From the IMG/VR virus record IMGVR_UViG_3300032004_000033, positions 1-37,950 of that record: 37,950 nucleotides of DNA; one strand, given 5' to 3'. This DNA comes from a virus. How positions within the stretch are numbered: the first letter of the stretch is position 1; each line of letters begins with the position of its first letter. Positions 1 to 37,950 of this stretch are shown here, in pieces. Both the position numbers and the translations under genes were made by a program. The notes under the pieces are model-generated. The model searched no databases. It had not been told where the DNA came from and was given only the letters and a program-made list of their open reading frames with translations.

Positions 1-127
1 GAGGATGGCGTCGTCGCCGTCGTTGGCTGTGGCGACAATTCGTCCAGCAGACGCTGGGTCAAGTTCGGCTCTCGCTTCTGCATGGTCCACGCTGGCGGCG
101 GGGCTGGCGGCTCGCACTGCTGGGCAG
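1..127. repeat. Left copy of the 127-bp terminal direct repeat (circular assembly overlap or terminal redundancy).
   Basis: gaggatggcgtcgtcgcc...ctgctgggcag is identical to 37824-37950. Confidence 0.95.
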
Positions 128-185
128 GCGGCCTTGACTGACAGGCGCTCAGCACCAGTGTTGATGCGAGCAAGACGACCAGCAT
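1..185 (-). CDS. Rz1: o-spanin (Rz1-like lipoprotein) embedded in the +1 frame of Rz. The last 2 codons and the stop lie at 37823-37817.
   Basis: ATG at 185. MLVVLLASTLVLSAC contains a lipobox (LSAC). The mature part is Pro-rich: QSRPPAQQCEPPAPPPAW... Total length 63 aa. Confidence 0.85.
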   Translation of the reverse strand, partial: MLVVLLASTLVLSACQSRPPAQQCEPPAPPPAWTMQKREPNLTQRLLDELSPQPTTATTPS

Positions 186-390
186 TGACTTGGTTTGCAC
201 GTTCGCGCTCCTGGGTGTGTTGGGTGTCCAGCTCCAGCAGCAGGCGCTGGGTGTTGCGTCGAGACTCGGCAGCGGCCTCCAGCTCGCTTACAAGCTTCGT
301 GGCTGTGTCCAGGCTGGTGGTGATATGGTCAAGGCGCCAGAACGCCAGGATCAGCGCCATAGCAAGGCCTGCGATCAGGTAGCGGGTCAT
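1..390 (-). CDS. Rz: i-spanin (Rz-like), first 130 codons. The frame continues across the circular junction to the stop at 37770.
   Basis: ATG at 390. N-terminal TMD MTRYLIAGLAMALILAFW, then a coiled-coil body ...RLSVKAACP...AELDP...NDGDDAILAL. The frame runs off position 1 and resumes at 37823. Total length 147 aa. Confidence 0.85.
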   Translation of the reverse strand, partial: MTRYLIAGLAMALILAFWRLDHITTSLDTATKLVSELEAAAESRRNTQRLLLELDTQHTQERERANQVNAGRLARINTGAERLSVKAACPAVRAASPAASVDHAEARAELDPASAGRIVATANDGDDAIL

Positions 391-402
391 GGCGCGCACC
401 GA

Positions 403-633
403 TCAGGAGAATGGATCGGCAGGTTTGGCGATGGAGCGCACAAACCACATGAAGCCCTGTTGCAAGTTGGTCTTGGCGAGCGCGAGCAGGCGCGGATCTA
501 CGCCTTCAATCTGGCCGATCTGCTTGAACAGCTCGCCGGCGTCGGCTTCCAGAGCCTTGATGGAGTTCATACCGTCAATCTCGGATTGGCTCAGGTCGCG
601 GTAGCCGGTGATTTTCTTGTGCTGGTTGTCCAT
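403..633 (-). CDS. 76-aa helical-hairpin protein inserted between endolysin and spanins. Possibly an Acb2-like cyclic-oligonucleotide sponge.
   Basis: ATG at 633 with GAGG about 9 nt upstream. Sequence MDNQHKKITGYRDLSQSEIDGMNSIKALEA...QQGFMWFVRSIAKP. There is no TMD. Tyr11 and Lys26 match what I recall as key Acb2 residues; this is from memory and not verified. Confidence 0.55.
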   Translation of the reverse strand: MDNQHKKITGYRDLSQSEIDGMNSIKALEADAGELFKQIGQIEGVDPRLLALAKTNLQQGFMWFVRSIAKPADPFS

Positions 634-658
634 GGGTATTGCCTCGTTGGTGGTGGGA

Positions 659-1168
659 TTACTGAGCAGCCATGCACTGGCTGTGTCGCTTGAGCTGTCG
701 AGCCCAGACCCCAGCACACCGCGTGTTGCCCGGCGTGGAGCAGTCATAGCCAGCGGCAAAGCGGTACTTGAGCAGGTCGGTGCAGGCCTGGGCGTAGTTG
801 CCGGCCAGCAGGCTCTTGCGTGGTGAGCCCTTGCGCCAGGTGCCCATGCCGTACTGGCCAACGAAGTCCATGTACAGATCGAACTCGTCTTGGTAGAGCT
901 TCACGCCCGGCAGGCTGGCGGCAAACTCTTTCTCGGCCTGGCTGTTGAGGTTGCGGGCCAGAACCTCGGCACGCTGGCGAGTGATGGTGTCGCCCATCTG
1001 AACAGGCCGGCCGTCCTCGTACCGTGTCGAGCCGTGGCCGATGGTGGGCACGTCGCCCTTGGTGGGGATGACAGCGCGGTCGGTGAACCCTTCGTTGGCC
1101 TGCCATGCGCCAAAGCCTGCCAGGCTGAGGGTGAGCAGGCCGACCGCGATGCGGTTGCGGTTGCTCAT
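659..1168 (-). CDS. SAR endolysin (T4/P22-type lysozyme family, GH24-like).
   Basis: ATG at 1168 overlaps the holin stop (ATGA). The N-terminal weakly hydrophobic Gly/Ala-rich segment IAVGLLTLSLAGFGAW is followed by NEGF...GDVPTIGHGST, a lysozyme signature. Confidence 0.85.
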   Translation of the reverse strand: MSNRNRIAVGLLTLSLAGFGAWQANEGFTDRAVIPTKGDVPTIGHGSTRYEDGRPVQMGDTITRQRAEVLARNLNSQAEKEFAASLPGVKLYQDEFDLYMDFVGQYGMGTWRKGSPRKSLLAGNYAQACTDLLKYRFAAGYDCSTPGNTRCAGVWARQLKRHSQCMAAQ

Positions 1169-1443
1169 GGCCGGCACTGATCGCGCAGGGCCTGGATGCG
1201 GGCGGCGCTCTCGGCGTGCTCACGGCGGTCACGGCGAATTTGGAAGTACGTGTTGACCAGGAAGCCAAGCACCGCGATGGCCACACCGACAATGCCCAGC
1301 CAGTTGGCTTGGGAGAGAAACCCCAAAAGGCCAGTACCTGCGCCCGCAAGCATGCCCTTGCTGGCAACAGATGCCCCCACAGCCTCAACGATTCCCTCAG
1401 GTGCAGGGTTCGACATGTTTGTACTCCTGTCTGGGGCTTTCAT
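1165..1443 (-). CDS. Holin, two TMDs (pinholin-like), with possible dual starts at Met1 and Met10.
   Basis: GGAGG lies 8 nt upstream of ATG 1443. TMDs are GMLAGAGTGLLGFL and WLGIVGVAIAVLGFLVNTYF, with a charged C-terminus RRDRREH. It is the first gene of the lysis cassette. Confidence 0.8.
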   Translation of the reverse strand: MKAPDRSTNMSNPAPEGIVEAVGASVASKGMLAGAGTGLLGFLSQANWLGIVGVAIAVLGFLVNTYFQIRRDRREHAESAARIQALRDQCRP

Positions 1444-1461
1444 GGTCTGGCCTCCAGGGTC

Positions 1462-1489
1462 AAAAAAAAGCCCCGCACTGTGGCGGGGC
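1462..1489 (-). terminator. Rho-independent terminator immediately upstream of the holin (tR'-like).
   Basis: Minus strand reads GCCCCGC-CACAGT-GCGGGGC followed by TTTTTTTT. Confidence 0.85.
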
Positions 1490-1520
1490 AGCGATGACGC
1501 AAGAGTCGTCGGGCTTGGGT

Positions 1521-1540
1521 GTCGGAATCCCGACTATTTC
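1521..1540 (-). promoter_or_regulatory. Late-strand element (LSE), copy E.
   Basis: Minus strand reads GAAATAGTCGGGATTCCGAC. A 5-bp stem GTCGG/CCGAC is preceded by AATA. The TAG inside it is the stop codon of ORF 1534-1797. Confidence 0.7.
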
Positions 1541-1797
1541 ACTGGCGTTCCGCCAGCAGTCACCCACAGATCGTGCAGCTCTTGGGTCATCTTGCTGATG
1601 TACTCGCCCTCGAAGCGCTCCACGTTGTACTTGCGCGCAGTGCACCACTCTTCGAACGACGGGCCTGTGCCAGACCGCAACAGCTTCTCGGCCTCGGCGG
1701 CGAGCTTTTCCGCCAGTACATGACTCCCACTATCCATGGCTCGGTTTGCTGCGTCGGATAGCTGAATGATTGCGTTTTGTTCGTCGTAAGTAAGCAT
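1534..1797 (-). CDS. Hypothetical 87-aa protein, the last gene before the late and lysis region.
   Basis: ATG at 1797 with GAGG 9 nt upstream. Sequence MLTYDEQNAIIQLSDAANRAMD... I recognise no family. Confidence 0.6.
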   Translation of the reverse strand: MLTYDEQNAIIQLSDAANRAMDSGSHVLAEKLAAEAEKLLRSGTGPSFEEWCTARKYNVERFEGEYISKMTQELHDLWVTAGGTPVK

Positions 1798-1807
1798 CGT
1801 GATTCCC

Positions 1808-2068
1808 TCATGCTTTCGAGTGATAAGCCCACCAGTCACCAACGGCGACCATGGGCAGCTTTGAACGGGCCTGGCCGGTGGCCTGGACCCAAAACAACAC
1901 AAGGCGCTCGCCCTCCGTGTAGCGAGGTTCAGCGCCCTGTTTCCAACCCAGCAACGTGCTGCGCGGGACTGCGATGGCATCGGCCACCGACTGCGGTGAG
2001 TAGCCGGCACGCGAAAGCACGGTTATCACCGTGAACCAATCCACGCGCTGTTCGGCCAGGGCGAGCAT
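1808..2068 (-). CDS. 86-aa putative HTH DNA-binding protein in the Q-equivalent position (candidate late regulator).
   Basis: ATG at 2068, directly after the stop of the upstream gene. The segment SPQSVADAIAVPRSTLLGWKQG looks like a helix-turn-helix. Confidence 0.5.
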   Translation of the reverse strand: MLALAEQRVDWFTVITVLSRAGYSPQSVADAIAVPRSTLLGWKQGAEPRYTEGERLVLFWVQATGQARSKLPMVAVGDWWAYHSKA

Positions 2069-2070
2069 GG

Positions 2071-2301
2071 TTAGGTCACTCGCAGGTATTTCGGCAGATC
2101 GACCACGATCACCTCGACGCCGTAGCAGGTGCAGCGCCGGACATCCTTCACGTAGGAGATGGTCACCGGCGTACAGCCGCGCATGCTTTGCAGCAGGTCG
2201 TACCATTCGCATTGGCCCAGGTAAATCACGACCCCGTCATGTGGAGCCTCAGTAGCGTTGAGCGACAAGGCATTCCTGATGCGGCTGAGGATGTCGCTCA
2301 T
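2071..2301 (-). CDS. Hypothetical 76-aa protein.
   Basis: ATGA start/stop overlap with the upstream ORF. Cys-rich: CEW...C..C.C. Confidence 0.55.
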   Translation of the reverse strand: MSDILSRIRNALSLNATEAPHDGVVIYLGQCEWYDLLQSMRGCTPVTISYVKDVRRCTCYGVEVIVVDLPKYLRVT

Positions 2302-2618
2302 GCTGCACCCCCAAACCGATACTGGATCAACTCCGCCAAGTCCTGGTCGGAGATCTCAAACGCGCACGCACGCGAGACAGAGCGAGGTGGCGCGTCCACC
2401 CTCCCCACCCTGCCCATGACTTCCGTCATTTCGGATATAACCGCCGCAAATTCCATAACTGGACTTGCAGCCTCGTCGAAGTGGAACGGATGCACGGCCC
2501 TCCTGAGCCCAAGCAGGCACTCCGGTTGCTCAGGCGACGACAGGTCGATATCGACGCCGATCATCACCCAACCGTCGTTCAGCTCGCGGCAGGCCCATTG
2601 CATGACTGGCTTGTTCAT
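2298..2618 (-). CDS. Hypothetical 106-aa protein.
   Basis: ATGA overlap with the rusA stop. Same strand and operon as its neighbours. Confidence 0.55.
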   Translation of the reverse strand: MNKPVMQWACRELNDGWVMIGVDIDLSSPEQPECLLGLRRAVHPFHFDEAASPVMEFAAVISEMTEVMGRVGRVDAPPRSVSRACAFEISDQDLAELIQYRFGGAA

Positions 2619-3058
2619 GAGTTTTTCCCCACCAGTGGAATGACGCGGACGGAGACGCCTGGCGTGTCGCTGAATCGCTTGCTCAGCGAGACGTTGACGA
2701 CCTGGACATCGTCCTTGAACACGATGCCGTTGATGCCGTCACAGATGGCCTTGAGCACGTTGTCCGCGTCGGGCTTCTTGGTGGGCATGACGTCACCCGC
2801 CAGGGCTTCGGCGGTTTTCTTCTTGGACCAGGACGCAGCCACGGCCACACGGATGGCGAGTTCCATCATCACCGGGCCGCCGATCAGCTCACGGCCTTGC
2901 ATGGCCTGCTGTGCTGCCATGGCGATCAGGGTTTCGTAGTTGGCGGTTTTCTTGGGCGTGAACATGCGTGCATGCCCACCGATGGTGGACACGCGCGGCC
3001 GGCCCTTGCCGATGGCTTCGCCTGGGACGATGAACGAAACGGGCTTGAATTCAGACAT
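2615..3058 (-). CDS. rusA: RusA-family Holliday junction resolvase.
   Basis: ATG at 3058 with GGAG upstream. FIVPGEAIGKGRPR...TPKKTANYE...KKPDADNVLKAICDGINGIVFKDD is the RusA signature. Confidence 0.85.
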   Translation of the reverse strand: MSEFKPVSFIVPGEAIGKGRPRVSTIGGHARMFTPKKTANYETLIAMAAQQAMQGRELIGGPVMMELAIRVAVAASWSKKKTAEALAGDVMPTKKPDADNVLKAICDGINGIVFKDDVQVVNVSLSKRFSDTPGVSVRVIPLVGKNS

Positions 3059-3770
3059 GGTCGTTTCTCCGAATGCCCATCTTGGCCAGCAGCAACGCGC
3101 GGCAGGCTTTCGGGTCTTTAGGGATTTCGAGGACATCGACGATGCGGTCAGCTTCCTGACGGCTGTGCTCGAGCTGGACCTGCTCACGCGGCCGCATGCT
3201 GTCGTTGCCAATGCCCTTGGCGATTCGCCCTTCCAGCGGCTGGCCGGTCTGTGCGCGGCGCATGACGATGGCGTAATTGCGTTCGAAGCGTTGGAACAGG
3301 GCTTTGTCACCGTGGGTGGCTGTTCTCAGGTCGAAGGTGCTGGTTGCTTCAGCGGCTACCCTGACGGCCTTGTGGCTGTACGAGCCGCGCAGTGCTTCAT
3401 CCCATGCCTGCTGGATGCTGGGCAGATCGTCGACACGTGCACACAGGTCGACAAAGTCGCTTGGCGCCGGTGGGAACTTGCATTCCGAAACCATGCGGTG
3501 AAGCCCGCGGTTGATTGCCTCGTCGCCAAAGTCCTTGAGCACGGTGTGCCAGACGCGACGGGCCATCTGTTCGGCCTTGGCATCGCCGTAGTGCTTCTCG
3601 TACCAGGCAGGGAACGCGGTTTTCAGCGTGGCGAACACCCGGCGCACAGCCTGGCGGGATTGGTTTTCAAGCGGTGTGACGTTCTCGATGACCGGCTCAC
3701 CAGTTGGGGTCTGTGAGGATGTCGTGAGCGTTACGCGGGCGGCTTTGAGCAATTCGTCTACCGGTTTCAT
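3051..3770 (-). CDS. Lambda P-like replication protein (helicase loader).
   Basis: ...RRVFATLKTAFPAWY...RRVWHTVLKDFGDEAINRGL...KFPPAPSDFVDLC resembles the lambda P N-terminal region. It sits immediately downstream of the O-like gene. Confidence 0.7.
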   Translation of the reverse strand: MKPVDELLKAARVTLTTSSQTPTGEPVIENVTPLENQSRQAVRRVFATLKTAFPAWYEKHYGDAKAEQMARRVWHTVLKDFGDEAINRGLHRMVSECKFPPAPSDFVDLCARVDDLPSIQQAWDEALRGSYSHKAVRVAAEATSTFDLRTATHGDKALFQRFERNYAIVMRRAQTGQPLEGRIAKGIGNDSMRPREQVQLEHSRQEADRIVDVLEIPKDPKACRALLLAKMGIRRNDHV

Positions 3771-4464
3771 TGGGTGTTCCCCCGTTGGCTTGCTGGGTGC
3801 GGGCTTGGCGTTTCAGTTGCTGGGCAAGCGAGTGCTCCCACTGGGCCTGTGTCTTCAGGTCATCGGGGCGGCTGATCCAGTACGAGCGGAATTCGAGAAG
3901 CTGATCGGCTTCGAAGGTTTGGCCTGCCATACCGTTGCGGTACAGGACGGCGGTGAACGTCTTGGGATCTGGCTCCCAGGCGTCGTGCAGCGAAAATTTC
4001 GTCTGCGCGGTATGTGTGTGTATATCTCTTATCTCTTCTCTTCTCTTCTCTTCTATATTCGTTGCGTTTTCGTTCAACGGAATTTCAACGGGCGTTGAAC
4101 GGGCGTTGCGCGATGCTTTAGCACGGGGCTTTGCGGCCTGCTTGCGAGCCTCGGCAGACGCCTTTCCTGCTGCAATTCGCTGTTCTTGGGTGTTTCGGAC
4201 AGCTTCCAAATCACGTTCAATTCGGTCGTGTACCCACTCGTTATCACGCTCGTTGAAGAATTCCCCCAACGACCGTTCAACGTCCGTCCAACGCTCGTTA
4301 GAAAGCCTTGTAATCCGGGCCAGTCGGGACACTGGAATAGGCTTGCCGGTCTGCCAGTAGTTGAAGATCAGCAACAGGTACGCACCGTGCTCTTCGGTGG
4401 TCAGGTGCATGGTGTCGGCCAGGTAATCGGCGACATAAAGCTGCATGTACGGGAGAGCGGCCAT
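3697..4464 (-). CDS. Replication initiator-like protein (DUF1376/YdaU-type N-terminus) containing an internal ori-like repeat region.
   Basis: ATG at 4464 with GGAGGAAG upstream. MAALPYMQLYVADYLADTMHLTTEEHGAYLLLIFNYW matches DUF1376. An iteron/AT-rich block lies inside the gene. Confidence 0.7.
   Translation of the reverse strand: MAALPYMQLYVADYLADTMHLTTEEHGAYLLLIFNYWQTGKPIPVSRLARITRLSNERWTDVERSLGEFFNERDNEWVHDRIERDLEAVRNTQEQRIAAGKASAEARKQAAKPRAKASRNARSTPVEIPLNENATNIEEKRREEIRDIHTHTAQTKFSLHDAWEPDPKTFTAVLYRNGMAGQTFEADQLLEFRSYWISRPDDLKTQAQWEHSLAQQLKRQARTQQANGGTPNETGRRIAQSRPRNAHDILTDPNW
4021..4115. repeat. Candidate origin of replication: alternating pyrimidine-purine and polypyrimidine tract followed by 11-bp-phased iterons.
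   Basis: tatgtgtgtgtatatctcttatctcttctcttctcttctcttctatattc, then CGTTCAACGG, TTTCAACGGGCG, TTGAACGGGCG. More CGTTSAA copies occur at 4214-4297. Confidence 0.5.
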
Positions 4465-4465
4465 A

Positions 4466-4771
4466 TCAGTCTTCCTCCAACTGATCGACGTGTTGCACAT
4501 GCTCCATCCAGCGCTTGGCCTGGTGGAAGATCGCCTCGATATCGCGCTGGTTGAAACAGCGCATTTCGTTGGGAACGATCTTCAGATCGAGCACGGCCAG
4601 GATCGCGGCGAACTGCTCGAACTTCTCAGGTTTCATGCGGCTGATCGTTGCCTCATCGACACCGACTGCAAGCGCTACAGGCCCGTTGCCGATCGATGCA
4701 AGCCGCTGCATGAGAACGGCGTAGTTCTTGCGGGCCCTTACGGTCTGCTCTTGGTTCAATGGGCTCGACAT
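4466..4771 (-). CDS. cII: CII-like transcriptional activator.
   Basis: AVGVDEATISRMKPEKFEQFAAILAVLDLKIV parallels lambda CII AVGVDKSQISRWKRDWIPKFSMLLAVLEWGVV. It lies directly after cro. Confidence 0.8.
   Translation of the reverse strand: MSSPLNQEQTVRARKNYAVLMQRLASIGNGPVALAVGVDEATISRMKPEKFEQFAAILAVLDLKIVPNEMRCFNQRDIEAIFHQAKRWMEHVQHVDQLEED
4728..4760 (+). promoter_or_regulatory. pRE-like CII-dependent promoter candidate, antisense to cII and cro and reading toward cI.
   Basis: TTGC-GGGCCC-TTAC, then 13 nt, then TTCAAT. This is the same geometry as lambda TTGC-N6-TTGC-N13-(-10), sited at the 5' end of cII. Confidence 0.4.
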
Positions 4772-4773
4772 GA

Positions 4774-5013
4774 TCAGGCCGCCTCTTCTCCGGAGTCGGG
4801 GAAGCGCTCCGGGTAAAGGATGTGGATCTCGGTAATTTCGCCGCCGAAAACCTTGCTCAGGCTTTCCGCAAGGGTTGCGGATGCACGCTGAACGCCCCGC
4901 TCAATGCGGGAGAGGTTTCCGGAATCGATGGCGTCACCGATCTGAACGAGACGTGCCGAGACATCGGCGAGCGTCCATTTCTTTTCGAGGCGAGCACGTT
5001 TTAGGGGAGTCAT
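4774..5013 (-). CDS. cro: Cro-like HTH (XRE family) repressor.
   Basis: WTLADVSARLVQIGDAIDSGNLSRIERG is an XRE-type HTH. The gene is divergent from cI across the operator region. Confidence 0.8.
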   Translation of the reverse strand: MTPLKRARLEKKWTLADVSARLVQIGDAIDSGNLSRIERGVQRASATLAESLSKVFGGEITEIHILYPERFPDSGEEAA

Positions 5014-5041
5014 GGCAAAGGCCCTGAGTTGATTTCGGGTG

Positions 5042-5120
5042 ATTCTGCGATTAACGCAGATTTAATGCAACCAAATTCTGCGCCTATCGCTTTGCGCATA
5101 ACGCAGCAAGACCGGAAAAT
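5042..5120. promoter_or_regulatory. OR-like operator cluster with divergent promoter candidates pR and pRM.
   Basis: Operators: TCTGCGATTAACGCAGA (5044-5060), TCTGCGCCTATCGCTTT (5077-5093), TTTGCGCATAACGCAGC (5091-5107). pR on the minus strand is TTGCAT-17-CAGAAT (5070-5042). pRM is TTGCGC (5092)-17-GAAAAT (5115-5120), which places the transcription start at the cI ATG (leaderless). Confidence 0.6.
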
Positions 5121-5126
5121 TGCCCA

Positions 5127-5780
5127 ATGGATATCGGACAAATCATCAGAACTGCGCGAAAAGCCAAAAAGCTTTCGCTCGAAGAACTCGCTAACCAGGT
5201 CGGCTCGGACACTGGCAACCTTTCACGCCTGGAGCGTGGGTTGCAGAGCACGACCCCGGAAAAGCTCAAACAGATCATGTCCATCCTGGACATCAAGTTG
5301 GCCCAGCAAAGCCCGGGGTCAGGGCATCAACAAGACGCTGGAATGTCGAACGTGCAGATGGCCCTGCAACCGAGTCGCGGGCTTAAGGAATACCCTTTGA
5401 TCAGCTGGGTAATCGCCGGGGAATGGGCGGAATCGTGCGATAACTTCATGCCGGGCGATGCGGAAGCCTGGATAACGTCAACCGAGAACGCCGGGGAAAA
5501 CGGCTTTTGGCTGGATGTTCGTGGCGACTCAATGACCTGCAACGGCAACCCCAGCTTCCCCGAGGGGTCGCGCATCCTGGTGCAGCCAGAAGCCGAGTTG
5601 ATCAGCGGCAAGTACTACGTCATCAAGCTGGACACCGGAGAGAGCACCTTTAAGCAGTACGTAGAGGACGCTGGCGTCAAATACCTGCGACCTTTGAACA
5701 ATGCTTACCGTACGATCCAGCTAGATGGTGACTTCAAGGTCATCGGCCGGGTGATTGACACGAAGATGACGGGGCTATAA
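5127..5780 (+). CDS. cI: CI-like repressor (XRE HTH plus LexA/S24 autopeptidase domain).
   Basis: N-terminal HTH LSLEELANQVGSDTGNLSRLERG. C-terminal VRGDSM...KYYVIKL...FKQY...VIGRVI carries the S24 Ser/Lys signature. Confidence 0.9.
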   Translation: MDIGQIIRTARKAKKLSLEELANQVGSDTGNLSRLERGLQSTTPEKLKQIMSILDIKLAQQSPGSGHQQDAGMSNVQMALQPSRGLKEYPLISWVIAGEWAESCDNFMPGDAEAWITSTENAGENGFWLDVRGDSMTCNGNPSFPEGSRILVQPEAELISGKYYVIKLDTGESTFKQYVEDAGVKYLRPLNNAYRTIQLDGDFKVIGRVIDTKMTGL

Positions 5781-6011
5781 ATGCGCACTCCCGAACAGAA
5801 AGCCATATGGAACCACGCTCAAACCCTCGCATTGGTTGGGTTCTTCATTATTGGCGCGATCCTGATGGGGTCGTTCGTGCTGGCCGGTCATATCAACAAC
5901 CATTCCCTCAGGGCCGTCGTTGAGGGCGTGCTGTACGTGCCTGCCTTCCTCGCCGTCTTCACTATTCAGCCAATGACGCACCACTTCTATACCCGCCTAA
6001 ACCGCCGGTAA
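5781..6011 (+). CDS. 76-aa two-TMD membrane protein co-transcribed with cI (candidate superinfection-exclusion or abortive-infection factor).
   Basis: TAAATG junction with cI. TMDs are LALVGFFIIGAILMGSFVLAG and VLYVPAFLAVFTI. A terminator follows. Confidence 0.65.
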   Translation: MRTPEQKAIWNHAQTLALVGFFIIGAILMGSFVLAGHINNHSLRAVVEGVLYVPAFLAVFTIQPMTHHFYTRLNRR

Positions 6012-6029
6012 CCCCCTCTTCCAAATCCA

Positions 6030-6052
6030 ACCCGCCCTGTGCGGGTTTTTTT
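6030..6052 (+). terminator. Rho-independent terminator ending the cI operon.
   Basis: ACCCGC-CCTGT-GCGGGT followed by TTTTTTT. Confidence 0.85.
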
Positions 6053-6069
6053 GTGCCTGATTTTTGAAA

Positions 6070-6132
6070 TCTGCGCTTGACGCAGAATAATATCTGCGCA
6101 TAATGCAATCCATGTTCTGCGATTAACGCAGA
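6070..6132 (+). promoter_or_regulatory. OL-like triple operator with embedded pL-like sigma70 promoter.
   Basis: TCTGCGCTTGACGCAGA (6070), TCTGCGCATAATGCAAT (6093), TCTGCGATTAACGCAGA (6116), with exact 23-bp phasing. Promoter is TTGACG (6077-6082)-16 nt-CATAAT (6099-6104). Confidence 0.7.
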
Positions 6133-6154
6133 TATGCAAGCCGGCGAAAGCCAA

Positions 6155-6191
6155 CGCTCTTTAGATTCACCCCTGCCGGATCACCACCGGC
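6155..6191 (+). promoter_or_regulatory. boxA-like sequence plus hairpin (nut-like) in the pL leader.
   Basis: CGCTCTTTA (6155-6163), then 11 nt, then GCCGG-ATCACCA-CCGGC (6175-6191). Confidence 0.4.
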
Positions 6192-6383
6192 CCAGTTTCA
6201 AAGGCAAGCGATGGACCGGCCTCAACGGTCCAGAGGGATGGCAACTGTCCCAGGGTGCGCAGCGCAAAGCCCCGAATCAGTTTTCCAGCGGACAGGGTCG
6301 CGGCTGGAGCTACGGAAACACGGAATTTTCACTGATGCACCTGGGCGACCGGGTGCATTGGGAAAACAACCGGAGCAACAGCC

Positions 6384-6575
6384 ATGAACGAGCAACAACC
6401 AGCAACACCAGTTAAGTGCAGCTATTGCGGCAAGCAAGCCGAACCAGTCTTCAAGCGGGAAATCATCGATCGTTCCCGCCACCCATCAACCGGCAGGGCA
6501 TACGTCAGAACCCGCGAACTGCCGTTTTGCAGCAAAGAGCACGGCAGCAACTACCAGATGGGTTGCGAAGGCTGA
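6384..6575 (+). CDS. 63-aa putative zinc-binding protein, the first convincing gene of the early plus-strand operon.
   Basis: GGAG 9 nt upstream of the ATG. CSYC...FCSKEH metal-binding pattern. Confidence 0.6.
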   Translation: MNEQQPATPVKCSYCGKQAEPVFKREIIDRSRHPSTGRAYVRTRELPFCSKEHGSNYQMGCEG

Positions 6576-6644
6576 CGGCATCACCTCTGCCCATTCCACC
6601 GAGTGGGCAGACGGATGCAACCACCCGCCACCTTGGAGGCGACC

Positions 6645-6932
6645 ATGAGTTACGAAGTGATTGTTGAAGGGTTCGTCCTCCAGGTGGAGGTGACCCATTG
6701 CGAGAACATCCCGCCCTGCTTTAACGGCTGGAACAGCGACTGGGACTTCTACGGCTCCCGAGAACTGGAATTCAAACTGGAATCGGGCATCTGCTACGAC
6801 GATGACGGCGTGCGGATGGATGTTCCGGATTATCAACTGCCGGTGCTGGCTCACCAGTACGGCAAGCAGATTGAGACGGCGCTGTGGATTGAGATCGACG
6901 CGGCAAGCCGCCGGCAACGGTGGGTGGCATGA
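6645..6932 (+). CDS. Hypothetical 95-aa protein.
   Basis: GGAGG upstream of ATG 6645. Sequence MSYEVIVEGFVLQVEVTHCENIPPCFNGW... Confidence 0.6.
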   Translation: MSYEVIVEGFVLQVEVTHCENIPPCFNGWNSDWDFYGSRELEFKLESGICYDDDGVRMDVPDYQLPVLAHQYGKQIETALWIEIDAASRRQRWVA

Positions 6933-7156
6933 ACAAACATGACATTGCGACCGGGATGATTGATTCCCGGTTCAACCTGATAAACCTCGGTGACACGTCG
7001 GCAGCCGTTCACGCCGAAGCGTCCATGGCCGTCGAAATGGCCCACGCGCTGGGCATTATCGACAGCACCGAATATGACTACTACCGGGCTTGGCATAACC
7101 GGATTATCGGAATCCAGCATCGCCAGACCCTGGAACGTATGAGGTCGAGCGTATGA
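6929..7156 (+). CDS. Hypothetical 75-aa protein.
   Basis: ATGA overlap with the upstream stop. Sequence MNKHDIATGMIDSRF... Confidence 0.55.
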   Translation: MNKHDIATGMIDSRFNLINLGDTSAAVHAEASMAVEMAHALGIIDSTEYDYYRAWHNRIIGIQHRQTLERMRSSV

Positions 7157-7287
7157 CGATCATCTGCCGAACCGTGAGCGAACTCAGAGACGCCCTGCAC
7201 AAGCAGGGCTTTTTTCTGGTCACCGATCTACCCCGCCCCCTGCGTATTGAAGTGCGCCGGGGCATGCTGATTGCGAGGTTTGCATGA
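7153..7287 (+). CDS. Possible 44-aa ORF, translationally coupled on both sides, containing an intrinsic terminator.
   Basis: ATGA overlaps at both ends. Sequence MTIICRTVSELRDALHKQGFFLVTDLPRPLRIEVRRGMLIARFA. Confidence 0.35.
   Translation: MTIICRTVSELRDALHKQGFFLVTDLPRPLRIEVRRGMLIARFA
7192..7215 (+). terminator. Rho-independent terminator inside the early operon.
   Basis: GCCCTGC-ACAA-GCAGGGC followed by TTTTTT. Confidence 0.8.
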
Positions 7288-7847
7288 ACATTGATTGGAG
7301 CAAGGCGCCGAAAGGGGCGACGCATAAATTCAGCGATCCAACTACAAACCCTTGGCGTGATCTCTCGGGGGAAACCTGGAAGTACTGGTCGGAAGGCGAG
7401 TGGATAGACAGCGAGCTGCGCACCGATACCTTCATGAAGCGGCAGGCGCACCGCCTTACCGTAGTTGAGCCGATCGGATGGACCGGCGAAGGCCTGCCGC
7501 CTGTTGGGGCGGTGTGCGAAGTCGTCTCGCCCGGCTACAGCAATGACAGGTTCGACCGATTCATCGGCCAGACGGTAACAGTCATCGCCCACGATGTGAT
7601 CGACGCAGATCCTGTTGCTGTGTTCCGGATGCCTGTTGATGGCCAGATCGACGAGCAGGATTATCACGCGCTGGTCAAGCAGTGCTTCCGTCCCATCCGC
7701 ACGCCCGAGCAGATCGCGGCGGAAGAGCGCACCAAGACTATAGATGACATGGTCAAAGCGCTTGGCATTGATTCCCCAGGAACGGCCGATTACATCCGTT
7801 GCGGGCTGATTTACGACGCCGGATACCGCAAGCAGGTGGCGCCATGA
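7284..7847 (+). CDS. Hypothetical 187-aa protein.
   Basis: Long ORF in operon register, with ATGA coupling at both ends. Confidence 0.65.
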   Translation: MNIDWSKAPKGATHKFSDPTTNPWRDLSGETWKYWSEGEWIDSELRTDTFMKRQAHRLTVVEPIGWTGEGLPPVGAVCEVVSPGYSNDRFDRFIGQTVTVIAHDVIDADPVAVFRMPVDGQIDEQDYHALVKQCFRPIRTPEQIAAEERTKTIDDMVKALGIDSPGTADYIRCGLIYDAGYRKQVAP

Positions 7848-7963
7848 AAGCCCTTTCATGGATCCTCACCGCCGCACTGCTCATGACCATGCTGGCCTAC
7901 ACGGTGGTGAAGGATCGCTCTGGTCCCTGTCAGGCGCCGCAATTGTCCCAGGTGCTGCGATGA
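7844..7963 (+). CDS. 39-aa single-TMD peptide.
   Basis: MKALSWILTAALLMTMLAYTVVKDRSG... ATGA coupled to both neighbours. Confidence 0.45.
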   Translation: MKALSWILTAALLMTMLAYTVVKDRSGPCQAPQLSQVLR

Positions 7964-8079
7964 CCAGCCGCCAACACTACCGTCGTCGCGCCATCCGCTG
8001 GACCTCGGCCATCACCGGCCTGATCTTCATCGCCATAACCCTGCTGGGCCCCGCCATCGGCGGCCTAATCACTCAATAG
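7960..8079 (+). CDS. 39-aa single-TMD peptide with a basic N-terminus.
   Basis: MTSRQHYRRRAIRWTSAITGLIFIAITLLGPAIGGLITQ. ATGA coupled to the upstream peptide. Confidence 0.45.
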   Translation: MTSRQHYRRRAIRWTSAITGLIFIAITLLGPAIGGLITQ

Positions 8080-8087
8080 GTAACCCC

Positions 8088-8357
8088 ATGGACCAACTCA
8101 AAGGTGGCGGGCCGGCTTTCCCGGTCACGCCTGACAATGACGTGCGCACGAACAGCAGCGGCGGCACGGGCATGACGCTGCGCGATTACTTCGCGGCTGG
8201 CTTTGCACAAGCCCAAGCAACTGCAACCAGCACTGACACTGGCTACATCGTTCCGGGGTATGTCGATCCCCGTGGCGAAGAATCGGTGGCCCAGAAGATC
8301 GCGCGGATTTCTTACGAGCTCGCCGACGCCATGCTGGCGGCCCGGGAGGTAGCATGA
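8088..8357 (+). CDS. Hypothetical 89-aa protein.
   Basis: MDQLKGGGPAFPVTPDND... In operon register. Confidence 0.6.
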   Translation: MDQLKGGGPAFPVTPDNDVRTNSSGGTGMTLRDYFAAGFAQAQATATSTDTGYIVPGYVDPRGEESVAQKIARISYELADAMLAAREVA

Positions 8358-8725
8358 GCCGCCATGCCAAGGACTTCGAAGCCCGCAAGGCCTCGGCAAT
8401 GGAAACGGCGCGTTGGTTGCTGCCGGAGGTTCACCGGGCAATTGAGTTCGGCTTCGACAAGGTCGAGCTGTCGGTGCGCGACGTGAAAGAGGTTTTGGCC
8501 TTTCTGGAGGCCAGCGCCCAGCGGGAGAAGGTCGAGTTCGCCGGCAGGCGCCTGGGCTTCGCTGATCCAGAAATGATGCGCGACCTGATGAGCCGGCGCC
8601 GGGCTTCATCGCCGGTGCTGTTCAAGAAAACGCAACGGTACTGCCTGGAGGTGTTCTACCTGGACCTGCCTCCCAACGCCAACCAACTGGCAAAGCAACA
8701 GCGCCAGTCAGAAGCCACCAACTAA
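8354..8725 (+). CDS. Hypothetical 123-aa protein.
   Basis: GGGAGG upstream. ATGA overlap with the previous gene. Confidence 0.6.
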   Translation: MSRHAKDFEARKASAMETARWLLPEVHRAIEFGFDKVELSVRDVKEVLAFLEASAQREKVEFAGRRLGFADPEMMRDLMSRRRASSPVLFKKTQRYCLEVFYLDLPPNANQLAKQQRQSEATN

Positions 8726-8774
8726 TCCCCCTCAACCCCTCTTCACGCTGCGACCTGCGCGGCAAGGAATTCTC

Positions 8775-9518
8775 ATGTCCGAATTAGCGATCAAACCCAC
8801 CTTCAGCCTTGCGCCGCAGAACATCGAAGAGGCGTTGAAGTTTGCCGACTACCTCGCCAAGTCGACCATTGTGCCGAAGGACTTCGCCAACAATCCCGGC
8901 AACATCCTGGTGGCGATCCAGTGGGGTATGGAGCTGGGCCTGCAACCGATGCAGGCGATGCAGAACATCGCGGTCATCAACGGCCGCCCAGCTCTGTGGG
9001 GCGATGCAGTAATCGCCCTGGTGCGCAGCTCGCCGCTGTGTGAGTACATCTACGAAACCGACGACGGCGAGACGGCTACGTGCCGTGTGAAGCGCCGCGA
9101 CGAAGAAGAGCAAGTCCGAACCTTCAGCATGACGGACGCCAAGCTGGCCGGCCTGGCTGGGAAGCAAGGCCCTTGGAGCCAGTACCCGAAACGGATGCGC
9201 CAGATGCGCGCCAGGGCCTTTGCCTTGCGCGACGTGTTCCCCGACGTGTTACGCGGGATGCCGGTGGCCGAAGAAGTACAGGACATCCCAACCGAGCGCG
9301 AGATTGGCCCGGCCCGCGAAGCTGAAGCGCCCAAGGCTCTGCCCGCCTACCCCGATGACAAGCTCACCGAGAACCTGCCGAAGTGGCGAGCGGCCATTGA
9401 GGCGAAGAAGCAAACCCCGGAAACGGTCATCGCCACCATAAGCAGTAAGTACATCCTCACGGCCGCCCAGACCGAAACCATCAATCAGTTGAAGCCTCTC
9501 GAAGGAGTAACCGCATGA
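8775..9518 (+). CDS. recT: RecT-family single-strand annealing protein.
   Basis: ...PKDFANNPGNILVAIQWGMELGLQPMQAMQNIAVINGRPALWGDA... is the RecT signature. It is paired with the downstream exonuclease. Confidence 0.85.
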   Translation: MSELAIKPTFSLAPQNIEEALKFADYLAKSTIVPKDFANNPGNILVAIQWGMELGLQPMQAMQNIAVINGRPALWGDAVIALVRSSPLCEYIYETDDGETATCRVKRRDEEEQVRTFSMTDAKLAGLAGKQGPWSQYPKRMRQMRARAFALRDVFPDVLRGMPVAEEVQDIPTEREIGPAREAEAPKALPAYPDDKLTENLPKWRAAIEAKKQTPETVIATISSKYILTAAQTETINQLKPLEGVTA

Positions 9519-11161
9519 TTATTCACAACGTAGCCCAGGGTTCTCCTGAGTGGCATGCCTTGCGCGCCAAGCACTTCACCGCGTCGGAAGCCCCGGCGAT
9601 GATGGGCGCTTCGAAGTATCAGACCCGGTCCGAACTGCTCGCCATGAAGAAAACCGGCATCGTTCCGGAAGTCACCGCCCAGCAGCAGCGCATTTTCGAT
9701 AAAGGCCACGCCACCGAAGAGCTGGCGCGCCCGCTGGTGGAAACGCTGATTGGCGAGGAGCTGTACCCAATCGTTGGCACCGAGGGCAACCTGTTGGCCT
9801 CCATGGACGGCTCCACGATGCTTGGCGAAACGCTGTTCGAGCACAAGCTGTGGAATCAGGACCTGGTCGCCCAGATCAATGCCGGTGAGCTGCCGCCCCA
9901 CTATTACTGGCAGCTTGAACAGCAACTGCTGGTTAGCGGCGCCGAGCGAGTGATTTTCGTATGTTCGGATGGCACCGCTGAGAACTTCGTCCACATGGAA
10001 TACCGTCCTGTGGATGGCCGCGCCGAACTGCTGGTGGCCGGCTGGGCCCAATTCGAGCAAGACCTTGGCGTGTTCGAGGTGAAAGAAGCCAAGGTCGAGG
10101 CTATCGGTGCCGCGCCTGATCAACTGCCGGCGCTGCGCATTGACGTAACGGGCATGGTCACCGCCAGCAACCTGGACGCCTTCAAGGCCCGCGCCCTCTC
10201 CGTCATCGGAAACATAAGCACTGAGCTGAAAACCGACAAGGACTTCGCCGACGCTGACGCCACGGTCAAGTGGTGCAACGAAGTCGAGGACAAGCTCAAG
10301 GCGGCGAAAGAACACGCCCTGAGCCAAACCGAAAGCATCGACGTGCTGTTCAAGGCGATGGATGACATCGTGGCCGAGACTCGGCGCAAGCGGCTCGAAC
10401 TGGAAAAGCTGGTCAAGGCGCGCAAGGACGCCATCCGCAGTGACATCGTTATGGATGCGGCCAAGGCCTTGCAGGACCACATCGACCAGATCAACAGCAC
10501 ATTGGGGGGCCGCATCCGCATGCCGCGTGTTGCCTCCGACTTTGCAGGCGCCATCAAGGGCAAGAAGTCGGTGTCCAGCCTCCAGGAAGCGGCTGACGCT
10601 GAACTGGCCCGGGCGAAGATCGATTCCAGCCGGATCGCCGACGGCATCCGCATCAACCAAGCCAGCCTTAACGAGCTGGCGAAGGACCATAAGTTCCTGT
10701 TCCACGATGCTCAAGAGCTGGTCATGAAGGCCAACGATGACCTGGTGGCGCTGATCAAGGTCCGCATCAACGAGCATGATCAGCAGCAGGCAGAGCTCAA
10801 GCGCCTGGAAGATGAAAAGGCGCAGCAACTCGCCGCTCAACAGCAACAGCAGGTCGCACCGGTGGTTGCAGAGCCGAACCCCGAGCCAGTCGCAGAGACC
10901 CCGGCACCAGTGGCAGCAACGCCAATCAAACAAGCTGCAGCTGTCCAGCCAGGCGCCGACGACGGCCAGCGGCTCAAGCTTGGCGAACTCGGCTCAATGC
11001 TGGGCTTCACGCTGTCGGCCGACTTCCTGCGCTCCCTGGGCTTCGAAGCGGTTGAGCGCAAACAAGGTGCCTGCCTGTACCGGGCGATTGATTTCCCGGC
11101 CATCTGCGGCGCTCTGGTCAACCACATTCAGGCAGTGCAGAGCAACCAGGCTGCCGCCTGA
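9515..11161 (+). CDS. YqaJ-type recombination exonuclease fused to a roughly 350-aa coiled-coil (DUF1351-like) and C-terminal extension.
   Basis: N-terminus GSPEWHALRAKHFTASEAPAMMG...GHATEE...FEHK is the YqaJ signature. The C-terminus contains TDKDFADADATVKWCNEVEDKLKAAKEHAL... coiled coil, a Q/P-rich linker and a globular tail. Confidence 0.75.
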   Translation: MIIHNVAQGSPEWHALRAKHFTASEAPAMMGASKYQTRSELLAMKKTGIVPEVTAQQQRIFDKGHATEELARPLVETLIGEELYPIVGTEGNLLASMDGSTMLGETLFEHKLWNQDLVAQINAGELPPHYYWQLEQQLLVSGAERVIFVCSDGTAENFVHMEYRPVDGRAELLVAGWAQFEQDLGVFEVKEAKVEAIGAAPDQLPALRIDVTGMVTASNLDAFKARALSVIGNISTELKTDKDFADADATVKWCNEVEDKLKAAKEHALSQTESIDVLFKAMDDIVAETRRKRLELEKLVKARKDAIRSDIVMDAAKALQDHIDQINSTLGGRIRMPRVASDFAGAIKGKKSVSSLQEAADAELARAKIDSSRIADGIRINQASLNELAKDHKFLFHDAQELVMKANDDLVALIKVRINEHDQQQAELKRLEDEKAQQLAAQQQQQVAPVVAEPNPEPVAETPAPVAATPIKQAAAVQPGADDGQRLKLGELGSMLGFTLSADFLRSLGFEAVERKQGACLYRAIDFPAICGALVNHIQAVQSNQAAA

Positions 11162-11176
11162 TCAGGAGGGCAAGCC

Positions 11177-11377
11177 ATGGCTAGCCAATCTGTCCTTGAG
11201 GCCTACGACAGCCTCGAAGAATTCAGCGCAATCCTCGTCTCCGCTGAGCTGCACGCCAGTGGAGAGTGGGAGCTCGAATTTGTCGAGAACATGCGGGCCA
11301 GCTTCAAGCGCTACGGCGCTCACACCAATCTGAGCCCGGCGCAACAGTCGAAGCTCGAACGCATCGCAAAACACTGA
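11177..11377 (+). CDS. Hypothetical 66-aa protein.
   Basis: AGGAGGG upstream of the ATG. Confidence 0.6.
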   Translation: MASQSVLEAYDSLEEFSAILVSAELHASGEWELEFVENMRASFKRYGAHTNLSPAQQSKLERIAKH

Positions 11378-11386
11378 GGGTCACCC

Positions 11387-12199
11387 ATGAAGACTGAACA
11401 CAAGGCAATCATCGAACGCGCAAAGCTTGGTGGATATGAACCGTCCATGATGGCGCATGAGCTGCTGGTGCACGACCTGGTGGAGGCCGCGCTGTTTGAG
11501 TTCCGCAATGTGCGTGCGCCGTTTCACAGCCTGAACGAAGTTCAGCAACAGGAAGTCATCGACCGCGTGACTGAGGCCGCTCAGAAATCGGTTTACAACG
11601 CCATCAGCATTATCAGCTCGCGCAACGTGGACACCATCCCGGTAACCATCGTTGACGCCAAGTTCAAGGCCAAGGCGATTACGGTAACCGCTGCCATTGA
11701 TGCCCAGGACCCAAACCGCCACGGGCTGATTGATGTTGCTGGCCGGCTGTGTCTGCTGGTCCTGGCGCCCAACGACTACGCCGAAGGCCTGGACTTCATC
11801 CAGCCGGACCGCGACCAACCGGACTTGCCGCTGCATGTGAGCGACATCACCGGCGGCCTGTTCGGCAATCGTCCAACCGGGCCGGACGAGCCGGATGGTG
11901 AGCATCCATTGGGCACCAGCGATGAGCTGGACGCCCTGATAGGCACGGCGGGGCCCGTCGATAACGGCAAAGAGTTCGGCGAATTCAGCTACGACGACGC
12001 GGCCCAGCTGGTGGTGCTGAAGGTCACCAGCACCTTGGATGCAGCGTGGATTCAAAGCCGGCTCGCCATCGACAGCGACTTGGCCGCCGTACTGCTGATG
12101 CGTCTGCTCGACAACAAGGTGATCGAGCTGGAAGCCGAGGGCGCCACCGCACTGGAGCACAAGTTCAAGGTCATCGCGAAGCTGAACGACGTCGCGTAA
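11387..12199 (+). CDS. Acidic 270-aa protein with a possible FtsK-gamma-like winged-helix C-terminus.
   Basis: GAGGG upstream. C-terminal YDDAAQLVVLKVTSTLDAAWIQSRLAIDSDLAAVLLMRLLDNKVIE resembles the FtsK gamma pattern (FDQAVQFV...SISGVQRQFRIGYNRAARIIEQME..GIV). Confidence 0.4.
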   Translation: MKTEHKAIIERAKLGGYEPSMMAHELLVHDLVEAALFEFRNVRAPFHSLNEVQQQEVIDRVTEAAQKSVYNAISIISSRNVDTIPVTIVDAKFKAKAITVTAAIDAQDPNRHGLIDVAGRLCLLVLAPNDYAEGLDFIQPDRDQPDLPLHVSDITGGLFGNRPTGPDEPDGEHPLGTSDELDALIGTAGPVDNGKEFGEFSYDDAAQLVVLKVTSTLDAAWIQSRLAIDSDLAAVLLMRLLDNKVIELEAEGATALEHKFKVIAKLNDVA

Positions 12200-12230
12200 C
12201 GCCCACCATCCCAACCAAATCGAACAACAC

Positions 12231-12254
12231 AGGCGCCTGCGGGCGCCTTCTTTT
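12231..12254 (+). terminator. Rho-independent terminator inside the early operon.
   Basis: AGGCGCC-TGCG-GGCGCCT followed by TCTTTT. Confidence 0.75.
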
Positions 12255-12272
12255 CGACCGGAGATAAACATC

Positions 12273-12875
12273 ATGCTGAGATTGCCTCTAGATACAGAGA
12301 CCACCGGCATCCCACTTTGGCGCGAGCCAAGTGATGATCCGCGCCAGCCGCACCTGGTTGATATCTGCGCCTTGCTCTATGGCGAAGATGGCGCCCTGAT
12401 TGACTCGTTCGAAGCAATGATCCGCCCGGATGGCTGGACCATTCCATCTGACGTAATCGCGATTCACGGCATCACCCAAGAAATGGCGATGGATCTAGGG
12501 ATTTCGGAGCGGGACGCATTGGATGGGTTCATGGCCTTGCACGATAGAGCCGGCCTTCGAATTGCCCATAGCGCGAGCTTCGATGACAGGATTTTGCGCA
12601 TCGCCATTGCGCGGTATCGGGGAAAGGACGCGGCAGACGCATTCAAGGCCGTCCCCAGCTACTGCACGGCGACCATGTGTCGTTCGATCCTGAACCTGCC
12701 GCCAACCGAAGCGCAGGCCAAAAAAACCAGTTTCAAAACCCGAGTGCCCACCGTGGCCGAGGCCCTGTTGCACTTCACCGGCGAAGAGCTGGTAGGCGGC
12801 CACCGCGCCCGGCCCGATGCCGAGGCCTGCGCCCGGGTGTACTGGGCAATGAATCCGCCGGCTCAGGTGGCTTAA
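12273..12875 (+). CDS. DEDDh (DnaQ-like) 3'-5' exonuclease.
   Basis: ExoI LDTETTG, ExoII AHSASFDDRIL, ExoIII GGHRARPDAEA. Confidence 0.8.
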   Translation: MLRLPLDTETTGIPLWREPSDDPRQPHLVDICALLYGEDGALIDSFEAMIRPDGWTIPSDVIAIHGITQEMAMDLGISERDALDGFMALHDRAGLRIAHSASFDDRILRIAIARYRGKDAADAFKAVPSYCTATMCRSILNLPPTEAQAKKTSFKTRVPTVAEALLHFTGEELVGGHRARPDAEACARVYWAMNPPAQVA

Positions 12876-12884
12876 GGAGTCAGC

Positions 12885-13682
12885 ATGGGAGCGGCCTACT
12901 ACAACGAGTTCGACCCGTATGCCGCTCAATGGCTTCGTAATCTGATCGAGGCCGGGCATATCGCGCCCGGCGTCGTTGATGAAAGGAGTATTCAAGATGT
13001 CCACCCCAGCGACCTACGCGGCTTCACGCAATGCCATTTCTTCGCAGGCATCGGCGCCTGGTCTCTCGCCCTTCGGCGCGCCGGCTGGGCAGATGATCGA
13101 CCTGTTTGGACCGGTTCCTGTCCTTGCCAACCTTTCAGCGCGGCAGGCAAAGGCGCTGGGTTTGATGATGAGCGGCACCTATGGCCGGATTGGCACCACC
13201 TCATCAAAGAGCATGGCCCTCCAGTCATCTTTGGTGAACAAGTTGCAAGCCCGGCTGGCCTGCTCTGGATCGACCGCGTTCAAACTGACCTGGAAGCAGA
13301 GAGTTACGCCTTCGGGTCGGTTGATATCTGCTCTGCGGGGGTCGGCTCTTCCAATGGGCGCCAACGGCTATATCTCGTGGCCCACGCCAACGGTCAACGA
13401 CTCCCGCGGCGGTCGCAACAGGACATCCGGGCGCAGCAACCCAAACAGCAAGCACCACGACGGGGTGACTCTGGTAGACGCAGCGAGAATGCATTGCCTC
13501 CCTCGATCGCAGTGGTCGGCGCAGACGGAGCATGTCGGCCACTTGAACCCGGAACTGTCCCGCTGGTTGCAGGCTATCCCACCATCGTGGAGCGCCTGCG
13601 CGCCTACGGAAACTCTATCAACGCTAAAGCGGCGGAAGAATTCATAGCCGCTTACCTCGACATTGAAGGGACATCCAAATGA
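12885..13682 (+). CDS. DNA (cytosine-5) methyltransferase, short phage type.
   Basis: AAGGAG upstream. Motifs: I FFAGIGAWS, IV GSCPCQPFSAAGK, VI VIFGEQV, VIII GRQRLYLVA, X YGNSI. Confidence 0.85.
   Translation: MGAAYYNEFDPYAAQWLRNLIEAGHIAPGVVDERSIQDVHPSDLRGFTQCHFFAGIGAWSLALRRAGWADDRPVWTGSCPCQPFSAAGKGAGFDDERHLWPDWHHLIKEHGPPVIFGEQVASPAGLLWIDRVQTDLEAESYAFGSVDICSAGVGSSNGRQRLYLVAHANGQRLPRRSQQDIRAQQPKQQAPRRGDSGRRSENALPPSIAVVGADGACRPLEPGTVPLVAGYPTIVERLRAYGNSINAKAAEEFIAAYLDIEGTSK
12997..13647 (+). CDS. Candidate overprinted gene in the +1 frame of the methyltransferase (216 codons from ATG 12997).
   Basis: The frame is uninterrupted. AAAGGAG lies 8 nt upstream of ATG 12997. The sequence is protein-like, with WPTPTVNDSRGG and LNPELSRWLQAIPPSW motifs. 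It could still be a shadow ORF. Confidence 0.3.
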   Translation: MSTPATYAASRNAISSQASAPGLSPFGAPAGQMIDLFGPVPVLANLSARQAKALGLMMSGTYGRIGTTSSKSMALQSSLVNKLQARLACSGSTAFKLTWKQRVTPSGRLISALRGSALPMGANGYISWPTPTVNDSRGGRNRTSGRSNPNSKHHDGVTLVDAARMHCLPRSQWSAQTEHVGHLNPELSRWLQAIPPSWSACAPTETLSTLKRRKNS

Positions 13683-13885
13683 ACACACAACCCCTAAACC
13701 GTGTGATGTACCTGGAGGGCAAGCGGTTTGCCCTGGGCGTTGCGCAGGACGCCGGCGCGTCGATCCGCAACCCCAAGGTCGCGCTCAAGATCGTTGGCGA
13801 CCTGGCACGCAACGCCGCCGCGCAGCCGCACAGCTACGCAGAGGGCATCAAGGAAGTTATCAAGCTGTTGGAGGTGGAGACGTGA
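13679..13885 (+). CDS. Hypothetical 68-aa protein.
   Basis: ATGA overlap with the methyltransferase stop. Confidence 0.6.
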   Translation: MNTQPLNRVMYLEGKRFALGVAQDAGASIRNPKVALKIVGDLARNAAAQPHSYAEGIKEVIKLLEVET

Positions 13886-14262
13886 GCGCGACTGTCGAGC
13901 AACGCCTAACAGCCCTGGCCGTAGCCTACGCGGAATACCGCAAAGCCCTGCATGAGAACGGCGCCGCCATCAAGAAGGTGCAGAACGATGCAGACGGTGC
14001 CTACTTCGACCTGAAGCCGTACCGCGACCGCTATTGGAATGATCCCGATGTTCATGACCTGCCGCTGGGCGGCTGCATCGTCTGGCACGGCTGGCTGCAC
14101 GCCGTTGAGACGTGCGACCCGGACAATTATTACGGCGACGACTGTGGCTACCGGGCAACTGCGCGACTGATGGACGAGCGCCGCGACATCCAGCGCAACG
14201 GGGCGCGCATCCGTGCGGCCATCACCAAGATCGGCAACCAGATACTGGCATCAACCCCATGA
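13882..14262 (+). CDS. Hypothetical 126-aa protein (GTG start).
   Basis: GGAGGTGGAG upstream of GTG 13882. GTGA overlap with the upstream stop. Confidence 0.55.
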   Translation: MSATVEQRLTALAVAYAEYRKALHENGAAIKKVQNDADGAYFDLKPYRDRYWNDPDVHDLPLGGCIVWHGWLHAVETCDPDNYYGDDCGYRATARLMDERRDIQRNGARIRAAITKIGNQILASTP

Positions 14263-14420
14263 CCGCCCCCATCCCCGGCAAGCTCAAATCCAACTGTCCC
14301 GACTTCCCGCTCATCTGCGACATCTGCCAGAAGAACCGGAGCCGGGGCAACCACCAAAAATGCAGCAAGAAGCGTCAAGCCCTGATGGCAGAGCGGCAGG
14401 CGCGGGAGATTCAATCATGA
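14259..14420 (+). CDS. 53-aa Cys-rich (zinc-ribbon-like) basic protein.
   Basis: ATGA coupling. CPDFPLICDICQKNRSRGNHQKC. Confidence 0.5.
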   Translation: MTAPIPGKLKSNCPDFPLICDICQKNRSRGNHQKCSKKRQALMAERQAREIQS

Positions 14421-14518
14421 TCTGGTTTCTGATCGGCGTGCTGCTGTTGAATGCGGCCGCCCCGGTGCTGGCCTACTGGCTTAGCGTTAAGCGTCAGGAG
14501 GCTGTATGGATCGCGTGA
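14417..14518 (+). CDS. 33-aa single-TMD peptide.
   Basis: ATGA coupling. MIWFLIGVLLLNAAAPVLAYWL. Confidence 0.4.
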   Translation: MIWFLIGVLLLNAAAPVLAYWLSVKRQEAVWIA

Positions 14519-15003
14519 AGCGTTACCACGTTGGCGATGCGGGACTTGTTGAGGGTGAAGCCCTGGGCCGGATTACGGTTTACCTGGCCGCTGATTTCAA
14601 CCGCGTCCAGGCCGAGAACAAGGCGCTGCAACTGTTGCTGGACGAGCGCGACGGAAAGTTGGATGCACTCGCTGAACCTGTGCCGCCTGCTGGCGGGGAG
14701 GTAGTGGTATTGCCTAAGCGCAGGGTGCCGCCGTCATTGGGGCCAGATTTTTATGCTCGTGGCTGGAACGCTGCCTGCGATGCCTGGGAGCCTATCGTCA
14801 CCCGGCTACAGGCTGAGGTGGAACAGTGGAAGGCAAACAACATGGCAAACGCTCTAGCTGCGGGCGAGCTGGTGAAAGGTCTGAAAGCCGAACTGACCAA
14901 GGCGCGGGAGTTGCTGATGGAAGCCCACCCTTACACCAGCAAGTCACAGGATCTTTTCAACCGGATCGAACAGCACTTTGCGGGGATACCATCTGATGAA
15001 TGA
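14506..15003 (+). CDS. Hypothetical 165-aa protein.
   Basis: CAGGAGG upstream of the ATG. Confidence 0.65.
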   Translation: MDRVKRYHVGDAGLVEGEALGRITVYLAADFNRVQAENKALQLLLDERDGKLDALAEPVPPAGGEVVVLPKRRVPPSLGPDFYARGWNAACDAWEPIVTRLQAEVEQWKANNMANALAAGELVKGLKAELTKARELLMEAHPYTSKSQDLFNRIEQHFAGIPSDE

Positions 15004-15322
15004 GGAAGACAAATTCAATAGCTGGTTCAAGGCAAGCAAATATTGCCAAGTGATCTTTCCCTCTAAGGCCATGCGGCAAATAGCCTATGACGCTTGGTTT
15101 GCTTGTGCGGATCGAAAGTCGACTGATGACCTCGCCCACCAATCCGCGCCAGCCGCGAAGGATGGTTACCCGATGGCGTTCCCTGGTTACCCGCCAGTGC
15201 CAGAGGATCGTAAAATTCCAGCCGATGCAGGTGGTTACGGTGATTATGCTCCATGCCCTGAATGTGGCTCACGGGATTGCAACGGCCAATGCTATGGCGA
15301 CGACATGATGGGGGATTCGTGA
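14996..15322 (+). CDS. Hypothetical 108-aa protein with a C-terminal Cys cluster.
   Basis: Start overlaps the upstream stop. CPECGSRDCNGQC. Confidence 0.55.
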   Translation: MNEEDKFNSWFKASKYCQVIFPSKAMRQIAYDAWFACADRKSTDDLAHQSAPAAKDGYPMAFPGYPPVPEDRKIPADAGGYGDYAPCPECGSRDCNGQCYGDDMMGDS

Positions 15323-15780
15323 TGGGAAAGTATGAGGAAGTCCTTCGCCCGTTCCTGGCCCTGATGGAAAAGGAACTGCACGCCAACGCCGGGAAGGGCG
15401 ACCGTCCAGGCTGGCTCAAGATGGATGGCAAGACCGCTATCCTTGAGGTGTTCTATCACATGGGGAAACTGCACCAAGCAGTTCACCGAGGCGAGGCCGA
15501 AGCCATCAAGGAATACGCCGCCGACGTAGCCAACATGTGCATGATGCTGGTTGACGTTTGTGGGTTTCTTCCGGTTGACGAGCAGCCCGCGCCGGTAGCG
15601 GTGGCTATGCCTGATCTGTCCGAGCTGCGCGAGTACCACGCCGATGCCGTGAAGCAGCTCAACCACTACGCCGACGATTCAGGTCTGCGCGAAAGCGACG
15701 TCAAGCACTACCGCAAGCGCGCTGAGTTTCATGCCCGCCAGGTCGCGCTGATCGACAGCCTCAACCCAATCAAGCCGTAA
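15322..15780 (+). CDS. MazG-like nucleotide pyrophosphohydrolase-domain protein.
   Basis: TGATG junction. MEKELHANAGKGDRPGW...EYAADVANMCMMLVD fits the MazG-like four-helix pattern. Confidence 0.5.
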   Translation: MGKYEEVLRPFLALMEKELHANAGKGDRPGWLKMDGKTAILEVFYHMGKLHQAVHRGEAEAIKEYAADVANMCMMLVDVCGFLPVDEQPAPVAVAMPDLSELREYHADAVKQLNHYADDSGLRESDVKHYRKRAEFHARQVALIDSLNPIKP

Positions 15781-15832
15781 CCCCTCCCCCCTCCAAACAA
15801 TCCAGCCGGCAACGGCCTGGCGAGGTATCCCT

Positions 15833-16069
15833 ATGCAAACCGCACGCAACGACGAGCCGGTCGAATTCATCCGGCTGCCCGAGGTAAAGAAACTGGTCGG
15901 CTTCGGCACCACCAAGATTTACGAAATGGCGAGCCAAGGCCTGTTCCCCAAGCAGGTTCCGCTGGGCGGGCGCTCCGTGGCCTGGGTCAAGTCCGAGGTT
16001 CTGCAATGGAACAGCGAGAAGCTGGCCGCTGCCCGTGGTCAGGCTTCGGACACCAGCGAATCCAAGTAA
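15833..16069 (+). CDS. xis: AlpA-family excisionase/DNA-binding protein.
   Basis: FIRLPEVKKLVGFGTTKIYEMASQGLFPKQVPLGGRSVAWVKSEV is the AlpA signature. The gene is convergent with, and overlaps, the int 3' end. Confidence 0.85.
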   Translation: MQTARNDEPVEFIRLPEVKKLVGFGTTKIYEMASQGLFPKQVPLGGRSVAWVKSEVLQWNSEKLAAARGQASDTSESK

Positions 16070-17268
16070 TCGGCCCATTCCTGCATCATCACCCGCCGCT
16101 GTTCCACGTACTCCGCGTGGTTGTAGGTCTTTCTGACCTTGCTTGAACCCGCATGCGAAAGCTGCGCCTCGATCCAATCCTCGTTGTAATCCATTTCGTT
16201 CAGGGCCGTTGAAATCGTGGCACGGATCCCGTGCCCGGTCAGCCTGCCTTCATACCCCATGCGCCTCAAAGCCACGTTGACTGTGCCGTCGCTGATTGGC
16301 TTGCTCGGGTCACTCCGACCCGCGATCAGCAGCTTGTAACGGCCAGTCATCTGGTGCACCTTGCGCACCTCCTCGACCGCCTGCCGCGACAGTGGCACCA
16401 GATACGGCGGCACCTTATCCCCTCCCTTTGCCCTAATCACCTTCTGCAATTGCTTCACCCCCTCTGCGGGGATCGTCCACAGCGCGGCGTCCAGGTCAAA
16501 CTGGGCCCACGTTGCGTGGCGTAACTCGCCCGTGCGAACCGCCGTCAGCAACAGAAGCCGGATCGCGCTTTTGGTGTAGTCCTTGATGTCGGCCGCATCA
16601 AGCGCCTGCAAGAACTCTTTGAGCTCACGCTGACGAAGCATCGGGTTGTGTTTCTCGGGCGGCTCTTTAACTGCCACGATATCCAGGTCGGCCGCCGGGT
16701 TGACCTCCAGATAGTCAGAGGCAATGGCGAAACGGAATATCTCGTTGAGCCAGGTCCGGCACTTGCGGGCAACGTTGAGCGCCCCGCGCTTCTCTATGGT
16801 TCGCAACGTCGCCAGTACATCGGCGCGCTTGACCTCGGCAATCGGGATACGTCCCAGCGCCGGCACCAGATCTTTGTCCAGGTAGAGCTGCGCCTGAACA
16901 GCGGCGCCCTTCTTGGCCTTCGCCCACCGGGGCAGCTTGAAGGCATACCACTCATTAGCCACCACCTCGAACGTTTTGATGGCGCTGGAGCTCGCCGCCC
17001 GCTTCTCTTCCCGACGGGTGGACCGTGGGTCTGTGCCCTTGGCCACCAGCGCCCGCGCCTGGTCCCGCTTCTCACGGGCTTCCTTGAGGCTGATTTCTGG
17101 ATAGGTGCCCAAGGACATGCGCGGCTGCTTGCCGTGCCAGGAGAAACGGAAGTGCCACGACTTGGTGCCGTTGGTCGTGACGAACAGGGATAGGCCCCCG
17201 CCATCGGTGATGGAGTATTCCTTGTCAGCGGGCTTGGCCTGCCGGACAGCCGTATCAGTGAGGGGCAT
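16039..17268 (-). CDS. int: Tyrosine integrase (P4-type, DUF4102 N-terminus).
   Basis: MPLTDTAVRQAKPADKEYSITDGGGLSL...WHFRF...GTYPEISLKEAREKR, then C-terminal HGIRATISTALNEM...HAGSSKVRKTYNHAEY. Confidence 0.95.
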   Translation of the reverse strand: MPLTDTAVRQAKPADKEYSITDGGGLSLFVTTNGTKSWHFRFSWHGKQPRMSLGTYPEISLKEAREKRDQARALVAKGTDPRSTRREEKRAASSSAIKTFEVVANEWYAFKLPRWAKAKKGAAVQAQLYLDKDLVPALGRIPIAEVKRADVLATLRTIEKRGALNVARKCRTWLNEIFRFAIASDYLEVNPAADLDIVAVKEPPEKHNPMLRQRELKEFLQALDAADIKDYTKSAIRLLLLTAVRTGELRHATWAQFDLDAALWTIPAEGVKQLQKVIRAKGGDKVPPYLVPLSRQAVEEVRKVHQMTGRYKLLIAGRSDPSKPISDGTVNVALRRMGYEGRLTGHGIRATISTALNEMDYNEDWIEAQLSHAGSSKVRKTYNHAEYVEQRRVMMQEWADYLDSLVSEA

Positions 17269-17327
17269 TAGTACATCACCACGTCAGTCGAACTGGGGAA
17301 GTGCTGAATGATGTACTAAAAATGCGC

Positions 17328-17416
17328 GGAACGCAGCGAAAGAATGCGAAACTCCACGCAACAAAAAGGCCGCGCTTAGCGGCCTATTGCTTGGGGTTTG
17401 CGGAACTCTGCGAAAC
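17328..17416. repeat. attP arm-type direct repeats (candidate integrase arm sites).
   Basis: GCGGAACGCAGCGAAAG (17328-17344) and GCGGAACTCTGCGAAAC (17400-17416), plus TGCGAAAC at 17344-17351 and 17408-17415. Confidence 0.45.
17362..17383 (-). terminator. Rho-independent terminator between the attP core and int.
   Basis: Minus strand reads GGCCGC-TAAGC-GCGGCC followed by TTTTT. Confidence 0.7.
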
Positions 17417-17431
17417 CCAGTGAAACTAGAA

Positions 17432-17450
17432 ATGGTGCCCGAAGCCGGAA
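17432..17450 (-). other. attP core candidate: the 3'-terminal fragment of a tRNA gene (acceptor 3' strand plus CCA; identity not determinable).
   Basis: Minus strand reads TTCCGGCTTCGGGCACCA, i.e. part of the T-arm, acceptor strand TTCGGGC, discriminator A and CCA. It lies next to int. Confidence 0.55.
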
Positions 17451-17550
17451 CCTAATTCGGCGCAAAACTCCCAATGCTCATTAGGCAAATACAAAGACAG
17501 GCCGAAACGATGTGCTAACCACTGTACTGTTTCTTCGCCGCTGGGCTCGA

Positions 17551-18411
17551 TCAGATCGCAGACAACACGAATGCCAGTAGCTGTTCATAGCGAACCCCTG
17601 GACCCTGCGCCGTCTTCTCGACGATTGAGTAGTCATCCGCATTCAGGCCTTGCGCGGCGAACGCCGAACGGATGTCAGCAACTGGGATGCCCACACCGAT
17701 TTTGCCGGTGGTCTTGCTGCGCGAAGCCTTGATCATGCCCTTGAGCTGCTTGGCTACAGAGCGCTCCGCTTCGGAAAGGTCGCGTGGTGCATCGGCCTGG
17801 GCCGGGTTGTCCAGCAGCACAGGCCCGCTACCCACGCCAAACAGCATGTCAGAGCGGTGATAGCTGGGGGCTACTCCCGATGAATACAGCCCGTAGCCGC
17901 TGGACTGGGACATCGCAAGCGCGGTGTTGGTCTTGCCCGAGGCAAGGTTGCGAATGAAGATGCCCACGTTTTTATCAACCGTGCCACCGCCGGTGACGGA
18001 TACATCAGCGATATCGACTGCGGTCCGTATCAGGATCTCGCCTGTGCCGGAGTGCACCGGGCGTGATAAGAAGCCGCCGGTTGACGCCAGTACATTGCTG
18101 CCGGCGTAGTTGATGCGGTCCTGGAATGAATAGATATGGTTTTGCCGATTAGCCCCGCGCAGCTCAACCACGGAATCAAACGCGCCATAGGTGCCAGCGT
18201 CCGTGACCTTATCCATGATGGTCTTGTCAGTGAAGGCGTGGGCGTCGGTGCCGCCATGCATTGAGCGCGACACAACCACACCATCGTTGAGGGAGTGACC
18301 GGTCACAGGGTTGTTGCCAACGAGCACGCGAGGGGCCGTGATGGGCTCATCGCCCCAGGCCGACACAGAGGCGGCAAGGGCGATGGCAAGGGTGAAAGCA
18401 ATCTTTTTCAC
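17551..18411 (-). CDS. Signal-peptide-bearing paralog of the tailspike head domain (secreted/periplasmic), the last gene before attP.
   Basis: GTG start. Sec signal MKKIAFTLAIALAASVSA/WG. The centre is homologous to the tailspike (VTDAGTYGAFD...NQNH.Y.FQ.R...RPVH.G.G). At DNA level, 18176-18207 vs 19409-19440 match at 29/32. Confidence 0.7.
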   Translation of the reverse strand: MKKIAFTLAIALAASVSAWGDEPITAPRVLVGNNPVTGHSLNDGVVVSRSMHGGTDAHAFTDKTIMDKVTDAGTYGAFDSVVELRGANRQNHIYSFQDRINYAGSNVLASTGGFLSRPVHSGTGEILIRTAVDIADVSVTGGGTVDKNVGIFIRNLASGKTNTALAMSQSSGYGLYSSGVAPSYHRSDMLFGVGSGPVLLDNPAQADAPRDLSEAERSVAKQLKGMIKASRSKTTGKIGVGIPVADIRSAFAAQGLNADDYSIVEKTAQGPGVRYEQLLAFVLSAI

Positions 18412-18456
18412 GACAGGTCCCGCGTTCGTTTGAGATTGCCCATGATACGTGGCGGG

Positions 18457-19740
18457 TTACTTGGCTTCCAGCGCTGCAAGGCGGGCCTCGAAGCCGGCAG
18501 CTATAAAGGCATACAGCCCGCTTTCACGGAAGCTGTAGCGGTCGCCTGCTGGAGCCTCTGGAGTTTCGTCCCACTTGTCGTAGCAGATGAAGCTGTAGGC
18601 GAATGGGTCCAGGCCGTGCGCCTCCATCACCTCAATGGCTCGCTGAACCGTCATGCCGATGTGTTCGCGTGCCGAATCTCCCTTTTCCGCCATTGCCGAG
18701 AGGAACTTGAAGGCCCCGATCTCTTTGGCCAGGGCGGACGCTGCTGCAATCTCGGCGGCGGACAGTTGGCGAACTTCCGTTTTCTCGCGAGCATCCGAGG
18801 TGCTGATAGTGGCGGTGCCGGCCCAGACCACCGACCACCGTTGCGCCGCGTCGCCCAAAGTCTGAGAGTTATCCGCCCCAGGCGCCACGGTGTAACCGTT
18901 GGACGCTGCCTTGATCTGCAAGCGGGTGGCAGAGTTGGCAATAAACTGGACGATCGTATCGCTCTCCGCGCCGATCTGGAGGTTCGTGGCGGTAGTTTCA
19001 ATAAAGCCGCGACGTGCGCCAACGGCAGTGCCAGCAAATTGCGCGGCATAAGAGGCAGTCGGAGATATTCCAAATCCTGCGCGCCCTTTGTTGTACATCG
19101 TGCCGCCGCCGGCAGCGTAATACGCAATGCCCGCAACCTGGTCGATGCTGAGGCCTACGTTTACCGTTGCGCCTGTTTGGTCGCGAATTCGAACGCCGGT
19201 TTGTTGGGTCATGGTACCGGCGCCGGTGATCGACATCGACCCAATATCAGCGCCATAGCTTTCATTGATGACGCCAGCACCTGCATGGACAGGGCGAGTA
19301 AGCAGGCCCGCAAACTGACCTAGGATGCCAGAGCCTTGAAAGATCATTCGATGCTGAAAGGCGTACATATGATTCTGGTTTGCTGACCCTTGAAGCCGCG
19401 TAGTTGTGTCAAACGCGCCATAAGTGCCCGCGTCGGTGACACCGCTAATTTCGGTTCGAGCCGCAAAGTCATGGAAATCTGTTGGCCCGGTAACATTTCG
19501 ACCTGAAATGTAACCGTCCCGAGTTGTTGGCGCTGAAATCTCTTCAGTACCCACGATGATTGAGGCAACTCGGACTCGCTTACTTGCATCAATGCTGACC
19601 TTTCCTGCCTTGGCGGCATTGAAGTCAGCGTCAGTGTCGAAGTTAATTCGATCAACAATGGTCAAGTTATCGACGAGGCTGCCCACGTCTTTATTTTTGC
19701 CATCAAGGTTTTGGATGTTGTCAGCGCGCAAAGTGCTCAT
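18457..19740 (-). CDS. Tailspike/tail fibre with a C-terminal intramolecular chaperone (peptidase S74-like) domain.
   Basis: ATGA coupling to the upstream gene. C-terminal ...TATISTSDAREKTEV...IGAFKF...REHIGMTVQ... is typical of auto-cleaving chaperone domains. Confidence 0.75.
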   Translation of the reverse strand: MSTLRADNIQNLDGKNKDVGSLVDNLTIVDRINFDTDADFNAAKAGKVSIDASKRVRVASIIVGTEEISAPTTRDGYISGRNVTGPTDFHDFAARTEISGVTDAGTYGAFDTTTRLQGSANQNHMYAFQHRMIFQGSGILGQFAGLLTRPVHAGAGVINESYGADIGSMSITGAGTMTQQTGVRIRDQTGATVNVGLSIDQVAGIAYYAAGGGTMYNKGRAGFGISPTASYAAQFAGTAVGARRGFIETTATNLQIGAESDTIVQFIANSATRLQIKAASNGYTVAPGADNSQTLGDAAQRWSVVWAGTATISTSDAREKTEVRQLSAAEIAAASALAKEIGAFKFLSAMAEKGDSAREHIGMTVQRAIEVMEAHGLDPFAYSFICYDKWDETPEAPAGDRYSFRESGLYAFIAAGFEARLAALEAK

Positions 19741-20459
19741 GGGTGCAGTTCTCCGTCAGCAATTGTATAGAAGGACCCAAGGCCAACAGTCACTGACTGC
19801 CCAACGGCGACGGTCATAGTTGGCCCAAAAGACCAGGCATTTTTGTTTGGCGGAATAACCACACTGTTTTGAATGGTCTGGTTATGCCAGGAAATTTCTG
19901 AGAAGGCCGAAGCCTGGACAGGATTGCTGCCGCTAATTTGGGATTGAAGGTAGGCGTCTGCGTTTTGCCTTGCGGCTGCTTCAATTGCGTCTTGATCCAG
20001 AACATATTGCTTATTTGCTGCATCGTTGTTTTCAACTGGATAGGCAAGATCGCGTATCCCATTGTTATTTGCCCTGTACCATCCAGCACCATCAATATCA
20101 AAAGAGCCTAGTGTCAAAGCCCTGGTGGTATATCGAAAGAGCTGCTTTAGCGCCTGCCAGATCCGGTCGAAGTCACGGTTAACGGTCGAGGAAAGGAAGT
20201 CGCCGTTTTCCTGGTAGTCCGTCAGCCGCTGGAACGGCACGTCCAATACCAAGTACAGGTCGCCAGTAGGCGCTACGGAAAAAATCACTGAGCTGGTGGG
20301 CTGCCCTATGCCAGTTTGGGTATACCCGGATGCTTGCAGAACGCCATCGAGGTAGACCTTGAGATCGCCGGCCTCGATCACCAGGAACGGCACGGTATAG
20401 ATAGTGGTGACGCCGTTGGCGGCATAGCGCTTTTCGGTTGGCCCTGGCTGGACAGACAT
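19737..20459 (-). CDS. Tail fibre/adaptor protein with a T7 gp17-like N-terminal particle-attachment domain.
   Basis: YAANGVTTIYTVPFLVIEAGDLKVYLDGVLQ...LTDYQENGDFLSSTVNRDFDRIW matches the T7 tail-fibre N-terminal pattern. Confidence 0.7.
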   Translation of the reverse strand: MSVQPGPTEKRYAANGVTTIYTVPFLVIEAGDLKVYLDGVLQASGYTQTGIGQPTSSVIFSVAPTGDLYLVLDVPFQRLTDYQENGDFLSSTVNRDFDRIWQALKQLFRYTTRALTLGSFDIDGAGWYRANNNGIRDLAYPVENNDAANKQYVLDQDAIEAAARQNADAYLQSQISGSNPVQASAFSEISWHNQTIQNSVVIPPNKNAWSFGPTMTVAVGQSVTVGLGSFYTIADGELHP

Positions 20460-20486
20460 GTGTAGACCCCTTGGTGGTGGCGGGCC

Positions 20487-22100
20487 CTAGTATTCAACCT
20501 GCACGTCGTGCACGCCCGCATCTGGACGCCAATCGTCCCGCCGGGCCTCTGTCGGTTTCCCGACTATTCGCCCAATGCGCACGGGGGTTTGGGCGATTGC
20601 GCCGGCGCCGGAGTCGATGAAGTCATCGTCCTGATCGGTTAGTGCTGGGTTGAAGTCGCGCATCTGGTCCCAGATCGTTCGAAGAACGTCGATGTGGGCC
20701 CACAGGAAGCGCGCCGACAATGGAGGCTCGAAGGCATCGAGGATGCGTTTCTGTTTGTTGGCACTGCTGTGCTCTTCTCCTACGCCGCAGCCTGTGCCCT
20801 TCAAGGCTTGTTTCAAGATGGCCGGGGCAAACCCGCCCGGGCCGTTGGTTTCGATGATCACTCGCGGGATCTGGTATCGGATGACCAACTCGCGGATCTG
20901 GTACACCTGGCCGCCGTTGATGCGATCCCTTTCGTCAAACTCGGCGATTTCCCCTGTCAGCCCTGCCGCAACGTGCCAATAGAGTTGCCCGCGAGCATCG
21001 GTCAGCAACAGCGAAAAGGCCGAGGCGTCCGACTTGATCTTGCCCAGGGAGCAGTCCCAGTAAGCGACGGCGCCGACGATCTGCGTTGAGCCCAGGTACA
21101 TGGCTGCCGCGTTGTTGGCGTAGCGCATGGTCGGCTGTACGTCATAGGGGATGATGCGCTCGGGGTTCAAGCGAACCTCCGTGACCGGCTTCGAGTGAAG
21201 CTGATACTGCGAATCCCATTCGTTGATGGTGCGGGTTTTCTTTCGCCGCTTCTCCAGCTCTTTCAGGTCGAAACGATCAACCCAGGCGATGCCGGCATAG
21301 CAATCAATCAGCGTGCCAGGCGGCGTAAAGAACGCTATCCCCGTCTTGGTGAGCTGATAGTCCTTCCCCTGGACAAGAGCTCTTGCGTGCTTGCCGATGC
21401 CAGAGAAAATGAACTCCGGCGGGAACGGAACGTCGTAGGCATTCAGCTTGGCTTCTTCAATCCGATGCTCTTTGGCAAACATGCGGATGGTCAGGCAGTC
21501 GGCGCCCAGCGCCTCCTGCTCGTCATAGAGGCTGTCATGCGTGTGCGGTGTCCCAACGAACAGCAGCCGCGCACCAGGCACCATGATGTGGACCTGCTCA
21601 CCGAGCCTGTACCGAAGCTTCTCCCGGGCCTCTGGCGTGGCAATGTTCTTCGGCACCTCGACGTCATCGTTTTGGCATTCATCCGCCCGCGAACTGGTGA
21701 TGTTCGACATGATGCCGGAGGCCTGCATAGATGGATTTCGCTCGTCCTCGTTCCCAGGAACCCACCAAAACGCAGTGTCACCCTTCATTTTCCTGTGAGC
21801 ATCCAGCGTCAATGGATGCTTCCTGAGGATGGCTTTGGTGTCGCGACTGGTCTTGTAGGCCGTGGGGTCGGTGTCGCCCTGGTGCAGAATCCGATAGGTC
21901 GGATCGAGGTAGAACCGCCATGCGTTGTACAGCGCCAGGATGGTCGACTTACCAAACCCACGGAAACAGCGAAGCACCGCATGATCTCCACGGTGCTCAA
22001 GCCAGTGACAGGCCCTGACATGAATGTCCGGGACTTCCCACTTCATGCGCTTTGCCCATATCAGGAAAAACGCCAAAAAAGAGATGTACTTAGTGGACAT
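20487..22100 (-). CDS. terL: Terminase large subunit.
   Basis: Walker A FRGFGKST. Size and position fit (T7 gp19-like order, after the small subunit). Confidence 0.85.
   Translation of the reverse strand: MSTKYISFLAFFLIWAKRMKWEVPDIHVRACHWLEHRGDHAVLRCFRGFGKSTILALYNAWRFYLDPTYRILHQGDTDPTAYKTSRDTKAILRKHPLTLDAHRKMKGDTAFWWVPGNEDERNPSMQASGIMSNITSSRADECQNDDVEVPKNIATPEAREKLRYRLGEQVHIMVPGARLLFVGTPHTHDSLYDEQEALGADCLTIRMFAKEHRIEEAKLNAYDVPFPPEFIFSGIGKHARALVQGKDYQLTKTGIAFFTPPGTLIDCYAGIAWVDRFDLKELEKRRKKTRTINEWDSQYQLHSKPVTEVRLNPERIIPYDVQPTMRYANNAAAMYLGSTQIVGAVAYWDCSLGKIKSDASAFSLLLTDARGQLYWHVAAGLTGEIAEFDERDRINGGQVYQIRELVIRYQIPRVIIETNGPGGFAPAILKQALKGTGCGVGEEHSSANKQKRILDAFEPPLSARFLWAHIDVLRTIWDQMRDFNPALTDQDDDFIDSGAGAIAQTPVRIGRIVGKPTEARRDDWRPDAGVHDVQVEY
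20551..20570 (-). promoter_or_regulatory. Late-strand element (LSE), copy D, inside the terL 3' coding region.
   Basis: Minus strand reads CGAATAGTCGGGAAACCGAC, translated as R-I-V-G-K-P-T. It lies 92 nt upstream of the tail-fibre start. Confidence 0.7.
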
Positions 22101-22422
22101 GCCCGCCCGCCTGTGCGCGCTCCAGCAATGCGGTGGCTTCGCGCTCGGCTTTGGCCTGAATAGAGTCTAAATCTTCCTCTGATGCGCCAGCCGGCAGCGT
22201 GCCGCCCTGGATATGCCCAGTGATGCTCATCACCTTGACCAACAGCGTCATGGTTGCGGCCGCATTCTTCTTGCACCAATAGCGGTCGCCGCGTTCCTGC
22301 TGGGTAAGGTCTGCCGGCACCTTCTCTGCTCCCGGCCAGTTGTGCGGGTCAACTTCGGTTATGACGACTTCGCCAAGGCGTTCGCTGAGCGCTTGTAGGC
22401 GGGTGATTTGGTCGTCTCTCAT
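22090..22422 (-). CDS. terS: Putative terminase small subunit (110 aa).
   Basis: ATGA overlap with the upstream gene. Its 3' end overlaps the terL start. The call is positional only. Confidence 0.4.
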   Translation of the reverse strand: MRDDQITRLQALSERLGEVVITEVDPHNWPGAEKVPADLTQQERGDRYWCKKNAAATMTLLVKVMSITGHIQGGTLPAGASEEDLDSIQAKAEREATALLERAQAGGHVH

Positions 22423-24962
22423 GGTCTTGCCCCCACTGCTGCGCCAAGGTTCGGTGCGCGATCCGGCGCCGTGTCGCCCGGCTCCCACCAATACGATTGA
22501 TTGAATTCCTTCTTGGCCCGCTTCTTCATGCGGCGCAGGTAGCCGGGGCTGAAATACTCTTGGAGCTGGTTAAAGATCAGGTGATCGGTTGCCGCCTTCG
22601 TATACCAGAGGTTCGCGCCGGGGGTGTGGGACTTGGCAAACGCAACAAGATTGCCGCCGACCTGACTGCCCTTCCCACTGGCAGCGTTACCCTTCAACTG
22701 CGACAGCGCATCGATATCGCTCGCGATAGGGCCCAACACCGACGCAACAAACGATCTCCCCCCTTGGGTTGTGCCAGAGAACAGGAAGTCGCCGTACAGG
22801 CCCATGGCCCCACCCTTGAGCATCGAGGCCAGGCCATAGCGCAGACCAGGCACACCAAGGGTGCCGTCATCGGTGATGTCCTTCGGATCGCGCCCGGCTG
22901 CAATCTCGCCCAACTGGATCGCCATGCCGCCCAGCACGGTGGTGCTGGCGACCAGGGCGCCGAGATACCCGGCCTTGCCCCAACCTTCCTGGGCCATGCC
23001 GCGCTTGACGTGGCGCAGCACCATGCCGATGGAGAAGCTTTTGAACTGCCAGAACGAGCGCAACAGCTCGCCCTTGACGGTCCCGCGCTCGACGCCGCCG
23101 TGCATCAGCGCCTTTTCCCTGGCGCCGGGCTCAATGATCGCCATGTTGGTTTCATCCAGCACGGTGCCCAGCAGCTTGGTGGCTGCCTGATCCTTGAGCC
23201 GCTGCGGGGTTGTCTTGAGTTGTTGCGCCAACGGAGTCAGATCGGCGTCGGGGATGCGGTAGATGCTGTTCGCGGTCAGCACGGTGTCGCCGGCGCCGCG
23301 CCAGTCCTCGGGCTGAGCCAGGCGCCATACAGACCAGTCCGTCTCGGTGACGCCTTGGCCGAGTAACCGCTTGCTGTCCGCCGGGTCCATGGCCGCGATG
23401 GTCGGGTGCCGTCGGGACATGTCGCCGATGGTGTCCATCATGGTCGCGCCGAAAGCCCGCTGAGTGCCGGCGGTCAGTGCGTTCATGCCAGAGGCCTGCA
23501 TGATCTTGCTCGCAGCGGTCTGGCTGAACTTCGATATCTTCCCGGAAATCTGTTCAGTGGTGCCCAGGCCATCGGCGCCCCAGCGGTTCAGGCTGCCAAT
23601 CAACTGATTCAGGCCCAGGCCTGCACGCTGCGCCATCCGCCGATCTGCTGCGCTGGCCGGGTTGAGCATGCGTATCTCGTTGGCGAACACCTTCATAACC
23701 GGCATGCCGTTCATGGACGCGGTAAGGCCCAGCGTCCCCTGATCGGTTACGGACGTCAGCACGGCGGAGCCCAGGCGGCTGGCGACGTTCAATGCGCGGT
23801 ACGTCTCGAAGCCGTTCGCAATGGCTGCCGATGCTGGTGGCTCGCGGGTGCCGGCCACCTCTTCAAACAGGTGCTCGATCTTTTTTCGCTGCTTGGCCGT
23901 TTTGTCGACCTTCTTCGGGTCGGCCATGTCCATAGCCTTCTGTCCGTCGTCCAGGAAGTAACGCATCTGGTTGGACGGGTTCGGGCCCAGGGCCTCAACA
24001 AGCGCGATGTCCCTCGATGCCCGGTCGATGTGGCCTATCAGCAGTTCCAGCAGGTTTCGCTCGCCATAGGCCTTCTGTGCGGCTATGAAGCTTTCCGCGT
24101 CCTTGTAGTGGATCTGCCGCGACTCGCTCCCACGGTTGGCGCGCATGCCGTTGCCAGCGGCCTGGCCGGGCTCCAGCTTGTTGACGCCACCAGTCGCCAG
24201 GGTCTGCCAAGCGTGATTCAAGAAGTCGGTCAGTTCGGCATCGTTCATCGGCGTCCCGTCTTCCTTGAGGTACTTGCCACGGTTGGCCCACTGGACATGG
24301 TCGCCAACCCACTTGGCCTGGTCCTTGGCGACCTTTACCTGCGAGTGATCGCGGGGCATTGACCAATCATCCAGCAGGCCGACATCGCCGCCGGCGCGGT
24401 TGAAGCGCTGGCGCAGTTGTTCGGCGGTGTCCTGAAACTGTTTGGCCGCTGCCTTCGCTGCGGGAATGCCTGAGTCCTGGCCGTGCAGCTCGCGCACCAG
24501 CGCCAAGTTGCCGGCTTCGTCCTGGAACAGGCCTAGAAACTTGCCTTTGGTTTGGTCGATGACTTCCAGCATGCGGCTGAGCGCGTCGTCGCGGATGGCG
24601 CGAGTGGCGGACTCGATGGACTGAATGCCGCTCTTGCCGTCACTGGAGAACGCCAGCAGCCGGTCGAGCCCTTCAAGTGGCTGCTCCGGAAACCGCTGCA
24701 TGTAACTGGCGATGCGATCGTGGGCCAGGATGGTCAGCGCCACGCGCTTTTTCTTGAGGTTGGCCTCTTCCACCAGATCCTTGGCGGACTTGGTGGCGGC
24801 CTCGTTGAGCCGGTCGGCGGCGGTCTTGGATTGCCAGGTGGGGTCGGTCTGCGCCAATTGCTTCATGTTGCGGCGCACGCGACTTTCGATGCCCTGGATC
24901 TCTGGTTGTGTGAGGGGGCGGCCAATGGCCTGGGTGACCGCCTGTATGCATTCGGGGCGCAT
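22419..24962 (-). CDS. Large internal virion/ejection protein (847 aa, gp16-position).
   Basis: AGGAG 8 nt upstream. The protein is large, helical and Ala/Gly-rich with hydrophobic segments near the C-terminus. Positionally analogous to the T7 internal core proteins. Confidence 0.55.
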   Translation of the reverse strand: MRPECIQAVTQAIGRPLTQPEIQGIESRVRRNMKQLAQTDPTWQSKTAADRLNEAATKSAKDLVEEANLKKKRVALTILAHDRIASYMQRFPEQPLEGLDRLLAFSSDGKSGIQSIESATRAIRDDALSRMLEVIDQTKGKFLGLFQDEAGNLALVRELHGQDSGIPAAKAAAKQFQDTAEQLRQRFNRAGGDVGLLDDWSMPRDHSQVKVAKDQAKWVGDHVQWANRGKYLKEDGTPMNDAELTDFLNHAWQTLATGGVNKLEPGQAAGNGMRANRGSESRQIHYKDAESFIAAQKAYGERNLLELLIGHIDRASRDIALVEALGPNPSNQMRYFLDDGQKAMDMADPKKVDKTAKQRKKIEHLFEEVAGTREPPASAAIANGFETYRALNVASRLGSAVLTSVTDQGTLGLTASMNGMPVMKVFANEIRMLNPASAADRRMAQRAGLGLNQLIGSLNRWGADGLGTTEQISGKISKFSQTAASKIMQASGMNALTAGTQRAFGATMMDTIGDMSRRHPTIAAMDPADSKRLLGQGVTETDWSVWRLAQPEDWRGAGDTVLTANSIYRIPDADLTPLAQQLKTTPQRLKDQAATKLLGTVLDETNMAIIEPGAREKALMHGGVERGTVKGELLRSFWQFKSFSIGMVLRHVKRGMAQEGWGKAGYLGALVASTTVLGGMAIQLGEIAAGRDPKDITDDGTLGVPGLRYGLASMLKGGAMGLYGDFLFSGTTQGGRSFVASVLGPIASDIDALSQLKGNAASGKGSQVGGNLVAFAKSHTPGANLWYTKAATDHLIFNQLQEYFSPGYLRRMKKRAKKEFNQSYWWEPGDTAPDRAPNLGAAVGARP

Positions 24963-25008
24963 GGGCTTGCTCCTGTTTGGATGGGAGCAAGCCTATGGGG
25001 CGGGAGTA

Positions 25009-25028
25009 GACGGTTTCCCGACTATTTA
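25009..25028 (-). promoter_or_regulatory. Late-strand element (LSE), copy C.
   Basis: Minus strand reads TAAATAGTCGGGAAACCGTC (one stem mismatch). The TAA is the stop of ORF 25026-26930. It lies 47 nt upstream of ATG 24962. Confidence 0.7.
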
Positions 25029-26930
25029 GAAGCCGCGTTGCAGGAAGCAAGCGGCGGCAGCGGCGAAGCCTCGGGATTCCTCTTGCGCCTTGGCGATATC
25101 GGCGTCGGCGCTGGCCAGCATTTCTCGGGCCGACACGGTGATCGGGTTGCCTTCTGCATCCATGGCGCCGGTGGACAAGCGCATGTCATCCATGCGGGAC
25201 AAGACTTCATCAGCGAGCTGGATCTCTGGGTCTGATGCAGGTTTACCCGATATTGATTCAGCTTCGGCCCCTTCTGATGCAGGTTTGGCGGGTTCTGATC
25301 CGCTCTTCGGGGCTTTTGATGCAGTAGCCGCGCTTGCCGCTTCCGGTTTTTCCACTTCTTTTGAGGTGCCTATATCCAGCGGCTTGGCCTGCAACGTAGG
25401 CTCGGCACGCTCGATATCGTCCAGGATGCGGCGGATTTCCTGCTGCGCCACCTGGGCCATGCTCAACCGGGTGTTGCCCTCGGCCACGCCAGCAGCAAGA
25501 GGCTTCTTCTCGAAGCCCTGCACGATGGTGTCAGCGCGCCGGGCGATTCGATCCTGGAAGCGTTGCGGGACTTCGCCGCGATCCAAGGCGTTCAGGTCGG
25601 CACGGGCCAGCTCGGCAGAACGGTTGCCGGTGAGGCTTTCGCCCAACGCGGCCTGGCGGTCGGTCAGGGCCTGGCGCTCAGTATCGATCGATTCGCGGGC
25701 CGAACGCTCGGCAGCCTTGCGGCTCTGGCCCTGCTGCTGGAACTCTTTTGCTCGAGCGCGGAACGTATCGTCCAGGCCTTCCAGGCTGCGGGCTACCGTG
25801 GACAGTTCGGCCTTGACGTCGCGAACATTGGGCAAAATCCCCGCGGCTTCCTGCTCCAGTTCAAGGCGCAACGTCGGCTCAAGGTCCTGGCGGGCGGTGA
25901 CCAGCGCCACGTCGCGGCTGGGTGCGATGACCGGGGATTCGTCAGCAGTGCGCAGGAACTCAGCAGAATGAATGCTCTCTGGAAGTCTCACAGGCTCGCC
26001 ACGGCTTAACTGGCTGATAGCCGTACGAATGGCGTCTTGATGCGCTACCGCTGAACGTGGATTGATTGGCGCGCCAGGGGCGGTATCGATGTCGGCATGC
26101 TGGAACGTGCGTTCGCTAAGCGCTGCGTCAACCTGCTTGGTGGTGGGCCGGCGCAGGCTTGCGCGACCGATCCCAAAGAATGCCGCGCCCAAGATGGCGT
26201 CCGTGGCTACGGCGGTTCCGTCCATGGCCTGATACTGCGCGGCCTGGGCGGCGTAGCCGTTGCTCTCAAGCAGCTTGGCGGTAGCGCCTCGCCCGGCCAT
26301 GCCCAAGCCAACGTTCGCTCCCACAGCGATTGCAGCGTCACCAAGCAGCGGTTTAACGAAACGGGCGGCAGGCAACACGGCGCCGACGCCCATGGTTGCG
26401 GCATCAATGGCGCCTTTGTAGGTCGCGGTTTCCTCGTCCAAGCCTTCGGCCATGCCAACTTGCTTGCTGGAGTAGCCAGCAGGCGCACCAGCAGCCACAG
26501 CCGCTCCCACAGGGCCGCCAAGTACGGTACCCACCACCGTACGCGGCAGAACGGCAGCAGCCTCGCCCAGGATCTGGCCGACAATCCCGACCTCAGAAGG
26601 ATCAGGGCGTAGGTCCATGACTTCCTTGGCCGTGCCCTGCCCCAGGGTTTCCTGGCTCGACCGCTCGGCGCTGGTCACGTCAGGCGATCCGCCAAACTTC
26701 GGCTCAGGCAGCAACGCACTGGCGGCCAGGTCCAGGCCACCCTGCCACAGCGAACTGAACCCGGATTCAATCGCGCCGCCAGCTTCGAGCCCACCGCGCA
26801 GCAGGTTGGGGCCCAACGTATCAAGGGCGCCCGTGAAGGCGCCCGGCTCGGGCTTTTCCTCTGTGCGTTCGAAGCGTTGATCCTGGCTTAGCGCCTCGTT
26901 CTCTTCGACCAATCCATCGAGCCAGCTCAT
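25026..26930 (-). CDS. Internal virion protein (634 aa).
   Basis: ATGA coupling. The N-terminal region is Gly/Ala-rich and hydrophobic, and the C-terminal half is a coiled coil. gp15-position. Confidence 0.5.
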   Translation of the reverse strand: MSWLDGLVEENEALSQDQRFERTEEKPEPGAFTGALDTLGPNLLRGGLEAGGAIESGFSSLWQGGLDLAASALLPEPKFGGSPDVTSAERSSQETLGQGTAKEVMDLRPDPSEVGIVGQILGEAAAVLPRTVVGTVLGGPVGAAVAAGAPAGYSSKQVGMAEGLDEETATYKGAIDAATMGVGAVLPAARFVKPLLGDAAIAVGANVGLGMAGRGATAKLLESNGYAAQAAQYQAMDGTAVATDAILGAAFFGIGRASLRRPTTKQVDAALSERTFQHADIDTAPGAPINPRSAVAHQDAIRTAISQLSRGEPVRLPESIHSAEFLRTADESPVIAPSRDVALVTARQDLEPTLRLELEQEAAGILPNVRDVKAELSTVARSLEGLDDTFRARAKEFQQQGQSRKAAERSARESIDTERQALTDRQAALGESLTGNRSAELARADLNALDRGEVPQRFQDRIARRADTIVQGFEKKPLAAGVAEGNTRLSMAQVAQQEIRRILDDIERAEPTLQAKPLDIGTSKEVEKPEAASAATASKAPKSGSEPAKPASEGAEAESISGKPASDPEIQLADEVLSRMDDMRLSTGAMDAEGNPITVSAREMLASADADIAKAQEESRGFAAAAACFLQRGF

Positions 26931-28945
26931 TTGACTTTCACCACCATAGGTTCTTTGGTCGTCGGGTCGATCTGCACCCGGCCTGCGTTCATCAGGTAAT
27001 AAGAGCCTTCACGGCCCGGCACGGGCGACAGCGGCATATCCTCAAGCTGGCCTATCGGGAACTTGGTGCGATCGGCCATGCCTTGCAGCTGCATGTCCAC
27101 GACCTTGTCAAAGTCATCATCGGCCATGCCATAGGGCTTGATGACCTTCGCCCCGCCGCGCTCGCTCACGCCGCCGGTGGCCATGTCGATGGCCGCCTGG
27201 GCGGTGTCGCTGTCCAGATCCTCACCCTCTCCGTAAACCACCCCTTTGGCTGCGGCTGTGCCTGCGTACAGGGACTTGAAGGCCAGGAACGCCTGTTCAC
27301 GCTGCGGCGTGCCCGGGGCCATTGACGTGCCAATGTGCTCTTCGAAGGCCTTGCGAAAGGTGTTGTCCTTTGGCAGTGGAACCGACTTGTCCTTCAACAC
27401 CTTCCCGCCGGCGAGCAGCATCTTGGGCACGTCGGTGCCGTCCTGCCCCTTGAGTCCGCGGAACTGAGCCATTCCCGCCAACACGGTGATGGGTTGGTCG
27501 GCGATCAGTGGCTTGATGGCTGCGGCGTAATCGGCACCAGATGGGGAAGAGGACGCGATAGCACCCAATAGCTGCAGCTTGGTGCCGTCATCTGCCTGGG
27601 CCATTACCGACGACAGCAACGCGACCTCTTCAGGCTTGAACGGGACTCGCGCAACCTCGGGGCCGTATGCTTTGCGCACGGAGTTCACCACGTCGAAGCG
27701 CTCGGCGATCTGCTCGCCCAGCTTGGCCTGGCCCTCTGGCGTGGTGATGCCAGTGACGTCCAGGGGCGCAACGTCCTGACCGGTGCGCATGGCGTTGAAG
27801 GCCAACGGGTTGTCGCGCATCAACTTGGTGTTGTTGTCGATGGCGGTTTGCAGGCGGGCGACATTGGCCTGCTCGGATACGCTGGCGCCGGACTTCGCCA
27901 TCTGCTGACGCTTCTGCTCCACGTATTGCTGTTGCACGGCCATGGGTTGGCGCAACAGGTTCTGCACCTCGACCATCTCCCCCATGCGGGTGTTGAACTC
28001 GCCAGCAACGGACGTGCCTGCGGTAAGCGCTTTCCAACGCTGCTGGTCTGCCGGTGTTGGCGGAACGCCCGTCGCGGCCTGGCGATCCATCTGTGTGAGG
28101 GCGCGCTCTGCCTTCGACTCGCGAATCTCGGCTTGGCGCTGCTGGTGTTCCTTCACCTGGAAGATTCGACCACTGACGGTGTTGAGCAGCTGGTTGCGCT
28201 TCTCCGGGTCCAGCTTCTTGGCGTAGAAACCATCCTCGGCGGTGAGGTCGTGCTCGAGCTTTTGCAGGCTACCAACGCTTTCGCGGGATTCGATGACGCG
28301 CTGGGTCGCGTGCGTGGTCCAGTTGTCGTCCTTGAACTCTTGCTTCTTGCTGGTCCAGGCCTCGCCGAAGGCCAGGCGCCCGGCCACGTCGATGTCTTCG
28401 GCATCCATGCGGGCGTTGATCTGATCGACGTTGGCGCCGGGCATGGCTGCGTCCTTGCCCAGGATGTCCATGCGGGACGTGAGGTCGCTTTGCGCGGCCA
28501 GGATACGGCCCTTGCCGGATGCCTCGCGGACCTTGTCCAGGCCACCCAGCTGCATGCGCTTGAGCGAGTTGCCTATTTCACCCTGCTGCGCGGGGTCGAG
28601 GCCCGGGGTTTCCAGTGGTTCAAGCTTCGAAACCGCTGCGGTGTAGGCTTCCTCTGACTTTTCGTAGGGCAGTTGGCCGGCGCGCATCTGCTCATCAAGG
28701 TCATTGGCAATGGTCTTGATCTGCGATTCCCGGTCGATAAGCGCATTGCTGGCCTTCACCCGGGACAAGGCTTGATCTTCCTTGCTGACCTGATCGAGAT
28801 AGTTGAAGGCGGCGTTCTGCACCGTGTTCGCGGTCTGTTGGGCGGCGCGTACCTGGGCGCTGCTATCGGAAGCAATAACGCGGTTCTGTGGGGTTTCTTG
28901 CTGGACGTTGACCTGCCCAAAGTTGCCCAGTGGTATCTGTGCCAT
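26927..28945 (-). CDS. Internal virion protein (672 aa).
   Basis: Translationally coupled on both sides. The protein is long and helical. Call is positional. Confidence 0.5.
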   Translation of the reverse strand: MAQIPLGNFGQVNVQQETPQNRVIASDSSAQVRAAQQTANTVQNAAFNYLDQVSKEDQALSRVKASNALIDRESQIKTIANDLDEQMRAGQLPYEKSEEAYTAAVSKLEPLETPGLDPAQQGEIGNSLKRMQLGGLDKVREASGKGRILAAQSDLTSRMDILGKDAAMPGANVDQINARMDAEDIDVAGRLAFGEAWTSKKQEFKDDNWTTHATQRVIESRESVGSLQKLEHDLTAEDGFYAKKLDPEKRNQLLNTVSGRIFQVKEHQQRQAEIRESKAERALTQMDRQAATGVPPTPADQQRWKALTAGTSVAGEFNTRMGEMVEVQNLLRQPMAVQQQYVEQKRQQMAKSGASVSEQANVARLQTAIDNNTKLMRDNPLAFNAMRTGQDVAPLDVTGITTPEGQAKLGEQIAERFDVVNSVRKAYGPEVARVPFKPEEVALLSSVMAQADDGTKLQLLGAIASSSPSGADYAAAIKPLIADQPITVLAGMAQFRGLKGQDGTDVPKMLLAGGKVLKDKSVPLPKDNTFRKAFEEHIGTSMAPGTPQREQAFLAFKSLYAGTAAAKGVVYGEGEDLDSDTAQAAIDMATGGVSERGGAKVIKPYGMADDDFDKVVDMQLQGMADRTKFPIGQLEDMPLSPVPGREGSYYLMNAGRVQIDPTTKEPMVVKVK

Positions 28946-29481
28946 CAGGTGTTACCCCCAACACTTGAAACTGTTCCGTTACGACCTGCGGCCGACGCCT
29001 TCCAGGCTGAGCCAGCCTGCGCCCCAGCGGACAGCACCGTGCCGATCGATTGTGAGTTGGCGGCCGACCGCGCCTGCCGACCTGACAGCGCGTAGTTGTC
29101 AGCGTCGTTGTAGAGCCTCGCCTGCTGGTTGCGACCGTTGAAGATGGTCAACGCCGCGTCTTCCTCAGCATTGCCGATGATCTCTTCGTTGATGTTGATC
29201 GCGGTCCCTGCCCCCACCTCGACGCCTGAGGCCGCAAGGGCTGCGTTCGCCTCGCTCGCCTGGTTACGGGCAAGGCGGCGGATGCGGTCAGCCTGGACCA
29301 CCGCCGCGCTGGCAGCTGTGTCCGCGTCCGCTGATGCCTGCTCGCCCTGGGCGTCGGCATTGAGCTGCGCCTGCTTGCCTGCCTGCTGAGTCGAATAGAC
29401 CGAATAGACCGTAGCAGCAGCAACAGCGGCATATGCCGCGTACCCTGCGTATGCCGCGTACCCTGCTGCACCAACTGCCAT
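28945..29481 (-). CDS. Internal virion protein A-like (178 aa) with an Ala/Tyr-rich hydrophobic N-terminus.
   Basis: MAVGAAGYAAYAGYAAYAAVAAATVYSVY... gp13/14-position. Confidence 0.45.
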   Translation of the reverse strand: MAVGAAGYAAYAGYAAYAAVAAATVYSVYSTQQAGKQAQLNADAQGEQASADADTAASAAVVQADRIRRLARNQASEANAALAASGVEVGAGTAININEEIIGNAEEDAALTIFNGRNQQARLYNDADNYALSGRQARSAANSQSIGTVLSAGAQAGSAWKASAAGRNGTVSSVGGNT

Positions 29482-29483
29482 GA

Positions 29484-29927
29484 TTAGATCTCCATCATCA
29501 AGAGGGGCCCGATGTTGCGCAGGCCCTGGGATTCATAAAGACGGGTCGTTCCTTCGACGTTGACGCCGGTTCCGATACCCATGTGGATTTGCTTGGCACC
29601 CTTGATCTTTGCCCACTCTTGGAAGGTTTTAATCAGGCGGATGGCAATCACCCCATTACGCTTGGAGGGCTCGACGAACAGCGAGTAGTCATAGGCGATC
29701 AGGTCATTGCTGAACCATTGATCAGTTACGCCGCCAGCCATGCCGCCAACCACTTCGCCGCCAACCTCGGCAACGAAAACAACCCCCGCGCCGTTGATGA
29801 GGTCGTGGAGGAAGTTGGCCGATTTCTCTGGGCAGTAGTTCATCGAGGCGTAGTTGCTGGTCGCATGAAGGATGTTTCCCAGCTCGATCAGCCTGGGTAC
29901 GTCGGAATGTTTGGCGGGCCGAATCAT
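29484..29927 (-). CDS. GNAT-family N-acetyltransferase embedded in the virion module.
   Basis: VVFVAEVGGEVVGGMAG...YDYSLFVEPSKRNGVIAIRLIKTFQEWAKIKGAKQIHMG is a GNAT core. Hand counts of 100-nt samples gave about 51% GC at 29581-29680 against about 67% at 30301-30400. Confidence 0.75.
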   Translation of the reverse strand: MIRPAKHSDVPRLIELGNILHATSNYASMNYCPEKSANFLHDLINGAGVVFVAEVGGEVVGGMAGGVTDQWFSNDLIAYDYSLFVEPSKRNGVIAIRLIKTFQEWAKIKGAKQIHMGIGTGVNVEGTTRLYESQGLRNIGPLLMMEI

Positions 29928-29936
29928 GGGTGCACC

Positions 29937-32087
29937 TCAATCGTTGAACGTGGCTTTTTTGATGACGCTCAGAAGCTGGAAGGGCAAAGGCTGATCCTGC
30001 GTGATGGTGATCGAGGCTTGGCCGCGATCCCACCCAAGGTTCTCCATGCGGTGCACGCCGGTGAACAGCTCGGGTGGCTGGTCCAGGGTGCCGGCGCCGG
30101 TAGCGCGAAAGGCAATGATCTGGCCGTTTACCTTGCAGCCAGTGGTCTCCAGGAAGCGCAGGGATATCTCCCCAATCCGCATGCTGTTGCCCTGCACGCT
30201 GCCGGTGCTGCCCTGCACTTCTGGCGTCAATGTTTTGATTTTGGTAATGAAGTTGAGGCCGATCTGCACGGCGAACGCGTTGCGGGGGATGGTGACCTGC
30301 CCGCTGGTGACCACCTGCTGCTGCATGACGATGCCGTCGGCGACGATGTCAACGGTCTTGCCTTCCAGGTGGGCAAGGCCACCCCACACCGACGCGCCTG
30401 GGCCGCTGACGGCAGATACGCCGCTATCAACCCTGATGCCGCCGGTGAAGCGCTCGATGTAGCGCACGTTCTGCCCGTTGACGGTACGACGGACAACGCA
30501 CCACACCTGATCGCCGTCTGCGATGGGGATCGATGCGCAGGACTCAAAGGCGCCGTCCGTGGTCTGACGGGCCCACCCGATAACGTCCTGGTCACGGTCA
30601 ACGGTCATGGTTGCCATGACGCCATCAGCCCGCACCAGGTACAGGATCGACTCAGGCTCTTGCTGGTAGGCCATATCCACAACGCCGGATTTGGTGGCGT
30701 GCTCGGAAAGGATCGACATGTCAGGCGAACCGAACGTATCTGAGTCGTACTTGTAGGCCATGGCCCTGAGCTTGCGGTTGGCTCGCTGGACAAAATACAG
30801 CTCGTTGCCAATCCGGACCGGACGCACGCGGTTGCAGCCGTAGACCGAAGGGTTCTTGGCGCGGATGTTTGTCGGGGTGATGGCCTTCTCAACGCCGCCA
30901 CTGACGGTGAACTCACCGCCGTAGGTCAGCGGGATCAGGGCGTTGATCTGGCCTATGTGAAGGATGGGGTTGATCTGGTCCGAGGACAGGTTGTAGGACA
31001 GCGCATCATCGTCCTTGGTCCCCAGCTCGAAGTTCAGGTACTCGCTTGTGCGCGATTCCCAAATGGTTTGCGGATAGTTCACAGAGCCGCCCAGGGCAAG
31101 GCGCTGCTCATACAGCGTGCCGGCGCCGGGGTAGCCGTCGATATCGTTCCAGACAGATGCCTCAAGCGACCAAGCGTTGGCCGGCGATGCGACGGCGGAC
31201 GTCGGCGCCGAGCGGATGATTCCCGAAACCACGGTGGTGCTGGTGTAGACGCTGATCTCCAGCAGGCCACCGTTGATCTTGACGAACTTGCCCAAGTCGT
31301 TGGATCGCCAGCCAGCGGCCCCCAGGGTCATGGTCACAACGCCGCCCACGGGCGTGGCAGCGCTCAGAGTGTTAGTGGTCTGAGGCGATCCCTTGAGCGA
31401 CCACGTAGGACGTACAGCCGCGGTGAATGCGTTAAGAATTTCCACGGTTGCCACGGTCGCACTGGTCACGGCGGTAATCTTTGCAACGCCACCACCTGAC
31501 CAGATTTCGCGATCAACATCCGCTGCCAGGAATGCAGACGCGGCGGAAGTGGCCGTCCGGCCGGTGCCCACCGTTGTATCGCTGAACGTGATTGAGGTGG
31601 TGAAGTCGATGCCCTTCTCATCGAATGGCTTTGTAACGAACGGCGCCGGGGCAAGGCTCCACTCCGTATCCGCGAGCCGGCGCAGGCGGTACACCGGAAC
31701 CGAGGTGTTGAAGATGAACATGGTGTCCGCACCCTGCACATAGTCCACCCGATCAAGCGTGGTATGGCTGTAGGGGCTGACCAGCTCAACGCCGGTGTAG
31801 GTGCCGTCCGGGTAATAAATCCGCACGTAGAAGTCGCCGAACTCGCAGATGTACGCCTGCTGGGTGTTGAACACGTAGGGGATCAACCGGCACTTCTTAT
31901 CGGCGAACTTGGCAGCGGCCACGAACAGGGTGCCGTCGCGGCGGTTGGCACCACCATGGATGACTGGCCAGGCGTTCTCGATGATCTCGGCGCCGTTCTG
32001 GTAGCGGGCCAGGTCAACGCGGCCAAGCATCCGTGGCGAAACCTCACCGGCGGTGAAGTTGGTTTGCACCAGCGTCAGGCGAGCCAT
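29937..32087 (-). CDS. Tail tubular protein B/nozzle-like (T7 gp12-position).
   Basis: 716 aa. The N-terminal TNFTAGEVSPRMLGRVDLARYQNGAEIIEN pattern is typical of podovirus nozzle proteins. It follows the gp11-like gene. Confidence 0.55.
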   Translation of the reverse strand: MARLTLVQTNFTAGEVSPRMLGRVDLARYQNGAEIIENAWPVIHGGANRRDGTLFVAAAKFADKKCRLIPYVFNTQQAYICEFGDFYVRIYYPDGTYTGVELVSPYSHTTLDRVDYVQGADTMFIFNTSVPVYRLRRLADTEWSLAPAPFVTKPFDEKGIDFTTSITFSDTTVGTGRTATSAASAFLAADVDREIWSGGGVAKITAVTSATVATVEILNAFTAAVRPTWSLKGSPQTTNTLSAATPVGGVVTMTLGAAGWRSNDLGKFVKINGGLLEISVYTSTTVVSGIIRSAPTSAVASPANAWSLEASVWNDIDGYPGAGTLYEQRLALGGSVNYPQTIWESRTSEYLNFELGTKDDDALSYNLSSDQINPILHIGQINALIPLTYGGEFTVSGGVEKAITPTNIRAKNPSVYGCNRVRPVRIGNELYFVQRANRKLRAMAYKYDSDTFGSPDMSILSEHATKSGVVDMAYQQEPESILYLVRADGVMATMTVDRDQDVIGWARQTTDGAFESCASIPIADGDQVWCVVRRTVNGQNVRYIERFTGGIRVDSGVSAVSGPGASVWGGLAHLEGKTVDIVADGIVMQQQVVTSGQVTIPRNAFAVQIGLNFITKIKTLTPEVQGSTGSVQGNSMRIGEISLRFLETTGCKVNGQIIAFRATGAGTLDQPPELFTGVHRMENLGWDRGQASITITQDQPLPFQLLSVIKKATFND

Positions 32088-32674
32088 TACCAGTAACTCC
32101 CGAATCGCGCGGAATACAGACGCTCATCGCCCAATGCTTGCGGTGGATCTTCCTGGCCATCGACAGCGCGAGCCCGACGCAGTGAGGTCTCCAGCTTCTG
32201 TTCCATGGTCTGCTGCATGGATGCTGATTGGGTAATTGGGTAAGCCAGCGCGGCAGCCATAGAGACCGTCATGAGCTGGACCAGGTTGGAGTCCCATGTG
32301 CTTTCCACCTCGTTACGGAAGACGTAGCGCAGTTCAAGCACTGTGGTGTTGGCCTGAATGGTTCGGCCTTCCACCAGATAATCGATCTGTTGGCCGCTCG
32401 AACCCACCTCAAGCACCCTCATGAAATCGGCAGGCAGCTCGAAGGACTGCTCATAACCGAAGGCCGGCGCAGCTGCATCAGGCGCCAGAACGATCCGCTT
32501 GATGCAGCAGTTCCAAGGATGCTGACGGATCAAATCATCGCGCACCGTGGGGTACAGGTTCGCGCACAGCTTGGCCCGGTCCAGGTTCAACTGGTCGTTG
32601 AAGTCGTTGATGGTCTGCGCGCCCAGCATGAGCAGCGCGTTGGAACAGATCGAAACACCGGTGGCCATAGTCAT
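32087..32674 (-). CDS. Tail tubular protein A/head-tail adaptor-like (T7 gp11-position).
   Basis: GGAGG upstream. ICSNALLMLGAQTINDFND...LYPTVRDDLIRQHPWNCC resembles the gp11 N-terminal pattern. An alternative ATG is at 32668. Confidence 0.55.
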   Translation of the reverse strand: MTMATGVSICSNALLMLGAQTINDFNDQLNLDRAKLCANLYPTVRDDLIRQHPWNCCIKRIVLAPDAAAPAFGYEQSFELPADFMRVLEVGSSGQQIDYLVEGRTIQANTTVLELRYVFRNEVESTWDSNLVQLMTVSMAAALAYPITQSASMQQTMEQKLETSLRRARAVDGQEDPPQALGDERLYSARFGSYW

Positions 32675-32687
32675 CCTCAACCTCCAG

Positions 32688-32716
32688 ATAAAAAGACCGG
32701 GGCACATGGCCCCGGT
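32688..32716 (-). terminator. Rho-independent terminator after the capsid/decoration genes (T-phi-like position).
   Basis: Minus strand reads ACCGGGGC-CATGT-GCCCCGGT followed by CTTTTTAT. Confidence 0.8.
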
Positions 32717-32746
32717 AAGTTATTGCCATCCGCTGGCCACCACGAA

Positions 32747-33271
32747 TCAGTTGCCGTCGATGTACTGCAAGCGCAGGGCAACGGTGCCGGCGCCGGTCGC
32801 AGCAGCGGTCAACGTGATTGCCACGTCGTACTGCTTGCCCGGATCAGCAGCAAGGCCCAGGGCCTGCCACAGGGGTTTTTCTACGTCCGCCAGGCCGAAG
32901 CCAGCGCCTGCGTCTGCCGCGTCCGCTTCGTGGGTCACGTCCTGGTTGATCAGTGCGGCGGTCAGGGCCTGGGCCGAGGCGAAGAAGTCAGCGTCGACAA
33001 CAGCGCCGGCATTGACAGCAGCGATGTCGTACAGGCCGATATCGCCGATGGCGGTGGTGATGGCATCGCACGACAGCAACACACGGGACACGCGGTCCAC
33101 GGAGTTGATGCGCATCAGCCGGTAGATCGAACCGATGGAATCGGCGGCGCCGGCCTCGATCACGCCAACGCGCTCACGAATACGGCCACCGTCGATACGC
33201 TGGGGCGACAGGGTTTGTGGGAGCGCGTCAGCGTTGGTGACGGCGGTGGATTTGGTGGTTACTACTGCCAT
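32747..33271 (-). CDS. Putative capsid decoration/cement protein (174 aa).
   Basis: Immediately follows the major capsid gene. The sequence is Ala/Gly/Asp-rich and beta-like. Call is positional. Confidence 0.4.
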   Translation of the reverse strand: MAVVTTKSTAVTNADALPQTLSPQRIDGGRIRERVGVIEAGAADSIGSIYRLMRINSVDRVSRVLLSCDAITTAIGDIGLYDIAAVNAGAVVDADFFASAQALTAALINQDVTHEADAADAGAGFGLADVEKPLWQALGLAADPGKQYDVAITLTAAATGAGTVALRLQYIDGN

Positions 33272-33315
33272 GATTCATTGCTCCTGATCAGATGGGTGGA
33301 GGCAGCGCCTGAGCC

Positions 33316-34179
33316 TTACGACTCAAGGGCTGCGATTTCCACAACCTTTTCTTCTTCCACCCGCACGGAGCCGATGGACATTTTGCCGTAGATGCGCACG
33401 TTGAAGCCCTTGCCCGGATCCTCACCAACTTTGGTGGTGATATCGGCGCCCTTGCCCAGCGTCACGCCGGATTTGGCCCAGGCGTAGAGCAGGCGGGTGT
33501 TGCCGGACAGCGGGGTGCGCTCGGACGGAATCCAGGTGAAGCCCATCCACTTGCCCTCAACATCGCCGTCTTCGAGGAACTTGCCAGCCAGATAGTCAGC
33601 GCTGGTCAAGGTCGCGTCGGCGAGGATGTCGGCAGCAGCCGAGGCGCTGTAGGTGATGAACAGCTCCTCGCCGTTGTGGTTGTCGGCTTCGTTGCGGCGG
33701 AACAGCTTGCGGGCCTGGATGATCTTGGCCTTGGTCAAGCCAGTGCCGCCGACGGCGATCTTCTGCGCGGTCGGCAGGATGATGTTGCCGGTGGTGGCGC
33801 GGGAGTTGCCGCCCATGGACGCGATGATTACGTCGTCCTTGGCACGGTTGAGCGAGGACACCATCGCCTTGACGTAGTCCGAAGTCGGGTCAACCAACAT
33901 GCGGATCTTGTCCTGGTCGTCGAGCATGTCGCCGTCTTCCCAGTCGAACAGGTCCACAAAGCGGGTGCTGTGTGGTTGATCGTTGATCGGGGTGTCGCCA
34001 TGGCGAGTGGTGCGGCGCTTGGCAGTACGTTGGCCAAGGCGGTTGATCGACTTGGACATACCGACAATGTTCGGCTCGATGGTCACGCGAGTTTCCAGGC
34101 GCGAGGTCATCTGTTGCGCCAGGTGGCGGAAGTTGTCGCCGAACTGCTGAACAAAAGCTTCAGTGATTTGAAAGGACAT
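33316..34179 (-). CDS. Major capsid protein (HK97 fold, N4-gp56-like family).
   Basis: ATG at 34179 with GGAG 8 nt upstream (the track's 34311 start is upstream read-through). MSFQITEAFVQQFGDNF...DTPINDQPHSTRFVDLFDWEDGDMLDDQDKIRMLVDPTSDY... Confidence 0.8.
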   Translation of the reverse strand: MSFQITEAFVQQFGDNFRHLAQQMTSRLETRVTIEPNIVGMSKSINRLGQRTAKRRTTRHGDTPINDQPHSTRFVDLFDWEDGDMLDDQDKIRMLVDPTSDYVKAMVSSLNRAKDDVIIASMGGNSRATTGNIILPTAQKIAVGGTGLTKAKIIQARKLFRRNEADNHNGEELFITYSASAAADILADATLTSADYLAGKFLEDGDVEGKWMGFTWIPSERTPLSGNTRLLYAWAKSGVTLGKGADITTKVGEDPGKGFNVRIYGKMSIGSVRVEEEKVVEIAALES

Positions 34180-34346
34180 TTGATGCACTCCAATGCAGAT
34201 ATGGGATTGCCTGCCGGTTGTCCGCATCGCGGGCCGGGATTCCTGGCGTGCATCGGCTTTGCTGCGCCTGGGGCGTTCCGGTTGTCTGCATGCCATCGCA
34301 GGCCGGCCCATTGCTGGGATGCCTGCGATGTTTGTGCATGGGGGGT

Positions 34347-34366
34347 GTCGGTTTCCCGACTATTTG
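34347..34366 (-). promoter_or_regulatory. Late-strand element (LSE), copy B.
   Basis: Minus strand reads CAAATAGTCGGGAAACCGAC. It lies 11 nt after the scaffold stop and 168 nt upstream of the capsid ATG. Confidence 0.7.
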
Positions 34367-34376
34367 AACGCTGGAA

Positions 34377-35225
34377 TTAGCCCAGGCGGGATGGGGCGCG
34401 GTTGTACTTGCGGTTGTAGAGCTCATCCAGTTGGGCCTGGATTCCTGGACGCTTCGGATCGTGCGCTGGCAGGCTCTGCAATTGCTGGCGCAGCTCGGAC
34501 GTTTTGACGTTGAAATCGGCCTCGTTGGCCGGGCTGCCACTGATGGCGGTGTCCTCCTTCAGCTCCTTGCCGATGTTGGCGGTGAAGGCGATGAAGTCCG
34601 GGTCGTTGCCGTACTTGCTCATGAGGGCTTGGAAGTTGCCGGGCTTACCGGCCTCACTGGCGAAGGCCTCAGCAGCGCGATAGGACGCGGTGACGTTGGT
34701 TTTCATGGCCGCTTCATCGGTCCACACAGCCTTGAGCGCAGCGGTGCAGTCCTGGGTGGAGAGTTGCACGCCGCCCTCGATCAAGCCTGGCGCCGCCTTC
34801 ATGTACTCGCCGATGACGTATTGCACCTGGTCATTGGTCAGGCCCTTGGCATGGGCTCCCTTCAAGAACGACTGAGTGCCCTCATCAGCCTTGAACTCAT
34901 CCCAGTTGAAGCCCTCGACGCCTTCCAACTTGACCGTGTATTCGTCCACGGACTTGGGCGGTGCATCACCGGTGCCCATGCGCTTTTCGAGGTGGGTGTA
35001 CGACTCGGCCAGCTTGCGGCTGGACTGTTCCAGGTCAAGCGAGCCGTCTTCCTTGTTGACTCGATACTTCTCGGGGATGTAGTCGGTGCCGGTGTTGCCG
35101 CTGTCCAGCACAGAGCCGGTTGGAGCTGGTGCAGGTGCTGGGGTCGGACCGCCACCGCCACCGCCACCCTCGTCCGCTTCAGCCATGAAAAAGTGGCCCA
35201 AGCGGCCATGAATAAACCAGTTCAT
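34377..35225 (-). CDS. Scaffolding protein.
   Basis: Lies between portal and capsid. It is acidic and helical, with a Gly/Pro-rich N-terminus. ATGA coupling at 35225; an alternative ATG is at 35186. Confidence 0.6.
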   Translation of the reverse strand: MNWFIHGRLGHFFMAEADEGGGGGGGPTPAPAPAPTGSVLDSGNTGTDYIPEKYRVNKEDGSLDLEQSSRKLAESYTHLEKRMGTGDAPPKSVDEYTVKLEGVEGFNWDEFKADEGTQSFLKGAHAKGLTNDQVQYVIGEYMKAAPGLIEGGVQLSTQDCTAALKAVWTDEAAMKTNVTASYRAAEAFASEAGKPGNFQALMSKYGNDPDFIAFTANIGKELKEDTAISGSPANEADFNVKTSELRQQLQSLPAHDPKRPGIQAQLDELYNRKYNRAPSRLG

Positions 35226-35467
35226 TGTTGTTCCTCTTGATCGTTGGCGTCTTCTTGAACGCCGTTGGCTCGGTTGATACGCAGTACAACGTGGTCCAGA
35301 ACCTCACGGGCTCCGGCTTGCTTGTAGGTGGTGAGGATGGCGTCGATGCCGCCAACGGTGCAGGCGTTCTTGGCGAAGCGCTGAATCAGCAGCTCCAGCG
35401 CAATACGTCCTTCGTGGTGTTCCTCGAACACGCGCTTGAACAGCGCGTCGGTTTGCTCGGGCGTCAT
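35222..35467 (-). CDS. Hypothetical 81-aa protein between portal and scaffold.
   Basis: ATGA overlaps at both ends. Confidence 0.6.
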   Translation of the reverse strand: MTPEQTDALFKRVFEEHHEGRIALELLIQRFAKNACTVGGIDAILTTYKQAGAREVLDHVVLRINRANGVQEDANDQEEQQ

Positions 35468-37065
35468 GCAGCATTCCCCTGTTGTTTGAGCGCGGCATCC
35501 GCAGCTTGCATCTGCATCATTTGCTGTTGCGCCTGTTCCTGTTGCTCCTGGGCCGCTGCGGCTCGATCCTCGCGGAGCTTGTCGCGCGCGGCTGTGCTGC
35601 GGATGACAGCGGACGGAACGCCCAAGGCTTCGCCCTTGAACCGCTGCGCCTCGTCCATGTCGATGTTGTCCATGATGTCCGACGTCGGGTCTTGGGCCTT
35701 GATCGCCACCGCACCGGCCACGAACTGGTCAATGGCGGTGACCTCTTCCAGCTTCTGGGAGCGGGCCAGCGGTGACAGGTAGCGCACGGTGAAGTTGCGA
35801 CCGGCCAACGACTCAGGCGCTGCGCCCAGGATGCCGGCGCGGTAAGCGATGCCGAAGCAACGCTCAATCAGGGGTTGCAGGTACTCAGTCTGGAGCCGGC
35901 CATAGACCGGGCCCAGCAATTGACGGATCAGGTTCACCCGCACATGCACCTCAGTGGCGGTCATCGCCGGGCCGTCCTGGGCCTGGAGCTGATCCGCCAT
36001 CAGGATCTTGCGGATGGAGCCTTGCAAACGGGCGATCTTCGTTTCCGCATACTGGAAGTTCGAGCCGCTTTGCAGGGGCTTCATGCTGTCCACGGAGTTC
36101 GCGACGATGATCTTGCGCGGCCCAACCTTGACGGTGCGGGGGTTGAGCACGCCGTCATCCTCGGCAATCCACATGCCAGCGATTGCCAGGTCACCGGCGG
36201 CCAGGTCCATCCTGCAGAGTTCGTTCAGGGTGCGAGCGTCCGGCAGCGCATCGAAGACTGGACCCACGGCGTACACACTGTCGGGAATCATCATCCAGCG
36301 CGGCACTACCACCGGCATTTCGTGATAGCCCGACTCGCTGACCAGCTGCTTGGCTTCCACCTCAACCTTGCATGAGGCGATCGCCATGTTCTTGGCCAGG
36401 CGAGCGCCAACCATGTGCGTGGTGCGCGGGTAGATGGCGTGGACGAACCGAACCATTTCCTGCGGCTTGTCCTTCGACAGCTTGCGCGTGGCATCGCTGA
36501 CGTTCTCTTCGCCGAACTCGTTTACCGCCTGCTCTGCGGTCAACTTGTATTCGCGGTAGACGGTGTCGATCTTGCCGCCAGCCTTGGACGCCGAGGCGTA
36601 CACGCTCGCGATGGGCCACAGGTCGAAGGTGAAACCGCCCTTCTCCATGTCCTGATCGATGTACAGGGCAAACCATCCAGCACACACAACGTCGATAAGC
36701 CCCTCAAAGGCGGCCGCGTCGAAGTTGGAGGCGTGGATGTTCTGCCAGAGGATGTCGGCTGAGTCATCCAGCCAGCGGCGCTCGTCCTCAGTCTCCTGGC
36801 CGACGTCCATGCCGAACCACAGGGAGTTGGCCGGGGTCAGGCCCGACATGATGCCAGACGACAGGATGCGGGCCGCGTCCGTGGTGGTCCCGTCGATCAT
36901 CCTGGCCTTACGCATCTGCGCTTCCATGGCCGTGATTTGCTCGGTGCAAAAGCCGCTGCCCCGGATTGGGTAGCTGTGGTCGAAGCAATCGCGCCAGACC
37001 GACTCATGCGGCGAGCGGAGAGACTTCAGGGTGCTCAGCGTTTTGGCGATCTGGTCTGCGTTCAT
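35464..37065 (-). CDS. Portal (head-to-tail connector, T7 gp8-like family).
   Basis: 533 aa. LKSLRSPHESVWRDCFDHSYPIRG... and the overall pattern fit podovirus connector proteins. Confidence 0.85.
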   Translation of the reverse strand: MNADQIAKTLSTLKSLRSPHESVWRDCFDHSYPIRGSGFCTEQITAMEAQMRKARMIDGTTTDAARILSSGIMSGLTPANSLWFGMDVGQETEDERRWLDDSADILWQNIHASNFDAAAFEGLIDVVCAGWFALYIDQDMEKGGFTFDLWPIASVYASASKAGGKIDTVYREYKLTAEQAVNEFGEENVSDATRKLSKDKPQEMVRFVHAIYPRTTHMVGARLAKNMAIASCKVEVEAKQLVSESGYHEMPVVVPRWMMIPDSVYAVGPVFDALPDARTLNELCRMDLAAGDLAIAGMWIAEDDGVLNPRTVKVGPRKIIVANSVDSMKPLQSGSNFQYAETKIARLQGSIRKILMADQLQAQDGPAMTATEVHVRVNLIRQLLGPVYGRLQTEYLQPLIERCFGIAYRAGILGAAPESLAGRNFTVRYLSPLARSQKLEEVTAIDQFVAGAVAIKAQDPTSDIMDNIDMDEAQRFKGEALGVPSAVIRSTAARDKLREDRAAAAQEQQEQAQQQMMQMQAADAALKQQGNAA

Positions 37066-37265
37066 GCTCCGAGTGTCCTCTTCCCTTGCTCAAGGACGCT
37101 GCCGGCAGCCCCGCCGGACGACAGCAGGCTGCTTTCCTGCTTGCGCTTCTTGCGGGTGGCAGTCTCTTCGTTGGCCTTTTGCGCGGCCAGGTCGGCGGCC
37201 TTCTGTGCCTCGACCTGCGGGTCTGGCGCGGCAACGACCTTCGGCTTGCTTGGCTTACTTCCCAT
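37062..37265 (-). CDS. 67-aa Lys/Ala-rich protein (gp6.7/7.3-position small virion protein?).
   Basis: MGSKPSKPKVVAAPDPQVEAQKAADLAAQKANEE... ATGA overlap with the portal start. Confidence 0.5.
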   Translation of the reverse strand: MGSKPSKPKVVAAPDPQVEAQKAADLAAQKANEETATRKKRKQESSLLSSGGAAGSVLEQGKRTLGA

Positions 37266-37270
37266 GGTTC

Positions 37271-37699
37271 TTACCCCTTCACTGATGGCTCAGGGCAGAG
37301 CCAGCCTTCGCTGGTCAACACGGCCTGTTTGATGGTTGTAGGGTCAACGGCGTTGGTTGCCTTGGGCTTTGGCTCGGCCAGCGCTTCCATGTCGCTCTTG
37401 CGCTCGGCGTCGATGACGAGGGGTTCGCCGCCGGCGTTCATGCGCTCGACCTCAGCGATGATCGATACCTTGTCGCCAACGAAGTCGCCCACGCGGGTGG
37501 CCTGAGCATCATTGGTCACGACGTGCCACCGGCCGCCGGCGCTGTGCTTGGCCACGTACAGCGGTGGCTGTGCCTGAGCGGTGTTGGATTCGTTGGCGTC
37601 CGGAGTGCCGCCAGCCGCACCGGTTATGGCTGTAGCAAGCGGTGACATGGTGGCGAGGGGTTCGCCGGGGGTCTGCGGGTTAAGGTCTGGAGCTGGCAT
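37271..37699 (-). CDS. Hypothetical 142-aa protein, the first gene of the virion operon.
   Basis: ATG at 37699 with GAGG 8 nt upstream. The track's start at 37729 is a TTG. Confidence 0.6.
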   Translation of the reverse strand: MPAPDLNPQTPGEPLATMSPLATAITGAAGGTPDANESNTAQAQPPLYVAKHSAGGRWHVVTNDAQATRVGDFVGDKVSIIAEVERMNAGGEPLVIDAERKSDMEALAEPKPKATNAVDPTTIKQAVLTSEGWLCPEPSVKG

Positions 37700-37756
37700 T
37701 GTGCTGGCCTCGGGTTGGTTGTTGATCAACGAGGGCCAGCATCAAGTGGGATGGCT

Positions 37757-37775
37757 GTCGGGTTCCCGACTATTT
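37757..37775 (-). promoter_or_regulatory. Late-strand element (LSE), copy A.
   Basis: Minus strand reads AAATAGTCGGGAACCCGAC. The TAG is the Rz stop codon. It lies 58 nt upstream of ATG 37699. Confidence 0.7.
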
Positions 37776-37950
37776 GCGAGGGGTGCAGGCGGTGCTCACG
37801 TAGTCCTGAAGCGCGGTCAGGGCGAGGATGGCGTCGTCGCCGTCGTTGGCTGTGGCGACAATTCGTCCAGCAGACGCTGGGTCAAGTTCGGCTCTCGCTT
37901 CTGCATGGTCCACGCTGGCGGCGGGGCTGGCGGCTCGCACTGCTGGGCAG
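37770..37950 (-). CDS. Rz: C-terminal part of the Rz i-spanin (the same gene as 1-390, seen through the terminal repeat).
   Basis: ...ILALTALQDYVSTACTPRK, stop TAG at 37770-37772. Confidence 0.85.
   Translation of the reverse strand, partial: CPAVRAASPAASVDHAEARAELDPASAGRIVATANDGDDAILALTALQDYVSTACTPRK
37817..37950 (-). CDS. Rz1: C-terminal part of the embedded Rz1 o-spanin.
   Basis: ...PTTATTPSSP, stop TGA at 37817-37819. Confidence 0.8.
   Translation of the reverse strand, partial: AQQCEPPAPPPAWTMQKREPNLTQRLLDELSPQPTTATTPSSP
37824..37950. repeat. Right copy of the 127-bp terminal direct repeat.
   Basis: Identical to 1-127. Confidence 0.95.

Follow-up and report, generated by a model that had tools for sequence, protein, structure and literature searches.

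A probable short-hairpin Acb2-family sponge gene in the lysis cassette of a temperate phage

The window analyzed here is the whole stretch of 37,950 nucleotides at positions 1 to 37,950 of IMG/VR record IMGVR_UViG_3300032004_000033. Its two ends (1-127 and 37824-37950) are identical over exactly 127 bp. Identical 127-base ends are typical of the overlap left by an assembler at k = 127, and the window therefore represents a genome that is complete and circular (37,823 bp), in which the spanin genes Rz and Rz1 cross the junction. The genome has a G+C content of 60.5% and belongs to a temperate phage of Pseudomonas type, with a gene set that includes an integrase, CI-like and CII-like regulators, RecE/RecT, RusA, a T7-type portal, a major head protein, the large terminase subunit, and a tail fiber. 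The early region (8775-11161 on the plus strand, 2615-3040 and 3697-4500 on the minus strand) encodes a RecT-like annealing protein, a RecE-like exonuclease (phrog_7655, E = 1e-212), RusA, and a replication protein with a DUF1376/DnaT domain; here an early region of lambdoid style occurs alongside a T7-type portal (PF12236) and an integrase. We found no close relative among GenBank phages, as megablast of 1-1500 and 17500-37800 returned short matches only.

The lysis cassette lies on the minus strand, in the order holin, endolysin, acb2-like gene, and Rz with an embedded Rz1. The holin is class II-like (1165..1443; PF16082, E = 7e-14; phrog_4237), and the endolysin that follows it belongs to the phage lysozyme family (659..1177; PF00959, E = 4e-14; phrog_7). 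The N-terminus of the endolysin is hydrophobic and Gly/Ala-rich (IAVGLLTLSLAGFGAW; Kyte-Doolittle maximum 1.23 at residue 10), which suggests that it is of the SAR (signal-anchor-release) or secreted type, paired with the class II-like holin. The first 130 of the 147 codons of the Rz i-spanin are found at 1..390 (PF03245, phrog_2466), from where the gene runs on across the circular junction to 37770; its C-terminal part lies at 37773..37949, and the complete protein has 147 aa after circularization. A putative Rz1 o-spanin is recognizable within Rz, in the +1 frame (1..185; MLVVLLASTLVLSAC...), from its lipobox (LSAC) and proline-rich sequence. Between endolysin and Rz, at 403..633, lies the 76-codon gene that is the subject of this work, starting 25 nt after the endolysin stop and ending 12 nt before the Rz start codon (ATG at 390).

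Some 20 nt upstream of the holin start, a consensus scan located a terminator-like hairpin at 1462..1489 (minus strand; 7 GC pairs followed by T8), which likely marks the start of a late lysis operon that includes acb2. The hairpin resembles the tR' terminator that stands ahead of lambdoid late operons, and by that analogy would imply Q-type antitermination. We identified no antiterminator gene, with the open reading frames (ORFs) at 1534..1830 and 2071..2618 giving no family match. The same kind of scan found no promoter-like site in 1..2400, and terminator-like sites only upstream of the holin. Because the genes are tightly packed, internal promoter- or terminator-like sites are absent, and the hairpin stands ahead of the holin, acb2 would be transcribed with the late lysis genes, and its product is probably synthesized alongside the lysis and virion proteins.

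With respect to the gene itself, translation of the minus strand at 403..633 gives exactly the 76-aa protein quoted in the earlier note, followed by a stop codon, and its placement there between endolysin and Rz is confirmed by the coordinates of both neighbors. The start codon (633..631) is preceded at a distance of 8 nt by a GAGG ribosome-binding site (642..645, minus strand), which is conserved in the upstream alignment of 121 loci and is the only flanking sequence common to the window and the homologous loci. The predicted product is 8.5 kDa in size. Its maximum Kyte-Doolittle score over 19 residues is only 0.53, compared with values of 2.09 in the holin and 1.68 in Rz; at this window size we observe no hydrophobic segment, and hydropathy revealed neither a transmembrane domain nor a signal peptide, in line with what the earlier note had described.

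The 403..633 gene is a real gene under strong purifying selection. We compared it with 112 distinct 231-nt gene versions, drawn from 143 loci on IMG/VR contigs and in bacterial genomes, and counted 470, 281, and 2,902 differences from the window gene at codon positions 1, 2, and 3, respectively. Across these 112 variants, synonymous codon differences outnumber nonsynonymous ones by 2,915 to 315. Two plus-strand ORFs antisense to the gene (190..693 and 389..604) have a high GC3 in a crude gene caller, and both were rejected as genes, since the substitution pattern fits the minus-strand frame instead. A protein search returned 1,068 relatives, and the best 120 of these 1,068 have 78 to 99% identity to the window protein, most of them with a length of exactly 76 aa.

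Sequence comparisons place the protein in the Acb2 family. The earlier note had suggested a search with the Acb2/Tad1-hairpin profile, and this profile (Pfam PF24729, Acb2_Tad1_hairpin) matches at 68 bits against a gathering cut-off of 27 (E = 8.2e-19), with all of its 58 positions aligned (1-58). Among structures in the PDB, phmmer matched the crystallized Acb2 of Pseudomonas phage PaMx33 (8h2j, 8ixz; E = 5.5e-14) and T4 Vs.4 (7uq2; E = 0.009), while BLASTP aligned the window protein to PaMx33 Acb2 end to end with 43% identity (E = 3e-21) and a single central gap of 18 residues. In PHROGs the protein matches phrog_29522 and phrog_717, and these two and PF24729 were the only families returned from Pfam and PHROGs, with no lysis family among them. 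Near-identical Pseudomonas proteins are already named "Acb2/Tad1 domain-containing protein" or DUF7681 in public databases, and the homologues carry the same precomputed Acb2/Tad1 domain.

The predicted fold leads to the same assignment. An AlphaFold2 monomer model built on 33 homologues has a mean pLDDT of 85.6 and consists of a short N-terminal helix (residues 4-7) and two long helices (16-40 and 47-68) connected by the loop GQIEGVDP, with residues 11 and 71 in contact. This two-helix hairpin agrees with the layout proposed from the sequence in the earlier note, and the model matches the Acb2-family protomer fold of one short helix at the N-terminus plus two antiparallel helices that are long. 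In a Foldseek search of the PDB, ranks 1 to 8 are all Acb2 or Vs.4 structures (probability 1.00, TM 0.63 to 0.71), and the next matches have E values of about 1. With the Pfam profile, the PaMx33 and Vs.4 matches, the Foldseek ranking, and the conserved contact residues described below, the earlier suggestion of an Acb2-type sponge is well supported, and we hold with considerable confidence that the gene encodes a sponge protein of the short-hairpin Acb2 (Vs.4) family. As such it is an ordinary added member of a known family and no new kind of gene.

Among the characterized sponges, Acb2 of PaMx33 (PDB 8H2J, 8H2X, 8IXZ; "p26") has an N-terminal stretch of 28 residues that is nearly identical to that of the window protein, as well as the same helical-hairpin fold (Foldseek probability 1.0, TM 0.71); PaMx33, however, is a lytic phage, whereas the window genome is temperate and has its acb2 inside the lysis cassette. 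Acb2 of the temperate Pseudomonas phage JBD67 (gp34) is 49% identical to the window protein in our own alignment and conserves the equivalents of R67 and T74, but the JBD67 protein (108 aa as annotated) has a much longer middle region and its gene directly follows the major head gene, unlike the window gene. The JBD67 protein is reported to bind 3'3'-cGAMP at about 99 nM and cA3 at about 3.5 nM (Cao et al., PMC10312549). T4 Vs.4 (PDB 7UQ2) shares the fold (Foldseek probability 1.0, TM 0.64) and the C-terminal motif (A)KT..L.E..MW..R...P with the window protein; it is only about 23% identical, however, and lacks the R67 equivalent (D61). Its binding spectrum differs from that of PaMx33 Acb2 (Cao et al., PMC10312549). 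A further comparison is offered by Tad1 (Thoeris anti-defense 1), which is also a signal-sequestering sponge and contains the two-helix hairpin module that defines PF24729, but which has an extra N-terminal beta-sheet domain and is larger (about 100 to 150 aa), whereas the window protein is the hairpin only.

The residues that contact the ligands are conserved as well. PaMx33 Acb2 has two independent pockets, of which one requires Y11 (stacking) and K26 (salt bridge) for cyclic-dinucleotide binding and the other, separate one requires R67 and T74, with A70 and I71, for cA3 (Cao et al., PMC10312549); L14 and P90 are hydrophobic contacts of the adenine in Acb2 (Hadary et al.). In the HMMER alignment, Y11, L14, K26, and P90 of PaMx33 correspond to Y11, L14, K26, and P71 of the window protein, which bears out the positions of Tyr11 and Lys26 that the earlier note had given, and R67, A70, I71, and T74 correspond to R48, A51, L52, and T55. 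Across the 112 gene variants, the dinucleotide residues are close to invariant (Y11, L14, and K26 in 112/112, P71 in 111/112), and the trinucleotide residues are nearly so (R48 and L52 in 111/112, T55 in 110/112, A51 in 104/112). Residues of the cyclic-trinucleotide pocket occur in only some members of the Acb2 family. Judged by these residues, the window protein resembles the broad-spectrum type of PaMx33 and JBD67, with both pockets, and not the T4 or CHI14 proteins, in which one pocket residue is missing; its ligand spectrum is predicted on the same basis.

By homology with Acb2 of PaMx33, JBD67, and T4, the soluble 76-aa protein would assemble as a homo-oligomer, which in the solved relatives is an interlocked hexamer, and the pockets formed where its protomers meet would capture cyclic-oligonucleotide messengers produced by the CD-NTases of the host. 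For cyclic dinucleotides such as 3'3'-cGAMP, this would involve stacking on Y11 and salt bridges to K26 in a pocket lined by L14 and P71; for cyclic trinucleotides (cA3, cAAG), R48 and T55, together with A51 and L52, would provide the binding site on the three-fold axis. A hexamer would then trap three cyclic dinucleotides at its dimer interfaces and two cyclic trinucleotides on the three-fold axis. With the signal withheld, CBASS effectors (the phospholipase CapV, the nuclease NucC, and others) would stay inactive and the phage would complete its cycle. For the window protein, we infer the oligomer, the ligands, the timing, and the phenotype.

Family membership alone leaves the ligand unfixed, because some Acb2 homologues bind 3'cADPR or failed against the CBASS systems on which they were tested. 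The window protein could thus have the Acb2 fold and yet capture a signal from outside CBASS, for example the 3'cADPR messenger of Thoeris, instead of cGAMP or cA3. Specificity varies across the family, and 10 Acb2 homologues, Acb2_43 among them, inhibit type I Thoeris (Hadary et al.). Acb2_43, however, binds through an N-terminal beta-strand (T4, H5, L6, V7) and is without the G-Y motif, whereas the window protein has the CBASS-type motif G10-Y11-R12; BLASTP detected no similarity between the two proteins at E values up to 100. Furthermore, the window protein keeps every CBASS-type contact of PaMx33 (Y11, L14, K26, R48, T55, P71) as well as the near-identical 28 N-terminal residues. We therefore reject a Thoeris-type Acb2 as the main reading and consider a non-CBASS ligand improbable, and a sponge for CBASS messengers is the reading we carry forward.

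The lysis slot of the window gene is not unique to this genome. Three P. aeruginosa phages (5400, vB_PaeS-D14B, and vB_Pae_U2) also have the order endolysin-acb2-Rz, with an Acb2 protein that is 95% identical and an endolysin of a different length. In a P. urethralis prophage, a close homologue follows a lambda-type holin and precedes HNH and terminase genes. For a wider view we counted the neighbors of acb2 at 122 loci encoding a protein at least 90% identical to that of the window, using a small reference set that combined lysis proteins recognized through PHROGs or Pfam with those encoded by the lysis genes of the window and phage 5400. A holin or spanin is the immediate neighbor in at least 69 of the 122 loci, and a lysis gene recognized by this small set lies within 1.5 kb in 89. 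The earlier note had regarded co-expression with lysis genes as an unusual position for an anti-defense gene; this view is not supported for the present Pseudomonas clade, in which the position is the commonest one. We found no paper discussing an association of Acb2 with holin, endolysin, or spanin genes.

Such recurrence, together with the place of the window gene between endolysin and Rz, might be expected of a cytoplasmic lysis regulator, a timing factor for endolysin or holin whose position in the cassette reflects a role in lysis, but the linkage is not obligate: at 33 of the 122 loci the limited reference set recognizes no lysis gene within 1.5 kb. Proteins 83 to 92% identical to that of the window are encoded in non-lysis contexts, between helicase and ThyX/ribonucleotide reductase genes in Stutzerimonas and before scaffold and capsid genes in Azotobacter. 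The acb2 of JBD67, behind the major head gene, likewise stands apart from a lysis role. Where lysis genes do adjoin acb2, they are holins and spanins of several unrelated families, and DNA similarity stops at the gene borders. Adding the absence of any transmembrane domain, signal peptide, or lysis-family match and the strong homology to a biochemically defined sponge, we reject a lysis role and regard a lysis regulator as very improbable.

In blastn comparisons of the window with nearly all loci, similarity is confined to the gene and the 12 to 14 nt or so before its ATG, the exceptions being two IMG/VR contigs (L085 and L093) that also have the holin and endolysin of the window in common. 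As similarity ends at the gene and its ribosome-binding site, acb2 behaves as a discrete, independently mobile cassette, which is often but not always placed at lysis genes. This is in line with the original Acb2 paper, which describes the genomic position of acb2 as highly variable (Huiting et al., bioRxiv).

Several further features of the homologous loci were observed. Pseudomonas sp. RIT623 has two acb2 copies about 7 kb apart on a single contig (NZ_SOZA01000025.1; L105, L130), with products 97% and 88% identical to the window protein, and in P. rustica MBT-4 (L094, L104, L114) three copies are spread over separate contigs. At many other loci (L014-L022 among them), a perfect palindrome (GTGTCGCGACAC) or a hairpin GCGCCA..TGGCGC is present about 15 to 30 nt upstream of acb2, before the ribosome-binding site, where it may be an operator, a processing site, or a recombination scar; upstream of the gene, the window shares no more than the GAGG with these loci. 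With respect to annotation, acb2 and Rz are given correctly in phage 5400 (L001) as separate plus-strand genes, and both are unannotated at 2980-3675 of the records for vB_PaeS-D14B (BK061476.1, L002) and vB_Pae_U2 (PP003914.1, L003), where a 696-nt antisense coding sequence spans them and is named "hypothetical protein" in one record and "Rz-like spanin" in the other.

Compared with PaMx33 Acb2 (93 aa), the 76-aa window protein lacks about 17 to 18 residues (around 40-56 of PaMx33), which form the tip of the hairpin. A variable middle length has already been described for the family (Huiting et al., bioRxiv), and the catalogue of 4,204 sequences by Hadary et al. includes many members of 70 to 76 aa with the same termini, with anti-CBASS activity validated for homologues of 64 to 76 aa (Table S2). 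One tested protein, homologue 16 (DTR_578507_36), was active against both CBASS systems on which it was tested (Hadary et al. 2025, Table S2). It has the same short tip (EGEVDPRWLAIARTD, compared with EGVDPRLLALAKTN in the window) and aligns almost without gaps at 42% identity, but carries N- and C-terminal extensions (93 aa in total) that are absent from the window protein. A search among the homologues tested by Hadary et al. turned up no protein from this exact short clade of Pseudomonas (MDNQHKKITGYRDLSQ). That the window protein is a decayed, non-functional Acb2 remnant with its middle deleted, as the residues missing relative to PaMx33 might suggest, is barely credible and a truncated pseudogene is rejected, given that 76 aa is the standard length for the clade and in more than 100 listed homologues and that the gene is under strong purifying selection. 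The missing middle is no sign of decay, because the middle length varies within the family, short members are common, and short homologues are active. The absent tip could change the assembly or the geometry of the trinucleotide pocket.

Regarding the surroundings of the gene elsewhere, we observe that in most of the other Pseudomonas prophages with this acb2, its stop codon and the start codon of a conserved ORF of 62 to 63 aa (phrog_15190; for example, 3231-3419 in L015 and in L039, and 2731-2922 in L011) overlap (TGATG). In many cases the next gene is an 83-aa ORF (phrog_30428) or encodes an HslV-like peptidase (phrog_1040). None of the three partners was found in the window by tblastn, and its acb2 stands solo. 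The phrog_15190, phrog_30428, and HslV-like partners could be further anti-defense genes. The recurrent lysis-operon location and the coupled 62- to 63-aa partner in other prophages are the only lead that goes past what is known of Acb2.

The timing of expression may bear on this location. CBASS is thought to be triggered late, as mutations that allow escape lie in the late capsid gene (Huiting et al., bioRxiv), and late expression of acb2 would fit a CBASS response to late, capsid-related events: a sponge encoded in the lysis operon would be made exactly when the late CBASS signal appears. In Pseudomonas prophages, the acb2 cassette is present many times beside unrelated holins and spanins. 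Tentatively, in temperate phages of Pseudomonas, the part of the late operon that surrounds the lysis genes might be a recurrent insertion site for anti-defense genes, possibly including the partners, with the placement selected by late CBASS triggering; we put this forward as a possibility that is at present rather doubtful.

With this work, a temperate phage genome not described otherwise gains one confidently assigned, predicted anti-CBASS gene, and the existing view of how Acb2 works is left unchanged. At least two GenBank phage records miss acb2 or hide it under an antisense ORF. For this Pseudomonas clade, acb2 is usually found in the lysis cassette, frequently accompanied by a translationally coupled 62-aa partner. 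We predict that the phage resists CBASS systems whose signal is cGAMP or cA3, and it may in turn be detectable by sponge-sensing defenses such as Panoptes.

Follow-up and report, generated by a model that had tools for sequence, protein, structure and literature searches.

A candidate late regulon in a temperate T7/HTVC010P-like phage: five putative promoters sharing one element, and a terminator associated with the lysis genes

Groups of activator-dependent promoters are known from several phages, such as those controlled by Mu C (Plys, PI, PP and Pmom), P2 Ogr and lambda cII (pRE, pI and paQ). The controller C proteins of restriction-modification systems are small dimeric helix-turn-helix (HTH) proteins of the Xre type that turn on transcription by binding to dyad sites that overlap the -35 region. 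In Pseudomonas aeruginosa, the antiterminator AlpA loads at a promoter and carries RNA polymerase past terminators located 26-54 nt from the start, upstream of lysis genes; its site, GGGACG-N5-GGTA, spans approximately -25 to -14 and falls between the -10 element and a genuine -35 box (PMC7969949). Promoter-proximal terminators, at +26 and +54, have been found experimentally to be functional in Pseudomonas (PMC7969949). Phages of the HTVC010P type have been reported to lack a viral RNA polymerase, and on the timing of late expression in such phages this report, which deals with relatives of the phage analysed here, notes only the missing polymerase (PMC10504331).

The window, i.e. the whole stretch of 37,950 nt that we analysed, has a G+C content of 60% and is a circular assembly, positions 1-127 being identical to 37824-37950. 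Because of this 127-nt overlap, the lysis and virion genes run on across the junction. The phage is a temperate podovirus of the Pseudomonas type that combines lambda-like early genes with a T7/HTVC010P-like virion module. Its early operon (minus strand, region from about 5000 to 1) codes for a Cro-like HTH protein, a CII-like regulator, O-like and P-like replication proteins and RusA, followed by three small ORFs without assigned function and then by an 86-aa HTH protein that we called HTH86. The lysis cassette, also on the minus strand, comprises the holin gene (1443-1165), the endolysin gene, an Acb2-like gene and an Rz-type spanin gene that spans the junction; the identities of the holin, endolysin and Rz-type spanin were confirmed. 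The Shine-Dalgarno sequence GGAGG (1455-1451) precedes the holin ATG at 1443, the two features together covering 1165-1455, and a second in-frame ATG at 1416 has a Shine-Dalgarno sequence of its own. The virion module codes for the portal, scaffold, major capsid, tail tube A and B, internal virion, terminase and fibre proteins, and the integrase gene is found at 16039-17268. A megablast search among isolated phages returned no close relative of the window, the nearest capsid proteins being those of Yersinia phages YeP4-6 and of Pelagibacter phages of the HTVC010P type. No gene for a phage RNA polymerase was detected in the window by Pfam analysis of all large ORFs or by a search for the DxDGD motif, and outside the virion proteins there is no ORF of suitable size. 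Rfam (in E-value mode) and tRNA scans of the whole window gave nothing relevant.

A 20-bp element, the LSE, composed of an A-rich AAATA followed by the dyad GTCGG-N4-CCGAC, is present in five copies in the window, all on the minus strand (motif at 1517-1539, 20547-20569, 25005-25027, 34343-34365 and 37753-37775), with no match expected by chance in 100 shuffles. The copies are mostly intergenic, and all of them lie on the coding strand. Copy E (GAAATAGTCGGGATTCCGAC, 1521-1540) consists of GAAATA and the dyad core GTCGGGATTCCGAC (1534-1521) and precedes the lysis genes. Its 5' part is made up by the Lys-stop codons (AAA TAG) of ORF g87 (1534-1797, minus strand), the TAG at 1536-1534 thus lying inside the element. 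Searches of Pfam, PHROG and NCBIfam assigned g87 to no family, and this ORF is missing from those relatives in which HTH86 directly abuts the LSE. An exact-pattern scan identified the LSE in more than 118 viral-contig stretches, and its sites in the relatives are those of the window: after the early genes and ahead of the lysis genes, between Rz and the portal module, between scaffold and capsid genes, ahead of the gene of the 847-aa internal protein, and within the 3' end of the terminase gene, where the copy precedes the fibre gene. Positions fixed by the search pattern are no evidence of conservation; the LSE core is also present in loci fetched via a protein alone, independently of the motif. 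When a 14-base pattern was run against genome contigs, it was swamped by chance matches in unrelated taxa; these data were kept out of the statistics, although a few matches in Pseudomonas and Burkholderiaceae look real. A literature search with the motif string returned unrelated primer matches only.

We aligned 69 non-redundant LSE instances on the centre of the dyad, between GTCGGGA and AACCGAC. Downstream of the element, the only informative positions are +22 (A in 53/69) and +26 (T in 56/69), all others being below 0.35 bits. Judged from this alignment, nAnnnT at a fixed distance from the LSE is the signature of a sigma-70 -10 element, with its A-11 and T-7. Of 261 instances, 216 have this hexamer at +21 to +26, counted from the LSE centre, including all 38 copies that precede lysis genes and all five copies of the window, and relatives that are more diverged or richer in A+T have GATACT, GATAAT, CAAAAT, CACAAT or TAAAAT at the same spacing. 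The -10 element is separated from the LSE by a 13-bp spacer devoid of conserved sequence, a placement that puts the LSE at -44 to -26, or -45 to -26 in the case of copy E, and thus ahead of the predicted start. The predicted -10 hexamer of copy E is GACTCT (1502-1507, minus strand), in which both A-11 and T-7 are present, and transcription is predicted to start 7 nt after it, at 1494-1496, at about A1495 within a CATCG that is conserved in the relatives. A consensus promoter scan predicted no sigma-70 -35/-10 pair in the late region or near copy E; the sequence 16-18 bp upstream of the -10 element is GGGAAAC, which lies inside the LSE, and there is no usable -35 hexamer. The locus thus has the sequence features of a sigma-70 promoter in which an activator site takes the place of the -35 box: a -10 element at fixed distance, and an LSE that overlaps the -35 position. 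We also compared the LSE and the region downstream of it, by eye, with the sigma-54, RpoH, AlgU/ECF and FliA consensus sequences, none of which fits all five copies.

The LSE is therefore most likely the upstream, activator-binding half of five late promoters read by the host RNA polymerase. Copy A (core 37770-37757), with GATGCT as its -10 hexamer (37743-37738), would be the promoter of the gp152/portal module (37738-37776, without terminator), and copy B (core 34360-34347; AAACAT at 34333-34328) that of the major capsid gene (34328-34366), which has a 142-nt structured leader downstream of this copy. Copy C (core GTCGGGAAACCGTC, 25022-25009; TAGGCT at 24995-24990) would similarly drive the gene of the 847-aa internal virion protein (24990-25028), and copy D (core 20564-20551; GACGAT at 20537-20532) the tail fibre genes (20532-20570), all on the minus strand. 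Copy D is located within the 3' end of the large terminase ORF. Hairpins can be drawn after each LSE, and we considered them as 5' leader structures or terminators; this was rejected, as the placement of the -10 element leaves the upstream arms of those of copies A and C before the predicted start. Only at copy E are a complete hairpin and a T tract contained within the transcript.

The preliminary description had called the LSE a hairpin element and had seen a hint that it belongs to an antitermination or late-activation device. The late-activation part of this proposal holds up; the transcribed hairpin does not, since the -10 element is downstream of the LSE and the changes in its stem are not compensatory. 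Thus, its annotation is corrected on sequence grounds to a DNA site rather than an RNA hairpin. The alternative, in which the LSE acts as RNA in long late transcripts, be it as a boxB/nut-like or put-like hairpin, an RNase processing site or an mRNA stabiliser, draws on the fact that every copy can form a 5-bp stem capped by a GAAA loop and on the mostly intergenic location of the copies on the coding strand. However, the 18 variants of the core carry pair-breaking changes only (G-A, T-T, T-C and A-C), so that no covariation was found, the loop varies freely (AAA, ATT, AAC, ATC and AAT), copy D lies within a coding region, and Rfam gives no match. An RNA function would also leave the -10 signature at fixed distance unexplained, and where relatives have a terminator immediately before copy B, the LSE would not be transcribed. 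We regard this explanation as very improbable. Still less credible is that the LSE is the promoter of a phage single-subunit RNA polymerase, as in T7 class III, for although the virion module is T7-like, with LSE copies where T7 has promoters of the phi9, phi10 and phi17 types and a Tphi-like terminator after the capsid operon, the window has no polymerase gene by Pfam RNA_pol, ORF size or the DxDGD motif, related HTVC010P-type phages are reported to have none either (PMC10504331), and conservation ends 26 bp before the inferred start instead of running through it, with a sigma-70-type -10 element following.

The candidate activator of the LSE promoters is HTH86, an Xre-like protein encoded at 1808-2068 (minus strand). 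It matches phrog_16553 (1e-19) but no Pfam family at E below 0.01 and no NCBIfam family, and its best sequence match in the PDB has an E value of 0.038. Its AlphaFold2 model (pLDDT 89) is a five-helix Xre-type HTH, as in the lambda-repressor-like fold, and the top Foldseek matches are C.BclI, C.AhdI, HipB, SinR and P22 c2, with a probability of 0.99. Its best structural matches in the PDB are the restriction-modification controller C proteins C.BclI, C.AhdI and C.Esp1396I. The resemblance to controller C proteins is at the fold level only (Foldseek E about 0.05, 12-17% identity).

Homologues of HTH86 are numerous in Pseudomonas prophages, the carriers including strains of P. chlororaphis, P. 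fluorescens and P. syringae. We fetched 80 loci using HTH86 protein similarity only, with identities down to 41%. In 74 of them, the strand of the gene carries the LSE core, either at the gene or shortly beyond it, and the core often overlaps the gene's Lys-stop codons. One further locus has LSE copies only farther downstream, which brings the total to 75/80, and five homologues (L288-L291 and L308) have no LSE nearby. The Yersinia phage YeP5 is informative in this respect: by tblastx, it has only the virion module, the integrase and the HTH86 gene in common with the window, while its replication, immunity and lysis genes are wholly different. HTH86 is the sole non-structural gene besides the integrase that the two phages share. 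In YeP5, it is found at the border between early and late genes, and LSE-like promoters occur at the homologous places, one ahead of the first late gene and others ahead of the capsid and lysis genes. A second LSE-like sequence in the capsid leader of YeP5 is part of a conserved leader RNA motif and was discarded as a promoter. Taken together, these data make the LSE most likely the binding site of HTH86, and HTH86 its activator; we infer the binding from the co-occurrence of the two and from the predicted fold.

Copy E is followed, after a 31-nt spacer (1520-1490), by an intrinsic terminator, t_lys (1462-1489, minus strand), composed of GCCCCGC-CACAGT-GCGGGGC (1489-1470) and a T8 tract (1469-1462). 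The succession on the minus strand of stop codon, LSE copy E, terminator, Shine-Dalgarno sequence and holin ATG had been noted in the preliminary description, and each of these features is present at its coordinates. The terminator was the top match of a terminator scan, with 7/7 G-C pairs, a 6-nt loop and a hairpin of -14.5 kcal/mol, and it is the sole strong one on the minus strand between the immunity region and the lysis genes. Given a start at about 1495, t_lys begins at +7 and covers +7 to +34 of the predicted RNA, and the terminated RNA is predicted to be about 31-34 nt long, instead of the 40-60 nt proposed earlier. We also looked for a trans-acting RNA that could pair with the 5' half of t_lys, and the search returned nothing but the site itself.

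We examined 261 distinct LSE instances for the presence of a hairpin and a T tract after the predicted start. Such a terminator is found after all 38 copies that precede lysis genes, and after none of the 160 copies that precede the genes of the capsid, gp152, portal, fibre or 847-aa proteins. Best BLAST matches of the downstream sequences assigned the 38 lysis copies to holin (29), Rz (7) and endolysin (2) genes, and the terminator thus persists before several unrelated first genes of the lysis cassette. Its hairpin begins at +7, +8, +10 or +13 from the predicted start. Beyond having a stem and a T tract, it shows compensatory changes, with the stem variants GCCCCGC/GCGGGGC, GCCCAGC/GCTGGGC and GACCCCGC/GCGGGGTT in the relatives, and the T tract is always kept. 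LSE, spacer, terminator and holin gene thus form a conserved functional unit, given the 38/38 occurrence and the compensatory stem changes. Many of the relatives are close to one another, and these counts therefore exceed the number of independent events; independent support is provided by the different types of lysis cassettes, by a relocated cassette and by the Yersinia phage. In the relocated case (L043), the lysis cassette is found in the middle of the late region and still has its own LSE and terminator, which indicates that the terminator belongs to the lysis promoter and does not simply mark the end of the early operon. The G+C hairpin that comes after the lysis-gene LSE of YeP5 lacks a clean T tract, and the terminator may thus be confined to the Pseudomonas-type clade.

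The window has two other strong minus-strand terminators, both in the late region. The first, t_MCP (32688-32716, minus strand), is located between the capsid operon and the tail tube genes, downstream of LSE-B, and is kept in 63 of 65 relatives, YeP5 included. As no LSE follows it until the gene of the 847-aa protein, the tail and internal-protein genes must rely on partial read-through. The conservation of a terminator within a late unit implies that polymerase started at an LSE is sensitive to terminators, which argues, albeit indirectly, against a processive modification of the Q or AlpA kind. The second, t_end (17362-17385, minus strand), closes the late region before the integrase gene. 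In the diverged relatives and in YeP5, yet another intrinsic terminator lies immediately upstream of the capsid LSE, the equivalent of copy B, in a terminator-then-promoter layout.

The preliminary description had also placed all lysis and virion genes behind t_lys. Their order does continue across the junction, but the virion genes do not depend on read-through of t_lys, in that the portal module, capsid, internal protein and fibre genes have four further LSE promoters of their own, none of them with a terminator.

The explanation that we favour, with moderate confidence, is that HTH86 activates five LSE promoters and that t_lys throttles the lysis genes, as both an attenuator and an insulator. 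The host sigma-70 RNA polymerase would transcribe the late genes from five promoters that are built alike, in which the LSE replaces the -35 box and is followed by a 13-bp spacer and a minimal -10 element (nAnnnT). HTH86 would bind the LSE and thereby turn on all five. Its gene is the next-to-last one of the early rightward operon, and its product is thus expected late in the early phase. As the predicted start is located 6 nt before t_lys, any RNA on its way to the holin gene, whether started at promoter E or further upstream, meets the terminator. The latter would insulate the lethal lysis cassette from early or upstream read-through, and it would let only a fraction of the promoter E transcripts pass, so that the holin and endolysin are produced at low levels or with delay relative to the virion proteins. 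Partial termination at t_MCP would likewise reduce the expression of the tail genes. On this evidence, t_lys is probably an attenuator and insulator rather than a lambda-style master switch. The start site, the promoter activity, the efficiency of termination and its partial, unregulated character are all predictions made from the DNA sequence. Two observations sit less well with the attenuator part of this explanation. Insulation alone could use a terminator upstream of the LSE, and the invariable downstream position could mean that polymerase from promoter E is helped past it. In addition, a hairpin completed at +26 is unusually near the start.

The first of these observations leads to promoter-loaded antitermination, an updated form of the idea in the preliminary description, in which HTH86 or another small early protein, such as the product of g87, g76 or g106, binds the LSE, joins the polymerase and overrides t_lys, making it an on/off gate for lysis. 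In all 38 cases, t_lys is downstream of the predicted start and never upstream of the LSE, and the succession of a small DNA-binding protein, a promoter, a terminator and lysis genes is that of Q-pR'-tR'-S and AlpA-PalpB-tB-alpBCDE. Moreover, the small non-Q DNA-binding protein AlpA does precisely this in Pseudomonas, and one of the terminators that it overcomes is 26 nt from the start (PMC7969949). However, there is nothing to override at four of the five LSE promoters, which lack a terminator (0/160 in the relatives), activation would be needed anyway at promoters without a -35 box, and t_MCP, downstream of LSE-B in 63/65 relatives, would be pointless for a terminator-resistant polymerase. 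The LSE lies at -44 to -26, whereas the Q and AlpA sites are between -35 and -10. Furthermore, none of the hexamers starting at -1 to +4 conforms to the nAnnnT of a sigma-dependent pause element, there is no match to the Q or AlpA families, and the predicted fold is Xre-like, not winged-helix. We consider antitermination unlikely, though by no means far-fetched. A related possibility, to which we give slightly less credit, is that HTH86 or a neighbouring small ORF represents a factor of a new type, loaded at the promoter, that would activate the LSE promoters in the absence of a -35 box and would also gate the lysis cassette by overriding the terminator at +7. If true, it would constitute a transcriptional lysis clock parallel to those of Q and AlpA with an unrelated fold, in widespread T7-like temperate phages that have no RNA polymerase of their own.

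The nearness of the hairpin to the start leads to the opposite proposal, namely that t_lys is purely an insulator that blocks early and upstream transcripts, while polymerase from promoter E largely ignores it; the 5' hairpin may then stabilise the lysis mRNA. The position of t_lys as the only strong minus-strand terminator from the immunity region to the lysis genes is in keeping with this, as is the start of its hairpin just 6-12 nt from the predicted 5' end. In addition, the hairpins of copies A and C form only in read-through RNA, where they cover the Shine-Dalgarno sequence, which suggests a general policy of silencing read-through RNA. A pure insulator could nevertheless sit upstream of the LSE, as happens before the capsid LSE in relatives, and at the lysis genes it never does so. 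Besides, terminators 26 nt from the start work in Pseudomonas (PMC7969949), and there is no known ground for exempting one that extends from +7 to +34. Pure insulation is in our opinion doubtful, and we retain the combination of attenuation and insulation as the preferred explanation.

Pseudomonas prophages, Yersinia phages and metagenomes commonly include phages that have T7/HTVC010P-like virions but no RNA polymerase of their own. The arrangement proposed here provides such phages with a testable late regulon, in which one small HTH protein would act at five promoters on a 20-bp site that stands in for the -35 box, and in which two conserved internal terminators seem to adjust how strongly the lysis, capsid and tail genes are expressed relative to one another. 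A lysis-specific terminator 6 nt after the start would be a compact means to hold a lethal cassette quiet, and the same arrangement could serve as a ready-made part for tight, phage-derived control of expression in Pseudomonas.

A comparison with lambda, the model chosen in the preliminary description, brings out both common and divergent features. As at pR'-tR', a regulator gene, a promoter, an intrinsic terminator and a holin gene follow each other, the terminator separates the promoter, which it closely follows, from the lysis genes, and a short terminated RNA is predicted. The absence of a recognisable Q homologue, already pointed out there, was confirmed, as no Q-family protein was detected among the ORFs of 1534-2618 with Pfam, PHROG and NCBIfam. 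The predicted transcript starts ATCGCTGCCCCGCC (with C at -1), and no hexamer from -1 to +4 has the A2 and T6 of a Q-type pause element. In contrast with pR', a single constitutive -35/-10 promoter for the whole late operon, the late genes here have five LSE promoters, none of which includes a -35 box; the virion genes are not functionally behind t_lys, and a conserved terminator is present inside the late region. Most of the defining features of a pR'-tR'-like switch are thus missing from this locus.

The similarities with AlpA include the Pseudomonas host, a small DNA-binding regulator, a DNA site embedded in the promoter and a terminator between the promoter and cell-lysis genes. However, the LSE replaces the -35 box instead of being a binding element between -35 and -10, HTH86 is predicted to be of the five-helix Xre type and not an AlpA-family protein with its predicted winged helix, and most LSE promoters have no terminator. 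With T7, the locus shares promoters before the portal/capsid, internal-protein and fibre genes, as in class III, and a leaky terminator right after the capsid operon that, like Tphi, would set the capsid-to-tail stoichiometry; unlike in T7, there is no phage RNA polymerase, and the promoters are of the host sigma-70 type and dependent on an accessory site. The DNA site and the biological context of HTH86 also differ from those of the controller C proteins.

The promoters of Mu C, P2 Ogr and lambda cII resemble those of the LSE in that several of them share one site that replaces a usable -35 box, the sigma-70 -10 element being kept. As in Mu, where C comes before Plys, the activator gene ends the early or middle operon, directly before the first late (lysis) promoter, and like the TTGC-N6-TTGC of lambda cII, the 14-bp LSE site straddles -35. 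In contrast, HTH86 has no sequence relationship with Mor/C, Ogr or cII, as judged from the lack of a Pfam match, the LSE is an inverted repeat centred near -32.5, and one of its promoters carries a built-in terminator at +7.

Strong inverted repeats lie downstream of two of the five minus-strand copies of the LSE, the 20-bp element that we read as the upstream half of predicted late promoters: one after copy A, before the gp152/portal module (37740-37703), and one after copy C, before the gene of the 847-aa internal virion protein (24993-24964; hairpin of -17.5 kcal/mol), both on the minus strand. In both cases, the downstream arm covers the Shine-Dalgarno sequence of the next gene, and the upstream arm overlaps the predicted -10/discriminator region and hence lies 5' of the predicted transcription start. 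Only read-through RNA could form the hairpin, and this arrangement suggests that such RNA would be translationally silent, whereas RNA started at the promoter would not. The hairpin is kept in relatives, with compensatory changes.

LSE copy B precedes the major capsid gene, whose true start codon is really ATG 34179 on the minus strand. The 5' leader of the capsid mRNA, between the predicted start and this codon, is therefore 142 nt long (34179-34321, minus strand). It harbours two copies of a structured motif (34306-34278 and 34237-34214, minus strand) of the form NGG-C-[hairpin]-GAYAMCC-N'. Among 20 diverse relatives, including Yersinia-phage-like ones, 9 of the 15 predicted pairs show compensatory changes. 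The motif has no match in Rfam; we regard it as a candidate new cis-regulatory RNA that would act on capsid translation.

HTH86, the 86-aa Xre-like protein that is the candidate activator of the LSE promoters, has four homologues (loci L288-L291) that are 57-61% identical to it and have the same recognition helix. Directly after the homologue's gene, these loci have no LSE and instead contain three GTCAC direct repeats spaced by ~10-11 bp, which may represent a different site architecture for this protein family.

The CI-like repressor gene (5127-5780, plus strand) is flanked by three copies of the 19-bp palindrome TTCTGCGATTAACGCAGAT (5043-5061, 6069-6087 and 6115-6133, plus strand), which are probably operators of the divergent early promoters. 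The only consensus sigma-70 promoters of the window overlap the right-hand pair. Farther along, an arginine-rich 251-aa ORF for which no family was found (7104-7859, minus strand) is antisense to a 187-aa ORF matching phrog_3483 (7284-7847, plus strand); the former is probably spurious.

The lysis cassette includes a gene for an Acb2/Tad1-like anti-CBASS protein, a cyclic-nucleotide sponge (403-633, minus strand; Pfam PF24729, 8e-19), located between the endolysin and Rz genes. At its 5' end (1414-1443, minus strand), the holin gene carries two start codons in the same frame, separated by nine codons: ATG 1443 (Shine-Dalgarno at 1455-1451) and ATG 1416 (Shine-Dalgarno AGGAG at 1428-1424). Relatives conserve both starts, an arrangement that resembles the S107/S105 antiholin/holin dual start of lambda. 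Tail tube gene A is separated from the capsid operon by a strong intrinsic terminator (32688-32716, minus strand), the counterpart of T7 Tphi in a phage devoid of a phage polymerase. This terminator is conserved in the distant Yersinia phage YeP5 and in 63 of 65 relatives.

What the first reader, a model, noticed from the sequence alone, without database searches (positions are those of the whole stretch)
17551..18411. Secreted paralog of the tailspike receptor-binding domain next to attP
The last late-strand gene encodes a protein with a classical Sec signal (MKKIAFTLAIALAASVSA/WG) in place of a virion-attachment domain. After the signal comes a region clearly paralogous to the central domain of the adjacent tailspike. 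Examples are VTDAGTYGAFD, which is identical in both, NRQNHIYSFQDR against ANQNHMYAFQHR, and SRPVHSGTGE against TRPVHAGAGV. At the DNA level, 18176-18207 matches 19409-19440 at 29 of 32 positions. A degenerate remnant of the C-terminal chaperone region follows, without the SDxxxK cleavage motif.

The gene is separated from the tailspike by a 45-nt gap, whereas the upstream genes overlap. It starts with GTG. A possible own promoter is present (TGGAAG-17-TATCAT, 18477-18449 on the minus strand).

A periplasmic or secreted copy of a receptor-binding or depolymerase domain could have three roles:
- Mask or modify the receptor in lysogens (superinfection exclusion or seroconversion).
- Act as a free depolymerase released at lysis.
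- Serve as an alternative host-range cassette.

I am not aware of a described system of this kind.
Basis: partly seen in the sequence, partly recalled or inferred. Interest (0 to 1): 0.75.

Follow-up and report, generated by a model that had tools for sequence, protein, structure and literature searches.

The report
Exported tail-fibre paralog gene cassette
A temperate Pseudomonas phage carries, just after its tail-fibre gene, an old and well-conserved copy of the fibre's body domain that has lost its virion anchor and gained a secretion signal, so it is sent into the cell envelope, most likely to act on the phage receptor from inside, though this is not shown.

Summary
ORF 17551-18411(-) encodes 286 aa. 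It has a Sec-type signal peptide, a roughly 170-aa domain paralogous to residues 43-225 of the adjacent S74 tail fibre (36% identity, E 2e-38), and a confidently folded intramolecular-chaperone (IMC) domain that lacks the Ser-Lys cleavage dyad.

It is not a recent or decaying copy. It belongs to a monophyletic family (bootstrap 177/200) under purifying selection (dN/dS 0.07). In all 18 aligned members the signal peptide is kept and the dyad lysine is absent. All 18 lack cysteine in the shared domain, whereas 36 of 44 fibres have some. One subclade adds a C-terminal membrane anchor with a basic tail, which places the fold in the periplasm.

The gene always sits directly 3' of the tail-fibre module in podo-, sipho- and myovirus contexts. 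Once it occurs without the paralogous fibre. It is preceded by a conserved -10-like box (10 of 10 loci) and usually followed by a terminator, so it looks like a moron cassette. AT3 O-acetyltransferase genes occupy the same slot elsewhere.

The link is to the fibre module, not to attP. Function is inferred: envelope or receptor-directed exclusion or masking (about 0.4). A homolog in Pseudomonas poae isolates is annotated only as "tail fiber domain-containing protein".

The parts
17551..18411 (-). sec-type gene: 286-aa exported tail-fibre paralog (GTG start, TGA stop)
   Evidence: ORF. 19 homologs at 43-94% identity. dN/dS 0.072 against L026. No hit in Pfam, NCBIfam or PADLOC.
18358..18411 (-). 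Signal peptide, aa 1-18 (MKK-IAFTLAIALAA-SVSA|WG)
   Evidence: Basic n-region, hydrophobic core with Kyte-Doolittle score (KD) 2.6, AxA-type site. The same layout is found in all 18 full-length family members despite sequence divergence and is absent from the fibres. SignalP was not available.
17833..18336 (-). Fibre-body domain, aa about 26-193, paralogous to fibre aa about 58-225
   Evidence: BLASTP E 2e-38. Invariant H58, D79, H92, Q97 and R99 are shared with 44 fibres. No cysteine in 18/18 sec-type proteins, against 1-3 in 36/44 fibres. Mostly beta strands, pLDDT 57-75. No PDB or Pfam match.
17554..17799 (-). Non-cleaving intramolecular-chaperone (S74-like) domain, aa about 205-286
   Evidence: pLDDT about 90-98. 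Profile search against PDB chain sequences: 6eu4 E 1.5e-4, 4uw8, 3gud. Foldseek: 4uw8, 3gud, 3gw6, 7dc3. Catalytic Ser and Lys replaced.
18442..18448 (-). Conserved -10-like box G-TATCAT, 30 nt upstream of the GTG
   Evidence: G + TATCAT, TATAAT, TATATT or TATGAT lies 22-36 nt before the sec start in 10/10 loci. GTATHWT occurs only twice in the whole window on both strands. The simple sigma-70 scan found no full promoter, and -35 is not conserved.
18412..18456 (-). 45-nt spacer between fibre stop and sec start; no terminator inside
   Evidence: Identical in L026.
17357..17385 (-). Intrinsic terminator (AGGCCGC-TAAGC-GCGGCCT + TTTTTGTT) ending the late transcription unit
   Evidence: Equivalent GC hairpin plus T-run immediately after the sec gene in L001, L002, L005, L007, L029, L030 and L031.
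18457..19740 (-). Tail fibre or spike, 427 aa: N-terminal attachment segment (aa 1-42), body domain (43-225), stalk (about 230-314), cleavable S74 IMC (S315...K320, to 427)
   Evidence: Pfam PF13884 6e-9 at residues 315-377. PHROG tail-fibre families. tblastn against the phage collection matches mainly the C-terminal half, residues 230-427.
19737..20459 (-). 240-aa adaptor with T7 gp17 N-terminal-like domain that carries the fibre
   Evidence: PHROG 1640, 28871 and 18671; weak PF03906.
17269..17550 (.). Intergenic region between sec and integrase; presumed attP (inferred, not mapped)
   Evidence: Integrase at 16039..17268(-). Its cluster at 90% identity or more is found in genomes of Pseudomonas fluorescens-group species and P. 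corrugata. No tRNA detected.

Best explanation
Shown:
- The gene encodes a non-virion paralog of the tail-fibre body domain that is exported by the Sec pathway.
- It arose once by an ancient duplication of an S74-type fibre gene.
- It was then remodelled: the N-terminal virion-attachment segment was replaced by a cleavable signal peptide, the stalk was deleted, the IMC lost its autoproteolytic Ser-Lys dyad but kept its fold, and all cysteines of the body domain were removed.
- It travels as a small cassette (-10-like box, ORF, terminator) that inserts immediately 3' of the tail-fibre module of unrelated temperate phages.

Inferred:
- The protein is secreted unfolded and trimerises in the periplasm, with the permanently attached IMC acting as nucleus.
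- It is either soluble or, in one subclade, tethered to the inner membrane.
- It uses the conserved ligand-binding or catalytic surface inherited from the fibre to bind, trim or otherwise alter an envelope component. The most likely target is the surface polysaccharide or LPS receptor while it is being assembled at the periplasmic face.
- The consequence would be masking or modification of the receptor. That would exclude superinfecting phages from the lysogen and, because the gene is also the last gene of the late operon, keep progeny from being trapped on debris. This would be an Llp-, Cor- or oac-like role carried out by a re-targeted copy of the fibre itself.
For: Export and periplasmic residence:
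- Signal peptide conserved in all 18 aligned full-length members while its sequence drifts.
- No cysteine in 18/18 sec-type proteins, against 1-3 in 36/44 fibres. This includes the TDCH-to-TDAH/TDNH change next to the invariant His.
- P0010-12 and P0020 add a C-terminal TM segment (KD about 3) followed by a Lys/Arg-rich tail, i.e. N-out, C-in topology.

Not a virion part:
- The protein lacks the conserved MSTLRADN... attachment segment of the fibres.

Functional and old:
- dN/dS 0.072.
- Monophyletic, bootstrap 177/200.
- Third codon positions saturated against the fibre.
- Residues invariant in fibres are retained.

IMC fold kept, protease lost.

Cassette and position:
- Always directly after the fibre module: window, L001, L002/3, L005/8/9, L026, L029, L030, L031, L033.
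- In L007 it follows an unrelated fibre plus Tfa in a myovirus.
- -10 box in 10/10 loci, and a terminator after the gene in 8 of them.
- The 90%-identity block shared with L026 ends exactly at the sec stop codon.

Accessory, not an assembly factor: at least 12 loci have the fibre but no sec gene.

Slot used for glycan-modifying morons: AT3 and AT3-SGNH acyltransferase genes follow the fibre in L006 and the sec gene in L030.
Against: - No experiment and no expression data exist.
- The -35 region is not conserved, and the simple sigma-70 scan calls no promoter. The gene may therefore be expressed only as a late gene.
- The shared domain has no recognisable fold or enzyme signature. It is a module that also occurs twice per chain in long fibrous proteins, so it may be structural rather than receptor-binding.
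- A periplasmic protein cannot reach the outer face of an outer-membrane receptor.
- In L007 the phage's own fibre is unrelated, so sec is not tied to the specificity of the neighbouring fibre.
- Intragenomic sec and fibre pairs show no co-evolution.
- Trimerisation is inferred only.
Confidence: 0.4

Rival explanations
1. Purely late-phase helper. The protein is made with the late operon and exported before lysis. It is released as a free receptor-binding or receptor-destroying trimer that clears or masks receptor on the lysing cell and its neighbours, so progeny escape. It has no role in the lysogen.
For: It is the last gene of the late transcription unit, with no terminator between fibre and sec. 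In L002, L005, L007, L029 and L031 it lies between the tail genes and the lysis genes. No convincing -35 element.
Against: The conserved -10 box and the terminator that isolates the gene from downstream lysis genes suggest autonomous expression. The membrane-anchored subclade would not be released as a free protein. No depolymerase signature.
Confidence: 0.2
2. Exclusion at the injection stage. The periplasmic trimer intercepts the tail tip or ejected proteins of incoming phages, or blocks an inner-membrane entry factor, in the manner of T4 Sp/Imm, HK97 gp15 or TP-J34 Ltp. It does not touch the receptor.
For: Periplasmic or inner-membrane-anchored location. The gene works with different fibre types (L007). 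Moron-like cassette.
Against: There is no reason why a fibre body domain, with its fibre-invariant residues kept, should recognise ejection proteins. The carrier phages have three different tail architectures with unrelated ejection machinery.
Confidence: 0.1
3. Lysogenic-conversion factor unrelated to phage exclusion. This could be a periplasmic or further-secreted lectin or adhesin, or a matrix- or LPS-remodelling protein that benefits the host.
For: Moron architecture. The same domain occurs in long signal-peptide-bearing fibrous proteins that look like bacterial surface proteins (P0131, P0134, P0147).
Against: The strict linkage to the tail-fibre module in every locus argues for a phage-related role. 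No outer-membrane or secretion-system signal beyond Sec is visible.
Confidence: 0.1
4. Second virion fibre or alternative host-range cassette whose hydrophobic N-terminus is not a signal peptide.
For: Homology to the fibre. NCBI annotates the P. poae homolog as 'tail fiber domain-containing protein'.
Against: No attachment segment. Canonical n-, h- and c-regions with AxA sites in all members. Cysteine purge. C-terminal TM variants. Uncleaved IMC.
Confidence: 0.03
5. Decaying duplicate of the fibre gene with no function.
For: Loss of the stalk and of the catalytic dyad.
Against: dN/dS 0.07. Intact ORF in about 20 clusters spread over three tail morphotypes. More conserved than the fibres: mean identity 0.60 against 0.46.
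Confidence: 0.01

Closest known systems
T5 Llp and phi80/N15/T1 Cor (receptor-blocking exclusion proteins encoded next to the RBP or tail-fibre genes)
   Same: A signal-peptide-bearing, envelope-targeted, non-virion protein encoded adjacent to the receptor-binding module. Llp acts from the periplasmic side on the receptor and also protects progeny (established knowledge; PMC9586334 listed). Same genomic logic.
   Different: Llp and Cor are small lipoproteins unrelated in sequence to the RBP. Here the protein is 277-356 aa, has an SPase-I type signal and no lipobox, and is a paralog of the fibre itself with an IMC domain. No PHROG link to Llp or Cor families.
Peptidase_S74 intramolecular-chaperone tail fibres and spikes (K1F endosialidase, T5 pb1, phi29 gp12) and eukaryotic MyRF
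   Same: C-terminal IMC fold. Common ancestry with the neighbouring S74 fibre.
   Different: The Ser-Lys dyad is absent, so no self-cleavage is expected. The stalk that the IMC normally templates is deleted. The protein is exported rather than assembled on a virion. The window protein does not reach the Pfam threshold.
Seroconversion morons between tailspike and attP/int (P22 gtrABC, Sf6 oac, OafA-type AT3 acyltransferases)
   Same: Same slot, 3' of the fibre or spike and near int. Envelope-directed. AT3 genes occupy this slot in L006 and sit beside sec in L030.
   Different: Those are integral inner-membrane transferases with known chemistry. The sec-type protein is a soluble or single-pass periplasmic beta-rich protein with no enzyme signature.
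Lambda-type morons (lom, bor)
   Same: A promoter-like element, a single ORF for an exported protein and a terminator, inserted in the late region next to the tail-fibre genes.
   Different: Promoter activity is not shown here, and composition is not atypical: GC3 is 0.71 against 0.74-0.82 for other phage genes.
Vibrio phage K139 Glo (periplasmic exclusion protein)
   Same: A prophage-encoded periplasmic protein implicated in exclusion (from memory, not checked here).
   Different: No fibre homology. Different genomic position.

Membership tests
Peptidase_S74 / intramolecular chaperone domain | IMC fold at the C-terminus | tested here: met
   pLDDT about 90-98 for the last 80 aa or so. Foldseek probability 1.0 to 4uw8 and 3gud. 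Profile against PDB chain sequences E 1.5e-4.
Peptidase_S74 / intramolecular chaperone domain | Catalytic Ser-Lys dyad (S-D-x-x-x-K) for autoproteolytic release | tested here: not met
   Ser in 1/18 and Lys in 0/18 sec-type proteins, against 44/44 and 44/44 fibres. The window has D...A at these positions.
Peptidase_S74 / intramolecular chaperone domain | Pfam PF13884 gathering score | tested here: not met
   No Pfam hit for the window protein at E up to 1. Among sec-type members only P0013 carries a precomputed PF13884 hit; the other hit, P0018, is a fibre.
Virion tail fibre / tailspike | N-terminal segment that docks on the adaptor or baseplate | tested here: not met
   The alignment with the fibre starts at fibre residue 43. 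Residues 1-42 (MSTLRADN...), conserved in podovirus-type fibres, are replaced by a signal peptide.
Virion tail fibre / tailspike | Presence in the virion | not testable with these tools
   Needs virion mass spectrometry.
Sec (SPase I) secreted or periplasmic protein | Basic n-region, 7-15 residue hydrophobic core, small residues at -1 and -3 | tested here: met
   MKK / IAFTLAIALAA / SVSA|W. The same organisation is found in all 18 full-length members. By sequence rules only; SignalP was not available.
Sec (SPase I) secreted or periplasmic protein | Actual export and cleavage | not testable with these tools
   Needs PhoA/BlaM fusions, fractionation and N-terminal sequencing. Indirect support comes from the cysteine purge and the C-terminal TM variants.
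Lipoprotein exclusion proteins (Llp/Cor type) | Lipobox with +1 Cys | tested here: not met
   No Cys in the window signal peptide. Only P0017 has an LSSC-like string.
Moron (autonomous transcription unit in a prophage) | Own promoter | tested here: inconclusive
   A -10-like box is conserved in 10/10 loci. There is no conserved -35, and the consensus scan is negative. No transcript data.
Moron (autonomous transcription unit in a prophage) | Own terminator directly downstream | tested here: met
   GC hairpin plus T-run after sec in the window (166 nt downstream) and immediately after it in 7 other loci.
Superinfection exclusion / receptor-masking system | Reduced adsorption or EOP when expressed | not testable with these tools
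   Experiment needed. PADLOC gives no hit.

The most novel reading that the evidence does not exclude
Temperate phages have repeatedly mobilised a dedicated 'inside-out' copy of their own fibre body. It is a Sec-exported, self-trimerising (dead-IMC) module that binds or trims the receptor glycan in the periplasm before the glycan reaches the surface. That would be a previously unrecognised class of superinfection-exclusion or receptor-masking protein derived directly from a receptor-binding protein, and portable between podo-, sipho- and myoviruses.
Probability: 0.3. Interest if true: 0.8.

Novelty: new variant of a known kind. Interest (0 to 1): 0.62.

Why it matters
If the inferred role is right, this would show phages recycling their own host-recognition hardware as an exported defence or masking device. 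It would be a simple evolutionary route from RBP to exclusion factor.

It would also be the first case, as far as these searches show, of an S74 intramolecular chaperone kept as a permanent, non-cleaving folding module in an exported bacterial-compartment protein.

There are practical consequences too. Genome annotation currently labels these genes "tail fiber domain-containing protein". That inflates RBP counts and could mislead host-range prediction. The cassette might also explain resistance of some Pseudomonas lysogens to related phages.

The family is small (four clusters at 50% identity out of 1.84 billion representatives) but experimentally tractable, because one member sits in a prophage of cultured P. 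poae isolates.

Tried and rejected
Searches that gave nothing for the sec protein or its region:
- Pfam, NCBIfam, PADLOC and PHROGs scans: nothing useful.
- tblastn against 50,697 phage records: no match for the sec protein. The body domain of an enterobacterial fibre matched only one Bradyrhizobium phage at 28%.
- PDB sequence and fold searches: only the IMC domain matched. The body domain stayed unassigned. Long BFVD alignments to 'pectate lyase superfamily' spikes had poor TM scores (0.29-0.34), and I do not rely on them.
- Rfam on 17200-18700: nothing.
- tRNA scan of the window: nothing, so attP was not mapped.
- Five literature searches found no description of a signal-peptide-bearing fibre paralog. 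Two candidate papers were opened and were irrelevant.

Technical dead ends:
- The first AlphaFold run with 20 sequences was too poor (pLDDT 57). A 62-sequence alignment improved it only to 73.
- The consensus sigma-70 scan found no promoter.
- The Biopython bootstrap timed out and was replaced by my own NJ code.

Ideas rejected:
- Recent in-genome duplication or gene conversion. Third codon positions are saturated and there is no intragenomic excess similarity except a mild one in L002.
- Tail-fibre assembly chaperone. The Sec signal argues against it, and fibres occur without it.
- Holin or other lysis protein, considered because the gene precedes endolysins in several loci. In the window the holin and SAR-endolysin genes lie at 659..1443(-), far from sec. 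A terminator separates sec from the lysis genes elsewhere.
- Alternative host-range cassette.
Full report
**1. The observation**

ORF 17551..18411 on the minus strand encodes 286 aa from a GTG, the first possible start after an in-frame stop. It lies 45 nt downstream of a 427-aa gene (18457..19740-). That gene overlaps by 4 nt a 240-aa gene (19737..20459-).

The 427-aa protein is an S74-type tail fibre or spike. Pfam Peptidase_S74 matches residues 315-377, and many PHROG tail-fibre families match. The 240-aa protein has the T7 gp17 N-terminal-like adaptor domain.

BLASTP of the 286-aa protein against the fibre gives 66/183 identities without gaps, E 2e-38. Sec residues 11-193 align with fibre residues 43-225. 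The quoted peptides and the 29/32 DNA patch are real. However, nucleotide identity over the 549-nt homologous stretch is 44% and third codon positions agree at 26%, which is chance. The duplication is therefore ancient.

TGGAAG is at 18470-18465 and TATCAT at 18447-18442.

**2. The setting**

The window is essentially a complete genome of about 38 kb of a temperate podovirus. Its elements are:
- T7-like structural genes on the minus strand: portal, scaffold or protease, capsid, tail tube A and B, and internal virion proteins.
- Terminase.
- A CI-like repressor, RecET-like recombination genes and a methyltransferase on the plus strand.
- Holin and SAR-endolysin genes at 659..1443(-).
- A tyrosine integrase at 16039..17268(-).

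The integrase's cluster at 90% identity or more contains proteins from Pseudomonas mandelii, P. fluorescens, P. corrugata and P. neuropathica genomes. The host is therefore inferred to be a P. fluorescens-group or closely related pseudomonad.

The sec gene is the last gene of the late strand. An intrinsic terminator follows at 17385-17367.

**3. A conserved family, not an accident**

A search of 5.8 billion proteins found 19 relatives at 43-94% identity. An exhaustive HMMER search of 1.84 billion cluster representatives showed two things. The body domain is common in tail fibres, with about 100 clusters at E < 1e-30 in which the domain is almost always internal to proteins of 400-800 aa. The short architecture of signal peptide, body domain and IMC-like domain accounts for only four clusters at 50% identity (P0009, P0011, P0020, P0021).

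Sec-type proteins form a clade in a neighbour-joining tree of the body domain (bootstrap 177/200). Mean identity is 0.60 within the clade, 0.46 among fibres and 0.41 between the two groups.

Between the window and a related contig (L026), the sec gene has dN/dS of 0.072.

**4. Hallmarks of the derived state**

a) Every full-length member has a basic n-region, a hydrophobic core of 10-14 residues (KD 1.9-3.2) and an AxA-type site (SVSA|W, SLPA|F, FGANA|D, CGAHA|E and others). The sequence itself is not conserved. The fibres have nothing comparable.

b) The fibre's N-terminal segment is missing. In podovirus-type fibres this segment is the conserved MSTLRADN...; in siphovirus-type fibres it is a different, longer one.

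c) The stalk of about 85 aa between the body domain and the IMC is deleted.

d) The IMC fold is retained. pLDDT is about 90-98, and there are matches to T5 pb1 (4uw8), phi29 gp12 (3gud), endoNF (3gw6) and MyRF (7dc3). The catalytic Ser is present in 1/18 sec-type proteins and 44/44 fibres. The Lys is present in 0/18 and 44/44. The domain therefore cannot cleave itself off.

e) The body domain of all 18 sec-type proteins has no cysteine, whereas 36/44 fibres have one to three. In 31/44 fibres a Cys sits next to the invariant His (TDCH). Sec-type proteins have TDAH or TDNH at that position. This is what one expects for a protein moved to the oxidising periplasm.

f) P0010-12 and P0020 carry an extra C-terminal hydrophobic segment (KD about 3) followed by a Lys/Arg-rich amphipathic tail. 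This is the topology of a single-pass protein with its bulk in the periplasm.

g) Residues invariant across fibres and sec-type proteins (H58, D79, H92, Q97, R99 and several Gly) are kept. Whatever the domain does in fibres is probably still done.

**5. Genomic context**

The gene is linked to the tail-fibre module, not to attP. It lies directly 3' of an S74 fibre in the following settings:
- Podovirus contigs in which it is followed by small ORFs and an integrase (L001), by lysozyme and Rz (L002/3), by unknown ORFs (L026), or by a tRNA-type attP and an integrase (L033).
- Siphovirus contigs in which it is followed by endolysins of two different families (L005/8/9, L029).
- A siphovirus-like prophage of Pseudomonas poae isolates (L031).

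In L007 it follows an unrelated 386-aa fibre and its Tfa chaperone in a P2-like myovirus, ahead of endolysin, Rz and Rz1. So it does not need the paralogous fibre.

Conversely, at least a dozen loci encode fibres with this body domain and no sec gene. So it is not an assembly factor.

Sec proteins are not especially similar to the fibre of their own genome.

Between the window and L026, a block of 90% nucleotide identity covers the last 100 nt or so of the fibre, the spacer and the sec gene. It ends exactly at the sec stop codon, and the rest of the genomes are dissimilar. This is a mosaic module.

**6. Cassette signals**

In 10 of 10 loci a box of G followed by TATCAT, TATAAT, TATATT or TATGAT lies 22-36 nt upstream of the likely start codon, within otherwise divergent spacers. 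The degenerate 7-mer GTATHWT occurs only twice in both strands of the whole window. All versions satisfy TAnnnT.

No -35 element is conserved, and the simple consensus scan calls no promoter. Promoter function is therefore plausible but unproven. No Rfam family matches the region.

A strong GC hairpin with a T-run follows the gene immediately in L001, L002, L005, L007, L029, L030 and L031, and 166 nt downstream in the window. The layout of promoter-like box, single ORF and terminator is the classical moron layout. Because there is no terminator upstream, the gene is also read with the late operon.

**7. What the slot is used for elsewhere**

In L030 the sec gene is followed by a divergent 644-aa AT3-SGNH acyltransferase. 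In the Franconibacter prophage L006 a 390-aa AT3 acyltransferase follows the fibre directly.

AT3 (Oac/OafA-type) enzymes are the standard O-antigen-acetylating seroconversion genes of temperate phages and sit between tailspike and int in Sf6- and P22-like phages (established knowledge). Receptor-blocking proteins such as T5 Llp and phi80 or N15 Cor are likewise encoded next to the RBP or fibre genes (established knowledge; PMC9586334 listed).

**8. Interpretation**

Shown:
- An exported, non-virion, selectively maintained paralog of the fibre body domain with a permanently attached IMC.
- It is carried on a mobile cassette at the 3' end of tail-fibre modules.

Inferred:
- It trimerises in the periplasm.
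- It uses the inherited surface to bind or alter an envelope component. The most likely target is the surface polysaccharide or LPS while it is assembled at the periplasmic face of the inner membrane, which would fit the membrane-anchored variants.
- The result would be receptor masking or modification, and so exclusion. It might also protect progeny at lysis.

I put this at about 0.4.

The main weaknesses:
- The body domain has no recognisable fold or catalytic signature.
- It occurs as a repeated bead in long fibrous proteins, so it might be structural.
- There are no expression data.
- There is no coupling to the specificity of the neighbouring fibre.

The rivals are a purely late release helper (0.2), injection-stage exclusion (0.1), a host-benefit lectin or adhesin (0.1), a virion component (0.03) and a decaying duplicate (0.01).

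**9. Comparison with the known**

It works most like Llp/Cor- or oac/gtr-type modules next to the RBP gene, but it is not a member of any of those families. It has no lipobox, no homology to them and no transferase domain.

It is a structural relative of S74 proteins but fails the defining catalytic dyad and the Pfam threshold.

NCBI and UniProt label the P. poae homolog (WP_105696476.1 / A0A2S9EUJ0) as "tail fiber domain-containing protein", "Peptidase S74 domain-containing protein" or "hypothetical protein".

Five full-text literature searches found no description of such a protein.

**10. Verdict**

This is a real, conserved and previously undescribed family. I class it as a new variant of a known kind, namely envelope-directed accessory genes next to RBP genes, made from the fibre itself. 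Its function is still to be tested. Interest 0.62.

Noticed in passing
L001 18330-20702 (contig Ga0247820_10000087): A related podovirus contig that also carries a sec-type gene holds an apparent diversity-generating retroelement: reverse transcriptase (RVT_1, 384 aa), bAvd accessory protein (118 aa) and a 201-aa neighbour with a faint Lcl_C hit.
   Followed up: no
L030 5735-7669 (-) and L006 7722-8894 (+): AT3 (Acyl_transf_3, in L030 fused to SGNH) acyltransferase genes, the type used for O-antigen acetylation, sit immediately after the fibre or sec genes in two unrelated prophage contexts.
   Followed up: partly
P0131, P0134, P0147, P0159: The fibre body domain also occurs, once or twice per chain, in 714-1123-aa proteins with N-terminal signal peptides of a type I associate from memory with Bacteroidota (organism not determined). 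The module is therefore also used in long secreted fibrous proteins outside the Pseudomonas phages.
   Followed up: partly
window 17461-17472 (-) and L033 about 7341-7352: A shared string, GGGAGTTTTGCG, lies downstream of the sec gene in the presumed attP regions of the window and of L033, although the integrases differ. In the window it is followed by ...GGGCACCA (17433-17440), and L033 has a clear tRNA 3' end there. It may be an att or arm-site element.
   Followed up: no
window 659-1443 (-): Lysis genes lie at the start of the late operon. They are a 92-aa two-TM holin (1165..1443) overlapping a 172-aa lysozyme with an N-terminal SAR-like segment (659..1177). No clear spanin pair was recognised next to them.
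   Followed up: partly
window 18457-20459 against the rest of the late operon: The adaptor and fibre genes have lower GC (0.52 and 0.57; GC3 0.57 and 0.61) than other phage genes (GC about 0.59-0.63, GC3 0.74-0.82). The sec gene is intermediate (0.60, GC3 0.71). This suggests the fibre module was acquired horizontally.
   Followed up: partly
L006 7339-7509, L014 7327-7551, L018 7306-7476, L022 6905-7075 (all minus strand): A conserved membrane protein of about 56 aa (MxTFAKVxHWFIRAMGxxCLLMLxTGxS...) is encoded on the opposite strand just after the fibre in several loci. L006 is from Franconibacter; the organisms of L014, L018 and L022 were not determined. It is another candidate occupant of the post-fibre slot.
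   Followed up: no
window 29484-29927 (-): A 147-aa protein matching a PHROG annotated as acetyltransferase (phrog_1249) sits inside the tail and internal-protein gene block.
   Followed up: no

Follow-up and report, generated by a model that had tools for sequence, protein, structure and literature searches.

In phages Mu and P2, a few late promoters without a −35 element (lysis, head, and tail) each have a conserved activator site with dyad symmetry, which overlaps the −35 position or lies upstream of it. One small phage protein, C or Ogr, made from an early or middle operon, turns these promoters on. The Mor/C proteins are helix-turn-helix proteins and the Ogr proteins are zinc-finger proteins; the Ogr site lies at about −55 and the C site at about −30 to −55. 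At the λ promoters PRE, PI, and PaQ, which are weak, the −35 position has a CII half-site on either side. CII binds as a tetramer to direct repeats (TTGC-N6-TTGC) and drives lysogeny promoters. The P1 activator Lpa works with the host SspA, and the inverted repeat of its promoters is centered nearer the −10 element, at about −22, than the repeat described here. There are 11 late promoters in P1, each with a 9-bp inverted repeat (PMC10695390). The controller (C) proteins of restriction-modification systems are XRE-fold dimers of ~80 aa that bind short palindromes by weak promoters and activate transcription by contacting RNA polymerase (PMC2275141).

In this study, we analyzed a 37,950-nt stretch of DNA from a temperate Pseudomonas phage (hereafter, the window). 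Each of the five repeated "hairpins" in it is most likely the protein-binding half of a late-gene promoter, and these promoters are probably switched on by a small uncharacterized phage DNA-binding protein. More specifically, we give a probability of about two in three to the reading in which the five copies are the upstream halves of −35-less late promoters for the host σ70 and an 86-aa XRE-like helix-turn-helix protein, HTH86, is the best candidate activator. This is a known type of phage control, comparable to the P1 Lpa, Mu C, and λ CII systems, but the regulator family would be new.

The window has the traits of activator-dependent late promoters, namely a −10 element at a fixed distance, no −35 element, and co-oriented copies upstream of late units. 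As in Mu and P2, several −35-less late promoters with a conserved dyad site are co-oriented with late units, but the protein families, the sites, and the site positions differ from those of the HTH86 system. The likeness to P1 lies in the scattered late promoters, in which a −10 element is combined with a short inverted repeat that replaces the −35 element and is bound by one phage activator. Here, however, the repeat has a 5-4-5 form, another sequence, and a center near −32, and the candidate activator is the XRE-like protein. Like the CII half-sites, GTCGG and CCGAC flank four central bases that correspond to the −35 position with a 17–18 bp spacer. Unlike the CII sites, these are inverted repeats, and they lie at late genes; the phage also has a separate CII-like gene (4466–4771). 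The AlphaFold2 model of HTH86 (mean pLDDT 87.7) has an XRE fold, and the nearest solved structures are small dimeric regulators, first among them the C proteins C.BclI, C.EcoT38IS, C.AhdI, and C.Esp1396I. These fold matches are weak (E 0.03–0.3, about 0.03 for the C proteins; TM 0.5–0.6), and a family match at the sequence level is absent. In addition, C proteins autoregulate one operon via two adjacent operators, whereas here five single sites serve virion and lysis genes, and the site sequence is unlike the GACT...AGTC C-box.

The 10-mer CCCGACTATT occurs exactly five times in the window, always on the plus strand (starts 1529, 20559, 25017, 34355, and 37765), and it therefore reads AATAGTCGGG on the minus (late) strand. 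Its invariance in all five copies agrees with the original prediction. With one mismatch allowed, there are six matches against 0.87 expected, a number reached in 0 of 100 shuffles. The full pattern AATAGTCGG-N4-CCGAC is exact in four copies and has one mismatch (CCGTC) in copy C, and the sole plus-strand match to the full pattern is copy C read in reverse. A scan with AATAGTCGG-N4-CCG(A/T)C likewise confirmed that the five copies all face the late direction and that the other strand is empty, and this count was reached in 0 of 100 shuffles. The coordinates first given were accurate to within 1 nt, with copy C at 25027–25008 instead of 25028–25009 and the 20-mer of copy A ending at 37756. From A to E, the loops are GAAC, GAAA, GAAA, GAAA, and GATT, as listed before, and the reported overlap of a stop codon with AATAG in three copies was found again (E, TAG 1536–1534; A, TAG 37772–37770; C, TAA 25028–25026). 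The inferred gene map also holds, with a T7/epsilon15-like virion module and a lysis cassette after copy E, and so does the claim that the phage has no RNA polymerase gene, as there were zero matches to RNA polymerase families among the ORFs tested. The repeat is asymmetric, its left arm and the loop bases GA being better conserved than its right arm. Such asymmetry is unusual for a symmetric dimer and counts against the activator model.

Table 1. Coordinates of the repeat elements, proposed promoters, leader structures, and candidate regulator gene in the window
Feature	Coordinates	Strand	Remarks
Element A, AATA + GTCGG-GAAC-CCGAC	37757..37774	−	Proposed activator site, ~−43 to −26; contains TAG of upstream spanin-like ORF
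Promoter A, −10 GATGCT + discriminator G	37736..37743	−	Predicted start ~37731; first gene of unit A is the 142-aa form of the p152 ORF, ATG 37699
RNA hairpin A	37702..37741	−	5′ arm comprises the final 4 nt of the −10 and the discriminator; 3′ arm contains the GAGG ribosome-binding site (anti-SD design)
Element B, AATAGTCGG-GAAA-CCGAC	34347..34364	−	Scaffold/capsid junction
Promoter B, −10 AAACAT + CG	34326..34333	−	Predicted start ~34321
Conserved structured leader, ~142 nt	34180..34321	−	Before the true capsid start, ATG 34179 (MSFQITEAF...)
Element C, AATAGTCGG-GAAA-CCGTC	25009..25026	−	p634/p847 junction; right arm imperfect; overlaps TAA of upstream gene
Promoter C, −10 TAGGCT + TG	24988..24995	−	Predicted start ~24983; ATG of 847-aa gene at 24962
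RNA hairpin C, GGCTTGCTCC...GGAGCAAGCC	24964..24993	−	Pairs −10/discriminator with ribosome-binding site
Element D, AATAGTCGG-GAAA-CCGAC	20551..20568	−	Within the final 28 codons of the large terminase gene; upstream of tail-fibre genes
Promoter D, −10 GACGAT + TG	20530..20537	−	Predicted start ~20525; tail-fibre ATG at 20459
HTH86, 86-aa XRE-like helix-turn-helix protein	1808..2068	−	λ "Q slot"; candidate late activator
Element E, AATAGTCGG-GATT-CCGAC	1521..1538	−	Upstream of lysis cassette; contains TAG of upstream 87-aa ORF
Promoter E, −10 GACTCT + TG	1500..1507	−	Predicted start ~1495
Intrinsic terminator, GCCCCGC-CACAGT-GCGGGGC + T8	1462..1489	−	Between predicted E start and holin ATG 1443

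A second block is invariant in the five window copies. Numbered from the first A of AATAG, it consists of A(+32), T(+36), and G(+38), and the bases around these positions vary among the copies. The chance of A/T/G invariance at any given offset is ~2e-10. The original prediction had overlooked this block. In each of the five copies, nAnnnT lies exactly 13 nt past the inverted repeat and is followed by nG. In σ70 promoters, A−11, T−7, and G−5 are the non-template bases specifically read by σ70 regions 2 and 1.2. We take the nAnnnT-nG bases to be A−11 and T−7 of a σ70 −10 element and the discriminator base G−5. Because this −10 sits 13 nt downstream of the repeat, the inverted repeat would be centered near −32. 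The sequence upstream of AATA is not conserved among 147 distinct viral-contig instances, so the promoters appear to be without a −35 element. A search of the 20-kb late region (17300–37200) for σ70 consensus promoters gave none, against 4.7 expected. All five −10 hexamers are poor, which counts against the promoter model.

We propose that the late-promoter module comprises an A/T-rich tetranucleotide, a 5-4-5 inverted repeat (AATA-GTCGG-N4-CCGAC), and, exactly 13 bp further on, a weak −10 hexamer in which just two critical bases would be retained (nAnnnT), followed by nG. Transcription would start ~7 nt past the hexamer. At approximately −38 to −26, the inverted repeat would be occupied by a dimeric, phage-encoded activator that replaces the absent −35 contact. 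HTH86 is encoded at the end of the early rightward operon, and its accumulation would fire five transcription units, for the lysis genes (E), portal and scaffold (A), capsid through internal virion proteins (B), the 847-aa protein and terminase (C), and the tail fibres (D).

The original prediction had included a late promoter or activator site among its candidate roles, with AATAGT as the −10 element and the hairpin as initially transcribed RNA. The evidence favors the role but not this anatomy. AATAGTcG does fit nAnnnTnG in the five window copies. If it were the true −10, the start would lie inside the repeat, the downstream nAnnnT would be a σ-dependent pause element or a leader-RNA feature, and the long downstream hairpins would fall wholly inside the primary transcript. 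However, the A or T is lost in Yersinia phage YeP5 (TTTAGT, TTTGGT) and in GCCGG-type relatives (AGTAGC, TTTTGC, TCTTGC), whereas in a curated set of 35 diverse copies, YeP5 included, the downstream hexamer retains T in 35 and A in 34. In addition, the sequence upstream of AATAGT offers nothing conserved for polymerase recruitment, be it a −35 element or a TG extension, and the repeat would occupy −8 to +6, a repressor position. A start inside the repeat is therefore very unlikely, and with the conserved −10 downstream, the hairpin would not be initially transcribed. The same placement removes the objection that copy C lies too close to its gene for an upstream activator site, because a −10 located 13 nt downstream puts the predicted start at 24983, upstream of a 21-nt leader that carries the ribosome-binding site. 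Other σ factors were considered and rejected. The position matrix has no conserved GG at the offset required for σ54 (GG-N10-GC), and the variability of the loop speaks against an ECF-type GGAAC −35 element in it. For σ28 (TAAA-N15-GCCGATAA), some distant relatives have CCGATA, but the window copies do not fit.

The two-part module is syntenically conserved: dozens of related Pseudomonas viral contigs carry it where the window does, at the five gene junctions. Instances number 102 at scaffold/capsid, 40 at p634/p847, 22 at terL/fibre, 36 at HTH86 or p87/holin, and at least 29 at lysis/p152, with 29 further instances upstream of p152 that have no assignable upstream gene. In capsid-anchored relatives, which were picked by protein and not by motif, the module is present at the scaffold/capsid junction down to 62% capsid identity. 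Over the 147 distinct viral-contig instances, A(+32) is conserved in 95%, T(+36) in 93%, and G(+38) in 71%. Variants with GCCGG/CCGGC arms retain both the 13-nt spacing and nAnnnT. In 38 genomes, 135 copies are on the late strand versus 2 on the other. YeP5 infects another host genus, and its four copies have the 13-nt spacing to CACACT, TAGCCT, TAATTT, and GACCAT. Ahead of the capsid gene in YeP5 and in distant relatives, the element directly follows an intrinsic terminator, so that a new promoter is needed there.

The closest annotated Pseudomonas phages are YA3 and MPK9, with 61% identity on the 847-aa protein. Used as a negative control, both carry Q but not the element. When the 18-kb late region was compared with isolated phages by Megablast, there were zero matches. 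A scan of a genome collection gave mostly chance single matches (15 specified bases should match ~1,000 times in 596 Gb), and several copies per record were seen only in Pseudomonas records. Literature matches to the 9-mer were chance primer matches. One of the 9-mer matches came from a P. aeruginosa phage paper about LfsT, an XRE regulator, and the motif treated there is another one (NAAC-N5-8-GTTN).

HTH86 is linked to the repeat by its position and by co-variation, and it may recognize the element. Each of the 38 long capsid-anchored loci has a homologue, located upstream of the first element and often adjoining it, and homologues are also present in YeP4, YeP5, and YeP6. In YA3, which has no elements, the HTH86 slot holds the Q gene and no detectable HTH86 relative. 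Homologues with an altered recognition helix accompany altered repeats, each of which is repeated inside its own genome: RQT with a GCCGG repeat in L173, PPTT with AAATCCCCTTTTGGGTA in L175, and PQK with GTTCAGGAAATCTAACG in L180. Searches of HTH86 against Pfam, NCBIfam, and PDB sequences gave sub-threshold generic helix-turn-helix matches only, and no Pfam curated cut-off was reached. At 50% identity, the family groups into 987 clusters when E is allowed up to 0.001 and into 260 at the stricter limit of 1e-10; every named homologue retrieved is labelled hypothetical. The 87-aa ORF between HTH86 and copy E was also considered as the regulator and rejected, as it is poorly conserved (29 loci versus 91 for HTH86).

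If HTH86 activates these promoters, a probable function could now be assigned to an uncharacterized small helix-turn-helix family. Our data would also provide a testable model of late-gene switch-on for a large, so far unannotated group of temperate Pseudomonas podophages that have neither a phage RNA polymerase nor Q, and the same model would cover the Yersinia phages YeP4–6. The promoter motif could be used to annotate late operons in such prophages. In addition, the regulator/site pairs of differing specificity (GTCGG, GCCGG, TCCCC..GGGTA, GTTCAG..CTAACG) might serve as orthogonal switch parts.

The position of HTH86 also raises the possibility of antitermination loaded at the promoter, as with λ Q. 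A repeat-bound protein would join the initiating RNA polymerase and confer terminator resistance, so that only transcripts started at an element would pass the terminators located before the holin gene and after the capsid operon. Lambdoid phages carry Q between the RusA/nin genes and the lysis genes, where HTH86 sits, and YA3 has its annotated Q gene there. At copy E, the regulator site, a short transcribed stretch, a strong terminator (1489–1470), and the lysis genes follow in the pR′-tR′ order, and the terminator is kept in 23 of 25 distinct holin-upstream copies of relatives. It follows 12–15 nt past the promoter E −10 and ~5–8 nt past the predicted lysis-promoter start, and the plain activator model leaves it unexplained. 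A second terminator (32716–32696), after the capsid operon, is followed by 7.7 kb of virion genes without a further element. On the other hand, HTH86 matches neither Q nor any other Pfam family, and BLASTP gave no alignment between it and the annotated YA3 Q protein. In contrast to the single constitutive strong promoter of the λ Q system, there are five sites here, no strong constitutive −35 promoter lies upstream, and none of the copies has a consensus promoter. The four copies A–D have no terminator shortly downstream, and in distant relatives the terminator comes before the element. Leaky termination, as at T7 Tφ, would account for both terminators without a new activity. We consider this form of antitermination improbable.

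The element might instead act as RNA, like λ boxB or HK022 put, as the original prediction had also suggested. A GTCGG-N4-CCGAC stem-loop in the late RNA would recruit an antiterminator or modify the polymerase directly. The genome is lambdoid, the element is a short stem-loop with a 5-bp stem and a GAAA loop in three window copies, and a terminator follows copy E after 31 nt. Pairing is kept in 92.6% of stem cells over the 35 diverse copies, with a compensatory change from U-A to C-G at one pair in four sequences. However, this is the only pair with such a change; the stem is near-invariant rather than freely covarying, and the departures from pairing are mostly non-wobble (13 non-standard cells versus 2 G-U). 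Mismatches are kept across lineages, including CCGTC at junction C, GTCAG, and CCGAA in all YeP5 copies. The loops vary (GAAA, GAAC, GATT, GAAT, GATC), and not all of them are of the GNRA type. The 100 nt around every copy are free of boxA-like matches, and an Rfam match is absent at gathering thresholds in the window. Furthermore, an RNA hairpin leaves the exact 13-nt spacing to nAnnnT-nG unexplained, the copies belong to late operons, and the terminators of distant relatives and YeP5 lie upstream of the element; only at copy E is there one downstream. A boxB- or put-like function is thus poorly supported, and we consider it very unlikely indeed.

RNase III requires roughly two helical turns. 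A third role suggested earlier was that of an RNA processing or stabilizing site, like the T7 RNase III sites, which would cut a long late transcript into module mRNAs. The copies do lie at module boundaries, with conserved RNA hairpins just downstream. However, the stems of 5 bp and ~10 bp are too short for RNase III, and the invariant A, T, and G at fixed spacing would have no explanation. Because the element follows terminators in relatives, nothing upstream would be left to process there. We found nothing specific in support of processing, and it is extremely unlikely.

The conserved RNA hairpins also bear on the activator-dependent promoters that we favor. Hairpin C is conserved with wobble and compensatory changes, and the 5′ arm of the first hairpin of the capsid leader (34330–34294) overlaps the −10, as do hairpins A and C. 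The hairpins thus take in the 3′ half of the −10 and the discriminator, which counts against the promoter model, and transcripts spanning the promoter must exist. In the activator model these would be read-through RNAs, and a start farther upstream would yield them too. A more speculative view, which we regard as doubtful, is that the XRE-like protein replaced Q in a lambdoid phage and acts beyond polymerase recruitment, that its polymerases pass the lysis terminator, and that the −10 and discriminator act as an anti-Shine-Dalgarno sequence in read-through RNA. The first gene of a late unit would then be translated only from transcripts of its own promoter, and translation would be coupled to local initiation. 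The terminator right after the lysis promoter and the hairpins that pair the −10 with the ribosome-binding site are unusual details of this system.

The 10-mer CCCGACTATT occurs five times in the window, each time on the plus strand (starts 1529, 20559, 25017, 34355 and 37765). Allowing up to one mismatch gives 6 matches against 0.87 expected, and 0 of 100 dinucleotide-preserving shuffles reach 6. Read on the minus (late) strand, the copies are AATAGTCGG-N4-CCGAC, exact in four of five with CCGTC in copy C, and the window holds no independent plus-strand copy of the element. Re-searching the pattern returned the element sequences as originally predicted and the coordinates to within 1 nt. The repeated element is real and functional, and the sequence comparisons suggest that elements A to E (preceding the head operon, capsid gene, 847-aa gene and terminase, tail fibres and lysis genes) are most plausibly the halves of five late promoters to which an activator binds.

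The original prediction took AATA and the hairpin as the whole motif and missed a conserved block downstream. Aligning the five copies reveals three further invariant columns, A(+32), T(+36) and G(+38), counted from the first A of AATAG. The downstream hexamers are GATGCT, AAACAT, TAGGCT, GACGAT and GACTCT, each followed by nG. The pattern nAnnnT-nG is present in 5/5 copies at offsets 0 and 31 only, and for any one offset this has a chance probability of ~2e-10. A pattern scan of viral contigs found more than 118 stretches, of which many contain two or three copies in the same orientation; among 147 distinct instances, A(+32) is kept in 95%, T(+36) in 93% and G(+38) in 71%, with no conservation upstream of AATA. 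In the opened non-template strand, three bases are read specifically by sigma-70: A-11 and T-7 in the -10 element, and G-5 in the discriminator. Therefore, the module would begin with an A/T-rich tract and a 5-4-5 inverted repeat, with 13 bp separating the repeat from a -10 hexamer and its discriminator. We infer a start ~7 nt past the hexamer, so that the repeat would be centred near -32. The 20-kb late region contains no consensus-type promoter, against 4.7 in shuffles. The conserved -10 block and the synteny favour the late promoter or activator site proposed originally, but not its use of AATAGT as the -10: AATAGTcG itself matches the -10 pattern in the window copies, and this fit is not kept in Yersinia phage YeP5 or in GCCGG-type relatives.

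Relatives were gathered through the capsid protein, free of motif bias (80 loci, 62-96% identity), and the DNA 5' of the capsid gene was read in each. The module is present throughout. Repeat variants include AAAGGTCGG, GCCGG-N4-CCGGC with both arms changed, and more distant forms, with the 13-nt spacing and nAnnnT retained. The upstream gene of several distant relatives ends in a strong intrinsic terminator, and the element lies within a few bases after it. The capsid gene behind such a terminator needs its own promoter, and the module is the sole conserved non-coding feature there. The isolated phage YeP5 has the same arrangement, with GCTGGCTTTTTCA then TTTGGTCGGGAAACCGAA, 13 nt and TAGCCT. 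Its four copies (hexamers CACACT, TAGCCT, TAATTT and GACCAT) keep the spacing unchanged, and two stand in tandem 5' of the capsid gene. Conservation, spacing and synteny are direct observations. Across the loci compared, the module occupies the five junctions that it has in the window, and late-facing copies outnumber opposite ones 135 to 2 in the 38 genomes with long flanks.

A boxB/put-like RNA hairpin had also been proposed, and the stem does pair at 92.6% over its five pairs in 35 diverse copies. However, only one stem pair shows compensatory change, and departures comprise 13 non-standard cells versus 2 G-U. Mismatched arms are stably inherited: most relatives keep CCGTC at junction C, several lineages show GTCAG, and the YeP5 right arm is CCGAA in 3/4 copies and CCGAT in the fourth. 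Within the loop, positions 1 and 2 (GA) are almost invariant, like the left arm, and positions 3 and 4 change freely. The non-wobble mismatches, free loop bases and single compensatory pair argue against an RNA stem maintained by pairing. The pattern is that of double-stranded DNA recognised by its sequence, in which the second half-site is degenerate. In addition, no boxA was found near the window copies, and Rfam gave no match in the window.

The candidate activator is HTH86, an 86-aa XRE-like helix-turn-helix protein (MLALAEQRVDWF...). It was found in 91 of the fetched loci and lies upstream of the first element in 38/38 long capsid-anchored loci, its stop codon often overlapping or abutting that element (e.g. 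TGAAATAGTCGG or AAATAGTCGG). Homologues occur in the Pseudomonas chlororaphis, fluorescens and syringae groups, and also in YeP4, YeP5 (17540-17776, 44.6% identity) and YeP6. Since YeP5 has both module and homologue, the system spans host genera. In phage YA3, which has the virion module at 61% identity, an annotated Q gene fills the HTH86 slot; there is no HTH86 similarity in that slot, and the phage has no elements. Protein and site co-vary in our data. The half-site is GTCGG where the predicted recognition helix retains (R/K)ST; three relatives have RQT with GCCGG (L173), PPTT with AAATCCCCTTTTGGGTA (L175) and PQK with GTTCAGGAAATCTAACG (L180). In each of these genomes, the changed site follows the HTH gene and also precedes the capsid gene, with nAnnnT at a fixed distance after each copy. 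The AlphaFold2 model (mean pLDDT 87.7) is an XRE-type helix bundle. Its closest solved structures, with weak scores, are small dimeric regulators, first among them restriction-modification controller proteins, which recognise short palindromic sites and switch on weak promoters (PMC2275141). The family comprises 987 clusters at 50% identity (E up to 0.001), and no curated family was found; the HTH86/element system is widespread and unannotated. In some relatives, the protein carries a ~40-aa N-terminal extension (117-128 aa); others have the short 86-aa form. In the window, a mechanical 134-aa ORF (1808-2212, minus) contains HTH86 and overlaps a 76-aa ORF at 2071-2301 in another frame. In two relatives (L160 5196, L168 5457), the site following the HTH86 homologue is of another type, a longer perfect palindrome (CTGCCGGAATCCCGGCAG or TCGCCGGGATTCCGGCGA), and their capsid promoter retains AAATAGTCGGGAACCCGAC; hence two site types occur within one genome.

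We infer that HTH86 binds and activates these promoters. The early rightward operon would produce HTH86, whose dimer would bind the inverted repeat and recruit host sigma-70 RNA polymerase to five promoters lacking a -35 element. Functionally, P1 comes closest: its eleven late promoters each combine a -10 with a conserved inverted repeat of 9 bp, to which Lpa binds (PMC10695390). The regulator/site family is new; the kind of control is well known. Comparable activator-dependent promoters are those of Mu C, P2 Ogr and lambda CII.

Profile searches of the window show a lambdoid, temperate phage and matched no RNA polymerase family, in agreement with the earlier claim that the genome has no RNA polymerase gene. 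Bases 1-127 recur exactly at 37824-37950, so the assembly is circular and the true genome is ~37.8 kb. A spanin-like ORF spans the circle junction, ending in element A. The virion module runs portal, scaffold, [B] capsid, tubular proteins, internal virion proteins, [C] 847-aa protein, small and large terminase, [D] tail fibres. A terminator 3' of the capsid gene and a 174-aa gene, and 5' of the tubular-protein genes, resembles T7 T-phi in position; the 7.7 kb of virion genes beyond it lack a promoter element of their own. At 6155-6163 (plus), the early leftward operon contains an exact boxA consensus, CGCTCTTTA, which is not above chance expectation.

Coordinates of features in the window and of the module copies in YeP5
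Feature	Position	Strand	Remark
CI-like repressor	5127-5780	plus	profile search
Cro-like gene	5013-4774	minus	profile search
CII-like gene	4771-4466	minus	profile search
Replication genes	4500-3051	minus	profile search
RusA	3310-2615	minus	profile search
Several small ORFs	after RusA, before element E	minus	
HTH86	2068-1808	minus	matches PHROG 16553
Intrinsic terminator	1462-1489	minus	stem 1489-1470, then T8; just past predicted promoter E start
Holin gene	1443-1165	minus	order: element E, terminator, holin, lysozyme gene
Lysozyme gene	after holin gene	minus	profile search
Element A and T7/epsilon15-like virion module	across circle junction	minus	
Conserved RNA hairpins	37702-37741, 34294-34330, 24964-24993	minus	
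Capsid leader	34180-34321	minus	~142 nt; highly conserved in relatives
Intrinsic terminator	32696-32716	minus	ACCGGGGC...GCCCCGGT and T run
Terminator	17385-17367		late-region end, together with integrase gene
YeP5 (L317) module copies	17980, 21374, 21489, 33047		

Two unusual design details of the system merit experiment. The terminator before the holin gene starts 12 nt beyond the -10 of promoter E, and in 23/25 distinct holin-upstream copies of relatives a terminator starts 12-15 nt past the hexamer, its stem varying (GCCCCGC, AGCCCAGC, CCCCGC) through compensatory changes. One possibility is leaky attenuation, with the terminator also stopping early transcripts from running on into the lysis genes; another is that polymerase initiated at E resists terminators, following Q logic.

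A conserved RNA hairpin is present at junctions A to C and, in distant relatives, at the HTH86/portal junction. Its 5' arm (the last -10 bases and the discriminator) pairs with the Shine-Dalgarno sequence of the first gene in its 3' arm. Wobble and compensatory changes in relatives mark it as an RNA feature. If the predicted starts are right, the hairpin can form on read-through transcripts only, and the first cistron would then be translatable only on locally initiated RNA. That the hairpin includes the -10 and discriminator is also the main reason for keeping alive a transcription start further upstream. The true start of the major capsid gene is ATG 34179 (MSFQITEAF...), not 34311. Its leader, which has no Rfam match, is predicted to fold into a multi-helix structure with the capsid Shine-Dalgarno within one helix. 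A repeated GACAACCGG motif lies inside this leader.
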